From Thermoleophilia bacterium (GTDB taxonomy: Bacteria > Actinomycetota > Thermoleophilia > Gaiellales > SKUG01), in NCBI GenBank assembly GCA_039811765.1, contig JBDHZF010000001.1, positions 457 through 64,456 on the forward strand: a DNA stretch of 64,000 bases, read 5' to 3'. Position 1 is the first letter of the stretch. Every line of letters begins with the position of its first letter. Both the position numbers and the translations under genes were made by a program. Below are positions 1 to 64,000 of the stretch, one piece after another. Below the pieces are notes generated by a model. It made no database searches and was not told the origin of the DNA. It saw only the letters and a list, made by a program, of their open reading frames with translations.

Positions 1-162
1 GATCCGGCGCTGGCGCGGACCGCGTCGATCGCGGCCGCGATCGGCATCGTTGTGTTGCCCGCGGCGTGGCTGCTCGATGGGTCGCGGCCTGGCCCGTGGC
101 TCGCGTTCGTGGTCGTCCAGGCAGCCGCCGCGGCATGGGGTGCGTGGAATCGCGCCAGCTGA
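1..162 (+). CDS. 3' end of a CDS truncated by the window edge (hydrophobic C-terminus of a membrane protein)
   Basis: Frame +1 is open from base 1 to TGA at 160-162. It translates to DPALARTASIAAAIGIVVLPAAWLLDGSRPGPWLAFVVVQAAAAAWGAWNRAS with G/C-dominated third positions. It has no in-window start, so it is absent from the ORF track. Confidence 0.35.
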   Translation, partial: DPALARTASIAAAIGIVVLPAAWLLDGSRPGPWLAFVVVQAAAAAWGAWNRAS

Positions 163-264
163 CTCACGCGGGGCCGCCCGAAGGCGGCCCCGTGGTGCGT
201 GAGTCCCACCCGCGCGTCTCGTCCGTCGCATCGGGTGTCCCGGGGGGTGTGCTCGATGAAATAG

Positions 265-1200
265 TCAGCCCGGAAGCGACGGCGGCAGCTCGCTCGAGCT
301 CGGCACGGGCGGCGCCTCTGGAAGCGTCTCGCTCGTGGGTGGAGTCCCGGGCGGAACTGGCACGTTGACCGGTGGCGCTTCGGGCGTCTCGACCTTGCCT
401 TTTCCTTTCGGCGCCGGCGTTGCGCATTGCTCGGTCTTGGACGGCGGCGTCGACTTCGACGGCGTCTTGGATGGCGCGTGATGCTTGGTCGACGAGGTCG
501 ACTTCGGCGTGTACTTGAAGTTCGGAACCTTGAGATCCTTCGCGGGGATCTTCAGCACCTGCCCGACGTTGATCCGATCGGGATGCTTGATCTGACCACG
601 GTTGGCCCAGTACATCTGTTGCCACGTGCGCCCATACTTCTTCGCGATGACCGAGAGGTTCTCGCCCTTCGCCACCGTGTGCGTCTTCGGCGTCTTCTTT
701 GGCTTGTCGACCTTGGTCGGGGCCTCGCACTGCGCCGGGTCGGTTCCCTTGCCGGGCGGCGTGCCCTTGACCGGCGGCTCGCCCTTGGTGGGTGGCTCGC
801 CTTTCATCGGCGGCATTCCCTGAGGTGGCGTCTCGCACTGCGGCAAGGATGGCGGCGGCACGTTCGACGGCGGGCATCCAATCCACGCCCAACCCTGCTG
901 GACCTGCGTCGCCCCCGTCTGTGCGGGGAGGTACTGCTTGACGAAGCTGGGGATTCCGGTCGACGGATCCGAGCCCGGCGCGCCGCCGCCAGTGACGCTC
1001 GTGCCGAGCACCGAGGTCAGCGCTTGATCGACGATCGATGGCGACGAGGCAGTCTCCGCCGTGGTCGAAGTCGTGCTGGTGGTCGTCGTCGGATTGGAAC
1101 CGGCGACCTGCGAGCCGCCGCCCGCGACGACCGGCAATCCGGACGGCTGGGCTCCAACGCTCGGAACGGTCACGCTGCCGCTCGTTACGGAACTCGTCAT
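265..1200 (-). CDS. LysM peptidoglycan-binding domain protein, Pro/Thr/Lys-rich
   Basis: Track ORF of 311 aa. It has a canonical LysM motif (HTVAKGENLSVIAKKYGRTWQQMYWANRGQIKHPDRINVGQVLKIP) flanked by low-complexity P/T/K linkers. No obvious signal peptide. Confidence 0.8.
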   Translation of the reverse strand: MTSSVTSGSVTVPSVGAQPSGLPVVAGGGSQVAGSNPTTTTSTTSTTAETASSPSIVDQALTSVLGTSVTGGGAPGSDPSTGIPSFVKQYLPAQTGATQVQQGWAWIGCPPSNVPPPSLPQCETPPQGMPPMKGEPPTKGEPPVKGTPPGKGTDPAQCEAPTKVDKPKKTPKTHTVAKGENLSVIAKKYGRTWQQMYWANRGQIKHPDRINVGQVLKIPAKDLKVPNFKYTPKSTSSTKHHAPSKTPSKSTPPSKTEQCATPAPKGKGKVETPEAPPVNVPVPPGTPPTSETLPEAPPVPSSSELPPSLPG

Positions 1201-1324
1201 CGAATGCTTCCCCCTCGACCTGCTTGCGATGCCTCCGACTCGAGCCCATCCCCTGGGGCACGATCGTGCATCTCAATCGTCTGCTTGTCGCGAATCTCGC
1301 CGAACTCGTTTCACACCCCCGAGC

Positions 1325-1367
1325 TTGGTCATCCAGCGTCACGAATTCCGACACGCTGGATGACCAA
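1325..1367. promoter_or_regulatory. Perfect inverted repeat (15-bp arms, 13-nt spacer); hairpin or operator candidate upstream of the LysM gene
   Basis: TTGGTCATCCAGCGT (1325-1339) is the exact reverse complement of ACGCTGGATGACCAA (1353-1367). Confidence 0.35.
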
Positions 1368-1396
1368 CCCTTGGGGATGGGACGAGAATTACGAAC

Positions 1397-1428
1397 GGGG
1401 CCGGAATCCCACGTGGGATTCCGACCCC
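1397..1428 (-). terminator. Candidate factor-independent terminator or palindrome downstream of the REC/61-aa-ORF unit
   Basis: 22-bp perfect palindrome CGGAATCCCACGTGGGATTCCG (1402-1423), extendable to 32 bp (GGGGC...ACCCC) with one mismatch. It lies about 120 nt after the minus-strand stop at 1550. No clear U-tract. Confidence 0.35.
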
Positions 1429-1549
1429 GCCACACCACCACGTGTGACCGTGATCTCACGGCCGTGACACCGCCGGCGGCTCATGCGACCGAGGTCGCTG
1501 GTGAACGTCGCCAGGCGGCTCGAGTCCAGCCACGGACAGCAAGCCGAGC

Positions 1550-1735
1550 TTACGCGGACTGAAGCTCGTAGAGGTAGCCGTCGCGCCCCTCCACGATGTC
1601 CACGAGATGCGTCGCCTCACGAGCGGCGTCGACACAGTCGAACATCTCGCTCTCCTTCTGCAGAAGAAGCGCTTCCCGTCGAAGCCAGCGCTGCATGCGT
1701 CGGCGTCGGTAGTGCAGTGCGAGTGATCGAGCCAT
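1550..1735 (-). CDS. Small hypothetical protein (61 aa)
   Basis: Track ORF located 93 nt downstream of the REC gene on the same strand. Third-position G/C is high in the C-terminal half and weaker at the N-terminus. TAA stop. No recognisable motif. Confidence 0.4.
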   Translation of the reverse strand: MARSLALHYRRRRMQRWLRREALLLQKESEMFDCVDAAREATHLVDIVEGRDGYLYELQSA

Positions 1736-1828
1736 GTCGGATTCCGTTCGTCAGGTGGCCTGTTGCCTGCCTGTCGGATCGACGACCCGCGCGCGTTTCA
1801 CGCTGGCCACTGGTTGGCCCGAACCAGC

Positions 1829-2395
1829 TCAGCCAGCTTTCGAACGCTCGATCAATCGGCGGCTCGTGACGACCATCTCGCGGATGTCGAATGGCTTGGC
1901 GATGAACGCGTCCGCGCCGAGCTCGCGCGCCCGATCCTCCACGCGCGGTCCCAGCGCGCTCATCGCGAGCACAGGCACCTTCACGCCGAATTGCCCGAGG
2001 TACTTCATCACCTGGAAGCCATCGATCCCCGGCATCATGATGTCGAGCAACACCAGCGCGGGCGGTGACTGGTCGAGCGCGTCCAACCCGAGCAGGCCGC
2101 TTTCTGCTTCCGCCACTTCGAAGCCCACCGCGCCGAACGCCTCGCGAAGCACGTAGCGAATCGACGGATCGTCGTCGATCACGAGCACGGCGGGACGCGA
2201 CGTCGGCATCACCATTCGCGCGAGCTTGTGCACCTCGCTCGCTCGAAATCGGCGATGGCCCCCCGCGGTTCGCTGTTCCGTCAGCCGCCCGTCGGCGGCC
2301 CAGTTGCGAACGGTCGTGGCGCTGACGCGCAAGATCTGCGCAGCCTCGTTCACCGTGAGGAATTCGTCATGCGAGTTCGACATGTGCTCTGCCAC
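1829..2395 (-). CDS. Response regulator with reversed architecture: N-terminal MerR/excisionase-type HTH plus C-terminal receiver domain
   Basis: The N-terminus LTVNEAAQILRVSATTVRNWAADGRL...GGHRRF looks like an HTH_17-type domain. The C-terminal REC has the acidic pocket VLVIDDD, phospho-acceptor LLDIMMPG, AMSA and the AKPF lysine. Confidence 0.85.
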   Translation of the reverse strand: MAEHMSNSHDEFLTVNEAAQILRVSATTVRNWAADGRLTEQRTAGGHRRFRASEVHKLARMVMPTSRPAVLVIDDDPSIRYVLREAFGAVGFEVAEAESGLLGLDALDQSPPALVLLDIMMPGIDGFQVMKYLGQFGVKVPVLAMSALGPRVEDRARELGADAFIAKPFDIREMVVTSRRLIERSKAG

Positions 2396-2463
2396 CTACC
2401 CTCGAATCGCATTGCCTGAACGCGCCTCCACGAAGCCAATTTTGCGGATTTGCAATTTTGCTC

Positions 2464-2491
2464 TAAAGGTGTTTGCTCCCACCGCCGATGG
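2464..2491 (+). promoter_or_regulatory. Sigma-28 (FliA/SigD)-type promoter of flagellin 1
   Basis: TAAA (2464-2467), 16-nt spacer, GCCGATGG (2484-2491), compared with the consensus TAAA-N15-GCCGATAA. It is preceded by three tandem AT-rich 8-mers (AATTTTGC GGATTTGC AATTTTGC) at 2438-2461. Confidence 0.6.
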
Positions 2492-2571
2492 AGGGCGTGG
2501 CGACAGGACGTCGTCGCAAGATCCCCGGTGGATTTCGGGGGAACCACCATACGTCACGGAGGACGATTACC

Positions 2572-3411
2572 ATGGGTCTTCGGATCAACACGAACGTCGA
2601 GGCGTTCAACTCGCACCGCACCTTGGCCAGCACCTCGAACGCGATGGCCAAGTCGATGGAGAAGCTCAGCTCGGGCTTCCGCATCAACACCGCGGCAGAC
2701 GACGCCGCCGGGCTCGGCATCAGCGAGCGCATGCGCGGCCAGATCCGCGGCGTGGCGCAGGCTCAGCGCAACGCGCAGGACGGCATCAGCCTCGTGCAGA
2801 CCGCGGAAGGGTCGATGCAGGAGCTGCAAGACATCCTGCACCGCGTTCGCGAACTCGCGGTTCAGTACCAAAACGGCACGAACGACGCGAACGCCCACAT
2901 GGCCATCACCACCGAGGTCGCGCAGCTCAGCGCCGAGCTCGGCCGCATGATCACCGGCGCCAACTTCAACGGCATCCAGCTGCTGAACACGGCCACTCCC
3001 GTCACACTGCAGGTTGGCGCCAACCAGACCGCGAGCGACTCGCTTTCGTTCAACACCGTCGACCTCACCACGATCACGGCGACCGCGTCGAGCAACGACC
3101 TCACCACGACGATGACGAACTTCGACAGCGGCACGATGACCACGGTCCTCGCGGACATCGACGACTTCGTCAACCAGATCTCCAATGCGCGCGCTGGCTA
3201 TGGAGCGATCCAGAACCGCCTCGAGTACACGATCAACGCGCTCGGCATCTACCAGGAGAACCTGATGGCAGCCGAGAGCCGCATCCGCGACGTCGACATG
3301 GCGGCGGAAATGACCAACTACACAAAGCTGCAGATTCTGCAGCAGAGCGGCACCGCGATGCTCGCGCAGGCCAACCAGGCCACCTCGAGCGTGCTCTCGC
3401 TGCTGAAGTAG
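2572..3411 (+). CDS. fliC: Flagellin (short, about 279 aa)
   Basis: Start ATG 2572 (MGLRINTNVEAFNSH...) with GGAGGA at 2558-2563; the track ORF from 2473 is over-extended at the 5' end. The conserved flagellin N-terminus (D0/D1 region) and C-terminus (LQILQQSGTAMLAQANQ..SVLSLLK) are present. Confidence 0.95.
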   Translation: MGLRINTNVEAFNSHRTLASTSNAMAKSMEKLSSGFRINTAADDAAGLGISERMRGQIRGVAQAQRNAQDGISLVQTAEGSMQELQDILHRVRELAVQYQNGTNDANAHMAITTEVAQLSAELGRMITGANFNGIQLLNTATPVTLQVGANQTASDSLSFNTVDLTTITATASSNDLTTTMTNFDSGTMTTVLADIDDFVNQISNARAGYGAIQNRLEYTINALGIYQENLMAAESRIRDVDMAAEMTNYTKLQILQQSGTAMLAQANQATSSVLSLLK

Positions 3412-3439
3412 TCCTCGCGAACGGCACCACCTCAGGGAC

Positions 3440-3486
3440 GAGGGGGCGACGCGGCATCGGGCCGCGGCGCCCCCTCGGTGTTTTTT
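3440..3486 (+). terminator. Rho-independent terminator after flagellin 1
   Basis: GAGGGGGCG (3440-3448) pairs with CGCCCCCTC (3468-3476) and is followed by GGTG plus a T6 run (3481-3486). Confidence 0.8.
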
Positions 3487-3514
3487 GCAATCTCGTCATC
3501 GTGCTAGCGCCGCT

Positions 3515-3542
3515 TCAAGGGGCGTTCCAACGTGGTCGATGC
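3515..3542 (+). promoter_or_regulatory. Weaker sigma-28-type promoter of flagellin 2
   Basis: TCAA (3515-3518), 16-nt spacer, GTCGATGC (3535-3542). The spacing is the same as in the flagellin-1 promoter, and the leader shares GTCACGGAGGAC with flagellin 1 (3586-3597 vs 2553-2564). Confidence 0.4.
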
Positions 3543-3603
3543 GCTTGGTGTCGAGTGACAGGAAGTTGCTCGAGCCACGTCCAGCGTCACGGAGGACCAC
3601 GTC

Positions 3604-4446
3604 ATGGGTCTGCGCATCAACACGAACGTCGAGGCGTTCAACTCGCATCGCAACCTCACGAACACGAGCGGCGCGCTCGCGAAGTCGATGGAGAAGCTCA
3701 GCTCGGGCTTCCGCATCAACACCGCGGCAGACGACGCCGCCGGACTCGGCATCAGCGAGCGCATGCGCGGCCAGATCCGCGGCGTCGCCCAAGCGCAACG
3801 AAACGCCCAGGACGGCATCAGCCTCGTGCAGACCGCGGAAGGCTCGATGCAGGAATTGCAGGAGATCCTGCACCGCATCCGCGAACTCGCCGTGCAATAC
3901 CAGAACGGCACGAACGACACGAACGCGCGACTGGCGATCACCACCGAGGTCGCACAGCTCAGCGCCGAGCTCGGACGCATGATCTCCGGCGCGAACTTCA
4001 ACGGCATCCAGCTGCTCAACAACGCAGGCACGATCACGCTGCAGGTCGGACCGAACCAGACCGCGAGCGACTCGCTCACGTTCAACATGGTGAACCTGCC
4101 GGCGTTCCTGACGCCCACCAACGGGGTGGACCTGGCAACCGTGATGGGCAACTTCAACACCGGCACGATGGCCACGGTGCTGCAGGACGTGGACGAGATC
4201 GTCACCGAGATCTCCACTCAGCGCGCGAACATGGGTGCGATCCAGAACCGCCTCGAACACACGGTGAGCGCGCTCGGCATCTACCAGGAGAACCTGATGT
4301 CCGCCGAGAGCCGCATCCGCGACGTCGACATGGCGCAAGAGATGACGAACTACACGAAGCTGCAGATCCTGCAGCAGAGCGGCACCGCGATGCTCGCGCA
4401 AGCCAACCAGTCCACGTCGAGCGTGCTGTCGCTCCTGCAGAACTAG
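3604..4446 (+). CDS. fliC: Flagellin paralog (280 aa)
   Basis: Track ORF. MGLRINTNVEAFNSH... and ...LQILQQSGTAMLAQANQSTSSVLSLLQN match the conserved termini. The central region diverges from flagellin 1. Confidence 0.95.
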   Translation: MGLRINTNVEAFNSHRNLTNTSGALAKSMEKLSSGFRINTAADDAAGLGISERMRGQIRGVAQAQRNAQDGISLVQTAEGSMQELQEILHRIRELAVQYQNGTNDTNARLAITTEVAQLSAELGRMISGANFNGIQLLNNAGTITLQVGPNQTASDSLTFNMVNLPAFLTPTNGVDLATVMGNFNTGTMATVLQDVDEIVTEISTQRANMGAIQNRLEHTVSALGIYQENLMSAESRIRDVDMAQEMTNYTKLQILQQSGTAMLAQANQSTSSVLSLLQN

Positions 4447-4459
4447 CGCTGACGATCCA

Positions 4460-6169
4460 TCAAAGCACGATGCCGGTCGCCTCGCGCCGCGGATCTCCCG
4501 CGGCGTAGGGGCGACCGTTTCGTAGCGCGGTGCCGTTGGTGGTGCCGAAGAACGGATCGCGTTCGGTCCACCGCACGACGTCGACTTCCTGCGCGAGCTG
4601 GGCGAGGACCTCATCGTCGATGCCCGGCTCAGCGTGCAACGACGCTCCGTCCCACGCGAACCGGGGCGCTCGGATCGCTTCCTCGATCGGGGTACCGCGC
4701 CACATGCGCTCGAGGATCTGCGCGAGGGCGTGGGGAATGCGATCGCTGCCCGCCGATCCGAGCTGCACGAGCGTGCGAGGACTCGTGAGCATCGTCGGCG
4801 TCATCATGCTCGGCACGGTCGAGCCCGCGATCCTCGGAATCGTGTGGTCGTACTCCGCGAGCATGTTGTTGAGCTGGATGCCGGTGCCCGGTATGAACTC
4901 GCCGGCGCCGTATCCAACGGTCGTGGTTGCGCCGGCGATGAGGCCGTCTCCGTCGATCGCGGACACGTGCGTGGTGTTCGGCGATCGCGACATGCCGCGA
5001 TCATGCAGCGCGTCCTCCACCGCGTCGTGCAGGGGGCCCGACGACGCGACATCGAGATGCGCGGGAGTCACGGCCTCGCCGTGGGCTGGCGGGCGCGTGC
5101 GCGGCGGATTCAGCTGCCGCATCACCGACACGAGCGCGCGACCCACGAGCAAGTCGCGGTGGGCGCGGCGCGGCGCATCGACGAGCTGGGCGTCGCGCAT
5201 CGCTTCGAGCATCGTTTGCAGCAGCCGAACGGTTATGCCGCCACCCATCGACGGCTCGGGATTCGCGTACATGCACACGTCGCCAACGCAGAGCATGTCC
5301 GGCACGCGCTCGTGCACTTCATAGCGAGCGAGGTCGGTGCGCGAGATGCGCGCGCCTCGAGCGTCGCTCCAAGCGATCAACGCGTCCGCGATCGCGCCGT
5401 CATGCAACGAACGGCCATTCGTCGCGGCCAGCTCCTCGATCGCCGCGGCAAGCGCCGGCTGGCGAAACAGCTCGCCCTCGTCGCGCACGCGATCGCCGAC
5501 GAACCAGATCTCCGCGCCGTGGGGATCGCGGGCCACGAGCGGGGCGTTCGCAACGTGCTCGCCCGCTTGCGTGCGCGTGAGCGGCACGCCTTCGCGCGCG
5601 AGTCGCACACTGGGCGCGAGCGTCTCGGAAAACGGCAGTCGCCCGAAGCGGCTCGACGCATGCGCCATGCCCAGCGGCACGCCGGGTACGGCGACGGATG
5701 CTGGACCAGTGCCGTAGCGAAGCACGGTGCCGTCCAACTCGAGCGCATGCACTTCCCATGGCGCGAGGTCGGCTCGCGCCTCGAGGCCCGGCTGGCGAAC
5801 GAAATAGTCGACGAGCGTGGGATCGAGCTGCTCGGCGCCGCCGCCGACGATCATGAAACCGCCACCGCCCAGCGAGCTGAGCGTGGGCTCGCACACGCAG
5901 CCCGCGACCACCATCGCCACGACCGCGTCGACCGCATTTCCGCCTGCTTCGAGGACGTCGGCGCCGACACGCGCCACGGCTTCGTGCCCGGCCGCGACGG
6001 CGCCCGTGTGCACGGATCGGCGGCTCGTCGTGGTCGGCACGTGAAAACTCCCGGGATCGCGTTGCCCGCCCCACCCCGCGAGCCTGTCTTGAATCGATCG
6101 TATGGTAGCATCGGCCCGTTGCAGGAGGCGTCGCCGAATCCGTTCGCGAGCCGTCTCCGTCACCCCCAT
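4460..6169 (-). CDS. ggt: Gamma-glutamyltransferase family protein (no signal peptide)
   Basis: It has the autoprocessing/nucleophile motif NTTHVSAIDGDG, plus GGGGFM and GYGAGEFIPGTGIQLNN. The start is uncertain (ATG 6169 or in-frame GTG 6013). Confidence 0.85.
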   Translation of the reverse strand: MGVTETARERIRRRLLQRADATIRSIQDRLAGWGGQRDPGSFHVPTTTSRRSVHTGAVAAGHEAVARVGADVLEAGGNAVDAVVAMVVAGCVCEPTLSSLGGGGFMIVGGGAEQLDPTLVDYFVRQPGLEARADLAPWEVHALELDGTVLRYGTGPASVAVPGVPLGMAHASSRFGRLPFSETLAPSVRLAREGVPLTRTQAGEHVANAPLVARDPHGAEIWFVGDRVRDEGELFRQPALAAAIEELAATNGRSLHDGAIADALIAWSDARGARISRTDLARYEVHERVPDMLCVGDVCMYANPEPSMGGGITVRLLQTMLEAMRDAQLVDAPRRAHRDLLVGRALVSVMRQLNPPRTRPPAHGEAVTPAHLDVASSGPLHDAVEDALHDRGMSRSPNTTHVSAIDGDGLIAGATTTVGYGAGEFIPGTGIQLNNMLAEYDHTIPRIAGSTVPSMMTPTMLTSPRTLVQLGSAGSDRIPHALAQILERMWRGTPIEEAIRAPRFAWDGASLHAEPGIDDEVLAQLAQEVDVVRWTERDPFFGTTNGTALRNGRPYAAGDPRREATGIVL

Positions 6170-6223
6170 TCGCGCTGCATCGAGCCCCTGATGTCAGTCG
6201 CACGCACGGAAAGGTTGCTGCCC

Positions 6224-7411
<1,188 letters not shown>

Positions 7412-7414
7412 CGC

Positions 7415-8230
7415 TTGTTCCTGCCGCTGCGTGATGCACTGCGGATCCGGCGCGTGCCGATCGTCACGATCGCGCTCGTCGCGCTCAACGTGCTGATTTG
7501 GCTGCTCGGGCTGTTTCCAGCCGATCGCCAGGTCGAAGGATCGACCCGGACCATTTCGCGGCACGACGTGTGGCAGGTCGAGTACGGCGCGATCCCCTGC
7601 GAGATCAGCGGCAACTGCGCGAACCAGGACGCCGTGGTGGTGGTGGACGGCGGCATGCTCGACCCTCGCCCGCTCAGGCTCGCGGCCGAGGTGGACCAGC
7701 ACGCGCCCGCGCTCACGCTCGTGACGAGCATGTTCCTGCATGGCGGTTGGCTGCACCTGATCTTCAACATGTTGTTCTTGTGGGTGTACGGCCGGGTCGT
7801 GGAAGACGCGATGCACCCGCTGTCGTTCCTCGGGTTCTACCTCGCCGCGGGAATGATCGCGGGCATCGCCCAAGTCGCGGTGGCGCCATCGGCGACCGAA
7901 CCCACGATCGGCGCGAGCGGCGCGATCGCTGCCGTCATCGGCGCGTACGTGGTGTTGTATCCGCGGGCGCGGATCCTCACCATGGTGATACCGCCGATAT
8001 TCCTGTGGCTCCCTGCGTGGGCGGTCGCGGGCGGCTGGGCCCTGTTGCAGTTCGTCGGAACGTGGCGTAGCGTCTTCACCCCTGCCGCGCTGGTGGGCAG
8101 CGTCGCCTACATGTCGCACGTGGTGGGACTGCTGGTGGGAATCGCGGCGGTTGGATTCCTCGCGGACCGACGCAACCCGGACTACCCCGCGATGCTCGCC
8201 GAGCGCGACGGCGACGTCAGGAGAGCTTGA
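7415..8230 (+). CDS. Rhomboid family intramembrane serine protease
   Basis: TTG start, giving the N-terminus M-FLPLRD typical of the family. Motifs present: HGGWLHLIFNMLFLW and the catalytic GASGAIAAVIGAY. Confidence 0.85.
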   Translation: MFLPLRDALRIRRVPIVTIALVALNVLIWLLGLFPADRQVEGSTRTISRHDVWQVEYGAIPCEISGNCANQDAVVVVDGGMLDPRPLRLAAEVDQHAPALTLVTSMFLHGGWLHLIFNMLFLWVYGRVVEDAMHPLSFLGFYLAAGMIAGIAQVAVAPSATEPTIGASGAIAAVIGAYVVLYPRARILTMVIPPIFLWLPAWAVAGGWALLQFVGTWRSVFTPAALVGSVAYMSHVVGLLVGIAAVGFLADRRNPDYPAMLAERDGDVRRA

Positions 8231-9092
8231 GTCCGCTGATCGACCAGCCGGCGTTCTTTCGACGACGCTCCATCGGCAGCGTCGCAGGGTCGCCGCCCGT
8301 GCCGGTCTCGTGAACGCTCGCGCGGCCCGCTCCGAGATCGAGCTTCACCGTGAACTCGTACCACGCGATATCCCACGACAGCGTCACCCGCACGCGTCGC
8401 GGAATGCCAGGCCCCTCGTCGTGAACGTTGACGATCGGATCGCCGAGCGTGCGCGCGATGCGGGCCATGCGTTCGAGATCGCGGGACTGGTTGAACGCCG
8501 CGAGCGCGTGACCGCTCATCCGCATCGGGCTGCACTCGTCGATGCGCGCACGCTGCAGCATCTCGATCCGTCGATCCCGATCGGCCACCTCGCCGCGCAG
8601 TTCACGAAGCTGCGTCTGCTGACGTTCGGCGATCCGCTGCTCCTCGGCTCGGCGCGCGGGGTGCAGCTCGCGCCGCATATGCTCCAGCTCGAGTTCCTGA
8701 CGTCGGATTCGGTCGTGCAACGCCCGCGTGGCCGAATCCTCGGACGGCGCGGATCGAGCGTCGAGCCCAATCGCGCGTTCGAGGATCGCCGCCTGTGGCG
8801 CGAGCAACGCTGGCTGCGGCTCCGGCGCAAGCGCGAGCGGCGTGGACGGTCCGTCGCCGCTGCGCACGTGCTCCACGCGCAGGCGCGCGCTGCCCCGCCT
8901 GCGAATCGGATCGCCAGCGTGCGTCCAACCGCGCGCCATCGCGCTCTCGCGACACAACCCGCACACGGGCGCGCAGCGATCGCTGCGCGGGTCGAGGAAC
9001 GGCGTGAGCGGCTCGCCAACGAGCACGCTTCGACGGCAGATCGCGCAGTCCGTGGCGGTTCGCGAAATCGTTGCGCGCGACTCGTCCGACAT
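8217..9092 (-). CDS. Hypothetical protein: N-terminal CxxC...CxxC zinc-ribbon-like motif plus a central coiled coil
   Basis: In-frame ATG at 9092 (MSDESRATISRTATDCAICRR...CAPVCGLC). There is a Glu/Arg-rich heptad-like stretch (RRQELELEHMRRELH...). The upstream part of the 552-aa track ORF looks non-coding. Confidence 0.6.
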   Translation of the reverse strand: MSDESRATISRTATDCAICRRSVLVGEPLTPFLDPRSDRCAPVCGLCRESAMARGWTHAGDPIRRRGSARLRVEHVRSGDGPSTPLALAPEPQPALLAPQAAILERAIGLDARSAPSEDSATRALHDRIRRQELELEHMRRELHPARRAEEQRIAERQQTQLRELRGEVADRDRRIEMLQRARIDECSPMRMSGHALAAFNQSRDLERMARIARTLGDPIVNVHDEGPGIPRRVRVTLSWDIAWYEFTVKLDLGAGRASVHETGTGGDPATLPMERRRKNAGWSISGLKLS

Positions 9093-9227
9093 GTGGTGGA
9101 TCCCCCTTCCTTTGCGTGCTCGGCAACCTCGTCGCGGTCGCAGCTGCGACCGTCGTGAGGATCGTATCCGGGCCGATGAATCGATGCGGCAGTTGCCGAA
9201 TCCTCGCCACAGCTGGCGGGTGGTGGC

Positions 9228-11210
9228 ATGATTCCGCCGATGGAAGACGCGCCGCCAGCAAGCACGCCGCCGCACGAGGCGAAGCCGCGACGATCGCGAT
9301 TCGTGCGCTGGCTGGTCGGCCAGACCGACGTCGTCGAGGGTCCGGTGGCGTCCACGCATGCTGCGGACCAGCACCCATGGTGGATGGTGCTCGCGCTCAC
9401 CGGCGTCGACTATTTCTCCACGCTCGGGTACCTGCCGGGCATCGCGCTCGTCACAGCGGGCGTGCTCGCGCCGTTCGCGACGACCCTCGTCGTGCTGCTC
9501 ACCCTGTTCGGCGTGCTTCCCGTGTATCGCCGCGTGGCCGCTGCAAGCCCCGACGGGCAAGGCTCGGTCGCGATGATCGAGAAACTGCTCGGCTTCTGGC
9601 GTGGCAAGCTCGTTGTGCTCACGCTGCTTGGTTTCGTGGTGACCGCGTGGCTGTTCACGATCACCGTATCCGCGTCCGACGCGACCGCGCACATCGTCGA
9701 GAACCCGGTCGCGCCCTCGTTCGTGCACGGTCACCCAGTTTGGGTGACGGTTGCCCTGCTGCTCGTGCTCGGCGGCGTGTTCCTGCGCGGGTTCAAGGAG
9801 GTGATCGGCGTCGCGCTGACGGTCGTGGTCGCGTACCTCGCGTTGACTGCCGTGGTCGCCGTGGTGGGTCTGCACGAAGCGTTCACCGACGGCGTGGCCA
9901 TGGGCAATTGGTGGGATCTGGTGCTCGACGAAGCCTCGAACCCGATTGGCGTGCTGGTCGCGTCGCTCGTCGTGTTCCCGCAGCTCGCGCTTGGACTATC
10001 GGGATTCGAGACAGGCGTGAGCCTGATGCCGCACGTGGCCGCCGAGCATCCGGAAGATCCGGCGCGGCACATGGCCCTTCGCGTTCGCAACACGCGACGA
10101 CTGCTCGTGACCGCGGCGACCGTGATGTGCGTCTACTTGATCAGCACCGCGATCGTGACCGCGCTCTACGTTCCCGAGAAACTCGTGCAGGACGACGGCG
10201 AAGCCGCAGGGCGCGCGCTGTCCTGGTTCGCGCACGAGCACATCGGCAGCACGTTCGGCTCGATCTACGACGTCTCCACGATCACGATCCTGTGGTTCGC
10301 GGGAGCGTCCGCGATGGCTGGCCTGCTGAACATCGTGCCGCGCTTCTTGCCTCGCTACGGCATGGCGCCGGAGTGGGCGACGCTCGTTCGACCGTTGGTG
10401 CTCGTCTACACGGGCCTGGCGATCATGTTGACGATCTGGTTCGACGCCAGCGTGGAACTCCAAGCCGGCGCATATGCCACCGGCGTGCTCGCGATGATGA
10501 TCTCCGCGGCGTTCGCCGTGTCGTTGTCGGCATGGCGAAGCGGCCAACGCGGCGCTGGAATCGGATTCGGCGCGGTCACCGTCGCCTTGTCGTACGCGCT
10601 CGTGGCCAACGAGCTGCAACGACCCGACGGCATCGTGATCTCGCTGTGGTTCGTGGTTGCGATCGTCGTGGTGTCGTTCACGTCGCGCATCTGGCGCACG
10701 ACCGAGTTGCGCACGTCGCGCATCGAGCTGGACGACGCGGCGAAGCTGTTCGTGATGCAAGCGGCCGAAGCGGGCGGCTTGCACCTGCTCGCGCACCGAC
10801 CTCGCGACGGCAACGCTCGAACCGAGTACGCGCGCAAGCAGCGCGAGCAGCGCGAGGACAATCGCATCCCTCGCGGGCGCCAGCTGATCTTCCTGGAGAT
10901 CACGAAGGGCGACCCGTCGGAATTCGAGGGCGTGCTCGAGGTGAGCGGGCATGACGTGGGCGGCTTCCGAGTGTTGCGCGCCACGAGTCCCGTGGTGCCC
11001 AACTCGATCGCGGCGCTGCTGCTGCACCTGCGCGATCTCACCGGCAAGCGTCCGCACTGCTACTTCGGGTGGTCGGAAGTGCATCCAGTGCGCTACATGA
11101 TGCGCTACATCTTGTTCGGCGAGGGCGACACCGCGCCGCTGTGTCGCGAGGTGCTGCGCGCGGCCGAACCAGACCCCGACCGGCGCCCGTCGATCCACGT
11201 GGCTGGTTGA
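9228..11210 (+). CDS. APC-superfamily-like polytopic permease with a roughly 200-aa cytosolic C-terminal domain
   Basis: Track ORF of 660 aa with about 12 hydrophobic segments followed by a soluble tail. The family assignment is by overall resemblance only. Confidence 0.7.
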   Translation: MIPPMEDAPPASTPPHEAKPRRSRFVRWLVGQTDVVEGPVASTHAADQHPWWMVLALTGVDYFSTLGYLPGIALVTAGVLAPFATTLVVLLTLFGVLPVYRRVAAASPDGQGSVAMIEKLLGFWRGKLVVLTLLGFVVTAWLFTITVSASDATAHIVENPVAPSFVHGHPVWVTVALLLVLGGVFLRGFKEVIGVALTVVVAYLALTAVVAVVGLHEAFTDGVAMGNWWDLVLDEASNPIGVLVASLVVFPQLALGLSGFETGVSLMPHVAAEHPEDPARHMALRVRNTRRLLVTAATVMCVYLISTAIVTALYVPEKLVQDDGEAAGRALSWFAHEHIGSTFGSIYDVSTITILWFAGASAMAGLLNIVPRFLPRYGMAPEWATLVRPLVLVYTGLAIMLTIWFDASVELQAGAYATGVLAMMISAAFAVSLSAWRSGQRGAGIGFGAVTVALSYALVANELQRPDGIVISLWFVVAIVVVSFTSRIWRTTELRTSRIELDDAAKLFVMQAAEAGGLHLLAHRPRDGNARTEYARKQREQREDNRIPRGRQLIFLEITKGDPSEFEGVLEVSGHDVGGFRVLRATSPVVPNSIAALLLHLRDLTGKRPHCYFGWSEVHPVRYMMRYILFGEGDTAPLCREVLRAAEPDPDRRPSIHVAG

Positions 11211-11219
11211 TTCAATCGA

Positions 11220-11522
11220 TCAGCGCGCCGCGACGCGATCCGTGTCGCCGAGCTCGACGCGATCGGGATCGATCGGCAACTGGGTGGATGCATCCACCGC
11301 CATGCCGCCGAGCGCGGTCGCGGCGCGAGCGACGAGCTCGACACGCTGGCGCAGCTCCTCGCTGCTTCGTCCTTCGTCCACCAGCACCGCGGTCTGCGTG
11401 CTCGCCATCGGCATGCGTTGGCGCAAGTACCATCGAACTTGGCCAGGGCGTTGCGCGGTCGTGCCGGCGATGCCGGTCCACTCGACGCCTTCGGGAAGCA
11501 GCACGTACACGGGATGAGCCAT
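11220..11522 (-). CDS. Hypothetical protein (100 aa)
   Basis: In-frame ATG at 11522 (MAHPVYVLLPEG...) within the 204-aa track ORF. It lies 29 nt downstream of the zincin gene on the same strand. Confidence 0.45.
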   Translation of the reverse strand: MAHPVYVLLPEGVEWTGIAGTTAQRPGQVRWYLRQRMPMASTQTAVLVDEGRSSEELRQRVELVARAATALGGMAVDASTQLPIDPDRVELGDTDRVAAR

Positions 11523-11551
11523 GCAGCCCCTATACCCAGATTCGGGAATCG

Positions 11552-11896
11552 TCAGGCATATCCGAGTTCGCGCAGGCGCTGCTCGCCGATGCCGAAGTAA
11601 TGGCCGATCTCGTGCAACACGGTGATGCGGATCTGTTCGCGCAGGCGCGCGGGGTCGCCATTCCCGAAGTCGCGCACGATAGGCCGCCAGAACAGCTCGA
11701 TCGTGCCCGGGGGATCGCCCGCTGACCACGCGCTGCGCCCGGTCAGCGGAACTCCATGGAAGCGTCCGTACAAGTGGGGTTCGCCGGGAGATTCGTCCTC
11801 CACCATGAACTCCACGTTCTCGACCTGCGACCACAAGTCCTCTGGAATTCGTTCGAGCACTTCGCGAACGATGCTTTGAAACTCATGACGATCCAT
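11552..11896 (-). CDS. Small zincin-like metallopeptidase family protein (DUF1025/Zincin_1-like)
   Basis: Track ORF of 114 aa with HEIGHYFG (HExxH) near the C-terminus. Confidence 0.8.
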   Translation of the reverse strand: MDRHEFQSIVREVLERIPEDLWSQVENVEFMVEDESPGEPHLYGRFHGVPLTGRSAWSAGDPPGTIELFWRPIVRDFGNGDPARLREQIRITVLHEIGHYFGIGEQRLRELGYA

Positions 11897-11990
11897 GATT
11901 GCCCAGTGTACGTGCTAGCGTGCCGGTTGGCGTGCCCGCGGGCACGCATTCGTACGTTCGCACGCGTTCCCGATCAGGAGTCACAACCAC

Positions 11991-14900
11991 ATGCGCTCGA
12001 TTGTCCGCTGGTGCCTCGACCGGCGTTCCGTTGTCATCCTCGCGACCGTGCTCGTGCTTGTCGGCGGCCTCGTGGGCGCCACGAAGCTGCGCCAGCAGCT
12101 GTTCCCGGACTTCGACTTCCCGTTCGCGATCATCACGATGGACGCGCCCGGTTACGACGCGCGCACGCTCGACGAGCTCGTGGCACAGCCCGTGGATCGC
12201 GCGGTGAGCGGCGTCGACAAGGTGGAGAACGTCACCACCGTGGCGTCGGAAGGTCGCCTGCGCATCTACGCCGAGCTCGACTACGGCACGGATTCTTCGC
12301 AGGCTCAGCGCGACATCGAGGACGCGATCGCGGACACGACGCTTCCCGATGGCGTGGCGAGTCCGGAGTTCGCCGGCGGCTTCCAGGACCAAGCCGTGGT
12401 GATGGCCACGATCACCACGGACTCCGAGGATCTCGCGAAGGTCACCGAGCAGGCGAACGACTTGAAGGCGGAGCTCGAGCAGGTCGACGGCGTGGGCCGC
12501 GTGGACCTCGCCGGCGGATCGGACCCGCGAATCCTCGTGGAGCTCAAATCGGCAGCGATTTCGGCTGGTGTCGCTCCACAGCAGGTAGTCGACGCGATCG
12601 CGGCAAGCGGTTCGCGCGCGAACGTGGGGGTGATCGCCACCAAGCAGGGCGGCATGGGCGTGGTGGTGACCGGCTCCGGGGCCGGAGCCGACTCCGACAT
12701 GTTGAAGACGCTGCTCGTGCCGAGCGCCGGCAAGACGGTTGGCGAACTCGCGACCGTGCGATCGATCGACGCCGCCGACGGCGGCTTCGCGGTGGTGAAC
12801 GGCAAGGCGGCGCTGACGCTGTCGGTCTTCCGCAAGACCGGCTCCGACGAAGTCAGCACCGTCGACGGCACGATCGACGTGCTGGACAAGACCGACGCGA
12901 AGCTCGACGACGCCTCGATCAACGCGCTCTACCAGAGCGCCGACGAGATCCGCGCATCGATCAAGGGCCTCATCGTGGAGGGCTTGCTTGGCGCGTTGTT
13001 TGCGGTGATCGTGATCTTCCTGTTCCTGCGCACGCTGCGCGGCACGCTCGTGGCGGCGATCTCGATCCCCACGAGCGTGGTCTTCGGCCTGCTCGCGGCG
13101 TGGATCCTCGGGCTGTCGCTCAACATCATCACGCTTGCGGGACTCACCATCGCGATCGGGCGCGTGATCGACGACGGCATCGTGGTGCTCGAGAACATCC
13201 ACAAGCACCTCGAGCGCGGCGCGCCTCGCAGGCGCGCGATGATCGACGGCACGGGCGAGGTGGCGGTGGCGATCGCCTCGAGCACGATCGCCACCGCCGC
13301 GGTGTTCCTGCCGATCGGCCTGGTCGGCGGACTGATCAGCGAGATCTTCCTCTCGTTCTCGATCATCGTGACGGTGGCGCTGCTCGCGTCGCTGCTCGTT
13401 GCGGTGACGCTGATCCCGGTGGTGGGCAGCTTCGTGCTCAAGCCCTCGTCCACGCCGCACGATCCTGAGCAGGATGCGCTCGCGCGCGCCGTGGTTCCGG
13501 CCACGCGCATCGGCATCCGCTGGCGCTGGCCGGTGCTCGGCGTTGCGATCCTGTCGATGGTCGCGGTGTTCGGCGCCGTGGCTTCGGGCGCGATCCCGAC
13601 TCAGTTCCTGCCGAGCGAGGGCGCCAGCCAGGTGACCGGCACCGTGCAGCTCGCGCCCGGCACAACCGCCGCCGACGCGAAGAACCAGCTCAAGCCGCTC
13701 GACGCGAAGATCGGCACGCTCGACGGTGTGAAGGACGTGCAGGTCACGTACGGCATCGACAGCGGCGCGGCGGCGTTCGACCCGTCGATCAACACCTCCA
13801 CCGCGGAGTTCTTCATCGTCTTGAAGAAAGGAGCGGACGGCGACAAGATCGAGCGGCAGCTGCGCTCGTGGGGCGAGCAGCAGTACCCCGACGCGTTCGG
13901 CGTGCAGGTGCTCGACAACGGTCCTCCGAGCGGCTCGTTCCAGGTGAACGTGGACGGCGACGACCTCGAGGACATCGCCAAGGCCGCCACGCAGGTGCAG
14001 GACGTGCTCGAAAAGCACGCCAAGCGATGGGATCTCGTGCAGATCGAGGCGCAGGCAGCGCAATCGGTGCCGCAGCTCGTGGTGAAGCTCAAGCCGGGTG
14101 CGCCTGTGGATCCGGTTGCAGTGCAGGCGGCGCTCAAGGGCACGTCGACTCCCTTGCCTGTGACGCAGGTGGGCGCCGCCACGCCGATCACGGTGGGCGC
14201 GGAGGCGTCGGTCGCCGGCACGCAGGAAGCGCTCGCGAAGCTGCCGGTCGCCACCACGACCGGCGCCGAGGTTCCGCTCGGCCAAGTCGCGACGTTCGAG
14301 ACGATTGACAACCCCACCTTCGTCAACCGCGTGGACGGCGTGCTGAGCGGCACGATCACCGCGCGCATGCTCGGCGACGATACTGCGGGCACGACGGCGG
14401 ACATCAAGAAGGCGGTCGAAAAGCTCGACCTGCCGAAGGGCGTCACGCTCGACTGGGACCAGGGCGACCAAGCGTTCGTGCAGGAGATGTTCACGGACAT
14501 GGGCATAGCGATGCTCGTGGCGATCACGCTCGTGTTCTTCGTGCTCGTGATCTTCTTCGGATCGCTCGCGCATCCGTTCACGATCCTCGCGCCAATCCTG
14601 TTCTCGTTCATCGGCTCGTTCGGCGCGCTGATCGTGACGGGTCGAGCGCTCGGGCTGCCGGCGATGATCGGCCAGCTGCTGCTGATCGGCATCATCGTCT
14701 CCAACTCGATCCTGCTGGTGGACGCGACGTTGCGTGCACGGCGCGAGGGCATGCGGCGCGACGACGCGATCCTGCACGCAGCAAAATTGCGAGTGCGCCC
14801 GGTGCTGATGACCGCGGCGGCGACGATCGCGGCGCTCACGCCGTTGTCGCTCGGCGTTTCCGGCGAGGGCGGCATCATCAGCAAATCGCTCGGAACGGTG

Positions 14901-15011
14901 GTCATCGGCGGCCTGCTGGTGGCGACGCTGCTGACGCTCGTGATCGTTCCGGCTGTATATCGGATCATGGATCGCGACAAGGACATGACGACGGAGGCCA
15001 CGGACTCATGA
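11991..15011 (+). CDS. RND-family efflux transporter permease (AcrB-like)
   Basis: Track ORF of 1006 aa with a duplicated 6-TM plus large-loop layout. GRVIDDGIVVLENI and the overall pattern are typical of RND pumps. No adjacent MFP/OMF gene. Confidence 0.9.
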   Translation: MRSIVRWCLDRRSVVILATVLVLVGGLVGATKLRQQLFPDFDFPFAIITMDAPGYDARTLDELVAQPVDRAVSGVDKVENVTTVASEGRLRIYAELDYGTDSSQAQRDIEDAIADTTLPDGVASPEFAGGFQDQAVVMATITTDSEDLAKVTEQANDLKAELEQVDGVGRVDLAGGSDPRILVELKSAAISAGVAPQQVVDAIAASGSRANVGVIATKQGGMGVVVTGSGAGADSDMLKTLLVPSAGKTVGELATVRSIDAADGGFAVVNGKAALTLSVFRKTGSDEVSTVDGTIDVLDKTDAKLDDASINALYQSADEIRASIKGLIVEGLLGALFAVIVIFLFLRTLRGTLVAAISIPTSVVFGLLAAWILGLSLNIITLAGLTIAIGRVIDDGIVVLENIHKHLERGAPRRRAMIDGTGEVAVAIASSTIATAAVFLPIGLVGGLISEIFLSFSIIVTVALLASLLVAVTLIPVVGSFVLKPSSTPHDPEQDALARAVVPATRIGIRWRWPVLGVAILSMVAVFGAVASGAIPTQFLPSEGASQVTGTVQLAPGTTAADAKNQLKPLDAKIGTLDGVKDVQVTYGIDSGAAAFDPSINTSTAEFFIVLKKGADGDKIERQLRSWGEQQYPDAFGVQVLDNGPPSGSFQVNVDGDDLEDIAKAATQVQDVLEKHAKRWDLVQIEAQAAQSVPQLVVKLKPGAPVDPVAVQAALKGTSTPLPVTQVGAATPITVGAEASVAGTQEALAKLPVATTTGAEVPLGQVATFETIDNPTFVNRVDGVLSGTITARMLGDDTAGTTADIKKAVEKLDLPKGVTLDWDQGDQAFVQEMFTDMGIAMLVAITLVFFVLVIFFGSLAHPFTILAPILFSFIGSFGALIVTGRALGLPAMIGQLLLIGIIVSNSILLVDATLRARREGMRRDDAILHAAKLRVRPVLMTAAATIAALTPLSLGVSGEGGIISKSLGTVVIGGLLVATLLTLVIVPAVYRIMDRDKDMTTEATDS

Positions 15012-15718
15012 CACGCCGGACACGGACGATCACCTGCGCGATGCTGACGCTCGCCTGTGCGTTGACCGCGGCCGGGTGCGGCGGTGCGTCAAAGGTGAAG
15101 CAGGCGACGCCGACCACCGAGCCAACCGAGCCACAGGAAGTGACGAAGCTGACGCCCGACCCCGATCTCACGAAGGCGGTCGGCGCGAAGACCGTTCGCA
15201 CGTTCACGAACGCTGGCTGCATGCTCGGAACGCAACCGCTCGAAGAGGCGGTGCACGTGGACTCCGCCGACGAGCTCGACCACGAGTCGTTCCCGCCCAC
15301 GAGCGGCCATCACTTCCCCGACTGGGCGCCGTGGGGACTGTACGACGAGCAAGTGCCGGACGGCTACGCAGTGCACAACCTCGAGCATGGCGGCGTGGTC
15401 GTGTGGTTTGGCAACGGCGTGAGCGACGAGCAGCAAGACGCGGTGGCGGGCCTGCTCGACGACGGCGAGAAGTGGCTCGTGGCGCCGCGCGACGACCTGG
15501 ACGGGCTGTTCTCCGCCGTGTGGGGCGCCGGCGTGTACTGCTCCAAACCGGCGCTGGCGAAGCTCGCGCCGGAGCAGCTCGCGACAGCCCTCGATGGCTG
15601 GTACGACGCGATGCATTCCACCGGCTCGCCCGCGGAAAAAGACCTGCCCGCCTACGCCGGCGCGATGAAAGAGCCCGTGCCGGTAAAGGACATCTCCAAG
15701 GAGACGCCGACGTTCTGA
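15008..15718 (+). CDS. DUF3105-like lipoprotein
   Basis: ATGA overlap with the RND stop. Lipobox LTAAGC. Motifs PPTSGHHF....HNLEHGGVVVWFG are present. Confidence 0.8.
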   Translation: MTRRTRTITCAMLTLACALTAAGCGGASKVKQATPTTEPTEPQEVTKLTPDPDLTKAVGAKTVRTFTNAGCMLGTQPLEEAVHVDSADELDHESFPPTSGHHFPDWAPWGLYDEQVPDGYAVHNLEHGGVVVWFGNGVSDEQQDAVAGLLDDGEKWLVAPRDDLDGLFSAVWGAGVYCSKPALAKLAPEQLATALDGWYDAMHSTGSPAEKDLPAYAGAMKEPVPVKDISKETPTF

Positions 15719-15841
15719 GAGCCCGCGCGCGAGCGGGCAATTCGGTGCGTTCGTATCGTTTTCCATTGCGCACGTGCCGAGTTGCTCGCGGGGCGCACGA
15801 TCCCCATTTTTCCATCGGCGTGGCGTGGGTATGGACGCTGC

Positions 15842-16801
15842 ATGGCAACGACACGTGCGCAATTCGGCAAGGAAACGGGAAACGACGGCACCTGGCAGCG
15901 CCAGCAGAGCCCGTTTCGGCGATGGGTGACGGCGGACGGCTCGGGCGAGTTTCCTGCCGAGGCCGGCCGATATCACTTGTACGTGGCGAAAGCGTGCCCA
16001 TGGGCGCATCGCGCGATCATCTTCCGCCGCCTCAAGGGGCTCGAGGACGCGATCGGCATGACCGTGGTGGATCCGATCCGCGACGAGCAGGGTTGGCGCT
16101 TCATCGCGGGCGACGCCCCGGACGATCCCGCCAACGGCGAACGCGATCCGCTGCACGGCTGGCGCTACCTCGCGGAAGGGTACCGTCTGGCCGATCCATC
16201 GTTCGACGGCCGAGTGACTGTCCCCACCCTGTGGGATCGCGAGACGGAGACGGCCGTGAACAACGAGTCGGCGGACGTGATCCGCATGCTCAACTCCGAA
16301 TTCGACGCGTTCGCCGCGTACCCCGAACGCGACTACTACCCCGTCGAGCTGCGCGACGATATCGACTCGATCAACGAGTGGGTCTACGCCACCGTGAACA
16401 ACGGCGTGTACCGCTGCGGCTTCGCCACCTCCCAGTCCGCCTACGACGACGCCTTCGACGAGTTGTTCGCGAGCCTCGACAAGCTCGACGCGATGCTCGG
16501 CGAACGCCGCTATCTCCTCGGCGATCGGATCACCGAAGCGGACTGGCGACTGTTCACCACGCTCGTTCGCTTCGACGCCGTCTACGTAGGCCATTTCAAG
16601 TGCAACCTGCGGCGCATCGCCGACTACTCCAATCTGTGGCCATACGCACGCGAGCTGTACCAGATCCCGGGCATCGCCGGAACGGTGGACTTCGACCACA
16701 TCAAGCGCCATTACTATGTGACGCACGATCAGATCAATCCAACCGGGATCGTGCCGAAGGGTCCCGAGATCGACTGGAACGAGCCGCACGGGCGTGACTG
16801 A
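15842..16801 (+). CDS. Xi-class glutathione transferase / glutathionyl-hydroquinone reductase (YqjG/ECM4-like)
   Basis: In-frame ATG 15842. It has GRYHLYVAKACPWAHRAII with the CPWA active-site motif. Confidence 0.85.
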   Translation: MATTRAQFGKETGNDGTWQRQQSPFRRWVTADGSGEFPAEAGRYHLYVAKACPWAHRAIIFRRLKGLEDAIGMTVVDPIRDEQGWRFIAGDAPDDPANGERDPLHGWRYLAEGYRLADPSFDGRVTVPTLWDRETETAVNNESADVIRMLNSEFDAFAAYPERDYYPVELRDDIDSINEWVYATVNNGVYRCGFATSQSAYDDAFDELFASLDKLDAMLGERRYLLGDRITEADWRLFTTLVRFDAVYVGHFKCNLRRIADYSNLWPYARELYQIPGIAGTVDFDHIKRHYYVTHDQINPTGIVPKGPEIDWNEPHGRD

Positions 16802-18440
16802 CACCGGCGCGACTGACACGTCGATCGACGAGTACGACTGGATCGTCGTCGGCTCCGGTTTCGGCGGGAGCGTGAGCGCCCTGCGCTTGAGCGAGCAGGG
16901 ACACCGCGTGCTCGTGCTCGAGGCCGGACGCCGGTTCGACGACCCCGACTTCGCGGCGACCACGTGGAACCTGCGGCGCTACTTCTGGGCGCCGTCGCTC
17001 GGCTTGCGCGGCATCATGCGCTTCTCGTTGTTTCGCGACCTGTTCCTCGCCACGGGCGCGGGAGTCGGCGGCGGCAGCCTCGGCTACGCGAACACGCTCT
17101 ACCGACCAAAGGACGACGCGTTCTACCACGCGCCGCAGTGGGCCGATCTCGCCGATTGGGAGACCGAGCTCGCGCCGCACTACGACATCGCGGAGCGCAT
17201 GCTCGGGGTGACGCAGTACTCGCCAATGGGGGCGACTGACCGGTTGATCCAGCGGCTCGGCGAGGATCTCGGCGTCGCCGACACGTTCGGTCCGACTCGG
17301 GTGGGCGTCTACCTCGGCACGCCCGGCGAGGAGGTCGACGATCCGTACTTCGGCGGCGAGGGTCCACGTCGCACTGGCTGCATCCGTTGCGGCGAGTGCA
17401 TGGTGGGGTGCCGCCACGGAGCGAAGAACACGCTCGTGAAGAACTACCTGTGGTTTGCCGAGCGCGCGGGCGCGACGATCGTTCCCGATCGAGAGGTGAC
17501 GCGACTGTGCCCGCTCGGCAACGGTTCCGGCGAAGACGGATGGATGGTGCACACCGAGCATCCCGGCGCGTGGGTCCGACGACGCCAGCGATCGTTTCGC
17601 GCGCGACGCGGCGTGGTGGTTGCCGCCGGCGCGCTCGGCTCCACTCGGCTGCTGCTTCGACAACGCTTGGAAGGCACGCTGCCGCGGCTGAGCGACCGAG
17701 TCGGCTCGCTCGTGCGCACCAACTCGGAATCGATCCTCGCGGTGACGGCTCCGAAGGGCGAGCACGACTTCACGAACACGGTGGCGATCTCGTCGAGCAT
17801 CTGGCCCGATCCCCACACCCACATCGAGCCCGTCACGTACGGCGCGGGCGGCGGCGCGGTGGGGATGCTCGCCACGCTGCTGGTGGGCAACGGAACCCGA
17901 CTGACCCGTCCCCTCAAATTCCTCGGCCAGTGCATTCGGCACCCGATTCGACTCGCGAAGGTGACATGGCCGCATCGCTGGGCGCGGCGCTCGTTCCTGG
18001 TGCTCGTCATGCAGTCGCACGACAACGCGATTCGATTCGATGCGCGGCGACGGTGGCTGCGGCGTGGCATCTCGCTGCGCTCAAGCCAAGACGTGGGACG
18101 GCCGAATCCCACGTGGCTGCCCGTGGCCGACGACGCGGTGAAACGCTTGGCCACGATGGTCGACGGCATCCCGCAATCATCGATCACTGAAGCGCTGTTC
18201 AACGTGCCGACCACAGCGCACCTGCTCGGCGGATGCGTGATCGGCGCCGACGCCAGCAGCGGCGTGGTGGACCATGCGCATCGCGTGTTCGGATACACGA
18301 ATCTGCTCGTGATCGACGGCTCGACGATGCCAGCGAACGTCGGCGTGAATCCGAGCCTGACGATCACGGCGATGGCGGAGCGCGCAGTGTCGATGATCCC
18401 GCCACCAACCGACGAGCGTTCGACCGAAGAACGCAGCTGA
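16794..18440 (+). CDS. GMC-family FAD oxidoreductase (cholesterol-oxidase-like)
   Basis: GTG start overlapping the previous stop. It has the FAD motif DWIVVGSGFGGSV and the C-terminal HLLGGCVIG...IDGSTMPANVGVNP. Confidence 0.85.
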   Translation: MTDTGATDTSIDEYDWIVVGSGFGGSVSALRLSEQGHRVLVLEAGRRFDDPDFAATTWNLRRYFWAPSLGLRGIMRFSLFRDLFLATGAGVGGGSLGYANTLYRPKDDAFYHAPQWADLADWETELAPHYDIAERMLGVTQYSPMGATDRLIQRLGEDLGVADTFGPTRVGVYLGTPGEEVDDPYFGGEGPRRTGCIRCGECMVGCRHGAKNTLVKNYLWFAERAGATIVPDREVTRLCPLGNGSGEDGWMVHTEHPGAWVRRRQRSFRARRGVVVAAGALGSTRLLLRQRLEGTLPRLSDRVGSLVRTNSESILAVTAPKGEHDFTNTVAISSSIWPDPHTHIEPVTYGAGGGAVGMLATLLVGNGTRLTRPLKFLGQCIRHPIRLAKVTWPHRWARRSFLVLVMQSHDNAIRFDARRRWLRRGISLRSSQDVGRPNPTWLPVADDAVKRLATMVDGIPQSSITEALFNVPTTAHLLGGCVIGADASSGVVDHAHRVFGYTNLLVIDGSTMPANVGVNPSLTITAMAERAVSMIPPPTDERSTEERS

Positions 18441-18584
18441 ACCACCAGCGATCCGCCGCGAAACTCAGCAGGACGATCCGACGACCGGATCATCGATGGG
18501 CCACCTGGCACGTGCGGCGCGAATCGATCCGCAGATTCCGAACAAATCGCTCACGATGTCGCGCGAAGGGCCGATATCTCACCG

Positions 18585-30500: not shown

Positions 30501-30677
30501 ACGATCTGCGACGTGCAGGGCGCCACGAACGTCTACCCGGCGCAGTGGCGCATCGACGACCTGCAGCTCGCCAATCCGGCGCTGCTGCCCGGCTCGCACA
30601 CGTGGAACATCGTCGCGCTCGACGCCGCTGGCAACGCGCGCACGTCGAACCAGACGTGGACGTTCGTCCTGCCGTGA
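18585..30677 (+). CDS. Giant secreted multi-repeat surface/adhesin-like protein (4030 aa) with a PA14 domain
   Basis: A single uninterrupted ORF with signal peptide ...ASLAIVAVLAAAAFIAAPTAAEA. The likely true start is GTG 18609 (GGGGGGA SD 6 nt upstream). It contains a PA14 domain and about 36 beta-sandwich-like modules with recurring D-x-(A/V)-G-N motifs. No C-terminal anchor motif. Confidence 0.9.
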   Translation: MRRFGGITVRTRASLAIVAVLAAAAFIAAPTAAEAGSKNRSTAKSTKLPTWLSDTLGDTASADDSSRSIRDADASIGPFRIAPTLNRTTKLMRPGGWVGWRMLGAPAAPATLHDKGVVYRTGSYDLVQYVRGSRMREAIVVRKRQGNKVWRWRLSQKGPGDRPRVAATGEVTWGNNAVIESPALHKFNGRKVRDLHWTLKGDVLSLHLNDRKLKLPYVIDPPAGPDTKAPDVVFDHFTENTPQYTEIASTGSTLYYNPAQPGSFVVSYVGVDDLSGIAKVSFPNLTPGPGWSAGGDDTTGASTSGNGLNGSYQNYTPCPGASPASAAFSGVGYTRLDPTINFNWGTGGPGAPIANNCFTVRWVGYVVPPSTGAYRFRTITDDGIRVWVDGYTMINNWTDHSSTTDTSGTLTLTAGQPYPIVVDFNENGGDAIMRLFWDLPGGATTYVNVPTANLTPALSYDWTYSWSSGAVQPSPTPAVTATDVTGNVSTPKQFSVVADSTIPTGGSIAYASYLGSSTSQTMTIATGTDAASGVSSWRIERSSATLSGGACTGAWSTWTTVSTNPTAGSVTLAGQPDQQCHQYRLVVVDGVGNEAPYTDSDIVRIDAIAPTLAGVDDGPTTGVDVDWINSGTTLAATWSAPTDAASGVATPTRWCLATTINATGCSGGIVLAYTGVGGATSGTYSPVAFTQGATYYACVRVQDNAGNQTNTCSDGARYDSIAPTAPSVNDGTGADIDVQASTSTLNANWTAGTDAVSGVASHASCVTTSPTGADCAGGAVVTWTTPSAATTAAHTGLSLATGTTYYVCVRSTDNAGNTGVAGCSDGVQIDTTGPLPPAFVYDIVTPSPLDQDWQASSTTLASTWSTTTDPSGILRYELCLTSSSVGADCSAGALQPFTSTALGTNLTVSSLSLANGSKWFACVRAVDTLGNVGSASCSDGVTVDAAAPTTVTVNDGTAADVTWTATATSSSANWSTATDAAGSGVTGYRYCVKGMAGGADCTSGTIYSGPTTIAATNATVASGLPPAGTQHRFCVAAVDAVGNVGAYSCSNGQTADTTAPSVPTAVADSLAADIDWQSSTTTANANWGGSTDGQSGLLGYSYCISTSSSGSDCAGAATAPWTANGVATTFTRASLTLVNGTTYYACVRAQDSVLNNSASACSDGVTVDSGPPTWPGGSTSDDGISPTDIDWVASASTLSSFWSAATDSSGVDHYEFCLSTATNCGGTVVVNWTSTGTTRAQTTGSLALAEGATYYSCVRAYDAAANQSAQLCSDGQRVDSIPPVLPSAVSDGTGADIDWLISLNTASANWPGGSDATSGIGNWAYCVSTGTACSGTIVKTWTNSGVATTMTSSGLSLVEGQLYYVSVRGTDVAGNTTPGSVSSNGQRVDTQSPPAPSIVSDGTGADISYQSTDTSISANWTSVVDPPPGVGVASGLQQFEYCVTTTTNGIDCAGAATVTWTTPAPATSTSVTKTGLMLANGTTYHVCVRAKDVAGNVSMGFPSCSNGVVIDIGPPTASWTSWTENSANLYSPGGNVLWYNPAAPAAGSGTATATVTATDPGAGMDHVDFPALAAAGWGGGGTDSSVGPLNTWTWNYTFTGGGTIGDPALNHATAYDAGGAFTGSPQLDFDIRPDSAAPTGGTMAALPGTLQKTTTLVQSVPLGSDADSGVARWVMDYQFAPLTDNVCGAWDPWVDGSATTGYFGTAVNGTTLSITHHLNDPDFNGVADYHDSFCYRTQVHVFDNVGNEQLIPANGLQKFDFGVPDVSFSTPANGSAQSGTFTISGSTDDVWAGGGAEYANTGSGIQQVAVTYLLPDGPDADSLPDASGNACAPITAFTGAWTALVWNCSWNTSALPDGTYTVSAQATDRAGNVSTIATRTFLLDNNAPIAAWHSWDDHANSNIHAVGNVAWVNPNASPSSYVLDARVTAYDAGSGVASVSFPALGAGWLPASTTAATFTSPVPATNAYTLSYTFTNPASLVASGAVSATATDGAGNPTSIPFEVRLDGNAPTGATSTLTAGRQSSPNVIVNLGSGSDGALESGIAAWTLRYDTAPLTGDTCGSFTGSWSVATTGFGLAPATYSHDVTALGSNCYTYMLQVADNVGNVGVSAASAARRVDLAKPTVAITSPASGTPHTGTFTVSGDAVDAHTGIDHVALAWTGPSSTSGSICNPTTTLTGSAPNYSFGCSWNTSALPDGTYTITATSYDLAGNVSNTHSITAILDNNPPSVGFHSFVESTPYTYWAGPIGTNHELWYNPNAPAGSYAFQVLVDASDPGGVNRVEFEGAGTGWTPGGSVGTQTVAVGPATRYAQTYSFDTSGTVADPATLHATAFDPANNPGSTTFELTPDTADPAAGSVAYANGFVGSTSVVVTRASGGDGTGSGIAGWQLQRADGTLSGASCTGWGTYATIASGSGQTTGTTTDTVSDPGCFRYQMVVTDNVGRVGTFTSASEVKVDLVPPTGSVVLSKGANPQFQYLATPTRLFVNTSAAGSGDFHVDVNASAASGILDVTFPTLATGFTGAGTVAGPGASFPHVYSWTASAGTPTTPSNVVVRSNSLGSLNLPFEVIADSTAPTAAAPTHTSGFTTSTSVAVSYTNGTDGTGSGIVSHQLERETGVLSGGTCMWNNDWTAFGPLNGPATQTDSTLVTATCYHYRTTMVDNVGNVGHSPSSTPIMVDTTPPTGATITLAEATNPTRQYLVSANTIWVAADPGAASTFTATVSATDPESGTGAAVFPSLGSTFTLTSTGPSSATYTWNNTATTPAVAPTVLVANGSGLSTSIPFTVTVDGAAPTGATIDQENGFVTDFQVDTTFAGGGDGAGSGIASWRVERRSAPYSVGPDTCGTWTAWTSLGTPASPLADTAVVQPTCYQYRIVEVDNVGNVETVSDGDTAKVITDIFPPAAFNLTLPTNPTLPTIDTGAPVTACETVPAYTSSTPSLSWTASSDAESGLQGYDVYVDGTGTLDANVAAPATSWTAPTLADGAHTLGVRARDNESNTTDAGPAFPANFRVDTAAPTVSLAAPAAGSWTSDTTPTLDWNASDANCLARIEVSVDGSAVAVASGTEGSWTPTAPLAMGMHTWSFTAWDSAGNSTTSGPHAFGIDTVPPNPFAITSPSTGTTVRGFIDVTWSVAIDADSGLAPATAYQVLRDGSVVGSYGPGATSAHVTGITAGAHTIVVRAFDAVGNATDTSSISFTGYPAIAPPTLVSPAAGAFLNVVPTLSWNWTPDGGPAPTSYEAMVDGSSAGITTHPTSSLAIADPGDGNHTWLVRQTDPYTGVVTSLSRTFVLDRTLPINPGPLTRVATTISWPAPIDLASPVASGIDHQVFFVDDGSTTTSATIPAGATSHNYGLLPDGTYTMWVRAVDRAGNTTDSPTITVVNDSAPPTAFTLTAPAALPAAPAITNGSMTDPSCMSDPTYVTGTPTLSWSASSDATSGLASYDVYVDGTLAASVGAGVTSWTPATALSGGAHTWYVVAKDNFGLTTQSTPHPMNVRVDGASPTVAYAAPAAGAFTSDTTPAFSWTAGDDSCLARVELTVGSNVYMLTGSASSFTPSTVLPEGPTTWSLRAFDSAGNVVSSGAPRTVNIDTTAPTSVTAIFPTNSGSAPEQMMTFQWSAGSDGSGSGVDHYDLIVDGASSGTGITATSRGTFPIYAGAHTWAVRAYDAVGNSALFNFSFTATPVPDTTPPNAFNLLTPADGSTLPTGGSLTWEPAWDFKGVSQYRVFIDGTFTASTSASTTSFTPSTGSGAPLCTADFDPGTSCGGYVGAPTFSYGTRATTTASGLASYAPWNNMSYSGWSASGGAIGVGDPTVTPRTSAAAGYDGNRAWTAMEYSVTVPATGADLRFQHRYDFHANGESGYDGGAVEIMVDKLNDGFANDTWEGTCVKGTKSINGVTLDCKYDIMATDGGFNAAMGGSSKNEHPLAAEAAFSGNSNGIVQSRMSLADFAGKTIKVRFKIGMDGCYTGITGSAKTICDVQGATNVYPAQWRIDDLQLANPALLPGSHTWNIVALDAAGNARTSNQTWTFVLP
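19500..19950 (+). other. PA14 domain-coding segment of the giant ORF
   Basis: NGLNGSYQNY...INFNWG...FTVRWVGYVVPPSTGAYRFRTITDDGIRVWVDG...NNW...LTAGQPYPIVVDFNENGGDAIMRLFW follows the PA14 pattern. Boundaries are approximate. Confidence 0.75.
20400..23125 (+). repeat. Eight tandem ~113-aa 'A' modules (Cys-bearing Fn3/Ig-like) inside the giant ORF
   Basis: The module pattern D-G-x-G-x-D-I-D-W...ANW...D..SG...Y.YC......C.G....WT......GL.L..G.TYY.CVRA.D.AGN....CSDG..VD..(A/P)P repeats 8 times with an approximately 340-nt period. Boundaries are set by eye. Confidence 0.75.
23120..27290 (+). repeat. Five higher-order units (C-B-D, C-B-D, C-B, C-B, C-B) inside the giant ORF
   Basis: C module: W.SW.E....Y..G..LWYNP.AP...; B module: D..APTGG...SG....C..W....C..Y...V.DNVGN; D module: TSPA.G..GTFT.SG...CSWNTSALPDGTYT..A...D.AGNVS. 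Units start at roughly 23120, 24245, 25270, 25950 and 26615. Confidence 0.7.
27290..29825 (+). repeat. Nine ~90-110-aa 'E' Ig-like modules inside the giant ORF (the ninth is completed after 30575)
   Basis: The pattern P..F.L..P......P.LSW..S.D..SG...Y.V.VDG.......T.WTP...L..G.HTW.V.A.D..GN recurs. The E1-E2 block (about 27290-27900) is re-used as E6-E7 (about 28735-29345). Confidence 0.7.
29826..30575 (+). other. ~250-aa jelly-roll-like domain inserted into the last E module
   Basis: The insert contains ...LRFQHRYDFHANGESGYDGGAVEIMVDKLNDG...GKTIKVRFKIGMDG...WRIDDLQL. It is flanked by the two halves of an E module (...TSFTPSTGSG / ALLPGSHTWNIVALDAAGN...). Confidence 0.6.
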
Positions 30678-30784
30678 GACGCGACGTCGCGGCGGAAATC
30701 CCGCACGCGTGGCAGTCGATGCTGCAATGTGGCGCGGGCGCGTCGACTCGACGCCACTGGGAGTCCGATCACCCGCCACGACCA

Positions 30785-30890
30785 CTAGGTTGACCACACC
30801 GCCCACATCGGGCGGCCTCATCAACCTAGTGCTCCGCACGGGCCACTAGGTTGACCACATCGCCCTTCTTGGGCGACCTCATCAACCTAG
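30785..30890. repeat. Two tandem 45-nt CTAG-bounded hairpin elements (61-nt period)
   Basis: The copies are CTAGGTTGACCACACCGCCCACATCGGGCGGCCTCATCAACCTAG (30785-30829) and CTAGGTTGACCACATCGCCCTTCTTGGGCGACCTCATCAACCTAG (30846-30890). Outer 9-bp and inner 6-bp stems are conserved. Confidence 0.8.
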
Positions 30891-30925
30891 AGGACGTGGC
30901 AGAAATACCCGTGGATGGCAGACGA
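30887..30925. repeat. Solo copy of the left arm of the CTAG-GGACGTGGCAGAA element
   Basis: CTAGAGGACGTGGCAGAAATACCCGTGGATGGCAGACGA matches 37752-37790 at 35 of 39 positions. No matching right arm follows. Confidence 0.75.
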
Positions 30926-31025
30926 CTGGCTCGATGGGGTTGGCGAGTCAGAACGTGAAGCGCGGTCTGAGGCCCGTGCGAACGATCCCTCCGCGTCCGC
31001 GCGCGATTGCGGCTGCGACTGATCG

Positions 31026-31991
31026 TCACGCGAAGGTGCGCGAGCGACGCGACCGCACCCATACGCGCGAGCCGACGTCGAGCCCGAGCTCTTCCACGCG
31101 ATCGCGGGTGAGCTGCGCCCACACGTGCCACGCGTCCGCACGCTGCAGCTCCACGCGCACCTCGAATCCGAGATGCACGACGCGTGTCACGTCCGCCTGC
31201 GCGCCGCCGTCGATCTCGTCGTTGGAGATCTCCAAGTCGTGCGGGCGAACGAGCGCGCCGTCCACTTCGGTCACCGGACCGAGGAAACCCATCACGAATT
31301 CGTTCGCGGGGTGCTCGTACACCTCGCCGGGCGCGCCCACCTGCTGGATCTCCCCGTGGTCGAGTATCACCACTTCGTCGGCGATGTCCATCGCCTCTTC
31401 CTGGTCGTGCGTCACGATCACGGTGGTGACGTGCATGTCGTCGTGCAGGTGGCGCAGCCACGTGCGCAGCTCGCGCCGCACCTTCGCGTCGAGCGCGCCG
31501 AACGGTTCGTCGAGCAGCAGCACTGACGGCTCGATCGCGAGCGAGCGCGCGAGCGCCATGCGCTGGCGCTGCCCGCCGGAGAGCTGCGACGGGTAGCGCT
31601 CGGCGAGACCGTCCAGCTGCACCAGCGACAACAGCTCGTGCACGCGATCGCGAATCGCGGATCGGGCGCGACGCTCCTTGCGCGGCTTGATGCGCATGCC
31701 GAACGCGACGTTCTCGAACACCGTCATGTGACGGAATGGCGCGTAGTGCTGGAACACGAAGCCGATGCCGCGATCCTGCGGCGCGAGCTCGGTCACGTCG
31801 GCGCCGCCGATCACGACCGTTCCCGCGTCCGGAATCTCAAGGCCCGCGATGATGCGAAGCAGCGTCGACTTGCCGCTTCCCGAGGGGCCGAGCAGCGCCG
31901 TGAGCGATCCGTCGCCGATCGACACGTCGACCTCGCGCAGCGCGACATGCCCACCGAAGGTTCGGCTCACGCCGTGTACGTCGATGCTCAT
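31026..31991 (-). CDS. cysA: Sulfate/thiosulfate ABC transporter ATP-binding protein
   Basis: In-frame ATG 31991 ([14 protein letters not shown]...). Walker [10 protein letters not shown], signature LSGGQRQR, Walker B LLLDEP. It is last in the cysPTWA gene order. Confidence 0.9.
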
Positions 31992-31995
31992 CGCG

Positions 31996-32808
31996 TCAGT
32001 TCCTTTCCTGCGATTCGTCGTGACCCGTCGCGGAGCGTCCAAGCACGGTCATCATTCCGAGGATGCCGATCGCGAGCGAAGCGAGCACGAGCGCGGATCC
32101 GTACACCGCAACGGTGTCGAATCGGGCGTAGCTCTCCTCGATGTGCACCGTGAGCGTCTCGGTGCGACCGACGATCTTCCCGCTCACGACCGCGACGGCG
32201 CCGTATTCGCCGAGCGCGCGAGCCGCCGTCAACACCACGCCATATGCCACGCCCCAGCGGATCGATGGCAACGTGATGCGCCAGAAGGTGGTCCAGCTGC
32301 TCGCGCCCAATGTCCACGCCGCCTGCTCTTGTTCGTCGCCGATCTCCTCGAGCACGGGCACCACTTCGCGCACCACGAACGGCAAGGTGACGAACACGGT
32401 TGCGAAGACGATCCCCGGCAGCGCGTAGATCACCGGAAATCCGACGTCGACGAGCCACGTGCCGAACCAGCCGTTCACGCCGAACGTGAGCAGCAGCGCG
32501 AGCCCCACTACCACGGGCGAGATCGCGAACGGGAGGTCGATGATCGCGTTCAGCAGCGCCGTGCCGCGAGGGCGCCGTCGCACGACCAGCAGGGCGCAGG
32601 CGATTCCGAAGATCGTGTTGACGAGCACGCTCGCCCCCAGCGCGATCAGCGTGAGCTTGAGCGCGTGCACCGCCGCAGGATCGGTGATCGCGTTCCACAA
32701 CTCGTCGAGCCCTTGCCCGAGCGCATTGTAGAACACCATGTAAAAGGGTCCGATCACGAGCATGCCGACCCACACGAGCGCGAACACGCGAAGCACGTAC
32801 CTGCTCAT
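31996..32808 (-). CDS. cysW: Sulfate ABC transporter permease
   Basis: In-frame ATG 32808 ([13 protein letters not shown]...), ATGA overlap with cysT, and the EAA-type loop [17 protein letters not shown]. Confidence 0.88.
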
Positions 32809-33608
32809 CGCATCGACCTCCGCCTGATCACGTCGAGCACGGCCAGCACGATCACGCTGGTGCCGAGCAGCACGCAACTCACCGCGGCGGCGCCAGCCGG
32901 GTCGGCGCTTTCGATCAGTCCGAAGATGTAGACCGACGCGACCTCGGTGTGGAACGGCACGTTGCCGCTGATCAGCACGATCGAGCCGAACTCGCCGATC
33001 GCCTTCGCGAACGAGAGGCCCGTGCCGGTGACGATCGCGGGCACGAGCGCCGGCAGAATGATGCGACGAACGACCGTGCGCGGCTTGGCGCCGAGCGACT
33101 GCGCGGCCTGCTCCACTTCCCGATCGAGTTCCATCAGCACCGGTTGGACGCTGCGAACCACGAACGGAAACGTGACGAAGAGCAGCGCGGCGTAGACGCT
33201 CGCTCGCTGGAAGGCGATGTTCACGTGCACCGGCGAGGACGGGCCGTACAGCGCAAGCAGCGTGAGACCCGCCACGATCGTGGGCAGCGCGAACGGCAGG
33301 TCGATGACCGCGTTGAGCAACCGCTTGCCACGGAATCGATCGCGCACGAGCACCCACGCCACGAGCGTGCCCGTGATCGCGTTCACGAACGCGATCACGA
33401 TCGACGCGAGAAACGTGAACTTGAGGGCCGCGCGCGCCTGCGGATTCGAGAGCGTGCGCACGAACGCGTCGTCGCCGTCCTTCGTCGCGCTCCAGATCAC
33501 CGCGGACAGCGGCAAGATCACGACGAAGCCGAGCACCGCCGCGACGATGCCGATCGACAGCACGTCGCGCCCGCTCGAGCCTCGCCGGATCTTCGCCTCG
33601 TCAGCCAT
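32805..33608 (-). CDS. cysT: Sulfate ABC transporter permease
   Basis: Track ORF of 267 aa. It has the loop MELDREVEQAAQSLGAKP and an 8-nt overlap with the binding-protein gene. Confidence 0.88.
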   Translation of the reverse strand: MADEAKIRRGSSGRDVLSIGIVAAVLGFVVILPLSAVIWSATKDGDDAFVRTLSNPQARAALKFTFLASIVIAFVNAITGTLVAWVLVRDRFRGKRLLNAVIDLPFALPTIVAGLTLLALYGPSSPVHVNIAFQRASVYAALLFVTFPFVVRSVQPVLMELDREVEQAAQSLGAKPRTVVRRIILPALVPAIVTGTGLSFAKAIGEFGSIVLISGNVPFHTEVASVYIFGLIESADPAGAAAVSCVLLGTSVIVLAVLDVIRRRSMR

Positions 33609-34647
33609 CCGTGGAAACGCCGAGCTTCTTCTCGATGTCGGCCACGTACCCCTTGTCTCGGTCGAAGAAGTCGTCCATCACCGCGTCCCAGCCGCCGAGG
33701 TCGTCGATCGTGAACAGGTCTTTCGGCTCCGGGAACGCTACTCCTGCCGCATCCGCGGCTCCGTCCACCACCGGGCGATACCCGTGCTTGGCGAACGTCT
33801 GCTGCGCCTCGTCCGAGTAGAGGAACTTCACCCATGCGTCGACGGCCTCCTTCGCCTTCGTGCCGTCGAGCGTGGCCATCGGGTTCTCGATCAGGATCGT
33901 GGAGTCGGGCACAATGTGCTCGAAGTCGCCACCCTCGGCCTCGGCCTGGATCGCTTCCTGCTCGTAGGCAAGCATCGCGTCGCCCTTGCCAGTGCCGAAC
34001 ACCTGCAACGCCTCGCGAGCGCTCTTGCTCTGCACCGGCGTGTTCTTGAGCAGCTGCTCCATCTTGTCGAGCGCCTCGTCGTGGCTGTCGCCGGCGCGCG
34101 TCCACGCGCCGTACGCCGCCATCAGGTTCCAGCGCGCGCCGCCCGACGTGAACGGGTTCGGCGTCACGACCTCCACGTCGTCGTCGAGCAAGTCGTCCCA
34201 CGTCTTGATGTGCTTCGGGTTGCCCTTGCGCACGACGATGGCAACCGTGCTGTTGGTGAGCATGCCGTCGTGACCACCGACCGTGGTCCAGTCGTCGGAC
34301 ACGAGCTTCGCGTCGACGAGCCGCTGCACGTCGGGCTGGAGCGCGAGGTGGACGAAGTCGGTGGGCAGGCCGCCTTCCACGGCGCGCGACTGCTCGCCTG
34401 ACGAGCCGTAGGACTGGTCGAACTGCACGTCCTTGCCGTCCTTGGTCTTGTTGAACATCGGGATCAGCTCTTCGTAGGCCTCGCGCGGCGTGGAGAACGC
34501 CACGAGCGAAATGCGATCGCCGGCGTTCGGCGCCGACGCGGATTTCTTGGTCGAGTCGCTGTCGGAATCGCAGCCCGTGGCGAACACAGCGGCCATGGCG
34601 ATGGGGACGAGCGCGCGCAGCGCCGTGCGAAGCTTCGAAGTGGCCAT
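33601..34647 (-). CDS. Sulfate/thiosulfate-binding lipoprotein (Sbp/CysP/SubI family)
   Basis: In-frame ATG 34647 (MATSKLRTALRALVPIAMAAVFATGC, lipobox). The conserved motif TSGGARWN is present. Confidence 0.88.
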   Translation of the reverse strand: MATSKLRTALRALVPIAMAAVFATGCDSDSDSTKKSASAPNAGDRISLVAFSTPREAYEELIPMFNKTKDGKDVQFDQSYGSSGEQSRAVEGGLPTDFVHLALQPDVQRLVDAKLVSDDWTTVGGHDGMLTNSTVAIVVRKGNPKHIKTWDDLLDDDVEVVTPNPFTSGGARWNLMAAYGAWTRAGDSHDEALDKMEQLLKNTPVQSKSAREALQVFGTGKGDAMLAYEQEAIQAEAEGGDFEHIVPDSTILIENPMATLDGTKAKEAVDAWVKFLYSDEAQQTFAKHGYRPVVDGAADAAGVAFPEPKDLFTIDDLGGWDAVMDDFFDRDKGYVADIEKKLGVSTDG

Positions 34648-34841
34648 GCTGAATGGTCCTTTCACATATTTCCTACCGAACAGGCCGGGATTATGGAGAA
34701 GCGGGTCGGACGCAGTCAAGTCGACCAAACGAATCTCGATTCAACCGGTTGGATTTCCGGGTCATGCCCATGCGGCCGCCCAGGGCTGGGGAGTCCGGTT
34801 TTGAGCGGGGTCCGGGGCTCGGCTCGCGCCACTATCGAGCG

Positions 34842-34886
34842 AATCCGACGGTTCAGGCGACGGATTCGCCCGATAGCGCTCGCCAC
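34842..34886. promoter_or_regulatory. 16-bp-arm inverted repeat in the cysP/Rrf2 divergent region (operator or leader-hairpin candidate)
   Basis: CTATCGAGCGAATCCG (34842-34857) pairs with the reverse complement of CGGATTCGCCCGATAG (34871-34886) at 15 of 16 positions, with a 13-nt spacer. Confidence 0.35.
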
Positions 34887-34961
34887 GACCTCACGCCAAC
34901 GAGCCACGACCTCAAGGCACGGTTCTCCGTGTGCAGGGCCTCGATCTGCGAGGATCGGCGC

Positions 34962-35423
34962 ATGAGGATCTCCGCCAAAGCCGAATACGCCGTGCGGGCG
35001 GCGCTCGAGCTGGCCGCGGCCGTGGACGACGGCGCACCGATGAAGGCGGAAGCGATCTCGCGCGCGCAGGAGATCCCGGCGAAGTTCCTCGAATCGATCC
35101 TGCTGGATCTGCGCCGCGCGGATCTCGTGCGCAGCCAACGCGGCGCCGTGGGCGGCTATTGGCTCGCGACCGAGCCCGACGAGGTGTCGATCGCGGACGT
35201 GATCCGCGCGGTGGACGGTCCGCTCGCGTACGTGCGCGGCGAGCGACCCGAGCACGTGGAGTACTCCGGCGCGTCCGAACACCTGTCGGGAATCTGGATC
35301 GCGCTGCGCGCCAGCTTGCGCATCGTGCTCGAGGAGACATCGCTTGCCGACGTGCTCGACGGACGGCTTCCCGCCCCGGTGAGCGCGCTGGTCAACGACC
35401 CCGACAGCTGGACTCCGCACTGA
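34962..35423 (+). CDS. Rrf2-family transcriptional regulator without cysteines (CymR-like)
   Basis: In-frame ATG 34962. MRISAKAEYAVRAALELA...IPAKFLESILLDLRRADLVRSQRGAVGGYWLA is a typical Rrf2 wHTH. No Cys residue is present anywhere in the protein. Confidence 0.88.
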   Translation: MRISAKAEYAVRAALELAAAVDDGAPMKAEAISRAQEIPAKFLESILLDLRRADLVRSQRGAVGGYWLATEPDEVSIADVIRAVDGPLAYVRGERPEHVEYSGASEHLSGIWIALRASLRIVLEETSLADVLDGRLPAPVSALVNDPDSWTPH

Positions 35424-36355
35424 TGCGACGGCGTCGCCGACGCGGCCGAGGCATTCCGACCGCCGCGCTCGTCGCCGGCGTGGTCGTCGCCCTCGGCGCT
35501 TCGGCGTGGCTGTTCATTGCGCAAGGCAGCGACGATTCGGACGCGAAGCGCGAGCACAACCAAACTGAAGCGGGCGAGCAGAAGGACCAGGCCGACAGCG
35601 TGCTGGAGCTGCCGAAAGACGACACGCCATCGGGCGATCGCCTGGATCCCGACGCGGTTCGCAACGGTTCGCGGGGCGAGGACGACGACGCGAACGAGGA
35701 CGACGCGGGCGTCGATGCCGACGGCGGCGCGAGTCCGGCCCTGCTGCAGCACCTTCGCGGCACGCGGGTCGCGCTTGCGAACGCCGCCGCGGCTGGCGCG
35801 GGCGACGAGGACAGGATATTGCGCATCGGCGCGACGCGCGTGGCCTGCGCTGCCGCGACCGATCCTGTGCGCGCACGCGCGCAAGAACAGTTGACCGCCG
35901 AACTCGCACGCCAACTCGCCGCCGCCGGCGCGACGGTCACGCGCGCGGACGATCGTCCGTCGTGCGTGGACGCGCGATCGACGAGCTTGGCGAAGGCCGA
36001 GTACGGGATCGTCGTCGGCGACGCGGATGCTCGACGCGTGCTGCCGGCGACCGGCGCGAACGCAAACGCTGCGCCAACGCCAGGCTCGAGGAGCCTCGCG
36101 AACGAGATCGCAGGCTGGCTTGGCCTCGACGGCTCCACGATTGCGGCAACCTCCGCCGCTCGACAACACGTTGCGAGCGTTGCGGCGATCACGACGACGA
36201 ACGCAGCGTCGATTGCGCTCGTCGAGGTCTCGTCCTCCGACTTGCAGGCCACCGCCGCGAAGGAGACGGCCGCGTCGATCGTCGCCGCGATCGCGAGCGC
36301 CGCGACGCACGCTATTGCGCCGCAGCCTCGCCCCACGGATGGTGCGCGACCGTGA
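35423..36355 (+). CDS. Membrane-anchored hypothetical protein (acidic linker plus Ala-rich C-terminal domain)
   Basis: The ATG overlaps the Rrf2 stop (TGATG). MRRRRRRGRGIPTAALVAGVVVALGASAWLF forms a TM anchor, followed by a D/E-rich stretch. The function is unrecognised. Confidence 0.65.
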   Translation: MRRRRRRGRGIPTAALVAGVVVALGASAWLFIAQGSDDSDAKREHNQTEAGEQKDQADSVLELPKDDTPSGDRLDPDAVRNGSRGEDDDANEDDAGVDADGGASPALLQHLRGTRVALANAAAAGAGDEDRILRIGATRVACAAATDPVRARAQEQLTAELARQLAAAGATVTRADDRPSCVDARSTSLAKAEYGIVVGDADARRVLPATGANANAAPTPGSRSLANEIAGWLGLDGSTIAATSAARQHVASVAAITTTNAASIALVEVSSSDLQATAAKETAASIVAAIASAATHAIAPQPRPTDGARP

Positions 36356-37712
36356 CGACCCGCTCACCTTCGGGACCGTCCGGCAGGTAGACCCGAAAGG
36401 ACGCGCCGGTGCCGGCGCGATTGCCGTCGCGGTCGCCTTGGTGACGCTCCTCCACCCAGGCACGTCCACCGTGCAAGCGCGCGAATCGATCCACGAGCGA
36501 CAGCCCGATGCCCGTGCCGGGTTTGTGGCCGCTCGTCAACGCCCCGCGCTCGAACGGCGCGAAGATCGTTCCGCGATATTGAATCGGCACTCCGGGACCC
36601 TCGTCGTCCACGCGCAGCAAGATTCCGTCATCCACTCGTTCCAGATGGATCTCGACCGTGGACGATGCCGGCGAGTACTTGAGCGCGTTGCCCACGAGGT
36701 TGTCGATGACGCGCTCGACCTTCCCCGCGTCGACGATTCCGATCGCATGCTCCTGATCCACGACGAGCGACCGACCGGTTGCTTCGGCGGCTCGATGCGC
36801 GCAGGCGCGCGCGAGTTCGGCGACATCGACGCGCGCACGTTCGATCGACACGCTCCCACGCCCCATCCGCTCGATGTCGAGCAGGTCCTCGAGCAACCGT
36901 TCCAACCGATGCGATTCCTCCACGACGTGATCCAGCATCACGCGCGCCTCAGGCGCGAGTCCGGGCGAGAAGTCGCGAATCGTCACCGAGAAGCCCAAGA
37001 TCGAGGTGAGGGGCGTGCGCAGCTCGTGCGACACCGCGGCGAGGAACGTGGAACGAAGCTCGTCGAGCGATCGAAGCGCCGCGGCGGCCTCTTGCTCCGC
37101 ACGCAGCGCGAGCAACAGCCGCGCGTGTTCGCGACGGGCGCGCTCGGCCATCCACCCGGCGACGCACGCGATCAGGAACCCCACGCCCACGCGGAAGGAG
37201 ATCGAGGTCCAGTAGAACCCGAACTCGAATCGGTCCGAAGCCCACGCGTCTCGAAGCGCGTACGACACGCCGACCACGCCCATCGTGATCAGCGACCCAC
37301 GAATGCCGTATCGATACGCGCCCTCGACCACTGCGACGTACCCGACCACGAAGATCGCCGTGTAGACGTCGAACGAGAAGACCCAAATCAGCGCGATCGC
37401 GAACGCCGTGTCCGCAGCCAACGCGAACGCGCCCACCCAGCCGCGCCCCTCGTACGCCTGCTCGGTGCCTCGCTCGCGCATCCATGCGACCGTGATCACG
37501 ATCGAGCACGCCGTGATCGTTGCGATGACGGTCCATGCCGCGGCGCGATACCCCGCCGGGTACGGCAGGTAGAACGTGGCGACCTGAACGGCGGCGAAGA
37601 CGATCGCGACCCACCGGATCGCGACCATCACCCCTTCCGCGTCCACCCGCTTCACATCGGCACGAAGTTCCACGTTCACATCGTACGTCGCCAAGGCGCA
37701 CGGAGCCAGCAT
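36312..37712 (-). CDS. Sensor histidine kinase with a polytopic membrane N-terminus (no adjacent response regulator)
   Basis: H-box FLAAVSHELRTPLTSILGF, N-box GNALKYSP and G-boxes DDEGPGVP and GTGIGLSLV. There are about six N-terminal TM segments. The exact start is uncertain. Confidence 0.88.
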   Translation of the reverse strand: MLAPCALATYDVNVELRADVKRVDAEGVMVAIRWVAIVFAAVQVATFYLPYPAGYRAAAWTVIATITACSIVITVAWMRERGTEQAYEGRGWVGAFALAADTAFAIALIWVFSFDVYTAIFVVGYVAVVEGAYRYGIRGSLITMGVVGVSYALRDAWASDRFEFGFYWTSISFRVGVGFLIACVAGWMAERARREHARLLLALRAEQEAAAALRSLDELRSTFLAAVSHELRTPLTSILGFSVTIRDFSPGLAPEARVMLDHVVEESHRLERLLEDLLDIERMGRGSVSIERARVDVAELARACAHRAAEATGRSLVVDQEHAIGIVDAGKVERVIDNLVGNALKYSPASSTVEIHLERVDDGILLRVDDEGPGVPIQYRGTIFAPFERGALTSGHKPGTGIGLSLVDRFARLHGGRAWVEERHQGDRDGNRAGTGASFRVYLPDGPEGERVVTVAHHPWGEAAAQ

Positions 37713-37751
37713 TCGAACGAATCCTTTGCAGCATCTCGCAGTCCTTTCGCA

Positions 37752-37859
37752 CTAGAGGACGTGGCAGAAGTCCCCGTGGATGGCGGGCGAGCGGCCCGGC
37801 GAAGCGAGCGCCGTCCAGGCGCCGACTGACGCCGCGCGGATTTCTGCCACGTCCGCTAG
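37752..37859. repeat. 108-bp element with 18-bp terminal inverted repeats (MITE/REP-like)
   Basis: CTAGAGGACGTGGCAGAA (37752-37769) matches the reverse complement of TTCTGCCACGTCCGCTAG (37842-37859) at 17 of 18 positions. The arms stay partly complementary for about 10 more nt. The left arm recurs at 30887. Confidence 0.7.
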
Positions 37860-37915
37860 CGAATCGCACGACAACCAAATCGTTCCATTCGCGCGGATCT
37901 GAGATATTGCGTCGC

Positions 37916-39406
37916 ATGACACAGCCCGACGCCGTTTCGCAGCACGCCCCGTCCTCCGCCACGTCCACTGCGATCAGCGTGATGCACGGGGACGGCATCG
38001 GCCCGGAGGTCGTCTCGGCTGCGCTGCGGCTCATGCAGGAAGCCGGGGCCAAACTGGACGTCGAAGCGTGCCGCGCGGGAGCGCAGGTGTTTCGCGAGGG
38101 CAATTCCACCGGCGTGCCGCAGGAAACGATCGATTCCATCACCCGAACGGGCGTGGCGCTCAAGGGGCCGCTGGAGACGCCGATCGGCTACGGCGAAAAG
38201 AGTGCGAACGTCACGTTGCGCAAGCTGTTCGAGACGTACGGCAACATTCGCCCGGCCCGTGAGATTCCCGGGCTCGCCACGCCGTACGCCGGCCGCGGCG
38301 TGGACCTCGTCATCGTTCGCGAGAACCTCGAAGATCTATACGCGGGCGTGGAGCACATGCAAACGCCGGGCATCTGCGTCTCGCTGAAGATCATCACGCA
38401 CCACGGAAGCGAGAAGATCTCGCGCCTCGCGTTCGAGTACGCGCGCGCGACGGGTCGCAAAACCGTCACGTGCGCCACGAAGGCGAACATCATGAAGCTG
38501 GGCGAGGGGATGTTCAGCCGCACGTTCGACGAGGTGGCAGCGGACTACCCGGACGTCGAGGCGCGCCAGATCCTCGTCGACAATTGCGCGCACCAGCTGG
38601 TGATGCATCCCGAGCAGTTCGACGTGATCGTCACCACGAACATGAACGGCGACATCCTCAGCGATCTCACGAGCGGCCTGGTGGGCGGCTTGGGCTTCGC
38701 GCCGAGCGCGAACATCGGCTCGGAGACGGCGATGTTCGAGGCTGTGCATGGCTCCGCGCCGGACATCGCGGGCAAGGACATCGCGAACCCGTCCGCGCTG
38801 ATGTTCAGCTCGGCGATGATGTTGCGACACATGGGCCAGCCGGACGCGGCCGACGTGATCGAGGACGCGCTGCTGTTCACGCTCGAAGAAGGACGCTTCC
38901 TGACCGGCGACATCGCGCGCGACCATGAAGCCGTGGGCACGACGGCGTTCACCAACGCGGTGATCGACAACCTCGGCAAGCAGCCCACGGTAGGCGAACG
39001 CCGAACCTCGAAGCCGCTCGTGATGCCGCACAGCAGCTGGCGACCGGAGTTCGTGCGCGCGAAGGTCACCGAGGTCGTGGGCATGGAGGTGCTGCTCGAA
39101 AAAGAGGACATGAGCGCGAACGAGGTGGGGCATCTCGTGGAGCGCTGCGTCGAGGGCAGCCCGCTGAAGCTGGCGCTCATCTCCAGCCGAGGCAACAAGG
39201 TGTACCCCGGCGATCCGGACGACGTGGAGATGATCGAGACGTGGCGCGCGCGATTCGTGCGAGTCGACGATTCGCAGTCCGTGACCGACGAGCAGATCTT
39301 CCGCGTGGTGAGCTGCCTGGGCGAGAACTTCCGCTGGTCCAACCTGCAGAAGCTGCTGATGTTCGACGGTGAGCTCGGCTACACCAAGGTCAGCGGCGAG
39401 GCCTGA
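37916..39406 (+). CDS. icd: Isocitrate dehydrogenase (isocitrate/isopropylmalate dehydrogenase fold) with a ~150-aa C-terminal extension
   Basis: In-frame ATG 37916. Motifs present: SANVTLRKLFETYGNIRP, VRENLEDLYAG, NMNGDILSDL and HGSAPDIAGK. Confidence 0.88.
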   Translation: MTQPDAVSQHAPSSATSTAISVMHGDGIGPEVVSAALRLMQEAGAKLDVEACRAGAQVFREGNSTGVPQETIDSITRTGVALKGPLETPIGYGEKSANVTLRKLFETYGNIRPAREIPGLATPYAGRGVDLVIVRENLEDLYAGVEHMQTPGICVSLKIITHHGSEKISRLAFEYARATGRKTVTCATKANIMKLGEGMFSRTFDEVAADYPDVEARQILVDNCAHQLVMHPEQFDVIVTTNMNGDILSDLTSGLVGGLGFAPSANIGSETAMFEAVHGSAPDIAGKDIANPSALMFSSAMMLRHMGQPDAADVIEDALLFTLEEGRFLTGDIARDHEAVGTTAFTNAVIDNLGKQPTVGERRTSKPLVMPHSSWRPEFVRAKVTEVVGMEVLLEKEDMSANEVGHLVERCVEGSPLKLALISSRGNKVYPGDPDDVEMIETWRARFVRVDDSQSVTDEQIFRVVSCLGENFRWSNLQKLLMFDGELGYTKVSGEA

Positions 39407-39464
39407 CGGGGCGCAGAGCCAGCATCATTCCCGCCATTTCCCATCGGAATGGTAGACTTTTGGC

Positions 39465-40442
39465 ATGGCGCCCATGCTCACAACACCAGCGACGACGATT
39501 CGACGACACGTCACCGACGAGCAGCTGCACGCTCGCTTGCTGGACGAGGTGCGGACCGGTCTGGTGTCAGAAGCGCCGTGGCTGCCCACGCGACTGCTCT
39601 ACCTCGGGCTGGGCGGGCGCCGCTTCGAGGCTGTCGCCGGCGATCCGCGATACCGACTCGCGCGCCGCGAACAGGCGCTGCTTCGACGGCACGCGCGCAC
39701 GATCATGCAGCTCGCGGATTGCAGCCATGTCCTGGAGCTGGGCGGCGGAGCGTCCGAGAAGCTCGCGACGCTGGTCGCGTCGACCGACGCCCCGCTAACA
39801 GTTACCGCGGTGGACGTGGACGAGCCGGGAGTGGTGCGGGGACTGGACATGCTCGCGACATCGCACTCACACGTACGCGACACCGAAGCGATCATCGGCG
39901 ACATGCTCGACGATTCACACGAGTTGCCGCGACACGGTCGACGCTTGGCGGCGCTGCTCGGCAGCACGCTCGGCAACTTCGACGAGCAAGAGCGAACCGT
40001 GCTCCTGCGTTCGGTCGCCAGCAGCAGCGAGTCGGGCGATGCGCTGCTGCTCGGATTGGACGTGAACGGCCGCGGGTTCGACCAGTTCTTCGCGTACTCG
40101 AGCGACGCGATCTCGAACTTCAATCGCGAAGCGTTCACCACGCTTGGCGCGCTGCTCGCCGAACCGCTGACGCGCGACGACGTCGACCACCGCGTGGAAT
40201 GGAGCGACGTCGAACGCGCGGTGCGCGTGCAGCTCGTGCCGCGACACACGATCGAGCTGACGAATCCGGCCCTCGGCGATTCGATCACGATTCGCGCTGG
40301 CGTGCCGATCACAACCGCCGTCAGCCGCAAGCCACGCCCGGACACGCTGGACCGCGAGCTTGCCGCCGCTGGATTCGACCGCACGACCTGGTGGTTCGAC
40401 GACTCAACGCTGCATGCCGTGGTGCTGGCGCGAAGTGGCTAA
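39465..40442 (+). CDS. EgtD-like SAM-dependent amino-acid N-methyltransferase (Methyltransf_33 family)
   Basis: Motifs present: LELGGGASEKLATLV (SAM motif), LLGSTLGNF, AYSSDAISNFNREAF and the C-terminal TTAVSRKPRPDTLDRELAAAGF..TWWFDD, matching the EgtD layout. Confidence 0.8.
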   Translation: MAPMLTTPATTIRRHVTDEQLHARLLDEVRTGLVSEAPWLPTRLLYLGLGGRRFEAVAGDPRYRLARREQALLRRHARTIMQLADCSHVLELGGGASEKLATLVASTDAPLTVTAVDVDEPGVVRGLDMLATSHSHVRDTEAIIGDMLDDSHELPRHGRRLAALLGSTLGNFDEQERTVLLRSVASSSESGDALLLGLDVNGRGFDQFFAYSSDAISNFNREAFTTLGALLAEPLTRDDVDHRVEWSDVERAVRVQLVPRHTIELTNPALGDSITIRAGVPITTAVSRKPRPDTLDRELAAAGFDRTTWWFDDSTLHAVVLARSG

Positions 40443-41735
40443 GGCGTTCGCCACGATCGCGGCTTGATCGCGCAGCTCCACCACCGCGGTGGTCTCCAGC
40501 AGCTCGCCGCGCCGCAGCGCGCCGATGACGTAGATCGAGGGGGAATCCTCGGCTCTCCGACCAACGGGCGGCGTCAGCCGGCCATCGACGTCCGCGCGCA
40601 CGCCGATTCGCAGCGCGTCCGGTTCGGCGAGGCGGCGTTGGAGCAGCGACCGCACGAAAGGATCGGCGTGGTCGAGGATCGACGTGCCGAACCCGGTGCA
40701 ATTGATCACTCGATCGGCCTCGGCGATCGCGTCCTCGACAGGGCCAGACCAGCGTCGCAACCGCCCGTCCTGTTCGAGCTGGGCGACACGCTGCGCGATC
40801 GCCGGCGCCATGCGATGGCGGATGCACTCCCACGCGCGATCGTAGTGGTCGAAGAACCGCTGCTGTTCGGCTGGAGGGAGCGCGCGCCACAGACTCTGTG
40901 TTCGCGGACGCAGCGCGTCGACCACGTCTCGCCAGTCGAGCCCGACGATCTCGGCGCGCGAGACTGACCGGTCGAAGGCCGCGGCGTAGGCGTCGGCGGT
41001 CGCGTCGACGGTGTCGAACGCGCTCAAGTCCACGTCCGCGGGTCGACCCGGCTCGACGAGGTGCGCGCGTGGCGCCAAGCCAGTGCGAGAGACGGTGAGC
41101 ACCGTCGCGGCGGGATCGACGGTGCAGGTGGTGAGCGCGAGGTCGACTGCGGTGAGTCCCATGCCGATAAGCAGCGTCGTGGCGCCCACGGGAACCGCTG
41201 TCAACGCTTCGGCAGACCACGGATCGTCGATTCCGCGGTCGCCAGCCAGCTCGCGTATCGAATCAGGCAAGCGGGACGGCGCGGGCCCGATCGCAACCAC
41301 GACGTGATCGGCGACGATCGTGGATTCGTCGTCCAGCTGGACCTCCAACCGCTCGGGTCGGCGAATGCCGATCGCGCGCGCGCGACGATGCTCGACGGAT
41401 CGACCGCGTTCGCGCATGCGCTCGATCGCGTCGCTTGCGACATCGGCGAGGTAGTCGCCGTAGCGGGCACGCGGCTGGAACTGCGCGGACGTCGAGTCGA
41501 CACCGTGCTCGCGCAGCCAGCGCACGAATCCATCCGGATCGTTGGCTGATGCGCCCAGCACGCCCGCGCGCACGTTGAGCAGGTGTTGCGGATCAGGCGT
41601 CGAGTACGCGCCGCCCGGGCCGATGCGCGACGCGGGCTCGATCACCGTCACGTCCGCAGCGGTGTCTCGCGCCGCCAGCTCGGCGAGCAGAAACGCGGCG
41701 GCGCACCCACCGCCCACGATCGCGATCTTCGTCAT
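40404..41735 (-). CDS. FAD/NAD(P)-binding flavoprotein (YdhS/NAD_binding_9-like)
   Basis: In-frame ATG 41735, ATGA overlap with the rhodanese stop. MTKIAIVGGGCAAAF, GPGGAYS...HLLNVRAG and a second GxGxxA motif (LLIGMGLTAVD). Confidence 0.8.
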   Translation of the reverse strand: MTKIAIVGGGCAAAFLLAELAARDTAADVTVIEPASRIGPGGAYSTPDPQHLLNVRAGVLGASANDPDGFVRWLREHGVDSTSAQFQPRARYGDYLADVASDAIERMRERGRSVEHRRARAIGIRRPERLEVQLDDESTIVADHVVVAIGPAPSRLPDSIRELAGDRGIDDPWSAEALTAVPVGATTLLIGMGLTAVDLALTTCTVDPAATVLTVSRTGLAPRAHLVEPGRPADVDLSAFDTVDATADAYAAAFDRSVSRAEIVGLDWRDVVDALRPRTQSLWRALPPAEQQRFFDHYDRAWECIRHRMAPAIAQRVAQLEQDGRLRRWSGPVEDAIAEADRVINCTGFGTSILDHADPFVRSLLQRRLAEPDALRIGVRADVDGRLTPPVGRRAEDSPSIYVIGALRRGELLETTAVVELRDQAAIVANALATSRQHHGMQR

Positions 41736-42568
41736 GCCGTCCCCATTTCGATCGGCGCGCCGACCAAGTTGCTCCACTCGATCCACGAGCCATCGTAGTG
41801 TCGCACGTCGTCCAACCCGAGCAGCTCGGAGAGCACGAACCATCCATGCGCCGCGCGCTCGCCGATCCGGCCGTACGTGATCACCGGTTCGCTGCCGGTG
41901 ACGCCCGCTCGCGCGTAGAGCTCGCGCAGCTCGTCCACGGGCCGGAACGCGCCGTCCTCGGTGAGCGTGCAGCGCCACGGCACGTTCACCGCGCCGGGGA
42001 TGCGTCCTGCTCGCGCCGACCCCTCGCCGGGGAATCCGGCAACGTGTGCCACCGATCCTCCGTACTCGGCGGCGCTGCGCACGTCCACGAGCGGGCCGAG
42101 CGCGCGATCGACGAAGCGCGCCACATCCTCGCGATTGGCTCGAATCACAGAATCGTCACGCTCCCTCAGGGCGAACGTTCGCTCGATGCGATTCGGCTCG
42201 GACTCGTCGAGCGGTCGATCCTGCGCGATCCACAGCTCGCGTCCACCATCGAGCAAGCGGAGGTTCGGCGCGCCGAACAGTCGAAGCACCCAAAACGCCC
42301 ATGCGGCACGGCAGTTGTGCGAGTCCCCATAGAGCACGATCGTCGATTCCGAATCGACTCCCATGGAACCGAGCAGCCGCTCCATTCGCGCTCGATCGGG
42401 AAGGTCGCGCACGACAGGATCGGCGAGATCGCGCGCGCTGTCGATGCGATGAGATCCCGGCACATGTCCTTGGTCGTATGCGTCGTGGCGCTCGTCGACT
42501 TCGATCACGACGACGTTCGGGTCGTCGATGTGTCGCTCGAGCCACGATGCGTCGACGACTGGCTTCAT
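41732..42568 (-). CDS. Tandem-rhodanese (thiosulfate sulfurtransferase-like) protein with Gly at the catalytic Cys position
   Basis: Track ORF of 278 aa with a two-rhodanese-domain layout. The active-site loop reads TYGRIGERAAH where the family has YCRIGERS. The Gly codon GGC is at 41870-41872. Confidence 0.85.
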   Translation of the reverse strand: MKPVVDASWLERHIDDPNVVVIEVDERHDAYDQGHVPGSHRIDSARDLADPVVRDLPDRARMERLLGSMGVDSESTIVLYGDSHNCRAAWAFWVLRLFGAPNLRLLDGGRELWIAQDRPLDESEPNRIERTFALRERDDSVIRANREDVARFVDRALGPLVDVRSAAEYGGSVAHVAGFPGEGSARAGRIPGAVNVPWRCTLTEDGAFRPVDELRELYARAGVTGSEPVITYGRIGERAAHGWFVLSELLGLDDVRHYDGSWIEWSNLVGAPIEMGTA

Positions 42569-42571
42569 CGA

Positions 42572-43903
42572 TCAGGCGATCGACGCAGGCACGAGCAACT
42601 CGAATGCCGAGCCTTCGATCGCGCGAGCGTCGATCCCAGCACGACGAAGCGCGCTGGCCACAACGCGAGCGCGGTACCCGGAGACGCACGCGAGGGCGAG
42701 CGGCCCGTCGGGCGCGAGGGACGGATCGCCAAGCAGCAACGAACCGGGGATCGCAACGGCGCCGGGCATCGGCTGTTCGCGCACCTCAGCGGGATTGCGA
42801 ACGTCCACGAGCGTGCGTCGCCCTTCGCGAACGTCGGAGACGAGGTCGCCTTCGGTCGGCGCGCCAACGGCGGGTTCGGTCGCGAGCTCGGACGCCGCGA
42901 CCCATCCGGCGGCGCCTGGCTCGAACACGTCGAGCAGCATCGCATTCGCGTCGTTGGCGCGATCGGCATCGTCGGCGACGAGGATCACGCGCGGCGCGCC
43001 GTGCGCGGCCATGCCGGCCCACACCGTGAACGCCGGACCGGGCGGCAGCTCGATCGCCCCCGCCGCGAGCGGATAGTCGGCGCTCCGGTCGCGCACGTCG
43101 AGCAAGACGTCGTCGTCGCGCAGGTCCCCTGGGGCGAGGCACGGCGCGTCGAATCGCTCCACGGGCGCGACGCCGCGCATGTTCGCTGCGCGCGTGGTGG
43201 GCCAGAACTTTGGAACGGGTGGCAACCCGGCTCTATCGAGCCAGTCCTCGATCCCCAGATCGCGTGCGCGAAGCATCGACGCGATCGCCTGGTTGGCGGA
43301 TCGCTGCTCGCCGATGGTCGTGCTCGTGCCGGGCGCGATCGCTCCGGCGCAGAGCGAGCCCGCGACGTGGGTGGGCAGCACGAGCACGTCGTCGTCCTCA
43401 GCCTCGACGAGATCGAGGATCGTCGAGGCGAGCGCGGTCGCGTGGCGACCGACTCGTTCCGGGCCGCCAAGCAGATCCGGTCGACCCACGTCGCCCACGA
43501 GCAGGCTGCCGCCGCTGAGGATCGCGATCGTCTCGCCGTCGCGCACGCGAACCGCGGTGTGCTCGGGGGTGTGACCGGGCGTGTGCAGCAGCGTGACCTC
43601 GACGGTCGGACCGAGTTCCAGGACGTGGCCGTCGCGGGTTGGAATCGCGTCATAGCCGACGGTCGAGCCGATCGGCGCCAGCGCGGTCGCGCCCAGGGCG
43701 ATCAGCGCGGACAATCCGGAGAGGTAGTCGTTGTGCCCGTGCGTGTCGAGGACCCACGCGATCGTGGAGCGCTGCTTCGCCGCCGCCTCGAGCAGCGTGG
43801 ACACGTCGCGGGGCGGATCGACCACCATGGAAATTCGCGTCTCGGGATCGGTCACGAGGTACGAGGCGTGGCCGAGCTGGGGATTGTGGAACTGCTCGAT
43901 CAT
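42572..43903 (-). CDS. CstB-like persulfide dioxygenase (MBL fold) fused to a pseudo-rhodanese and an active rhodanese domain
   Basis: In-frame ATG 43903 with AAGGAGGA SD. Motifs present: DTHGHNDY, LHTPGHTPEH, a middle rhodanese-like domain without Cys, and the C-terminal loop ACVSGYRA. Confidence 0.85.
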   Translation of the reverse strand: MIEQFHNPQLGHASYLVTDPETRISMVVDPPRDVSTLLEAAAKQRSTIAWVLDTHGHNDYLSGLSALIALGATALAPIGSTVGYDAIPTRDGHVLELGPTVEVTLLHTPGHTPEHTAVRVRDGETIAILSGGSLLVGDVGRPDLLGGPERVGRHATALASTILDLVEAEDDDVLVLPTHVAGSLCAGAIAPGTSTTIGEQRSANQAIASMLRARDLGIEDWLDRAGLPPVPKFWPTTRAANMRGVAPVERFDAPCLAPGDLRDDDVLLDVRDRSADYPLAAGAIELPPGPAFTVWAGMAAHGAPRVILVADDADRANDANAMLLDVFEPGAAGWVAASELATEPAVGAPTEGDLVSDVREGRRTLVDVRNPAEVREQPMPGAVAIPGSLLLGDPSLAPDGPLALACVSGYRARVVASALRRAGIDARAIEGSAFELLVPASIA

Positions 43904-43928
43904 GGCGAAATCCTCCTTGCCTTCTTTT

Positions 43929-43951
43929 CCTACCTGTTTAGTAGGGTATAC
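43929..43951. promoter_or_regulatory. AT-rich pseudo-palindrome plus -10-like TATACT in the divergent cstB-like / cysteine-desulfurase spacer
   Basis: The sequence is CCTACCTGTTTAGTAGGGTATAC. CCTAC/GTAGG arms are present, with TACC...GGTA halves and TATACT at 43947-43952. It is the only AT-rich patch in the 104-bp spacer. Confidence 0.3.
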
Positions 43952-44007
43952 TTTGGGCCGACCCGAGTCAACCCGACTCGCACGACTGCACCAAGGAGGC
44001 AAACGCC

Positions 44008-45183
44008 ATGCGCCGAGCGCGACCGATCTACCTTGATCACCCCGCCACCACGCCGTGCGATCCACGCGTGATCGACGCGATGCTGCCGTGGATGCAACAA
44101 CAGTGCGCGAACGCAGGCCAGTCGGGTCATGCGCCGGGCCGGGCGGCCGCGGCGGCGGTGGAACTCGCCCGCACGAACGTGGCGGCAACGCTCGGATTGC
44201 ACGACAGTGGCGGCGTGCTGTTCACGTCCGGAGCGACCGAGGCGAACAACCTCGCGCTGCTCGGCAGTTCGATCCGACCAGGCGAAGTCGTGGTGATCGG
44301 CGCGACCGAGCATCCCTCCGTGCTCGCGCCTGCGCGCGTGCTCGCCGCGCGCGGCGCGAAGCTGCGCATCGTGGGCGTGGACCACGACGGGCGCCTACGA
44401 CTCGACGAACTCGAATCCGCGCTCGAAGGCGGCGCGGCGCTCGTGTCGGTGCAGGCTGTGAACAACGAGACCGGCGTGATCCAACCCGTCGCGGCGATCG
44501 GCGCCGCCGCACACGCCGTGGGTGCGGCGTTTCACGTGGACGCGGTGCAAGCGTTCGGCAAGGTGCCGCTCGACGTGCACGGCCATGGCATCGATCTCGT
44601 GACGATCTCCGGCCACAAGGTCGGCGGCCCGCAAGGCATCGGCGCGCTCGCCGCTCGCGAACCCGCGCGCGTTCGCGAGCTCGCGCCGCTGCAGCACGGT
44701 GGCGGTCAGCAGCTCGGCATTCGCCCCGGAACCCTGAACGTGCCGGCGATCGTCGGGCTCGGCCATGCCGCAGGCGTGCTGCGAACGAGCGGCCGCGACG
44801 AAGCCGAGCGCATGCGCAGCCTGCGCGATCGACTCGAGCGCGCGATCGCGGGACGGCTCACCGGCGTCACCGTCAACGGTGGAGGCGTGCGACGATCACC
44901 GTCGATCTCGAGCATCACCGTCGACGGGATCGTCGCACGCGACCTGCTCGAGGACCTCGGCGCGGTCGCCGCGTCCACCGGAAGCGCGTGCAGCGGCGGC
45001 GCGCCGTCCCACGTGCTGCGCGCAATGGGTCGCACCGACGCGCAGGTGGCAGGCTCGATGCGCCTCGGCATCGGACGCACGACCACGATCGACGAGATCG
45101 ACGCGGCCGCGGAGCTGCTCGTGGACGCGGTCGCCTCCGCACGCGGGCGCCGCCGAACGCGACGACTCGTCATCACCGCCTGA
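44008..45183 (+). CDS. Cysteine desulfurase (NifS/IscS class V aminotransferase)
   Basis: AAGGAGG SD. PLP-lysine motif SGHKVGGPQG and catalytic-Cys loop STGSACSGGAPSHVL. Confidence 0.9.
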   Translation: MRRARPIYLDHPATTPCDPRVIDAMLPWMQQQCANAGQSGHAPGRAAAAAVELARTNVAATLGLHDSGGVLFTSGATEANNLALLGSSIRPGEVVVIGATEHPSVLAPARVLAARGAKLRIVGVDHDGRLRLDELESALEGGAALVSVQAVNNETGVIQPVAAIGAAAHAVGAAFHVDAVQAFGKVPLDVHGHGIDLVTISGHKVGGPQGIGALAAREPARVRELAPLQHGGGQQLGIRPGTLNVPAIVGLGHAAGVLRTSGRDEAERMRSLRDRLERAIAGRLTGVTVNGGGVRRSPSISSITVDGIVARDLLEDLGAVAASTGSACSGGAPSHVLRAMGRTDAQVAGSMRLGIGRTTTIDEIDAAAELLVDAVASARGRRRTRRLVITA

Positions 45184-45226
45184 CGTGCGCCATCCACCCC
45201 CGCGCCACCCAGCCCGCGCCACCTAG

Positions 45227-45281
45227 CCGCAATTCCCTCCACCCCTTGGGACAAATTGCGTTTCGGTGGACGAATGGCGCG
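45227..45281 (-). repeat. 3'-proximal structured repeat (34-nt hairpin plus upstream box) after the M3-peptidase stop
   Basis: CCGCAATTCCCTCCACCCCTTGGGACAAATTGCG (45227-45260) is about 88% identical to the reverse complement of 59931-59963. The box GGTGGACGAATGGCGCG (45265-45281) resembles the reverse complement of 59863-59880. Confidence 0.65.
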
Positions 45282-45284
45282 ACG

Positions 45285-47018
45285 CTACGCTGACTCGAGC
45301 GCGAGGTGCGGACGCAGGCGATGCATCGTGTCGGCGATCACCGCTTCGTCGAATGGATCGCCGAGGCCTGCGTCCGTGACCATCTGGCGGAACGACTTCG
45401 TGCCGCCGGTGTCGCACAGCTGCAGGTATGTGTCGATCGCGGCCTGTTCGTCCTCGAGCGAGCGCAGCCACAGCTGCCAGCTCACGATGCGCGCGAGCGC
45501 GTAGTCGAGGTAGTAGAACGGATACTGGAACACGTGCAGCTGCAGCAGCCAGCGGTTGCCGGCATACCACTCGTCCACGTCCCAATCGATCGCAGGCTGG
45601 AAGCGGCGCGCCGCGGCCTCCCATGCGGCAGCTCGGCCAGCTGCGTCGAGATCGCCGTCGTAGATGCGGTGTTGCAGCTCGTCGATCGCGGCCATGTACG
45701 GCACGACGTCCAGCGTGGAGCGCAGGTGTTCCACGCGGAAGTGCTCGAGTTCGTCGCCGAAGAACGGCGCGAGGTACGGCATGGCGAGCAGCTCCAGCGA
45801 CATCGAATGGATCTCGCACGCCTCCATCGTGGGGTGCTGCAGGTCCGGCGGTTCGATGTCGCGGCTGCGCCAGCCTTGGAGCGCATGACCATACTCGTGC
45901 ACGAGCGTCTTCACATCGTCGTGCGCGCCCACCGAATTGCAGAAGATGAAGGGGACACGTTCCCAGCCGAAGCCGCCGCAGAACGCGCCGGTGCCCTTTC
46001 CGGGGCGCGCGGGCAAGTCGACGAGTCCCTCGTCCACGAGCATGCGCCACGGCGCGCCGAACGCCTCGCCCATCGCGTCGAACGTTTCGCTGGCGGCGTC
46101 GAGCTCGCCGTCGATCGACACGTGCAAGTGGGGCGGCGGTTCGGGCATGATCGCCACGTCCGCGGGGTGCAGGCGATCCGTGCCGAGCGCGGCGGCTTGC
46201 ACGAGTTGCAGCTCGGTGGCGATCGGCACGACGTGCTGCTGGATCGCGTGCCGCACATGGGCCGCGTCCTCGGGCGTCCAATCGAAGCGGCGCATTTCGA
46301 GGTAGCGCAGGTCCACGTACGACGGCTGGTCCAGATTCTTCGCCATCTGGCCGCGCAGCTCGCGCGCCTCGTCGAAGATCGCCTGCAGCTCGCGCTCGTG
46401 CTCGCGCACGTAGTCCATGCGCGAGCGCCACGCGGCATGCCGTTCGTCGCGATCGGGGTCGAGCGCGGCCTTCGCGCCGAAGCTGAGTGGGTGGGTCTCG
46501 CCGCGCCACGTGAACGTGCCCTTGCCGAAGATGCGCGTGTGGCGCATCAGCACCCCGCTCAGCTCGGTGCGCAGCGCGGTGTTCACGGGCGCGTGCGCGC
46601 GGCATGCGCCCTCGAGCTGACGCAGGTACAGTGTGCCGAATCGGTCGGTGAGCGCGTCGGCGACAGGGGCCGCGACGATCGCGCGCGCGACTTCCATCGA
46701 GGCGTCGGTGATCGTGGGCGACACTTGTCGCGTCCAACGCTCGTACGCCTCGGTGACGGCGGCGTCATCGGTCTGTTGGCGATACGCGATCGCCACGCGC
46801 GAGCCGTGCGTGTCGATCAGCGCTTCGAGTTCGCTGGTGCGCAGCACCACGTCGATCCACGCATCGGGGCTCTCGCCGGCTTCGCCGCACGCGGCGAGGA
46901 TCTCGTCGTAGCGAGCGCGAATCCAATCGGCGTCGAGCTGCTCGGGCAGGTCCGAGGGCAGCCAATTGGGCGTGCGGGCGAGGTGCGAGAGATCCGGGAG
47001 GTACTTCGTCGTCGTCAT
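45285..47018 (-). CDS. M3-family oligoendopeptidase (PepF-like)
   Basis: In-frame ATG 47018 (MTTTKYLPDLSH...). Zinc motif TLVHEYGHALQ. About 577 aa. Confidence 0.85.
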   Translation of the reverse strand: MTTTKYLPDLSHLARTPNWLPSDLPEQLDADWIRARYDEILAACGEAGESPDAWIDVVLRTSELEALIDTHGSRVAIAYRQQTDDAAVTEAYERWTRQVSPTITDASMEVARAIVAAPVADALTDRFGTLYLRQLEGACRAHAPVNTALRTELSGVLMRHTRIFGKGTFTWRGETHPLSFGAKAALDPDRDERHAAWRSRMDYVREHERELQAIFDEARELRGQMAKNLDQPSYVDLRYLEMRRFDWTPEDAAHVRHAIQQHVVPIATELQLVQAAALGTDRLHPADVAIMPEPPPHLHVSIDGELDAASETFDAMGEAFGAPWRMLVDEGLVDLPARPGKGTGAFCGGFGWERVPFIFCNSVGAHDDVKTLVHEYGHALQGWRSRDIEPPDLQHPTMEACEIHSMSLELLAMPYLAPFFGDELEHFRVEHLRSTLDVVPYMAAIDELQHRIYDGDLDAAGRAAAWEAAARRFQPAIDWDVDEWYAGNRWLLQLHVFQYPFYYLDYALARIVSWQLWLRSLEDEQAAIDTYLQLCDTGGTKSFRQMVTDAGLGDPFDEAVIADTMHRLRPHLALESA

Positions 47019-47065
47019 GCCTCGGGCGATGCCCGTTCGACGCGCTGGCGAATCCCGTCGCGCGG

Positions 47066-47695
47066 TCAGGCGCGGTCTGGGTCGATCGCGGCGATCGTGT
47101 TGTCGATCAGCTCCTGGCGCCCATGCTCGATGGCTCGCTGCAACACGCCGTGCTCGTCCACCTTGTACTGCCCGACACGCTCCAGCCTGGGCGAGTACGC
47201 ATGAATGGTGACGGCTGGCGTGCCGCTGCCATGCGCCACGGAGTGGATGTAACCCGCAGGACCCTGGCGGCTCACGCCGGGAGTCATCTCGATCGTGGTG
47301 GCGCCGGACGGCAGCAGCATCTGCCGCTCGATCACGCTGCCCTGCGCCGAGCACAGTCCCACGCCGGAAACGTCATGGTCATGGAACCCTGTGTGCTGGC
47401 CCGGCATCCAGCTGAGCACCCACACGTCGATGCGGTCGTCTTCGTACAGCAGTCGATAGCGTCGACGCTCCTCGTCCACCACCACGAGCGGGCCGAACAA
47501 CGACTCGTCCTGCGCGATCGTGCGCACGAGCGATTCGAGCTCGTCGCAGTCGAGCACGCCGGTGTGTGGCATCAGCGAGGCGCAACGCGCGGCGAGCTCT
47601 GCCGGCGGCGCGGTGACTTCGTTCCACTGCTGCGGCGTGATCTCGTTGTTGCCAGTGGACGACGGCGAGCTGGTAGGCGGGTTCATCGAATCCAT
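47066..47695 (-). CDS. Cysteine dioxygenase type I family cupin (CDO/3-mercaptopropionate dioxygenase-like)
   Basis: Motifs present: WMPGQHTGFHDHD..SGVGLCSAQGSVIE and ..IHSVAHG..., plus TIHAYSPRL. Confidence 0.8.
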   Translation of the reverse strand: MDSMNPPTSSPSSTGNNEITPQQWNEVTAPPAELAARCASLMPHTGVLDCDELESLVRTIAQDESLFGPLVVVDEERRRYRLLYEDDRIDVWVLSWMPGQHTGFHDHDVSGVGLCSAQGSVIERQMLLPSGATTIEMTPGVSRQGPAGYIHSVAHGSGTPAVTIHAYSPRLERVGQYKVDEHGVLQRAIEHGRQELIDNTIAAIDPDRA

Positions 47696-47734
47696 TGTAG
47701 CTGCGCGCGCCCAATGCGCCGCGAACCAGTCCGA

Positions 47735-48217
47735 TCAACGCGTGACGACGTTGCGCCAGGGAATCGGCGAACCGAGGATCATCGACGTCGTCGTCTTGCC
47801 GAACTGATTGAGCGACGTGGTGAGGCGATCGAGCTCGGCCATGCTGCCAACCTGCACGCGCAGCAGCACTGTCTCCTCGCCCGTGAGCGTGTGGCACTCC
47901 ACGACTTCGCCGCGATCCTGCGCGAACGCGACGAGCCGTTCGACCCGCTGCGGCGTGGGCGTGGCGACCCGCACGAACGCGCCGATGCCGCGTCCAACGC
48001 GCTCTGGGTCGATCCACGCGCCGTAGCCGGTGATCACGCCGGCGCGCTCCATGCGGCGCACGCGCTCGCGGGCCGCAGGCGCGGTCAGGGACACGCGCCG
48101 GCCGAGCTGCGCCCACGTGATGCGAGCGTCGCGTTCGATCTCGCGAATGATCGCGCGATCGGTGGGATCGAGGTTGATCGGGGCGGGAACCAAGGAAGGC
48201 ACGGCGGTCATGGGCAT
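47735..48217 (-). CDS. Lrp/AsnC-family transcriptional regulator
   Basis: In-frame ATG 48217. LDPTDRAIIREIERDARITWAQLGRRVSLTAPAARERVRRMERAGVI forms the HTH, followed by a C-terminal RAM-like domain. Confidence 0.88.
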   Translation of the reverse strand: MPMTAVPSLVPAPINLDPTDRAIIREIERDARITWAQLGRRVSLTAPAARERVRRMERAGVITGYGAWIDPERVGRGIGAFVRVATPTPQRVERLVAFAQDRGEVVECHTLTGEETVLLRVQVGSMAELDRLTTSLNQFGKTTTSMILGSPIPWRNVVTR

Positions 48218-48238
48218 ACGGTAGCGGAGAATCGTGAA

Positions 48239-48252
48239 AATTTCGCGAAATT
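48239..48252. promoter_or_regulatory. Perfect 14-bp AT-rich palindrome in the Lrp/EamA divergent spacer (operator candidate)
   Basis: AATTTCGCGAAATT lies 22 nt upstream of the Lrp start codon. Confidence 0.4.
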
Positions 48253-48395
48253 GGGGTTTGCTGGCCGGATGATGTATGACAAATGGCCCATGATGCGTTG
48301 ATTCATGCGCGGTTCTTTCGAATCGGAAGCGGGATCGGCCGAACACTTTCGATCGCCCATTGGGGTGGTGGCGACCGTCGCCTACCGTGTCAGGC

Positions 48396-49505
48396 ATGCA
48401 CGGAAAAACTACTTCAACCTCACTCATGGTCGCCTGCTTGCTCGTCACATGGCTGGTCTGGGGATCGTCGTTCGCGGCGATCTCGTGGACACTCGAAGCG
48501 CTGCCGCCGCTGCTCTTGATGGCGACTCGATTCATGGTTGCTGGCGCGATCGCGACGATCGTGGGCGCTCGACTCACGCGCCGTTCAGGCGGCCCTCGCC
48601 CAACACGGCGCGAGTGGCGTGACGCGTCCATCGTCGGCACGGGATTCGTGGCGATCGGCATGGGCGCCACGAGCTGGGCGGCGTCGCACCTGTCGTCGAG
48701 CATCACCGCGCTGCTGGTGGCCACCGCCCCGGTATGGCTCGTGACGTTCCAGTGCTTCGGGCCTCGCCGCAGGCCGTTGAACGCCGTCGTGTTGGCTGGC
48801 CTGCTCGCGGGCATTGGCGGCATGGCGCTGCTGGTCGCGCCTGGTGCAGGCGAGGCGATCGACCTTCGCGCTGCAATCGTGCTCGTGGCGGCGAATGGCG
48901 TGTGGGCAGCGACGTCGCTGTTCGCCCGATCGGCGACGCGACCGTCGTCGCTCGTTCAGGGCGTGGGCATGCAAATGCTCGCGGGTGGCACGCTGCTCGC
49001 TATCGCATCCGCGGCATGCGGGGAATTCGGAGCGGTGCGCTGGTCCAAGCTCGGCGCGCTCGCAACCTGCAGCTGGGTATACCTCGTGCTCGCGGCGTCG
49101 TTGGGCGGGTTCCTCGCCTACGGCTGGCTGCTCGAGCACGCGTCGACGACGATCGCGTCCACGTTCGCGTTCGTCAATCCGCTCGTCGCGGTCGGCATCG
49201 GCGCGGCAGCGCTTGGGGAGACGATCGATCAACGGGTGTTGACGGCGACCGCGGCGATCGTCGCGGCCGTCGTGCTCATGATGGTCGGAGAAGCGCGAGT
49301 CGCAGCACCCGTGCGGCGCGATCGAATCGGGATGGCGAGCGCGGCACGGCCCGTGGCGCTGGCAGGTCGCGGCGGCCGCAAGCTCGGATGGTCGCCTGCG
49401 CCCACGCCGTCGTTCGCCGCTCGACGCGAGCCTCGCCCCCTGCGCGCGACCGACGGCATGGACGCGCTCGCGATCGATCGCGCGCTCGAACGCTTCGAGG
49501 CCTGA
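48396..49505 (+). CDS. EamA/DMT-family transporter
   Basis: In-frame ATG 48396. It has ten hydrophobic segments and begins LLVTWLVWGSSFAAISWTLEALPPLLLMATRF. Confidence 0.85.
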   Translation: MHGKTTSTSLMVACLLVTWLVWGSSFAAISWTLEALPPLLLMATRFMVAGAIATIVGARLTRRSGGPRPTRREWRDASIVGTGFVAIGMGATSWAASHLSSSITALLVATAPVWLVTFQCFGPRRRPLNAVVLAGLLAGIGGMALLVAPGAGEAIDLRAAIVLVAANGVWAATSLFARSATRPSSLVQGVGMQMLAGGTLLAIASAACGEFGAVRWSKLGALATCSWVYLVLAASLGGFLAYGWLLEHASTTIASTFAFVNPLVAVGIGAAALGETIDQRVLTATAAIVAAVVLMMVGEARVAAPVRRDRIGMASAARPVALAGRGGRKLGWSPAPTPSFAARREPRPLRATDGMDALAIDRALERFEA

Positions 49506-49525
49506 GCGCTATCGTCGCAGTGCGA

Positions 49526-50086
49526 TCAAGCGGCAGCGACGCGCGCGACGCCGAGATGCGCGTCGTTGAGCCGATCGAAGCCGCCGAACTGGTTCACGGC
49601 GACGCCAGCGAGCGCGGCCGCCGCCCCGAGTTGCGTGACCGGCGTGGGAACGAGCAGCAACGCACCGCCCACCACGCTGAGCACTGCGCCGCGACCGTCT
49701 TTGGTGGTGATCAGCGCCTGCGCGCCCTGCTCGCTCACGAGCTTCGCGCCAGCCATCGCACCCGCGCCGATCGTGACGATCGGCAGCGCCTTCGACAGGA
49801 ATCCCGCGGCACGACCGAGCCATGATGCCTTCGGGATCGCATTCGCGACGGCCCGAGCTGGCTTCTCCGCCAATGCAAGGCCTTGCGCCAGGTGCGCGGA
49901 TCCGCTCGCGCCGCCGGCGACAGCAGTCGGCACGTTTTGGGGTATCGACGAAGCCAGTGTCGCCGTGGCGTTGCCTGCGGTGGCCGCCGTGGTCTCGGCA
50001 GCGGACGCCACGCCGTCCAACGCTCCGCCCACGGCCGTCGCGGCGGCCATGGCGCCATGGGAGATCGTCGAGAGCGAGAAGTCCAT
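49526..50086 (-). CDS. Ala/Gly-rich hypothetical protein with two C-terminal hydrophobic segments
   Basis: Track ORF of 186 aa. About 20 of the last 24 codons end in G/C. The opposite-strand ORF 49566..50129 looks like its shadow. Confidence 0.5.
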   Translation of the reverse strand: MDFSLSTISHGAMAAATAVGGALDGVASAAETTAATAGNATATLASSIPQNVPTAVAGGASGSAHLAQGLALAEKPARAVANAIPKASWLGRAAGFLSKALPIVTIGAGAMAGAKLVSEQGAQALITTKDGRGAVLSVVGGALLLVPTPVTQLGAAAALAGVAVNQFGGFDRLNDAHLGVARVAAA

Positions 50087-50175
50087 CGCCGTGTCATCGA
50101 CTTTGCATGCAGGGATGTTGCACCATTGAGGCCAACTCGTGGCCGCAACGTCCCGTCTCGTCTCGAGTTGTCAGG

Positions 50176-51081
50176 ATGCGTGACGCAATGACGTCGCACC
50201 ACCACGGACGCTTCGCTCCCAGCCCCACCGGCCGCTTGCACCTGGGCAATCTGCGCACCGCCCTGATCGCGTGGTTGCACGCGCGCAGTCATGGTGGACG
50301 CTTCTCGCTGCGCGTCGACGACCTGGACCCGGATCGGGCGCGCCCCGAACACGAGCGACGACAGATCGCCGACCTCGCAGCGATCGGCATCGACTTCGAC
50401 GGCGACCCGACTCGCCAATCGACGCGTCTCGATCGGTATCGCGAAGCGCTCGTCCAGCTCGCGTCCGACGATCGCACCTATCCGTGCTTCTGCAGCCGCG
50501 CCGAAGTGCTTGCCGCCGCGAGCGCGCCGCACGACAGCGATGGCGTGGAGGCACCGTACCCAGGAACCTGCGCGCGATTGTCGAGCGTCGAAAGCGCACG
50601 CCGCGTCGCTGCCGGCGATCCGCATTGCGTGCGCGTGCGCGCGCGTGGGCAGCGAATCGGCTTCGACGATCTGCTCTTGGGCCATGTGGAAGCGGTCGTG
50701 GACGACTTCATCGTTCGCCGACGCGATGGCGTCCCCGCGTACAACCTCGCCAGCCCGATCGACGAATCCGATCTCGAGATCGACGAGGTGCTGCGCGGCG
50801 CGGACCTCGCCTCCACCACGCCTCGGCAGCTGTGGATCGCGCGCGAGCTGCGCTTGCGCGTGCCGACCTTCGCCCACGTGCCGCTCGTGGTGGGCCACGA
50901 CGGCGAACGGCTCGCGAAACGGAATGGTGCACGCAACCTGGACGAACTCGGCGCCGCCGGCATGAGCGCGGAAGGCGTCCGGCAGTTGCTCGTCGCGTCG
51001 TTGGGCGACGCGGTCACCGCCGACGGGTTCGATCTGAGCCAGCTTCCACGCGCTCCGTGGCGAGTTCCTTCCATTGCCTGA
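50176..51081 (+). CDS. gluQ: Glutamyl-Q tRNA(Asp) synthetase
   Basis: GRFAPSPTGRLHLGNLRTAL (HIGH-like), RRDGVPAYNLASPIDE and RLAKRNG (KMSKS-like). About 300 aa with no anticodon-binding domain. Confidence 0.88.
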   Translation: MRDAMTSHHHGRFAPSPTGRLHLGNLRTALIAWLHARSHGGRFSLRVDDLDPDRARPEHERRQIADLAAIGIDFDGDPTRQSTRLDRYREALVQLASDDRTYPCFCSRAEVLAAASAPHDSDGVEAPYPGTCARLSSVESARRVAAGDPHCVRVRARGQRIGFDDLLLGHVEAVVDDFIVRRRDGVPAYNLASPIDESDLEIDEVLRGADLASTTPRQLWIARELRLRVPTFAHVPLVVGHDGERLAKRNGARNLDELGAAGMSAEGVRQLLVASLGDAVTADGFDLSQLPRAPWRVPSIA

Positions 51082-51153
51082 TCGAGCGATCGGCCCGCGC
51101 GTCGCTATAGTCCGTGGACCACAGCAGCGACCGCGCACGCCGAGGAGCCCGCG

Positions 51154-52698
51154 ATGCAGTCCCCCCGAATTCGTACGCGACTGGTCGTCATGTCGCTCTC
51201 TGTGCTCGCGATCACAGTCGCAGCCCCCGCCGCGCATGCCGCGCCGGTGACCGCTCAGATCGTGAACGGCAGCAGCGTGGACGACGCGACGTTCCGTTCG
51301 CGCTGGCCGTTCATCGTCACGCTCGTGAACTCGAAGGCGCAGGACCAATTCGACGGGCAATTCTGCGGAGGGTCGCTGATCGACGATCAGCACGTGGTGA
51401 CCGCGGCGCATTGCGTGACGCCGCGCGCGGGCGCGACGGCCGCGCCAACGTCGCTTACCGTGGTGGCGAACACCAGAACGCTGTCGTCGACGTCGATGGG
51501 GTCCGGCGACTCCGAAGCGCGGCGCGTTGCTGAGGTCTTCGTCAACCCGCGCTTCGGCGTGAACGCGCTCGACGGATTCCACGACGACGTGGCGGTGCTG
51601 CGCCTCGCGTCTCCCATCGCGAACGCGTCGACGATCTCGCTCGTGCAGCCGTCGGAAGATTCGCTCTGGGGCGCTGGCGCGGGCGGCGTGAACGCGTCGG
51701 TCGCCGGGTGGGGCGACACCGACCCCCTCGCAAAGCGCTCCCCGGCGCTGCGCTTCCCGACGACGCTTCGGCAGACGACGATTCCGTTGCAGTCGGACGC
51801 GCAATGCTCCTCCACCAAAGGCGGCGGCTACGGACTGGCCTTTGAACGCGCGACCAATCTGTGCGGCGGCACGCTGCAGAGCGGCTCGACGCTGGGCACC
51901 GATTCGTGCCAAGGCGACAGCGGTGGACCGTTGATCGTGCAGGCGAGCGATTTGAGCTGGCGCCTCGCAGGCATCGTGTCGTGGGGCGAAGGCTGCGCTC
52001 AGCGCAACTTCGGGGCGTACTCGCGCATCGCCTCGCTTCGCGACTGGATCGCCACGATTCCCGGCGCGACGGGCGGCGACGGCGCCGCAAACGCGGGACC
52101 CGGCGGCACGCTGCGCGTGCGCGAACTGCGCCAAACGGGCGGCGACTTCTCGAGCGTGCGCTTGGCGTGGTCGCCTGATCCGTCGGGCGCGCAGCCCGAG
52201 CGGTACGGCGTGTGGCTGCGTGGATTGTCCAGCGGCGAGCAGGTGGAGTTCTTGCAAGCGGTCACCACCAGCACGTCGATTCGGTTGGACGCGGCGCCCA
52301 CGCGACGTGCGAACGCGTACTTGTGGATCGTTCGACCGCTCGGGTCGGACGATTCGGCTGGCCCGACCGCGGCGCTTCGAGCAGGACCCACGCCCGACGC
52401 GATCGCGCCGACCACGCCCGCGCGCGCATGGATGGTTCGTCGCGGCGCGCGGTCGATCACCGTCACTTGGGCGGCGGCGATTGATCGCGGCGCGGGCATC
52501 GAGCGCTACCAAGTGCAGCGCCACGCGGCGGGAAGCGGCGCCTCGTGGAGCGCCGTGGACTTCGCAGGCTCGCGACCCGGTCGCCTCACGCTCCGGGTCG
52601 CGGCCGCGAGCCGGACGGCGATTCGCGTACGCGCGATCGATCGCGCCGGAAACGTCGGGCGCTGGCGTCAGTCGCCGGCGTTCTCCCCGCTCAGCTGA
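51154..52698 (+). CDS. Secreted trypsin-like (S1) serine protease with two C-terminal Fn3-like domains
   Basis: Signal peptide ...AAPAAHA, then IVNGS. Catalytic triad TAAHC, DDVAVLRL and CQGDSGGP. The tail has LAWSP...Y.V and ...RVRAIDRAGNVG. Confidence 0.9.
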   Translation: MQSPRIRTRLVVMSLSVLAITVAAPAAHAAPVTAQIVNGSSVDDATFRSRWPFIVTLVNSKAQDQFDGQFCGGSLIDDQHVVTAAHCVTPRAGATAAPTSLTVVANTRTLSSTSMGSGDSEARRVAEVFVNPRFGVNALDGFHDDVAVLRLASPIANASTISLVQPSEDSLWGAGAGGVNASVAGWGDTDPLAKRSPALRFPTTLRQTTIPLQSDAQCSSTKGGGYGLAFERATNLCGGTLQSGSTLGTDSCQGDSGGPLIVQASDLSWRLAGIVSWGEGCAQRNFGAYSRIASLRDWIATIPGATGGDGAANAGPGGTLRVRELRQTGGDFSSVRLAWSPDPSGAQPERYGVWLRGLSSGEQVEFLQAVTTSTSIRLDAAPTRRANAYLWIVRPLGSDDSAGPTAALRAGPTPDAIAPTTPARAWMVRRGARSITVTWAAAIDRGAGIERYQVQRHAAGSGASWSAVDFAGSRPGRLTLRVAAASRTAIRVRAIDRAGNVGRWRQSPAFSPLS

Positions 52699-53152
52699 TG
52701 CCGATCACTTCGAGGCGCATCGTGCCGCGGGGCAGCTGTACCTCGACGGTGTCACCGATCGTCGCCTCCATCAGCGCCGATCCGATTGGCGATTCGTAGG
52801 ACACCTTGTTCTCGAGCGGATCGGCCTCGGAAACGCCGGTGACGATCCACGTCTCGTCCTGCATCGATCCGTCCTCGCGCACGACCACTTTCGAGCCGAC
52901 GGTGACGCGATCGCTGCCGGACGCCTCCACCACCTTTGCGGTGCGCAGCTGCCCCTCGATCACCTGAATGCGTGTCTCCAGGAACCCTTGTTCCTCTTTC
53001 GCGGCGTGATACTCGGCGTTCTCCTTGAGGTCGCCGAGCTCGCGCGCAGCCTTGATCTTCGCGGCCATCGCCGGTCGCTTCGCCTGCAGCGTGTCCAGTT
53101 CGGCGCGAAGCGCTTCGAGGCCTTCGGGGGTGAGGAGCGTGTCGTTGTTCAT
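52691..53152 (-). CDS. greA: Transcription elongation factor GreA
   Basis: In-frame ATG 53152. LTPEGLEALRAELDTL...GDLKENAEYHAAKEEQGFLETRI plus a C-terminal FKBP-like domain. Confidence 0.92.
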   Translation of the reverse strand: MNNDTLLTPEGLEALRAELDTLQAKRPAMAAKIKAARELGDLKENAEYHAAKEEQGFLETRIQVIEGQLRTAKVVEASGSDRVTVGSKVVVREDGSMQDETWIVTGVSEADPLENKVSYESPIGSALMEATIGDTVEVQLPRGTMRLEVIGIS

Positions 53153-53246
53153 GGAACCCGTCCTACCGGAGCGCGCGCATCGCAAAACCCGAACCCGCTC
53201 GGATTTCGCCACAATCCATGAATGCGTGGATCCGGGGTCAAGGATC

Positions 53247-55598
53247 ATGCCGTCGCGTGCCGATAGGGCACGCATGCTTCCGGCTTCGCACCTGGCCGGC
53301 TCGTCGACGAACCCGCCGGCGACCGTTGTTCGCGCGCTTTCCACGTTCCTCTTGGCGTTGGTGGTGTCGCTCGTTGGTGCGGCAACCTCCCACGCCGCGG
53401 ACACGCTGACGACCGATTCGGGATACACCGTGGAAACCGGGGCGTGCGGTCAGCTCGGACAAAGCGATCAGAACGGCGTCTACTACACCATGTGCGGCGC
53501 GGCGATTCGTCGCTGGGACATCAACGGCACGAGGCTCGCCGACATCACGCTCCCGTCGTCGCTGCTCAATGCCCGCGACGTGGCGCCCTCTCCCGACGGT
53601 GCATATCTGTACGTATCGCAAGGCACCGCGTCGCCGGCACGACTCAATCGTCAAGCGAACGGCAGCTACACCTTGGACGCGACGTGGCGGCTCGCGCAGT
53701 TCACGTACTGGAACACGAAGTGGACGCCGATCGGCTGGGCGCTCCAGACGGACGGGCGCGGCGACATCTACGTTTCGAACGGTTCGTATTGGACTGGCGC
53801 GGCGGTGCAAACCTCGATCGCGAAGTATCACCCCGACGGCAGCTTCGTCACCGCATTCGGCGACTACGGCACCGAACCGGGCAACTGGATCGTGAACATG
53901 GACGTCACCGTGAGCCGCGACGGTCGACGGGTGTACGTGGGCGAGAACTGCGGCACGGCGTGCGACTATGCCGATCCGAACTACTCCGCCTCGCGCGTGA
54001 CTCGCTATGACTTCAACGCGGGCGGCACGTACCGTTTCAGCCGCATCATCAGCGCGCAGGGGCCGATGGACGGCAACAAGTTCCCTCGCTGCACGAGCGC
54101 GGGCGCGACGCACAGCTCGTATTCGCTCGCGATGGACTACGCGGAGAACCTGTATGTGACGAGCACGACCTGCGGCATGATCCAGATGTTCGACACGGAC
54201 GAGGATCCAGCGAAGGACGTGTTCGTGAAGACGGTGGCGACGTACGCGGACCCCGCAACCGCGAGCGGAATCGTCGGCGTGAAAAACCACTATCTCAGCG
54301 TGGACTGGGCGGGCCGCATCACCGCGCACGAGTGGACACGTCGCTTCATCCCGAAGACGATCAAGGTGCCCACGTTGCCGCTCCCGGCCCTCGCGCCGCT
54401 GCCCGAACCGGACACAACCGCGCCCGTGGTGTCGGCGATCACGCTGCCGGCGACCACGTCGAAGCAGACCGTTGACGTGACGATCGCCGCGACCGACGAC
54501 GTGGCCGTCACCGAAATGCAGTTGGCGCGCGAGGATGGCACGTGGGGTCCGTGGCAACCGTTCGCGAAGACGGTCGCGTACGCGTTGAGCGACGGCTACG
54601 GCGCCAAGGGCGTGTACGTGCGCGTGCGAGACATGGCCGGCAACGAGTCGAACGCGGTGTACAAGACCGTGAGCTACGCGGCCGATGGCGGCGACGGCGG
54701 CGCGGCGCCGGTGGGCGACAAGGCCGATCCGGTGGTCAGCGCGGTGAGCGTGCCCGTGCTCACCGCCACGCGCGACGTGAGCGTGACGATCACGGCCACC
54801 GACGACACTGGCGTGACGCTGCTGCGACTTGCGAACGAGGACGGCAACTGGAGCGCGTGGAAGACGTTCGCCGCGGTGACGCCGTGGCAACTGAGCGCCG
54901 GCAATGGGGCGAAAGCTGTGTACGTGCAGGTGCGCGACGGCGCGGGCCGCGAGTCGAACACGATGATGGCGCGCTCGAGCGTGCAGCCGGATGCGCCGGC
55001 GCAGCCTCCCGCGGGCGGCGCACCCGACGCCACGCCGCCGGTGCTCTCCAAGCTCGAGCTTCCCGCCGAGACGACCGCGCAGACGATCACTGCGAATCTC
55101 ACGGCGACCGACGACGTGGGCGTGGCGCAAGTGCGCTTCGCCAACGAGGACGGCACGTGGGCTGGATGGCAGACCTGGGCCGCGTCGAAGCAGTGGAAGC
55201 TGACCGACGGCTATGGCGCGAAACTCGTCTATGCGCAAGTTCGCGACGCGGTGGGCAACGAGTCGGCGGTGCTGAACGCGCGCACCTCCTTTGCGAAGAC
55301 CGCGCAAGCGGCGGGACCCACGGACGCGGCTGATCCGGCGCTCACGTCCGTGACGCTCCCGGCGACCACTGCCGTTCGCGGCATCACCGTCACCCTCGCC
55401 GCGACGGATGACATTGGCGTCACCCAGGTGCGCTTCGCCAACGAGGATGGCGAGTGGGGCGCGTGGCAGACGTATGCGACCGGCGTTACGCAACAGCTCA
55501 CGGCGGGAACCGGCTTCAAGGTCGTCTATGCGCAGGTGCGTGACGCCGCCGGACGCGAATCCAACGTCTTGTTCGCCCGAACGCAGGTGACTGCCTGA
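53247..55598 (+). CDS. Secreted protein: N-terminal beta-propeller-like region plus four tandem ~100-aa Ig-like repeats
   Basis: Signal-like LSTFLLALVVSLVGAATSHA. The N-terminal ~380 aa have NHL/propeller-like repeats (DIYVSNG, RVYVGEN, NLYVTST). The start is uncertain (53247 or 53274). Confidence 0.8.
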   Translation: MPSRADRARMLPASHLAGSSTNPPATVVRALSTFLLALVVSLVGAATSHAADTLTTDSGYTVETGACGQLGQSDQNGVYYTMCGAAIRRWDINGTRLADITLPSSLLNARDVAPSPDGAYLYVSQGTASPARLNRQANGSYTLDATWRLAQFTYWNTKWTPIGWALQTDGRGDIYVSNGSYWTGAAVQTSIAKYHPDGSFVTAFGDYGTEPGNWIVNMDVTVSRDGRRVYVGENCGTACDYADPNYSASRVTRYDFNAGGTYRFSRIISAQGPMDGNKFPRCTSAGATHSSYSLAMDYAENLYVTSTTCGMIQMFDTDEDPAKDVFVKTVATYADPATASGIVGVKNHYLSVDWAGRITAHEWTRRFIPKTIKVPTLPLPALAPLPEPDTTAPVVSAITLPATTSKQTVDVTIAATDDVAVTEMQLAREDGTWGPWQPFAKTVAYALSDGYGAKGVYVRVRDMAGNESNAVYKTVSYAADGGDGGAAPVGDKADPVVSAVSVPVLTATRDVSVTITATDDTGVTLLRLANEDGNWSAWKTFAAVTPWQLSAGNGAKAVYVQVRDGAGRESNTMMARSSVQPDAPAQPPAGGAPDATPPVLSKLELPAETTAQTITANLTATDDVGVAQVRFANEDGTWAGWQTWAASKQWKLTDGYGAKLVYAQVRDAVGNESAVLNARTSFAKTAQAAGPTDAADPALTSVTLPATTAVRGITVTLAATDDIGVTQVRFANEDGEWGAWQTYATGVTQQLTAGTGFKVVYAQVRDAAGRESNVLFARTQVTA
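54411..55595 (+). repeat. Four tandem ~300-nt coding repeats
   Basis: The consensus (T/A)(A/D/P)P(V/A)(V/L)S..(T/S)LPA.T....(V/I)(T/D)VT(I/L)(A/T)ATDD.GV...(R/Q)(L/F)A(N/R)EDG.W..W....... L..G.G.K.VY.QVRD.AG.ES repeats 4 times with periods of 306/309/297 nt. Confidence 0.85.
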
Positions 55599-56137
55599 TG
55601 CGCCCCTATCGCCGACAACTCATGGTGCTGCTGCCGTTGCTGGGCGTCGTCGCGCTCGTGGCGCAGATCGCCGGCGTGGGCACAACCGAGCAGTCGAATC
55701 CGAAGATCCCGAAGGCGAAGACGTTGGCGATCGTGCCGGGCGGATCGGTGCCGGACATCACGTCCACGACGCTCGGCTCTGCATCGGTCAAGGCTGGCGA
55801 AGGCGACGTGGTTCGCATGCGCGCGACGGCGAAGGTGCGCGTTGCCAAGCTCGCGTCGAAGCAGGTCGCGCAAGTCGTGTGCGGCATCCGCTATTCGCGC
55901 GACGGCGACGCGTCGTGGACGCTCGGCACGCCCTACGAGACGGTGCAGCTCACGAAAAAGCACCCGTCGGAAACCGTGTCGATCTCGCGCACGTTCGACG
56001 CGCCGGCGAAGGATCGCTATCGCGCGCGGGTCGCGTGCCATGTGTCCGCGCCACAGTCGCGCGTGAAGGTGACAGCCACTGGCTCCGTCACCACGAAGAT
56101 CGGCCTGCCGGACGGCGCCGCGGTACCCGTGGCCTGA
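55598..56137 (+). CDS. Hypothetical exported/membrane-anchored protein (179 aa)
   Basis: The ATG overlaps the preceding stop (TGATG). N-terminal hydrophobic segment LMVLLPLLGVVALVAQIAGV. Confidence 0.65.
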   Translation: MRPYRRQLMVLLPLLGVVALVAQIAGVGTTEQSNPKIPKAKTLAIVPGGSVPDITSTTLGSASVKAGEGDVVRMRATAKVRVAKLASKQVAQVVCGIRYSRDGDASWTLGTPYETVQLTKKHPSETVSISRTFDAPAKDRYRARVACHVSAPQSRVKVTATGSVTTKIGLPDGAAVPVA

Positions 56138-56195
56138 CAACTCGTCGCCGAAATGGCAGACCTGTTGGGCGAAATCGGCGACGAGTTCGGATGAT

Positions 56196-57098
56196 TCAGG
56201 CTGCGTCGAGGCCGGTGGCGTGCAGGGCACCGTCGATCGCGGCGAGCGCGGCTGAGTCGCCGGTCCAGATCGAGCCGCCTTGACGGCGGATCGACGCGAC
56301 GAGTTCGCGCCACGAGCCCCCGTCGCGCCATGCGGACGAATCGCGAATCACGGCCCAGAGCAGTTGTTCGGCACGTTCGCGACCCACCGTCGCGCGCAGC
56401 GCACGGAACGTCGCGCTCACCACGCCACCGCCCGCGTGCTCTTCCACGCCGGGGCGGATCGCGTCTTGGTAGCGCGTCACCACGCTCGCGAGCGCGGGGC
56501 CGCTCGTCTCGTGCGAGCCCAGCTCGCGAATGGATCCGCGGTAGCGACCGCTGGCGTCCTGCTTGAAGAACTCCTCGCCGAGCGTGTCGTCGCCGGTGGC
56601 GAGGATCGCGGCGGCATCGGCCATCCCTTCGAGGATCGCCGGATTGGGCTTCGCCGATTCCGCCATCTTCCCGAACTGCACGACGTGCGTGAGCTCGTGC
56701 ACGGCGGCGTCCACCGTGATCAGCACGTCGGCGCGGCCGCGACCGCCGGTGCGCGACGCGAGCGCGTTGCGACTGCCCACGGCGATCTGTCCGTTCGTTG
56801 CCCATGGGCCGTTCGAATCAGCGTCGGAGTCGCGAAGGAGCAGGTGCACCGCAGTTCCGGCGTCGTCGATGCCAGCCAGGTGCGCGCGCTCGCGCAGCAA
56901 TCGAACTGCTTCCACGACCGCCAGCACGGCCATGCGCTCGCTGGCGGTGAGCCGCGAATCGGCGAGCGCGTGCGCGGCCGTGCCCACGCGTCGAGTTCGT
57001 CCCTTGGGCGCGGGAAGGTCGACGATCACGCTCGCGAGGTCCTGCTCGCTCGGAGCAGAACCAGTGGCAGCGGCGGCGGTGACGGAACGCACGGTCAT
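56196..57098 (-). CDS. Thermolysin-like (M4) metallopeptidase catalytic core without signal/propeptide
   Basis: In-frame ATG 57098. VHELTHVVQ (HExxH), the third-ligand region ILEGMADAAA and EEHAGGGVVS (compare GGVHxNSG). Confidence 0.7.
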   Translation of the reverse strand: MTVRSVTAAAATGSAPSEQDLASVIVDLPAPKGRTRRVGTAAHALADSRLTASERMAVLAVVEAVRLLRERAHLAGIDDAGTAVHLLLRDSDADSNGPWATNGQIAVGSRNALASRTGGRGRADVLITVDAAVHELTHVVQFGKMAESAKPNPAILEGMADAAAILATGDDTLGEEFFKQDASGRYRGSIRELGSHETSGPALASVVTRYQDAIRPGVEEHAGGGVVSATFRALRATVGRERAEQLLWAVIRDSSAWRDGGSWRELVASIRRQGGSIWTGDSAALAAIDGALHATGLDAA

Positions 57099-57201
57099 CG
57101 TGCGCCCTGCATCGGCATCCCGCGCACGCGTGCTTGATGCGCCCAGACCAACCACGAACACGTGCAGTCGCACCCGCGCGAATCGGATACGATCGCCAGC
57201 C

Positions 57202-58208
<1,007 letters not shown>

Positions 58209-58212
<4 letters not shown>

Positions 58213-59012
58213 CGCGCACGTGGCGAGGGTTCGCCGGCGCGCTTCGCGCGAACCTGCTCGTGCGCATGCAGTACCGCGCGAACCTCGCGATCTGGGCGTT
58301 CACCGGCGTGCTGCAGGTCGTCGTCTACATGAGCGTGTGGCGCGCCGTGGCCGATGCCTCGGGCGGCTCCGCGTCCGGCTTCACCGCTGCCGAGTTCGCC
58401 GGCTACTTCTGCGCGTTCCTCGTGGTGCGCGAGGCCACGTACTCGTTCATCGCCTGGCACATGTCCAGCTACGTGCAGGACGGCAGCATCGCGACGATGC
58501 TCGCCCGCCCGCAGCACCCGGTGCTCGTGCTCGTGTCCGAGATGACCTCGTACCGGATGCTGAGCATGCTGCTGATCGTGCCGATCGCCGGCGTGCTGTT
58601 CGTCGCCTTCGACGCCACCGTGCACACCACCCCGCTCGCCGTAGTCGCCGCGCTCGCACTGCTCCCACTCGGCGCGGGCGTGCGCATGCTCACCGACTCG
58701 CTGCTCGGGCTCACGTCCGTGAAGTTCATCCGCATCAGCGGGATCCTCGCCGCCTACTACGCCATCGTCACCTTCTTCAGCGGCCAGTTCGCGCCACTCG
58801 CCGCGCTCCCGGACTGGATGCAGCAGATCGCCAGGGCGCTGCCGTTCTGGTGGGTCACGGGCCTGCCCGCCGAGCTGCTGATCGGCCGCGCCGATCCCTC
58901 CGAGGCGCTGACAGGTGCGGCCGTGCTCGGTGCATGGCTCGTCGTCTCATGGGTCGCGCTCCAGGTGGCCTGGCCGCGCGCGATGCGCATCGCGGAGACG
59001 GTGGGCGGCTGA
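58209..59012 (+). CDS. ABC-2 family transporter permease (DUF990-like)
   Basis: GTGA overlap with the ATPase gene. Six hydrophobic segments. N-terminus ...LRANLLVRMQYRANLAIW. Confidence 0.8.
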
Positions 59013-59818
59013 TGGGCGAGCTTCGCCGGACCGCACGGATCTTCTGGGTGCACGCCCGCGTGAGCCTGCTCGCCGAGCTGCAGTACCGCACCGACGCGTG
59101 GGCGCGGCTGATCTCCACGATCGCGCTGCTCGCCTCGTCGCTCGCCGCGGTGCTGATCGTGTACTCGCACGTGGATTCGATCAACGGCTGGACCTCGTCC
59201 GACCTGATCGTGGTGCTCGGCTCATTCTTCCTGGTGGGCGCGATCACGAACGGCATCGTGCACCTGTCGATGGCCGAACTCGCGAAGGACATCAAGCAGG
59301 GCACGCTCGACTTTCGCTTGCTCAAGCCGGTGGACGCGCAGGTGCTCGCGCTCGTGCAGAAGGTCGATCCGTGGCGCATGCTCGACGTGCTCGTGGGCAT
59401 CGGCCTGGTGGCGTGGGGCATGGCTCACGCCGGACCTGACAGCGCGCTCGGCACGCTCGGAGCGGTCGGCGGCGCGCTCGCGATGCTGCTCGCAGCGACG
59501 ATCGTGATCGCCGGATTCTGGCTGCTGATCACCTGCATCGCGTTCTGGACGGTCCAGGGCGAGGGGATCCTCTGGGCGCTCGACGACATGTTCGAGCACC
59601 TGCGCTGGCCGATCACGATCTTCGGACCGGCGCTGCGCGTGGCGCTGATGACGGTGTTCCCGGCCGGACTCGCGATCACGGTTCCGGCGCAGGCGCTCAC
59701 CGGCCGCCTCGGCGCCGGCATGACACTGGTGACGATCCTGGTCGCGGCGACGTTCGCGATCGCCGCCCGACTCGCGTGGCGCGCGGCGCTGCGACGCTAC
59801 GAAGGCGCGTCGGGGTAG
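59012..59818 (+). CDS. Second ABC-2 family transporter permease
   Basis: In-frame ATG 59012 overlapping the previous stop (TGATG). ...LLAELQYRTDAWARLIS, a paralogous layout. Confidence 0.8.
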   Translation: MGELRRTARIFWVHARVSLLAELQYRTDAWARLISTIALLASSLAAVLIVYSHVDSINGWTSSDLIVVLGSFFLVGAITNGIVHLSMAELAKDIKQGTLDFRLLKPVDAQVLALVQKVDPWRMLDVLVGIGLVAWGMAHAGPDSALGTLGAVGGALAMLLAATIVIAGFWLLITCIAFWTVQGEGILWALDDMFEHLRWPITIFGPALRVALMTVFPAGLAITVPAQALTGRLGAGMTLVTILVAATFAIAARLAWRAALRRYEGASG

Positions 59819-59862
59819 CGGGCGAGCAACTGGACCCCGCCCCCCGCACCCGTGCTCACCAC

Positions 59863-59967
59863 CCATCCGCGATTTCGTCCAACAGTCGGGTCAAATTGCA
59901 GATGGGTGCCGCGGGCACGTTCACGCTTCTGCGATTTGTCCCGAGGGGTGAAGGGAATTGCGGATGG
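59863..59967 (+). repeat. Array of four ~15-nt (G)GNCAAATYGCRGATGG-like boxes including the 33-nt hairpin shared with 45227-45260
   Basis: The boxes are at 59863-59880 (rc), 59888-59905, 59928-59942 (rc) and 59953-59967. GGGTCAAATTGCAGA and the reverse complement of TCTGCGATTTGTCCC form a 13/15 inverted repeat. Confidence 0.6.
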
Positions 59968-60542
59968 GCGGGCGCGGTGCACGACAGACCACGCGCCGAG
60001 GCGTGCGATGCGCACCGAGCGGGAACAGGCCCGAGGTGCAGCGAGACGACGACTTCGACGACTTCTTCTCCGACACTGGCGACGCGGCCAGCGACGCGAA
60101 CGAGTCAGTGTCCGAGCCGTTGCCGCGGATGTTGCCGCCACGCTTGGGCATGCTCGCCGAGCTGAGCGACGAGGAGTTCGACGCGGTCGCGCGCGCGGCG
60201 AAGCTGCAGCATCTGGCACCGGATACGATCGTCTTCCGGCAAGGCGACGAGGCGGACCGATTCTTCATCCTCGTCGATGGTGCTGTTGAGGTAGAACGCG
60301 ACGGCGCGGTGCTCGCCACGCTCGGACCGGGCGCGTTCTTCGGCGAGAGCGCATTGCTCGTGAAGGGCCGTCGCTCTGCGACGATCACCACGGTTGCGGC
60401 AACGTCGCTGTGGTCGATCAGCTATGCGGCGTTCGACGGCGCGGTATCCCACCACCTGCTCGCGGACGCCGAGCTCGGCGCCGAGGCGGAGCGACGCATC
60501 GCCCAGACGCCGGACCACGCGTTCCGGAGCGACGACGCCTGA
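59964..60542 (+). CDS. Stand-alone cyclic-nucleotide-binding domain protein with an acidic N-terminal tail
   Basis: cNMP fold motifs IVFRQGDEADRFFILVDGAVEV, GPGAFFGESALL and RRSATITT. The start is ambiguous (TTG 59958, ATG 59964, GTG 60003, ATG 60129/60150). No HTH. Confidence 0.75.
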   Translation: MGGRGARQTTRRGVRCAPSGNRPEVQRDDDFDDFFSDTGDAASDANESVSEPLPRMLPPRLGMLAELSDEEFDAVARAAKLQHLAPDTIVFRQGDEADRFFILVDGAVEVERDGAVLATLGPGAFFGESALLVKGRRSATITTVAATSLWSISYAAFDGAVSHHLLADAELGAEAERRIAQTPDHAFRSDDA

Positions 60543-60782
60543 CAAAAGCGGCCGCCGCCCCGGCCGCATGCGGCCACGCAGCGGGCGCATTGCAACGACC
60601 CTCGAGTTGCAGTCGAAGCCTTGGATGAGATGTCCAGGCCTCCGCGACATGCCAACCCTTCCGCGATGGACGGTTATCGCCGGCTCGAGCGCACACGCAA
60701 TGTTGCCGCTCCCGCACAGGCGATCGCTGCCACCGCGATCGTGGAAGAACGCCCCGCGATCGCCCCGCGTAGGCGTCGCCGC

Positions 60783-61241
60783 ATGGGCCGTCGCCTTGCC
60801 GGAGCCGCGCGCCTGATCGCGTTCGCGGCCGTGCTCGCGGTGATCATCGGCACGAGCGTGAGCCTTGCCAGCTCCGATCGCAGCAATCGCGCGCCCGCGC
60901 GAACGGAACCGGTCGCCGCCAAGACGGTAGCCCCCGCCAAGACGGCTGCCCCCGTGAAGACTCCATCGACGTCGATGGCGCGCGACACCGCCGTGGAGGT
61001 TGATTCGCCCGCGAAGGTCGCTGCGGAAGACGAGACCGCGGCGGAGCCCACCACGGCCGCCGCGCCCACCACGACATCGACGAACAGCGCCACGTCCACG
61101 GCGACCGCATCGTCGTTGCCGCGCACCGGCCCCGCCTTCGACGCGCGGCTCGTCGTGCTCGCCGGCGCCGCGCTCTTCCTGTTCGGCATGGCGCTGCAGA
61201 TCGCGGGCCAACCGTTGCCCGCGCGCAACCGCGCGGCCTGA
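60783..61241 (+). CDS. Small LPXTG cell-wall-anchored protein (A/T/P-rich stalk only)
   Basis: In-frame ATG 60783 gives the signal peptide MGRRLAGAARLIAFAAVLAVIIGTSVSLASS. The C-terminus has LPRTG, the hydrophobic LVVLAGAALFLFGMALQIAG and an R-containing tail. Confidence 0.75.
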   Translation: MGRRLAGAARLIAFAAVLAVIIGTSVSLASSDRSNRAPARTEPVAAKTVAPAKTAAPVKTPSTSMARDTAVEVDSPAKVAAEDETAAEPTTAAAPTTTSTNSATSTATASSLPRTGPAFDARLVVLAGAALFLFGMALQIAGQPLPARNRAA

Positions 61242-61292
61242 TCCTTCGATATCCCGGTGGACGATTCCTCGGGACGAAGGCGGACACCTCGG

Positions 61293-61592
61293 ATGGCGAT
61301 TTCACCAACGATGCAACGCGTGATCGCGGGCGCGTCGATCCTTCCCGCGGCGGCGCTGTCGTTGCCCGTGAGCGCGATGTTCCTCGATCACCCCGCCGGT
61401 CGCGAGAACTGGATCATCCCCGCGCAGGCGGGCGGCATGCTCGCGATCGGTGCAGGAATCGGCGCGGCGCTCCCCTTGGCCTTCACGCACTCTGGCGCGC
61501 GCGGGAAAGCCGCGGCGATTGGCGCCGGCGCGGCGCTCGGCGTGGCCGCGGTTGCCGACGCGGCCTTGTTCTTCGGCATCACCGATCGCTGA
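61293..61592 (+). CDS. Small hydrophobic membrane protein
   Basis: In-frame ATG 61293 within the track ORF 61257..61592. Three Gly/Ala-rich hydrophobic segments. Confidence 0.45.
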   Translation: MAISPTMQRVIAGASILPAAALSLPVSAMFLDHPAGRENWIIPAQAGGMLAIGAGIGAALPLAFTHSGARGKAAAIGAGAALGVAAVADAALFFGITDR

Positions 61593-61974
61593 GTTCGCGC
61601 ACGCGACGCAGCTCGCGCGACACGTAGTCGCGGATCTTGCGCATGCCGCCCTCGCGGGCGATCGCGTCCTGCAACGCTTCGAGCTGGTCGGCGACGAGAT
61701 CCGCATTCGGTTCGAGTCCGCGATCAAGACGACTCGATTCGATGAACTGCGACGGCGATTCGTGCCCGCGCCGCGAGTTGCACGACCCGCATGACGCGAC
61801 CTCGTTCTCCAGCCGCGTGGGACCACCCTTGATCTTCGGCACGATGTGGTCGCGCGTGGGTCGCGCGTTCGTCTTCGTGAGGTCGTACCCGCACCATGCG
61901 CAGCGATGCTCGCCCAGTTCGAGCAAGCGCTCGAGTCGTGCCTGCGGCGCCAGTTGCCTCGTGTCTCGTCCCAT
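61579..61974 (-). CDS. HNH endonuclease (stand-alone, 131 aa)
   Basis: The motifs are CAWCG...TRDHIVPKIKGG....EN..ASCGSCNSRRG. Confidence 0.85.
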   Translation of the reverse strand: MGRDTRQLAPQARLERLLELGEHRCAWCGYDLTKTNARPTRDHIVPKIKGGPTRLENEVASCGSCNSRRGHESPSQFIESSRLDRGLEPNADLVADQLEALQDAIAREGGMRKIRDYVSRELRRVRELSDR

Positions 61975-62121
61975 CGATCGAGGAGACTACCGCAGCGCGA
62001 GCGGCGGTTGCCCCTTGCGCGATTCGCGGATCCATCGCACGGTGGACGAAGCGCCGATCTTGCACGCTCGCCGAACCGCGTGGATGCCGGCCCGCCGAAT
62101 CGCCAGGGGGGATTTCGCAAC

Positions 62122-62832
62122 GTGACCGTTGCAACCACATCGACTGCGTCGACGATCCCGTCGATCACGCTTGCGCAGGCCATCACGGCGTTGCAGCAGG
62201 CAACGGTTGCGCTCACCGCGGCCGTCCAGCAGCTGCAGGCGGCACTGGGATTTGGCGCTTCGGCCGGGGCCGCGACGCTCGGCACGACAGCCACGGACTC
62301 GTCCACCGCTGGCGCCGTGGGCGCGCTCGGCGGCGTCGACCAGCTCGGCGAGTCCGCGTCCACCGACACGCCCGAAGAAACCGAGCAGTCCGACACGCCG
62401 GAGCAAACCGCGAAGTCCGACACGACCGAGAAGACCGACAAGGCCGACTCCTCGTCGAAGTCGGATCTCGGATCGAAGCTCGTGGCGGAGGGAAAGAAGC
62501 ATCTCGGCAAGAAGTACGTGTGGGCCGCCGCAGGACCGAACACCTTCGACTGCTCCGGCTTCACGCAATACGTCGCCAAGCACTTCGGCATCAACCTGCC
62601 GCACAAAGCGTCCTTGCAAGCGAAGAAGGGCACGGCCGTCGCCAAGAAGGACCTGCAGGCGGGCGATCTCGTCTTCTTCCGCACGGGTCGCGGCATCTCG
62701 CACGTCGGCATGTACGTGGGCGACGGCAAGATCATCGAGGCCGCCGGAAAGGGCAAGGACGTGCGCATCTCCAAGCTGAGCGGCAGTTGGTACAGCCAGC
62801 ATTACGCCGGCGCTCGTCGCCTGAGCAAGTGA
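62122..62832 (+). CDS. NlpC/P60 family peptidoglycan endopeptidase
   Basis: Probable GTG start at 62122 (GGGGGG 11 nt upstream). Catalytic DCSGFTQYV and GISHVGMYVG. The N-terminal half is an A/T/Q-rich helix plus an acidic linker. No clear signal peptide. Confidence 0.8.
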   Translation: MTVATTSTASTIPSITLAQAITALQQATVALTAAVQQLQAALGFGASAGAATLGTTATDSSTAGAVGALGGVDQLGESASTDTPEETEQSDTPEQTAKSDTTEKTDKADSSSKSDLGSKLVAEGKKHLGKKYVWAAAGPNTFDCSGFTQYVAKHFGINLPHKASLQAKKGTAVAKKDLQAGDLVFFRTGRGISHVGMYVGDGKIIEAAGKGKDVRISKLSGSWYSQHYAGARRLSK

Positions 62833-62863
62833 CGACCACCGCCGAAGCGGCTACGATCGCGCC

Positions 62864-64000: not shown

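Follow-up and report, generated by a model that had tools for sequence, protein, structure and literature searches.

Results

The window (the whole 64,000-nucleotide stretch of DNA analysed here, from a Thermoleophilia bacterium) contains three tightly linked genes, A, B and C, and the following neighbouring features:

42572..43903, minus strand: gene A, 443 aa, Lactamase_B and C-terminal Rhodanese domains (Pfam)
41732..42568, minus strand: gene B, 278 aa, two Rhodanese domains (Pfam, 4e-31)
40404..41735, minus strand: gene C, 443 aa, NAD_binding_9 (Pfam, 1.4e-32)
43904..44007: divergent promoter region between A and E, 104 bp
44008..45183, plus strand: gene E, group-I (IscS/NifS-type) cysteine desulfurase, 391 aa, divergent from A
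39465..40442, plus strand: gene D, EgtD-like Methyltransf_33 methyltransferase, 325 aa, possible member
47066..47695, minus strand: gene G, CDO_I-type cupin thiol dioxygenase homologue, 209 aa, loosely linked
34968..35423, plus strand: Rrf2-family protein, weak candidate regulator from the context of its orthologue

Genes A, B and C lie where the original prediction had placed them, with the same close spacing: AAGGAGGA stands immediately upstream of the gene A ATG, a 3-nt spacer (TCG) separates the gene A TGA from the gene B ATG, and the gene B TGA and gene C ATG share an ATGA overlap. Judged from this geometry, A-B-C is a predicted translationally coupled operon. The order A-B-C, B-C or A-C, with overlapping or abutting genes, was found in four other contigs at 41-65% protein identity, and the start/stop codon overlaps are conserved. 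Conserved order was recorded for L002, L086, L168, L167 and the P0242 contig. Given this recurrence, the arrangement is no chance juxtaposition. The window and L002 also have a wider synteny in common, including a histidine kinase and Rrf2, so local conservation may partly reflect relatedness rather than selection.

Gene E carries the SACS Cys loop, and the divergent pairing of a desulfurase with an MBL-rhodanese is also present at L002, L167 and L168; gene E is a conserved divergent partner of gene A and part of the local module. Within the promoter region between the two genes, TATACCCTACTAAA is located at 43937-43950 on the minus strand, downstream of TTGACT. It is kept in L002 and L168, overlaps an inverted repeat (CCTAC-N7-GTAGG) and occurs once in the window against a chance expectation of 0.01. 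On the other side of the operon, gene D is convergent with gene C and overlaps its 3' end by 39 nt, an arrangement also seen in L086 with a flavoprotein that has 48% identity to gene C. Gene D scores 136 bits against an EgtD cut-off of 290.9, has Val/Ala at two EgtD positions (Met and Glu) that separate the wild type from the 4pip variant, and is absent from L002 and from all 160 sampled flavoprotein-family loci. The conservation of the flanking desulfurase and EgtD-like methyltransferase with the operon was not remarked upon in the original prediction.

Gene A encodes an MBL-fold (PDO-like) domain, a pseudo-rhodanese domain and a rhodanese domain, the plan and size of CstB and other PDO-rhodanese fusions (type III PDO or PRF; 3r2u, 3tp9 and BpPRF 5ve3). 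It aligns end to end, across all three domains, with 3tp9 (8e-39) and S. aureus CstB 3r2u (5e-25), the two solved MBL-rhodanese fusions used in the alignment, and the aligned region includes a Cys-less middle domain. The proposed CstB domain plan is therefore upheld. Both catalytic cysteines of CstB, the residue roles of which are described in PMC12934615, are present in gene A (the CstB-specific loop Cys C201 as C185, and rhodanese C408 as C406 in CVSGYRA), and CstB His56 and His119 are kept as H55 and H111. However, the Fe ligand Asp145 is replaced by Gly132, and the HxHADF motif by HxHNDY (HGHNDY, H55-G-H57-N58-D59-Y60), with an SGG motif alongside. The earlier description of gene A as a CstB-like PDO holds for the domain plan and the catalytic cysteines, but not for the 2-His-1-Asp triad; within the family of PDO-rhodanese fusions, gene A is an Asp-less variant, and the missing ligand, which defines PDO iron sites, counts against the module proposed below. 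The Gly132-type site and the HGHNDY and SGG motifs are common to all of the 120 nearest homologues, in which the Asp-less motif co-varies with HxHNDY, and this invariance argues against decay.

Gene B is very similar to thiosulfate sulfurtransferases (1uar, 6e-79; Mtb 3aax was also matched) and has the length, tandem fold and CRIGERS loop context of SseA/CysA-type enzymes (1uar, 3aax, 3hwi). In contrast to these enzymes, its catalytic Cys position is occupied by Gly233 (YGRIGERA; codon GGC at 41870-41872). The Cys is present in 118 of 120 gene B homologues and is kept in the orthologue on the P0242 contig, whereas the L086 orthologue (P0243) also has Gly; two of the three orthologues, those of the window and L086, have thus lost it, and the ORF is intact in all three lineages. 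Gene B is a tandem rhodanese in its domains, as had been proposed, but with the Cys missing it cannot carry a persulfide and can only bind or hand over sulfur oxyanions. The glycines at the gene A Fe-ligand position and the gene B catalytic position had both gone unnoticed in the original prediction.

The assignment of gene C to the YdhS/NAD_binding_9 flavoproteins was confirmed by Pfam and by the GPGGAYS...HLLN string. The dinucleotide-binding motifs are G8xG10 and G191xG193, the latter followed by S216-R217; a Ser-Arg pair after the second Rossmann strand is consistent with NADPH binding. N54 (of HLLN), R276 and R306-H307-R308 are invariant, and the Arg/His cluster sits in a helical segment, residues 239-322. 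FzmM was the best PDB match of the predicted structure (pLDDT 95.4; E 5.5e-20, TMq 0.76), followed by PvdA, KtzI, SidA and bacterial FMOs, with N-hydroxylases at E ~1e-14. The family profile matched FzmM at 1e-17, as well as FSP1/AIF, rubredoxin reductases and putidaredoxin reductases. With the FzmM/CreE aspartate N-hydroxylases and other class B monooxygenases, gene C shares a helical domain inserted between two dinucleotide-binding domains, an Asn over the flavin C4a (N54 aligns with FzmM Asn62) and a basic cluster in the helical domain, where FzmM holds a sulfate or carboxylate with its Arg cluster. Gene C is about 16% identical to FzmM and is 160 residues shorter. Both its modelled fold and its signature residues are those of a class B NADPH/O2 monooxygenase.

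Neither SQR nor flavocytochrome c sulfide dehydrogenase (FCSD) turned up in the 50 best structural matches of gene C or in its 60 best profile matches. Gene C resembles these enzymes in using FAD, in its two-dinucleotide-binding-domain superfamily and in being encoded beside a PDO. Unlike SQR, it has no redox-active Cys pair or trisulfide (the sole conserved Cys is C346, within NCTG), it has a second, NADPH-type nucleotide site, and its product is predicted to be soluble. The suggestion that a flavoprotein takes the place of SQR is therefore borne out to the extent that gene C is not an SQR, but the class B fold and residues, the missing Cys pair and the predicted solubility argue against a mechanistic stand-in.

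With 1998 clusters at E<=1e-30, the gene C family is a large one, and most members are found in unrelated contexts such as M20 peptidases, malate:quinone oxidoreductase and a Nocardioides xanthine-dehydrogenase-like cluster, so family-level inference may not transfer to gene C. An MBL/PDO gene was adjacent or fused to the flavoprotein at 9 of the 160 sampled loci (7 of the 87 with full flanks). Single chains of flavoprotein, MBL and rhodanese occur in P0389 and P0476 (966 and 936 aa), fusions to an ETHE1-type PDO in Tolypothrix (L007) and Nostoc (L073), fusions to CDO_I in P0413, P0472, P0479, P0094 and L010, and a fusion to Flavin_Reduct in P0486. The PDO and CDO fusions span cyanobacteria, Myxococcota, a Caenarcanales MAG and two further proteins. 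The order DsrE2-flavoprotein-MBL-rhodanese is seen at L093 and L097, and the neighbour census has a sulfur theme (rhodanese, Rrf2, DsrE, PALP, APS kinase and CDO). The flavoprotein-dioxygenase association is real. Its recurrence in distant bacteria, sometimes as a fusion, suggests that sulfur oxidation includes a flavin step not yet described. The recurrent adjacency and the fusions to PDO and thiol dioxygenases lend strong support to the original proposal, in which one step of a sulfur pathway is carried out by an unassigned flavoenzyme. Gene G, 5.3 kb from gene C, is of the same CDO_I type that is elsewhere fused or adjacent to the gene C family.

Discussion

We propose, with a probability of roughly 0.55, that these genes form a conserved cytoplasmic module that oxidises cysteine-derived sulfane sulfur and includes a flavin S-oxygenation step. 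Sulfur probably enters from cysteine via desulfurase E, rather than as free sulfide via a quinone-linked step. Desulfurase E would take the sulfur of L-cysteine as a persulfide, which A would receive on its Cys loop and its rhodanese Cys. The metal centre of A (probably His55/His57/His111, with the Asp lost) would then dioxygenate the persulfide to a sulfinate/S-sulfonate-level species that leaves A as sulfite or thiosulfate. With NADPH and O2, gene C would form a C4a-hydroperoxyflavin and transfer a single oxygen to a small, negatively charged sulfur compound bound by its Arg/His cluster. We tentatively suggest that this step is S(IV) to S(VI), from sulfite or an organic sulfinate/thiosulfinate to sulfate or a sulfonate; the choice is a guess from chemical logic, preferred because it is the sole chemistry common to the products of the PDO and CDO partners. 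Against the module, two of the three gene B orthologues have lost the catalytic Cys, and FzmM, the closest solved relative of gene C, oxygenates nitrogen and not sulfur. FzmM/CreE enzymes work with a nitrosuccinate-lyase partner (FzmL/CreD-type), whereas the genomic partners of gene C are sulfur enzymes.

Gene C could instead act upstream as a functional SQR analogue, oxygenating sulfide or a thiol, for example so that a sulfenic species and a thiol give a persulfide for A. Gene C does occupy the sqr position of sqr-pdo operons, as originally argued, no SQR was found among the annotated window genes (all those of 36-49.5 kb, plus twenty larger ORFs elsewhere), class B FMOs oxygenate soft sulfur nucleophiles, and the flavoprotein-then-PDO order of the fusions L007, P0389 and P0476 fits two consecutive steps. 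Such a role would mean a quinone-independent, NADPH/O2-driven route of sulfide oxidation. We consider it unlikely, as it leaves the CDO fusions unexplained (in these the dioxygenase comes first and the flavoprotein second), persulfide is already available from the desulfurase, oxidising sulfide at the cost of NADPH is wasteful compared to SQR, and the invariant Arg/His cluster would suit an oxyanion better than HS-.

It is less likely still that gene C donates electrons and is not an oxygenase. As a reductase dependent on NAD(P)H, it would hold the dioxygenase metal in the reduced state or act on per- or polysulfides. This would account for its pairing with two unrelated non-heme-iron sulfur dioxygenases (MBL-PDO and cupin CDO), and both the reductase matches of the family profile and the Flavin_Reduct fusion are in its favour. 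However, the oxygenase structural matches are far better, the Asn that class B enzymes have over C4a is invariant, a redox-active Cys pair is lacking, and a fused flavin reductase would more typically serve an oxygenase in need of electrons.

Alternatively, gene C may be an N-hydroxylase or urate-hydroxylase-type enzyme that lies beside sulfur genes in one lineage by no functional link, with A and B decaying. The closest solved relative is indeed an aspartate N-hydroxylase, one homologue is named 'FAD-dependent urate hydroxylase' (UniRef) and lies in a xanthine-dehydrogenase-like cluster, A and B each lack one canonical catalytic residue, and the window and L002 are syntenic relatives. The independent PDO and CDO fusions, the invariant, co-varying motif of A, the intact gene B and the conserved start/stop overlaps make this quite improbable. 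Biosynthesis of an ergothioneine-like, sulfur-containing amino-acid betaine, in which D would supply a trimethylated amino acid, with installation or modification of the sulfur left to E, A, B and C, recalls the EanA/EanB route in its desulfurase and rhodaneses (EanB structures match B at 1e-14) and would explain the convergent, overlapping D in the window and L086, but it is the least probable reading because B without its Cys cannot do what EanB does, D lies on the other strand, falls below the EgtD cut-off without the Met and Glu and is missing from L002 and the sampled loci, and 36-49.5 kb holds no EgtB-like gene.

The proposed module also differs from known sulfane-sulfur systems in its gene content. 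The original observation that no CstR-type regulator is adjacent extends to the whole window, within which there is no CsoR/CstR or TauE homologue; an SQR-like protein is likewise missing among all assigned real genes of 36-49.5 kb. Unlike CstB systems, then, the neighbourhood of A lacks CstR, SQR and TauE/CstA, and A is partnered with a cysteine desulfurase and a flavoprotein of the monooxygenase type. Gene A groups in one Asp-less HxHNDY/[ST]GG clade with the two MBL-rhodaneses of a CsoR-like/TauE/rhodanese operon in Streptomonospora (L169). The gene content of that operon is the same as in the ScCsoR-ScPDO sulfane-sulfur circuit of S. coelicolor, in which the PDO was assayed (PMC7533328); the Asp-less motif was read in the Streptomonospora proteins. 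In place of the CsoR-type repressor and TauE exporter of this actinobacterial CsoR-PDO-rhodanese-TauE circuit, the window has the flavoprotein, the Cys-less tandem rhodanese and the desulfurase. The Rrf2-family protein may be a candidate regulator, as in L002 its orthologue and the flavoprotein are one gene apart, and Rrf2 genes recur as neighbours upstream of gene C family members.

Organization of the operon and its neighborhood

We examined an operon of three minus-strand genes encoding an MBL (PDO-like)/pseudo-rhodanese/rhodanese fusion (A), a tandem rhodanese (B) and a YdhS-type NAD_binding_9 flavoprotein (C). The original prediction had described a CstB-like operon in which C stands where a sulfide:quinone oxidoreductase (SQR) would be expected. 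Gene geometry and Pfam calls (Lactamase_B at residues 11-179 and a C-terminal Rhodanese at 358-432 in A; two Rhodanese domains in B; NAD_binding_9 in C, 1.4e-32) agree, and its account of the coordinates, the 3-nt gap, the ATGA overlap and the domain make-up is therefore correct.

Features of the operon and its surroundings (window coordinates, strand, description)
34968-35423: Rrf2 protein gene, candidate binder of the putative operator TATACCCTACTAAA
39465-40442, plus: D, EgtD-like Methyltransf_33 gene; convergent 39-nt overlap with the 3' end of C
40404-41735, minus: C, flavoprotein, 443 aa; ATG/TGA overlap with B as ATGA
41732-42568, minus: B, tandem rhodanese, 278 aa; 3-nt gap to A (TGA-TCG-ATG)
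42572-43903, minus: A, MBL-rhodanese fusion, 443 aa; ATG preceded by AAGGAGGA
43508-43510: codon for Gly132 of A
43937-43950, minus: conserved promoter motif TATACCCTACTRAA, after a TTGAC box, between E and A
44008-45183, plus: E, IscS/NifS-type cysteine desulfurase gene, divergent from A
45285-49505: in a row, M3 oligopeptidase, CDO_I cupin (47066-47695), Lrp/AsnC regulator and EamA-type exporter

The GC content of the window is about 68%. The genes on the side of E look, together with the operon, like a cysteine catabolism or detoxification neighborhood, the exporter being presumably linked to cysteine, like E. coli EamA. No SQR-like gene was found among the genes annotated in the window, which were all those from 36 to 49.5 kb and twenty of the larger ORFs elsewhere, and phmmer searches with one CsoR-like and one TauE query gave no match among all window ORFs, which bears out the earlier remark that no CstR-type regulator adjoins the operon. 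The cst-type context (CstR/CsoR-like repressor, SQR, TauE/CstA) is absent, every gene from 36 to 49.5 kb being otherwise assigned.

The TTGAC box and the following TATACCCTACTRAA in the A/E intergenic region are kept in the window and in two other loci, L002 (from a Thermoleophilia MAG) and L168. This motif is unique in the window and includes a TACCC half-site that recalls CsoR/RicR operators; no CsoR gene lies within the window. A sigma-70 consensus scan returned no promoter, Rfam gave nothing between 39.0 and 49.6 kb, and no tRNAs were found.

The flavoprotein has the predicted fold of a class B monooxygenase

A phmmer search with C gave no match to PDB sequences, and its relatives there had to be sought by profile and by fold; of 5.8 billion proteins, none is closer to C than 48% identity. 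With the structure predicted from 82 homologues (pLDDT 95.4), the best Foldseek match in the PDB was the aspartate N-hydroxylase FzmM (8cp2; E 5.5e-20, TMq 0.76), followed by the ornithine/lysine N-hydroxylases PvdA, KtzI, SidA and DesB (E ~1e-14) and then by the bacterial FMOs 4usr/4c5o. All of the top 50 matches were class B monooxygenases, and the family profile of C matches FzmM at 1e-17. C also carries two dinucleotide-binding motifs in one chain, for FAD and NADPH, with invariant G8/G10 (GGGCAAA) and G191/G193 (GMGLTA); S216-R217, after the following strand, is invariant as well. In the profile alignment, the invariant N54 of C (HLLN) aligns with the Asn of the FzmM LLMN motif, Asn62, which lies over flavin C4a (PMC10404684). 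In FzmM, an Arg cluster of the wedged helical domain holds sulfate or carboxylate next to the flavin (PMC10404684), and a helical segment in the model of C, residues 239-322, contains invariant R276 and R306-H307-R308. The substrate of C is probably anionic.

The first alternative is that C acts upstream, in an SQR-like role. In the current scheme for detoxification of reactive sulfur species in bacteria, SQR is followed by PDO, alone or with a rhodanese, and then by export; C would fill the first position in such a scheme. Neither SQR nor flavocytochrome c sulfide dehydrogenase appears in the Foldseek top 50 against the PDB or in the profile top 60, in keeping with the earlier view that C is not an SQR. 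The 82-sequence alignment holds a single Cys conserved at 90% or more, C346 in an NCTG motif, and the redox-active Cys pair/trisulfide of SQR is missing. C thus lacks both SQR features (group membership and the redox-active Cys pair), whereas the sequence and structure features of class B monooxygenases are present, and by every feature tested it is predicted to be a class B, NADPH/O2-type monooxygenase. A reductase role for C is a second alternative. The architecture of this flavoprotein family, which is repeatedly found beside or fused to sulfur dioxygenases, is that of an oxygenase, not of a quinone reductase.

The MBL-rhodanese fusion lacks the Asp of the metal triad

A aligns end to end with both solved MBL-rhodanese fusions, 3tp9 (8e-39) and S. 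aureus CstB, 3r2u (5e-25), and in these full-length alignments its middle domain is without Cys (VADDAD). The alignments and the Pfam calls confirm the CstB three-domain plan (MBL-PDO, pseudo-rhodanese, rhodanese) proposed for A. The hallmarks of CstB are an Fe(II) triad of H56/H119/D145, a loop Cys201-Gly202 that becomes self-S-sulfonated, and rhodanese Cys408 (2026 preprint, PMC12934615). A retains H55, H111, C185 and C406 (within CVSGYRA) as the equivalents of CstB H56, H119, C201 and C408. However, alignments to CstB, 3tp9 and ETHE1-type PDOs place Gly132 at the position of D145 (SGGSLLVGD vs. SGDFIFVGD), and the HxHADF motif of CstB reads HGHNDY, leaving the 2-His-1-Asp Fe(II) facial triad with both His and without the Asp. 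The description of A as a CstB-like PDO consequently holds for the domain plan, H55/H111, the loop Cys and the rhodanese Cys, but not for the Fe-ligand Asp or the cst-type operon context.

The change from Asp to Gly is not a private defect of A, because HxHNDY, SGG and PTHVAGSLC are common to all 120 of its best homologues, with Gly invariant at the Asp position. The loop Cys C185 (PTHVAGSLCAG) is also kept in 120/120; the next residue is Ala in A and Gly in 101 of the homologues. Pseudogene decay of A was rejected, the Gly being invariant in the 120 homologues and covarying with HxHNDY. Across all sequences collected, the covariation between the two states is perfect: HxHADx goes with [ST]GD in CstB, 3tp9, L064, L016, L045, L007 and L073, and HxHNDY with [ST]GG in the 120 hits of A, L087, L093, L097, L110, two Streptomonospora paralogues and protein P0476. 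Protein P0389 probably shares the second state, with HVHNDY confirmed and the [ST]GG loop missed by the search pattern. As read from these motifs, the covariation delimits a large, mostly actinobacterial MBL-rhodanese clade without the Asp metal ligand, and it suggests a rebuilt metal site, either 3-His or with involvement of Asn/Tyr. A may still work as a sulfur dioxygenase, its metal site being altered and perhaps made up of His55/His57/His111.

The paralogues of Streptomonospora salina (JACHLY010000001) lie inside a CsoR-like/rhodanese/TauE operon.

Features of the Streptomonospora salina locus
3077-11104: operon-like run of a CsoR-like repressor, two Asp-less MBL-rhodaneses, two single rhodaneses and TauE
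3547-4941: first Asp-less MBL-rhodanese
7001-8395: second Asp-less MBL-rhodanese

This gene content is that of the S. coelicolor ScCsoR-ScPDO circuit, in which ScPDO consumes O2 with GSSH (PMC7533328). The likeness to this circuit is one of gene content. A CbiM/PDGLE/CbiQ/ABC cobalt-nickel ECF transporter directly follows the S. salina run; its adjacency hints at a metal other than iron in the Asp-less enzymes.

The tandem rhodanese lacks its catalytic cysteine

B is very closely related to thiosulfate sulfurtransferases (1uar, 6e-79 over residues 4-276; also M. tuberculosis CysA-type 3aax, 3hwi). The tandem rhodanese assignment holds for the fold, given two Pfam Rhodanese stretches and the 1uar alignment, but not for the catalytic Cys: the active-site loop is YGRIGERA, with Gly233 aligned to the catalytic Cys of 1uar, 3aax and 3hwi. 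This CRxGERS-loop Cys is present in 118/120 of the best B homologues (YCRIGERS). One further Gly homologue, P0243, is 57% identical (loop YGRTRERS), and its C-terminus corresponds exactly to the partial gene preceding the closest flavoprotein homologue, in locus L086. The Cys is kept in a third orthologue, P0242 (65% identical), which is likewise flanked by a gene with a rhodanese end and a NAD_binding_9 gene. With Gly in B and P0243/L086 and Cys in P0242, the Cys has truly been lost, a change that either arose or was maintained in the lineage of this operon. Pseudogene decay of B was rejected, its ORF being intact in three lineages. From its loop, B is predicted to be unable to carry persulfide. 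The operon as a whole resembles a PDO-rhodanese sulfane-sulfur oxidation system, but A departs from the CstB metal triad and B from the rhodanese Cys.

Conservation of the pairing

L002 has a cysteine desulfurase gene divergent from genes for an MBL-rhodanese (48%) and then a flavoprotein (41%); L168 has the same three genes and L167 the desulfurase/MBL-rhodanese pair. The contig of P0242 has the order rhodanese-B-C with overlaps, and L086 has B-C with a convergent methyltransferase gene, the counterpart of D (1572-2120, minus strand; 68-nt convergent overlap with the flavoprotein 3' end). A histidine kinase (E 3e-154), an Rrf2 regulator and one protein of undefined family are likewise common to the window and L002, which marks the two as relatives and part of their synteny as inherited. 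The syntenic block (33604-37751: SBP_bac_11 solute-binding protein, Rrf2, the undefined protein, histidine kinase) directly flanks the operon in L002; in the window, isocitrate dehydrogenase and methyltransferase genes are inserted between the two. A 307-aa protein after the L002 flavoprotein was considered as a methyltransferase and is not one.

The evidence for pairing across the family is independent of this relatedness. Among 160 loci found by family-wide motifs in GTDB genomes and JGI metagenomes, an MBL/PDO gene is adjacent or fused to the flavoprotein in 9 (7/87 when each flank had to reach 2 kb or more). Physical and genomic coupling to sulfur dioxygenases is recurrent. Fusions of the flavoprotein with an ETHE1-type PDO (HIHADH, TGDALF) occur in Tolypothrix PCC 7101 and Nostoc, P0389 (966 aa) and P0476 (936 aa) join flavoprotein, HxHNDY-type MBL and rhodanese in a single chain, and at least five proteins are CDO_I-flavoprotein fusions (P0094, L010, P0413, P0472, P0479). 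L093 and L097 have the order DsrE2-flavoprotein-MBL-rhodanese, L097 with a CDO_I gene alongside. MBL-linked members are enriched among the nearest relatives of C (ranks 0, 2, 3 and 5 of 158). A metagenome scan with the four closest flavoproteins gave no relative above 40% identity, hence no further exact operon copies, and served only as a second unbiased sample of the flavoprotein family. In the literature searched, a YdhS/PF13454 (NAD_binding_9) partnership with PDO or CDO is not described.

A third alternative is that C has no functional link to the sulfur genes. The flavoprotein family (1998 clusters of 50% identity at E<=1e-30) clearly has non-sulfur members. The immediate-neighbor census, which is noisy, gave a sulfur theme that recurs, with rhodanese (10), Rrf2 (6), PALP (5), DsrE, CDO, APS kinase and sulfotransferase, along with many unrelated contexts. 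A longest-ORF rule picked antisense ORFs in high-GC loci; neighbors were chosen by GC3-GC2 weighting and clipping, with which the census is still noisy. The recurrent fusions and adjacencies to sulfur dioxygenases bear on the other side.

In Nocardioides sp. MAH-18 (WSEK01000004, 7001-12800), the gene of a 38%-identical flavoprotein homologue with the UniRef name 'FAD-dependent urate hydroxylase' directly precedes those of a three-subunit xanthine-dehydrogenase/CO-dehydrogenase-like enzyme. The CDO_I-flavoprotein fusion of a Sandaracinaceae locus (JAHBWG010000023, 4197-11641) adjoins the gene of an SrpI-like family-2A encapsulin shell and its long cysteine-desulfurase cargo, with TauD, YeeE/YedE-type sulfur transporter pieces and peroxiredoxin nearby. 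Two further fusions of the flavoprotein family are P0486 (658 aa), which has an N-terminal Flavin_Reduct domain, and P0483 (853 aa), which has a C-terminal extension of ~420 residues with no Pfam match.

Proposed pathway

In the reading that we favor, E would load persulfide sulfur onto A, A would dioxygenate it, and C, through a flavin hydroperoxide, would add a single oxygen to a sulfur compound of anionic character. At the level of the module, we assign this reading a probability of roughly 0.55. It is a more doubtful proposal that the step of C takes S(IV) to S(VI), with sulfite, sulfinate or thiosulfinate yielding sulfate or sulfonate. That step is favored because it alone could follow both PDO and CDO, because sulfate is bound at the equivalent basic site of the closest solved relative, and because a mammalian FMO is known to oxidize hypotaurine to taurine. 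Equally tentative is the wider proposal that PDO/CDO-partnered YdhS/NAD_binding_9 flavoproteins are new sulfur-oxygenating class B monooxygenases which, with Asp-less (perhaps 3-His) PDO-rhodaneses and a dedicated desulfurase, would make a soluble, quinone-independent, NADPH/O2-driven route from cysteine/persulfide sulfur to fully oxidized sulfur. If true, this would include a flavin-dependent 'sulfite/sulfinate monooxygenase' step previously undescribed in bacteria.

C potentially represents a new enzymatic step in PDO-type sulfur oxidation. If it oxygenates sulfur, it would supply a missing step and might explain sulfite/sulfinate disposal in organisms that lack the molybdenum-type sulfite oxidase; some of the 'YdhS' proteins would gain a function, and attention would be drawn to the large actinobacterial PDO clade in which the canonical Asp ligand is replaced. 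With the natural fusions and a named cyanobacterial strain, Tolypothrix tenuis PCC 7101, the hypothesis lends itself to direct testing.

D scores 136.1 bits against the EgtD equivalog NCBIfam TIGR03438 (cut-off 290.9). It has Val and Ala at the sole two positions that separate wild-type EgtD (4pim; Met, Glu) from the 4pip variant, its best PDB match, which is identical to D at both. We take these columns to be the His-specificity determinants M252/E282; the double change, reportedly described by Vit et al. in 2015, is said to shift EgtD from histidine towards tryptophan. Because of these two residues, D may act on some amino acid that is not histidine and turn it into a betaine. The EgtD-like neighbor prompted the alternative of ergothioneine/EanB-type betaine-thiol biosynthesis, which we consider improbable, as D fails the EgtD tests and is missing from L002 and all sampled loci, and B is without Cys.

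Elsewhere in the window there are two tandem flagellin genes (2467-4443, plus strand); the genome is of high GC content and is most closely related to Thermoleophilia/Solirubrobacterales MAGs. A 4030-codon ORF (18585-30677, plus strand) encodes a giant protein, presumably a surface adhesin, in which PA14 and GLEYA domains are combined with numerous bacterial Ig-like/fn3 domains.

Follow-up and report, generated by a model that had tools for sequence, protein, structure and literature searches.

'L-histidine N(alpha)-methyltransferase' is the routine annotation for homologues of EgtD, which are counted as markers of ergothioneine synthesis. The family reportedly also includes fungal tyrosine- and tryptophan-betaine synthases, which are said to carry Val and Ala at the positions of EgtD residues 252 and 282, respectively. 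EasF monomethylates prenylated tryptophan and is found within ergot clusters, and EanB takes sulfur from persulfide donors. We know of no characterised bacterial synthase of aromatic amino-acid betaines, and the literature that was searched yielded neither such an enzyme nor, in its text, the pocket residues of the fungal enzymes. In EgtD the substrate carboxylate is bound by Tyr56, Tyr206 and Ser284, the alpha-amine is contacted by Asn166, and Thr213 positions a water that is bound to an imidazole nitrogen (PMC8593015). According to a review (PMC9103826), tryptophan specificity and the fungal homologues are addressed in the EgtD paper, and PDB entry 4PIP bears the title 'Engineered EgtD variant EgtD-M252V,E282A in complex with tryptophan and SAH'.

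The gene considered here occupies positions 39465..40442 on the forward strand of the window (by which we mean the whole 64 kb stretch of DNA that was analysed) and encodes a protein of 325 amino acids that is predicted to be a SAM-dependent amino-acid N-alpha-methyltransferase of the EgtD family (Methyltransf_33). Pfam PF10017 matches residues 27-323 of the 325 with 163.5 bits (cutoff 23, E 7.9e-48); the top sequence match among PDB chains (phmmer) is 4PIP (E 3.5e-33), with wild-type EgtD ranked behind it; and the AlphaFold2 model, whose pLDDT is 91.3, superimposes on EgtD structures with a TM score of 0.91 and an rmsd of 1.7-2.0 Å (Foldseek). By sequence and by model, then, the predicted product is a full-length, confidently folded EgtD-family methyltransferase. 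Its score against the egtD equivalog model TIGR03438 is 136.1 bits, which is below and in fact less than half of the cutoff of 290.9, and its score against the EasF model TIGR03439 is lower still (83 bits, also below its cutoff of 205.55). The ORF is intact and its GC3 of 0.81 is typical for genes of the window. Horizontal transfer of the region was also considered, and the composition check gave no clear anomaly (GC3 0.79-0.85 in the methyltransferase and persulfide-operon genes versus 0.80-0.90 in the other genes sampled). A candidate extended -10 element, TGGTAGACT (39450..39458, forward strand), has its 3' end 6 nt upstream of the methyltransferase ATG and could possibly indicate a separate, leaderless transcript; a scan for consensus sigma-70 promoters and terminators in the surrounding DNA gave no match. 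It is probable that the gene is transcribed from a promoter of its own and functions independently.

The sequence-only reading had pointed to Ala at the position of the substrate-selecting Glu of EgtD, and the alignments place it there. Codons 283-290 of the methyltransferase, ACA ACC GCC GTC AGC CGC AAG CCA, read T-T-A-V-S-R-K-P, and in the phmmer alignment to PDB chains 'piTTAVSRKPRP' lies without gaps over EgtD 'mlTEVSCKFRP', so that Ala285 (GCC, 40317..40319, forward strand) corresponds to Glu282 and Ser287 to Ser284. MAFFT alignments of 148 and of 12 sequences reproduce the correspondence of Ala285 with Glu282. Among the 146 best family matches this position is Glu in 122 and Ala in only three, all three of which belong to the small clade described below. 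It takes two base changes to turn GCC into either Glu codon, and this distance, together with recurrence of Ala in independent metagenomic homologues, rules out a sequencing error; because the Ala is in addition invariant in the clade (4/4) and rare in the family, chance is not a satisfactory explanation either. The sequence-only reading had also stated that E282A with a second change shifts activity toward tryptophan and that Ser284 contacts the substrate; the title of 4PIP confirms the former, and Ser284 indeed binds the carboxylate (PMC8593015). The Ala observation is in fact stronger than that first reading stated; M252V, T213I and a shorter loop had been missed.

The second of the engineered positions is also changed. 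An ungapped alignment of 'ERAVRVQLVP' with EgtD 'EERIEMWLRA' places Val255 (GTG, 40227..40229, forward strand) at Met252, so both substitutions of the engineered EgtD-M252V,E282A occur naturally in this protein as Val255 and Ala285. The loop/helix A210-F219, 'AYSSDAISNF' (40092..40121, forward strand), lacks two residues relative to EgtD 'AYDDAAGVTAAF'; MAFFT places this two-residue deletion in the Tyr206-Phe216 loop (EgtD numbering), which contains the Thr213 position, where the methyltransferase has Ile216 (40110-40112). Thus Glu282, the water-holding Thr213 and the pocket-lining Met252, the imidazole-reading set of EgtD, are replaced by Ala285, Ile216 and Val255, all of them small and hydrophobic. 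The changes relative to EgtD at pocket positions are D40L, Y57R, T213I, M252V and E282A, along with D207S and D208S, and F287 is altered as well. The kept EgtD residues are Y39, F47, Y56, G161, T163, N166, A205, Y206, F216, S284 and K286; here Y39, F47, Y56 and G161 are represented by Tyr46, Phe54, Tyr63 and Gly166, and N166, Y206, F216, S284 and K286 by Asn171, Tyr211, Phe219, Ser287 and Lys289. Alignment also finds SAM-binding motif I kept as 'VLELGGGASEK' (39729..39761, forward strand; EgtD 'LVELGSGTSEK'), as is the 'GSTLGN' motif (39960..39977, forward strand) with Asn171, the equivalent of the alpha-amino contact Asn166. Because the clade has lost Thr213, which 4PIP keeps, and because D40, Y57, D207 and D208 are changed, the pocket is not simply that of 4PIP, and tryptophan may not be the substrate. 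An Arg stands at the Y57 position in the query (Arg64) and in one homologue (P0002), and it could point to a substrate with an acidic group.

Relatives that share these replacements are few. Word-based searches, an exhaustive HMMER search over 1.84 billion representatives and a metagenome contig scan found only P0002, P0016 and P0017 besides the query, all on contigs of 1.2-2.1 kb, and the clade, at four sequences among the representatives of about 15 billion proteins, is thus very rare. The three are 40-49% identical to the query (HMMER), the four group as a monophyletic unit in a neighbour-joining tree, and the triad at positions 213, 252 and 282 reads Val or Ile, Val or Ile, and Ala in 4/4. 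Its conservation at 40-49% identity points to purifying selection on a new pocket. By comparison, the triad is Thr/Met/Glu in 94 of the 146 family matches, and the ten relatives of at least 500 amino acids all retain Thr, Met or Ile, and Glu; the six of these ten that were scanned with Pfam are fused to DinB_2/FGE-sulfatase (EgtB-type) or HisG domains. The nearest neighbours of the clade are canonical bacterial EgtD-type sequences, which suggests from sequence relationships that the clade arose independently of the fungal betaine synthases.

The layout of the ORFs and their Pfam domains agree with the earlier description of a gene that converges on a rhodanese/persulfide operon near a cysteine desulfurase. 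The adjacent gene (40404..41735, reverse strand) converges on the methyltransferase gene with a 39 bp overlap and encodes a FAD/NAD(P)-binding 'YdhS'-family protein (PF13454) whose AlphaFold2 model (pLDDT 94.7) has as its best folds the aspartate N-hydroxylase FzmM, PvdA, KtzI and SidA; a sulfide:quinone reductase is disfavoured for this flavoprotein, because the solved structures closest to it in fold belong to class B N-hydroxylating monooxygenases. Next to it lies a tandem rhodanese of the CysA/SseA type (41732..42568, reverse strand), a thiosulfate sulfurtransferase homologue for which 1UAR (E 6e-79) and 3AAX (E 8e-74) are the best matches and EanB (6KTV) gives E 2.5e-14; in the alignment of 'itYGRIGERaaH' with 'vvYCRIaERssH' Gly233 (GGC, 41870-41872) stands in place of its catalytic Cys. 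It is followed by a CstB-like metallo-beta-lactamase-fold (MBL) protein fused to a rhodanese (42572..43903, reverse strand; Pfam and alignment), in which the C-terminal Cys406 is kept, and, divergent from this MBL-rhodanese operon, by a class V cysteine desulfurase of the NifS/IscS-like type (44008..45183, forward strand; Pfam and NCBIfam). A sulfate ABC transporter and Rrf2 are further sulfur-themed neighbours of the methyltransferase. As had been noted, the window holds no egtA, egtB, egtC or egtE gene among its approximately 40 ORFs (Pfam), nor did any of these ORFs show an FGE-sulfatase, DinB_2, GCS2 or EgtC-type amidotransferase domain; the sole class-V PLP enzyme of the window is the NifS/IscS-like protein, which scores 79 bits against an egtE model cutoff of 400.

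Parts of this arrangement are found elsewhere. On a metagenome contig (L003) the rhodanese gene is followed by the flavoprotein gene, which is convergent and overlapping with a methyltransferase gene, at protein identities of 48-60%, and the rhodanese there carries the Gly too. A syntenic Thermoleophilia contig (L104) has the desulfurase and MBL-rhodanese as a conserved divergent pair and also the flavoprotein, and both the methyltransferase and the tandem rhodanese are absent from it. Unrelated genes lie downstream of the methyltransferase in P0002 and P0016, and on contigs L001 and L002, in a comparison of few and short contigs, the flavoprotein is not downstream of it. None of 19 GTDB loci with flavoproteins of 29-41% identity has a methyltransferase, rhodanese or MBL-rhodanese gene within 10 kb; flavoprotein homologues this distant are uninformative on linkage.

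We favour, at a probability of roughly 55%, an active EgtD-family betaine synthase that would not be histidine-specific and would act on Trp, Tyr, Phe or another hydrophobic amino acid. The kept framework would bind a free L-amino acid by its alpha-amino and alpha-carboxylate groups and support repeated methyl transfer, and Ala285, Ile216 and Val255 would be expected to form a bigger, apolar side-chain pocket. The reaction would be trimethylation to a betaine, and Trp, Tyr, Phe or another hydrophobic amino acid appears the most likely substrate because two of the pocket changes match those that convert EgtD to a tryptophan methyltransferase. The position beside a persulfide-handling operon probably has no mechanistic role. 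That the product could be a different amino-acid betaine had been proposed from the letters of the DNA, and the residue comparison lends this proposal good support.

The substrate could instead be neither histidine nor aromatic (Met, Leu or S-alkyl-cysteine) or be a modified amino acid such as the prenylated tryptophan of EasF, or the reaction could stop at mono- or dimethylation; this is possible but doubtful. The pocket is altered beyond the engineered pair (T213I with the loop deletion, D40L, Y57R, D207S and D208S), which would suit such a substrate, as would the sulfur-themed surroundings (sulfate ABC transporter, Rrf2, desulfurase, CstB-like protein and rhodanese) and the weak EasF-family match. 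However, the M252V/E282A pair is an experimentally validated way to tryptophan acceptance (4PIP), the EasF score is well under its cutoff and lower than the egtD score, and no prenyltransferase or natural-product genes were found near the methyltransferase gene.

It is unlikely that the protein is still a histidine methyltransferase, that is, a divergent EgtD or EanA that reads the imidazole differently, with the other ergothioneine genes elsewhere in the genome. All three imidazole-specific positions are hydrophobic here, Thr, Met (or Ile) and Glu are found in every relative of at least 500 amino acids, six confirmed EgtB-type or HisG fusions among them, and the score is under half of the egtD equivalog cutoff; these points weigh more with us than the facts that the closest characterised relatives are all EgtD and that the contacts to the amino-acid backbone are kept. 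Mutants of Glu282 are said to suffer large losses of activity, which we count against histidine as well. The absence of egt genes counts against histidine too; it applies to the 64 kb window that the gene survey covered, and canonical egtD and other egt genes may lie elsewhere.

Sulfur transfer in concert with the neighbours also seems improbable. Here a betaine would receive desulfurase sulfur by way of rhodanese persulfides, by analogy with the logic of EanA/EanB, to give a new thio-betaine; the sequence-only reading had leaned this way in likening the locus to EanA/EanB. The rhodanese-flavoprotein-methyltransferase arrangement does recur in L003 in spite of protein identities of only 48-60%, the window and L003 each carry the methyltransferase together with the Cys-less tandem rhodanese while L104 has neither, and there is a cysteine desulfurase next to a rhodanese domain that retains its Cys; the co-occurrence, however, is based on three loci only. 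Moreover, the tandem rhodanese has Gly233 for the catalytic Cys and is of the CysA/SseA type rather than the EanB type, and the methyltransferase gene is convergent with the operon, with which it does not form one transcription unit, and is separated from the rhodanese by a flavoprotein with an N-hydroxylase fold. The desulfurase/MBL-rhodanese/flavoprotein unit lacks a methyltransferase in L104, the downstream genes are unrelated in P0002 and P0016, and at the 19 more distant flavoprotein loci no methyltransferase or rhodanese lies inside 10 kb. The EanA/EanB analogy is therefore weak, and a thio-betaine product would be of low probability. A decidedly improbable extension of it is that the methyltransferase and the Cys-less rhodanese were acquired jointly into a conserved cluster (cysteine desulfurase, CstB-like persulfide enzyme and flavin monooxygenase-like protein) and that all of these would make a new sulfur- or oxygen-modified non-histidine betaine, with the inactive rhodanese as a substrate-binding or persulfide-relay partner; if this were true, the product would be a small molecule akin to ergothioneine whose scaffold is new. 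Finally, a decaying or non-catalytic paralogue, as the long branch of this orphan lineage and the scarcity of its relatives might suggest, is very improbable given an intact ORF with GC3 typical of the window, the kept SAM motif and backbone-binding residues, an altered pocket conserved in four sequences at 40-49% identity, and a confident AlphaFold2 model.

This is a natural lineage of bacteria that has exchanged its histidine-reading residues, two of them for the same pair that served to redesign EgtD for tryptophan. If a non-histidine betaine synthase is the correct reading, bacteria would join the fungal homologues and the engineered enzyme in the synthesis of betaines from aromatic or hydrophobic amino acids. 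Positions 213, 252 and 282 would then serve in annotation as a signature that separates hercynine synthases from other betaine synthases. Given its extreme rarity, the clade is more a curiosity for specialists than a trait of wide occurrence.

How, then, does the protein compare with the described systems? With EanA/EanB it shares the proximity of a PF10017 methyltransferase to a cysteine desulfurase and to proteins with rhodanese domains, but it differs from that system in the CysA/SseA-type rhodanese, with its Gly for the catalytic Cys and its EanB match of just E 2.5e-14, in its convergent genes and apparently non-histidine pocket, and in an operon that occurs in a related genome with no methyltransferase. 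EasF (TIGR03439, dimethylallyltryptophan N-methyltransferase) belongs to the same Pfam family and has a non-histidine, indole-bearing substrate, but the match of 83 bits against a cutoff of 205.55 is poor and there is no ergot-type cluster here. EgtD of Mycobacterium smegmatis and M. tuberculosis (PDB 4PIM, 4UY6, 7SCF; TIGR03438) has PF10017, a similar length and the fold in common with it, as well as the SAM motif, the alpha-amino residue N166, the carboxylate residues Y56, Y206 and S284, and Y39, F47 and F216; the two differ in that identity is about 28%, E282A, M252V and T213I with the two-residue loop deletion set the present protein apart, D40, Y57, D207, D208 and F287 are changed, and egtA/B/C/E are not nearby. 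The engineered EgtD-M252V,E282A (4PIP) has the same two residues, Val and Ala, in exactly corresponding places of the alignment, whereas the present protein is a natural one of about 29-30% identity that has lost Thr213, has a shorter loop and carries several other substitutions. With the fungal tyrosine- and tryptophan-betaine synthases it would share the concept, trimethylation by a PF10017 enzyme of an aromatic amino acid and not of histidine, but unlike them it is bacterial, encoded in actinobacterial, high-GC DNA.

The ORF at 39465-40442 (+) translates into a 325-aa methyltransferase that is spanned over its whole length by PF10017 (Methyltransf_33, "histidine-specific methyltransferase"; Pfam E 7.9e-48, 163.5 bits), and its scores lie below the cutoffs of both the NCBIfam egtD equivalog TIGR03438 (136.1 bits against 290.9) and the EasF model (83 bits against 205.55). 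An AlphaFold2 model with 22 homologues as input is confident (pLDDT 91.3, pTM 0.89), and all 15 of its best Foldseek matches in the PDB are EgtD structures (TMq 0.84-0.92, rmsd 1.7-2.5 Å), after which come generic class I methyltransferases at TM ~0.5.

The codons ACA ACC GCC GTC AGC CGC AAG CCA at 40311-40334 encode T-T-A-V-S-R-K-P, and a gap-free phmmer pairing of this region ("piTTAVSRKPRP") with M. smegmatis EgtD ("mlTEVSCKFRP") equates Ala285, Ser287 and Lys289 with EgtD Glu282, Ser284 and Lys286, respectively, as do two MAFFT alignments. The sequence-only reading had placed an alanine at the Glu282 position, and DNA and alignments alike bear this out; a single-base error at Ala285 is ruled out, since two bases of its codon (GCC, 40317-40319, +) would have to change to give GAA or GAG. 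That reading had also stated that E282A with a second change turns EgtD toward tryptophan, in agreement with the deposited title of 4PIP, [quoted passage not shown]. This entry is the top PDB sequence match (E 3.5e-33) and outranks wild-type EgtD (4.1e-32) because the protein also has a valine, Val255 (GTG, 40227-40229, +), at the Met252 position, where the pairing is ungapped ("ERAVRVQLVP" with EgtD "EERIEMWLRA"). With Val255 and Ala285 it thus has by nature the pair of changes that engineering introduced into the tryptophan enzyme.

EgtD Thr213 and the Ala205 carbonyl position an ordered water that is hydrogen-bonded to the basic imidazole nitrogen (PMC8593015). Here Ile216 takes the Thr213 position, and the Tyr206-Phe216 segment is two residues shorter in the alignment ("AYSSDA--ISNF" versus EgtD "AYDDAAGVTAAF"). 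The EgtD residues that contact the substrate carboxylate (Tyr56, Tyr206 and Ser284), its alpha-amino group (Asn166) or make van der Waals contacts with it (Tyr39, Phe47 and Thr163) (PMC8593015) are all kept, as is the SAM motif "ELGGGASEK". At three positions with about 90% or higher conservation in the family the protein departs from EgtD, having L for D40, R for Y57 and S for D208 (EgtD numbering), and it also has S for D207 and P for F287.

Judged by this correspondence and the published EgtD contacts, the enzyme would retain all that is needed for holding a free L-amino acid through its backbone and methylating it from SAM, all polar contacts to the imidazole would be lost, and the pocket would be larger and apolar. 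Since the backbone and SAM residues are kept and the imidazole contacts are not, we conclude that it is probably an amino-acid N-alpha-methyltransferase without histidine specificity. Given the exact M252V/E282A pair and the tryptophan bound in 4PIP, its likeliest single product would be an aromatic amino-acid betaine, be it hypaphorine or the betaine of tyrosine or phenylalanine, in line with the earlier suggestion of a different amino-acid betaine. In view of the changes beyond the engineered pair (T213I, the loop deletion, D40L and Y57R), the substrate may instead be a different hydrophobic amino acid or a modified one, with an aromatic one still our first choice. Vit et al. (ChemBioChem 2015) reportedly showed that fungal EgtD homologues make tyrosine and tryptophan betaines and that in the double mutant specificity changes by many orders of magnitude; the review PMC9103826 confirms that paper's general content only.

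We searched 1.84 billion cluster representatives, which stand for about 15 billion proteins, exhaustively with HMMER and obtained 2380 members of the family, only four of them with E below 1e-30. Three of these four, all metagenomic, form a clade with the window's protein: P0002 (48% identity), P0017 (a fragment, 49%) and P0016 (40%). The fourth, P0018, and all other matches are at most 36% identical to it (most 25-33%) and mostly of the canonical type. At EgtD positions 213/252/282 the window's protein has I/V/A, P0002 and P0017 have V/V/A and P0016 has V/I/A; the two-residue deletion is common to all four sequences, and a rough neighbour-joining tree groups them as monophyletic. Glu stands at position 282 in 122 of the 146 best family matches, Gly in nine and Ala in three, the last being the clade members; 94 matches have the joint state T/M/E. 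As a functional reference, all ten matches of at least 500 aa keep T, M or I, and E at the three positions, and Pfam scans of six of the ten found fusions to DinB_2 and/or FGE-sulfatase domains of the EgtB type or, in one, to the histidine-biosynthesis enzyme HisG (ATP phosphoribosyltransferase). With the triad conserved in the clade and T/M(I)/E in the long relatives, the new pocket is a conserved feature that defines the lineage, and the old triad goes with enzymes whose architecture ties them to histidine and ergothioneine. Outside the window, PF10017 methyltransferases fused to HisG and to DinB_2/FGE-sulfatase domains occur in both orders (P0083, P0025, P0056, P0064, P0146 and P0105). Singleton family members carry other altered triads (e.g., I/V/F and H/V/T; nine with Gly at 282), which suggests several independent specificity shifts within the family.

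The methyltransferase gene is preceded by sulfate ABC transporter genes (31026-34728, -) and genes for an Rrf2 regulator (34965-35423, +), a hypothetical protein (35423-36355, +), a histidine kinase (36312-37712, -) and isocitrate dehydrogenase (37916-39406, +). The 58-bp gap 5' of it holds TGGTAGACT, ending 6 nt before the ATG, which could be the extended -10 element of a leaderless transcript; a consensus promoter scan around the gene found nothing. Beyond it lie genes for an FAD/NAD(P)-binding "YdhS" flavoprotein (PF13454; 40404-41735, -), a tandem rhodanese (41732-42568, -), an MBL-fold protein fused to rhodanese (42572-43903, -) and a NifS/IscS-like cysteine desulfurase (44008-45183, +), so that the order across 39465-45183 agrees with the convergence on a rhodanese operon near a desulfurase described earlier. 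The 3' ends of the convergent methyltransferase and flavoprotein genes share 39 bp (40404-40442), which leaves no space for a terminator between them, and 68 bp (484-551) in L003, a short JGI metagenome contig that bears P0017. The flavoprotein gene is translationally coupled to that of the tandem rhodanese by an ATGA overlap (41732-41735) within the persulfide/rhodanese operon. Pfam scans of about 40 ORFs found no EgtA, EgtB, EgtC, EgtE, OvoA or EanB-type protein in the window, so the reported lack of egtA/B/C/E holds there; a canonical egt cluster may still lie elsewhere in the genome, beyond these 64 kb.

The tandem rhodanese is close to Thermus and mycobacterial CysA/SseA-type thiosulfate sulfurtransferases (1UAR, E 6e-79; 3AAX, E 8e-74), EanB structures match it only at about 1e-14, and its catalytic cysteine is replaced by Gly233 (GGC, 41870-41872, -; "itYGRIGERaaH" versus "vvYCRIaERssH"). 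The L003 rhodanese (1923-2120) also has Gly at this position, so the protein is a conserved and presumably non-catalytic rhodanese. The MBL-rhodanese resembles 3TP9 and 3R2U, which we take to be CstB-like persulfide dioxygenase-sulfurtransferases, and still has the cysteine in its C-terminal rhodanese domain. The flavoprotein has no sequence match in the PDB; the nearest folds to its confident AlphaFold2 model (pLDDT 94.7) are those of the aspartate N-hydroxylase FzmM (TMq 0.74-0.76) and of PvdA, KtzI and SidA, which N-hydroxylate ornithine or lysine, so that a class B flavin monooxygenase fold is predicted. With N-hydroxylases as the nearest folds, a sulfide:quinone reductase is disfavored.

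Is the methyltransferase linked to these sulfur genes? In favor, its fragment in L003 (49% identity) is followed by the convergent, overlapping flavoprotein gene (48%), itself preceded by a rhodanese 60% identical to the window's; against it, contigs L001 and L002, which bear P0002 and P0016, have unrelated genes downstream. L104 (GCA_025964465.1, JAOPYS010000146.1), a Thermoleophilia MAG contig, is syntenic with 31026-45183 (Rrf2 79%, sulfate-binding protein 61%, kinase 59%, desulfurase 56%, MBL-rhodanese 47%, flavoprotein 41%, and a hypothetical protein), with the isocitrate dehydrogenase/kinase block rearranged; it has a divergent desulfurase / MBL-rhodanese-flavoprotein unit and lacks both the methyltransferase and the tandem rhodanese, which likewise speaks against linkage. 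A further point against it is that none of 19 genome loci of more distant flavoprotein homologues has any of these partners within 10 kb. Desulfurase, CstB-like protein and flavoprotein therefore make up a module of their own, beside which the methyltransferase and Gly-rhodanese co-occur in two lineages, on the basis of three loci. N-hydroxylase-type and N-trimethylating enzymes would be rivals for one amine and not successive steps, which also argues against a simple shared pathway.

Elsewhere in the window, a single ORF of 4078 codons (18441-30677, +; GC3 0.90) encodes PA14 and many bacterial Ig-like domains (Big_13, Big_7 and Big_3) and is presumably a surface adhesin. Two tandem flagellin genes (2467-3411 and 3559-4446, both +), notable if the host is a Thermoleophilia-like actinobacterium, adjoin a gene for a MerR-HTH/receiver-domain regulator (1829-2395, -). 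A host of this kind, within the Actinomycetota, is suggested by the synteny with L104 and by the named homologues of the flavoprotein. Frames of 676 codons (9180-11210, +) and 862 codons (53010-55598, +) have coding-like GC3, the former with essentially no Pfam match and the latter with only a weak Big_7 match. In the 961-codon frame at 4526-7411 (+), Glu/Leu/Phe/Val dehydrogenase domains are confined to residues 604-933, so there is either a long N-terminal extension or a true start much further downstream.

We found no characterised bacterial counterpart of the methyltransferase in the literature. Its clade is tiny and the chemistry has precedent; the prediction is clear, easily tested and useful for annotation. 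The EanA/EanB route (methyltransferase plus rhodanese) to anaerobic ergothioneine, of which the sequence-only reading was reminded, fits poorly, given a CysA/SseA-type rhodanese without its cysteine that matches EanB so weakly and, in L104, a module that stands without the methyltransferase. Like EgtD, the enzyme is predicted to be an EgtD-type betaine synthase in its mode of action, but it differs from EgtD in equivalog score, specificity residues and gene context. It agrees with the one sequence criterion available for the aromatic betaine synthase type, Val and Ala at EgtD positions 252 and 282. Outside its clade its nearest relatives are bacterial EgtD-like sequences of the canonical type, which makes an origin independent of the fungal betaine synthases probable.
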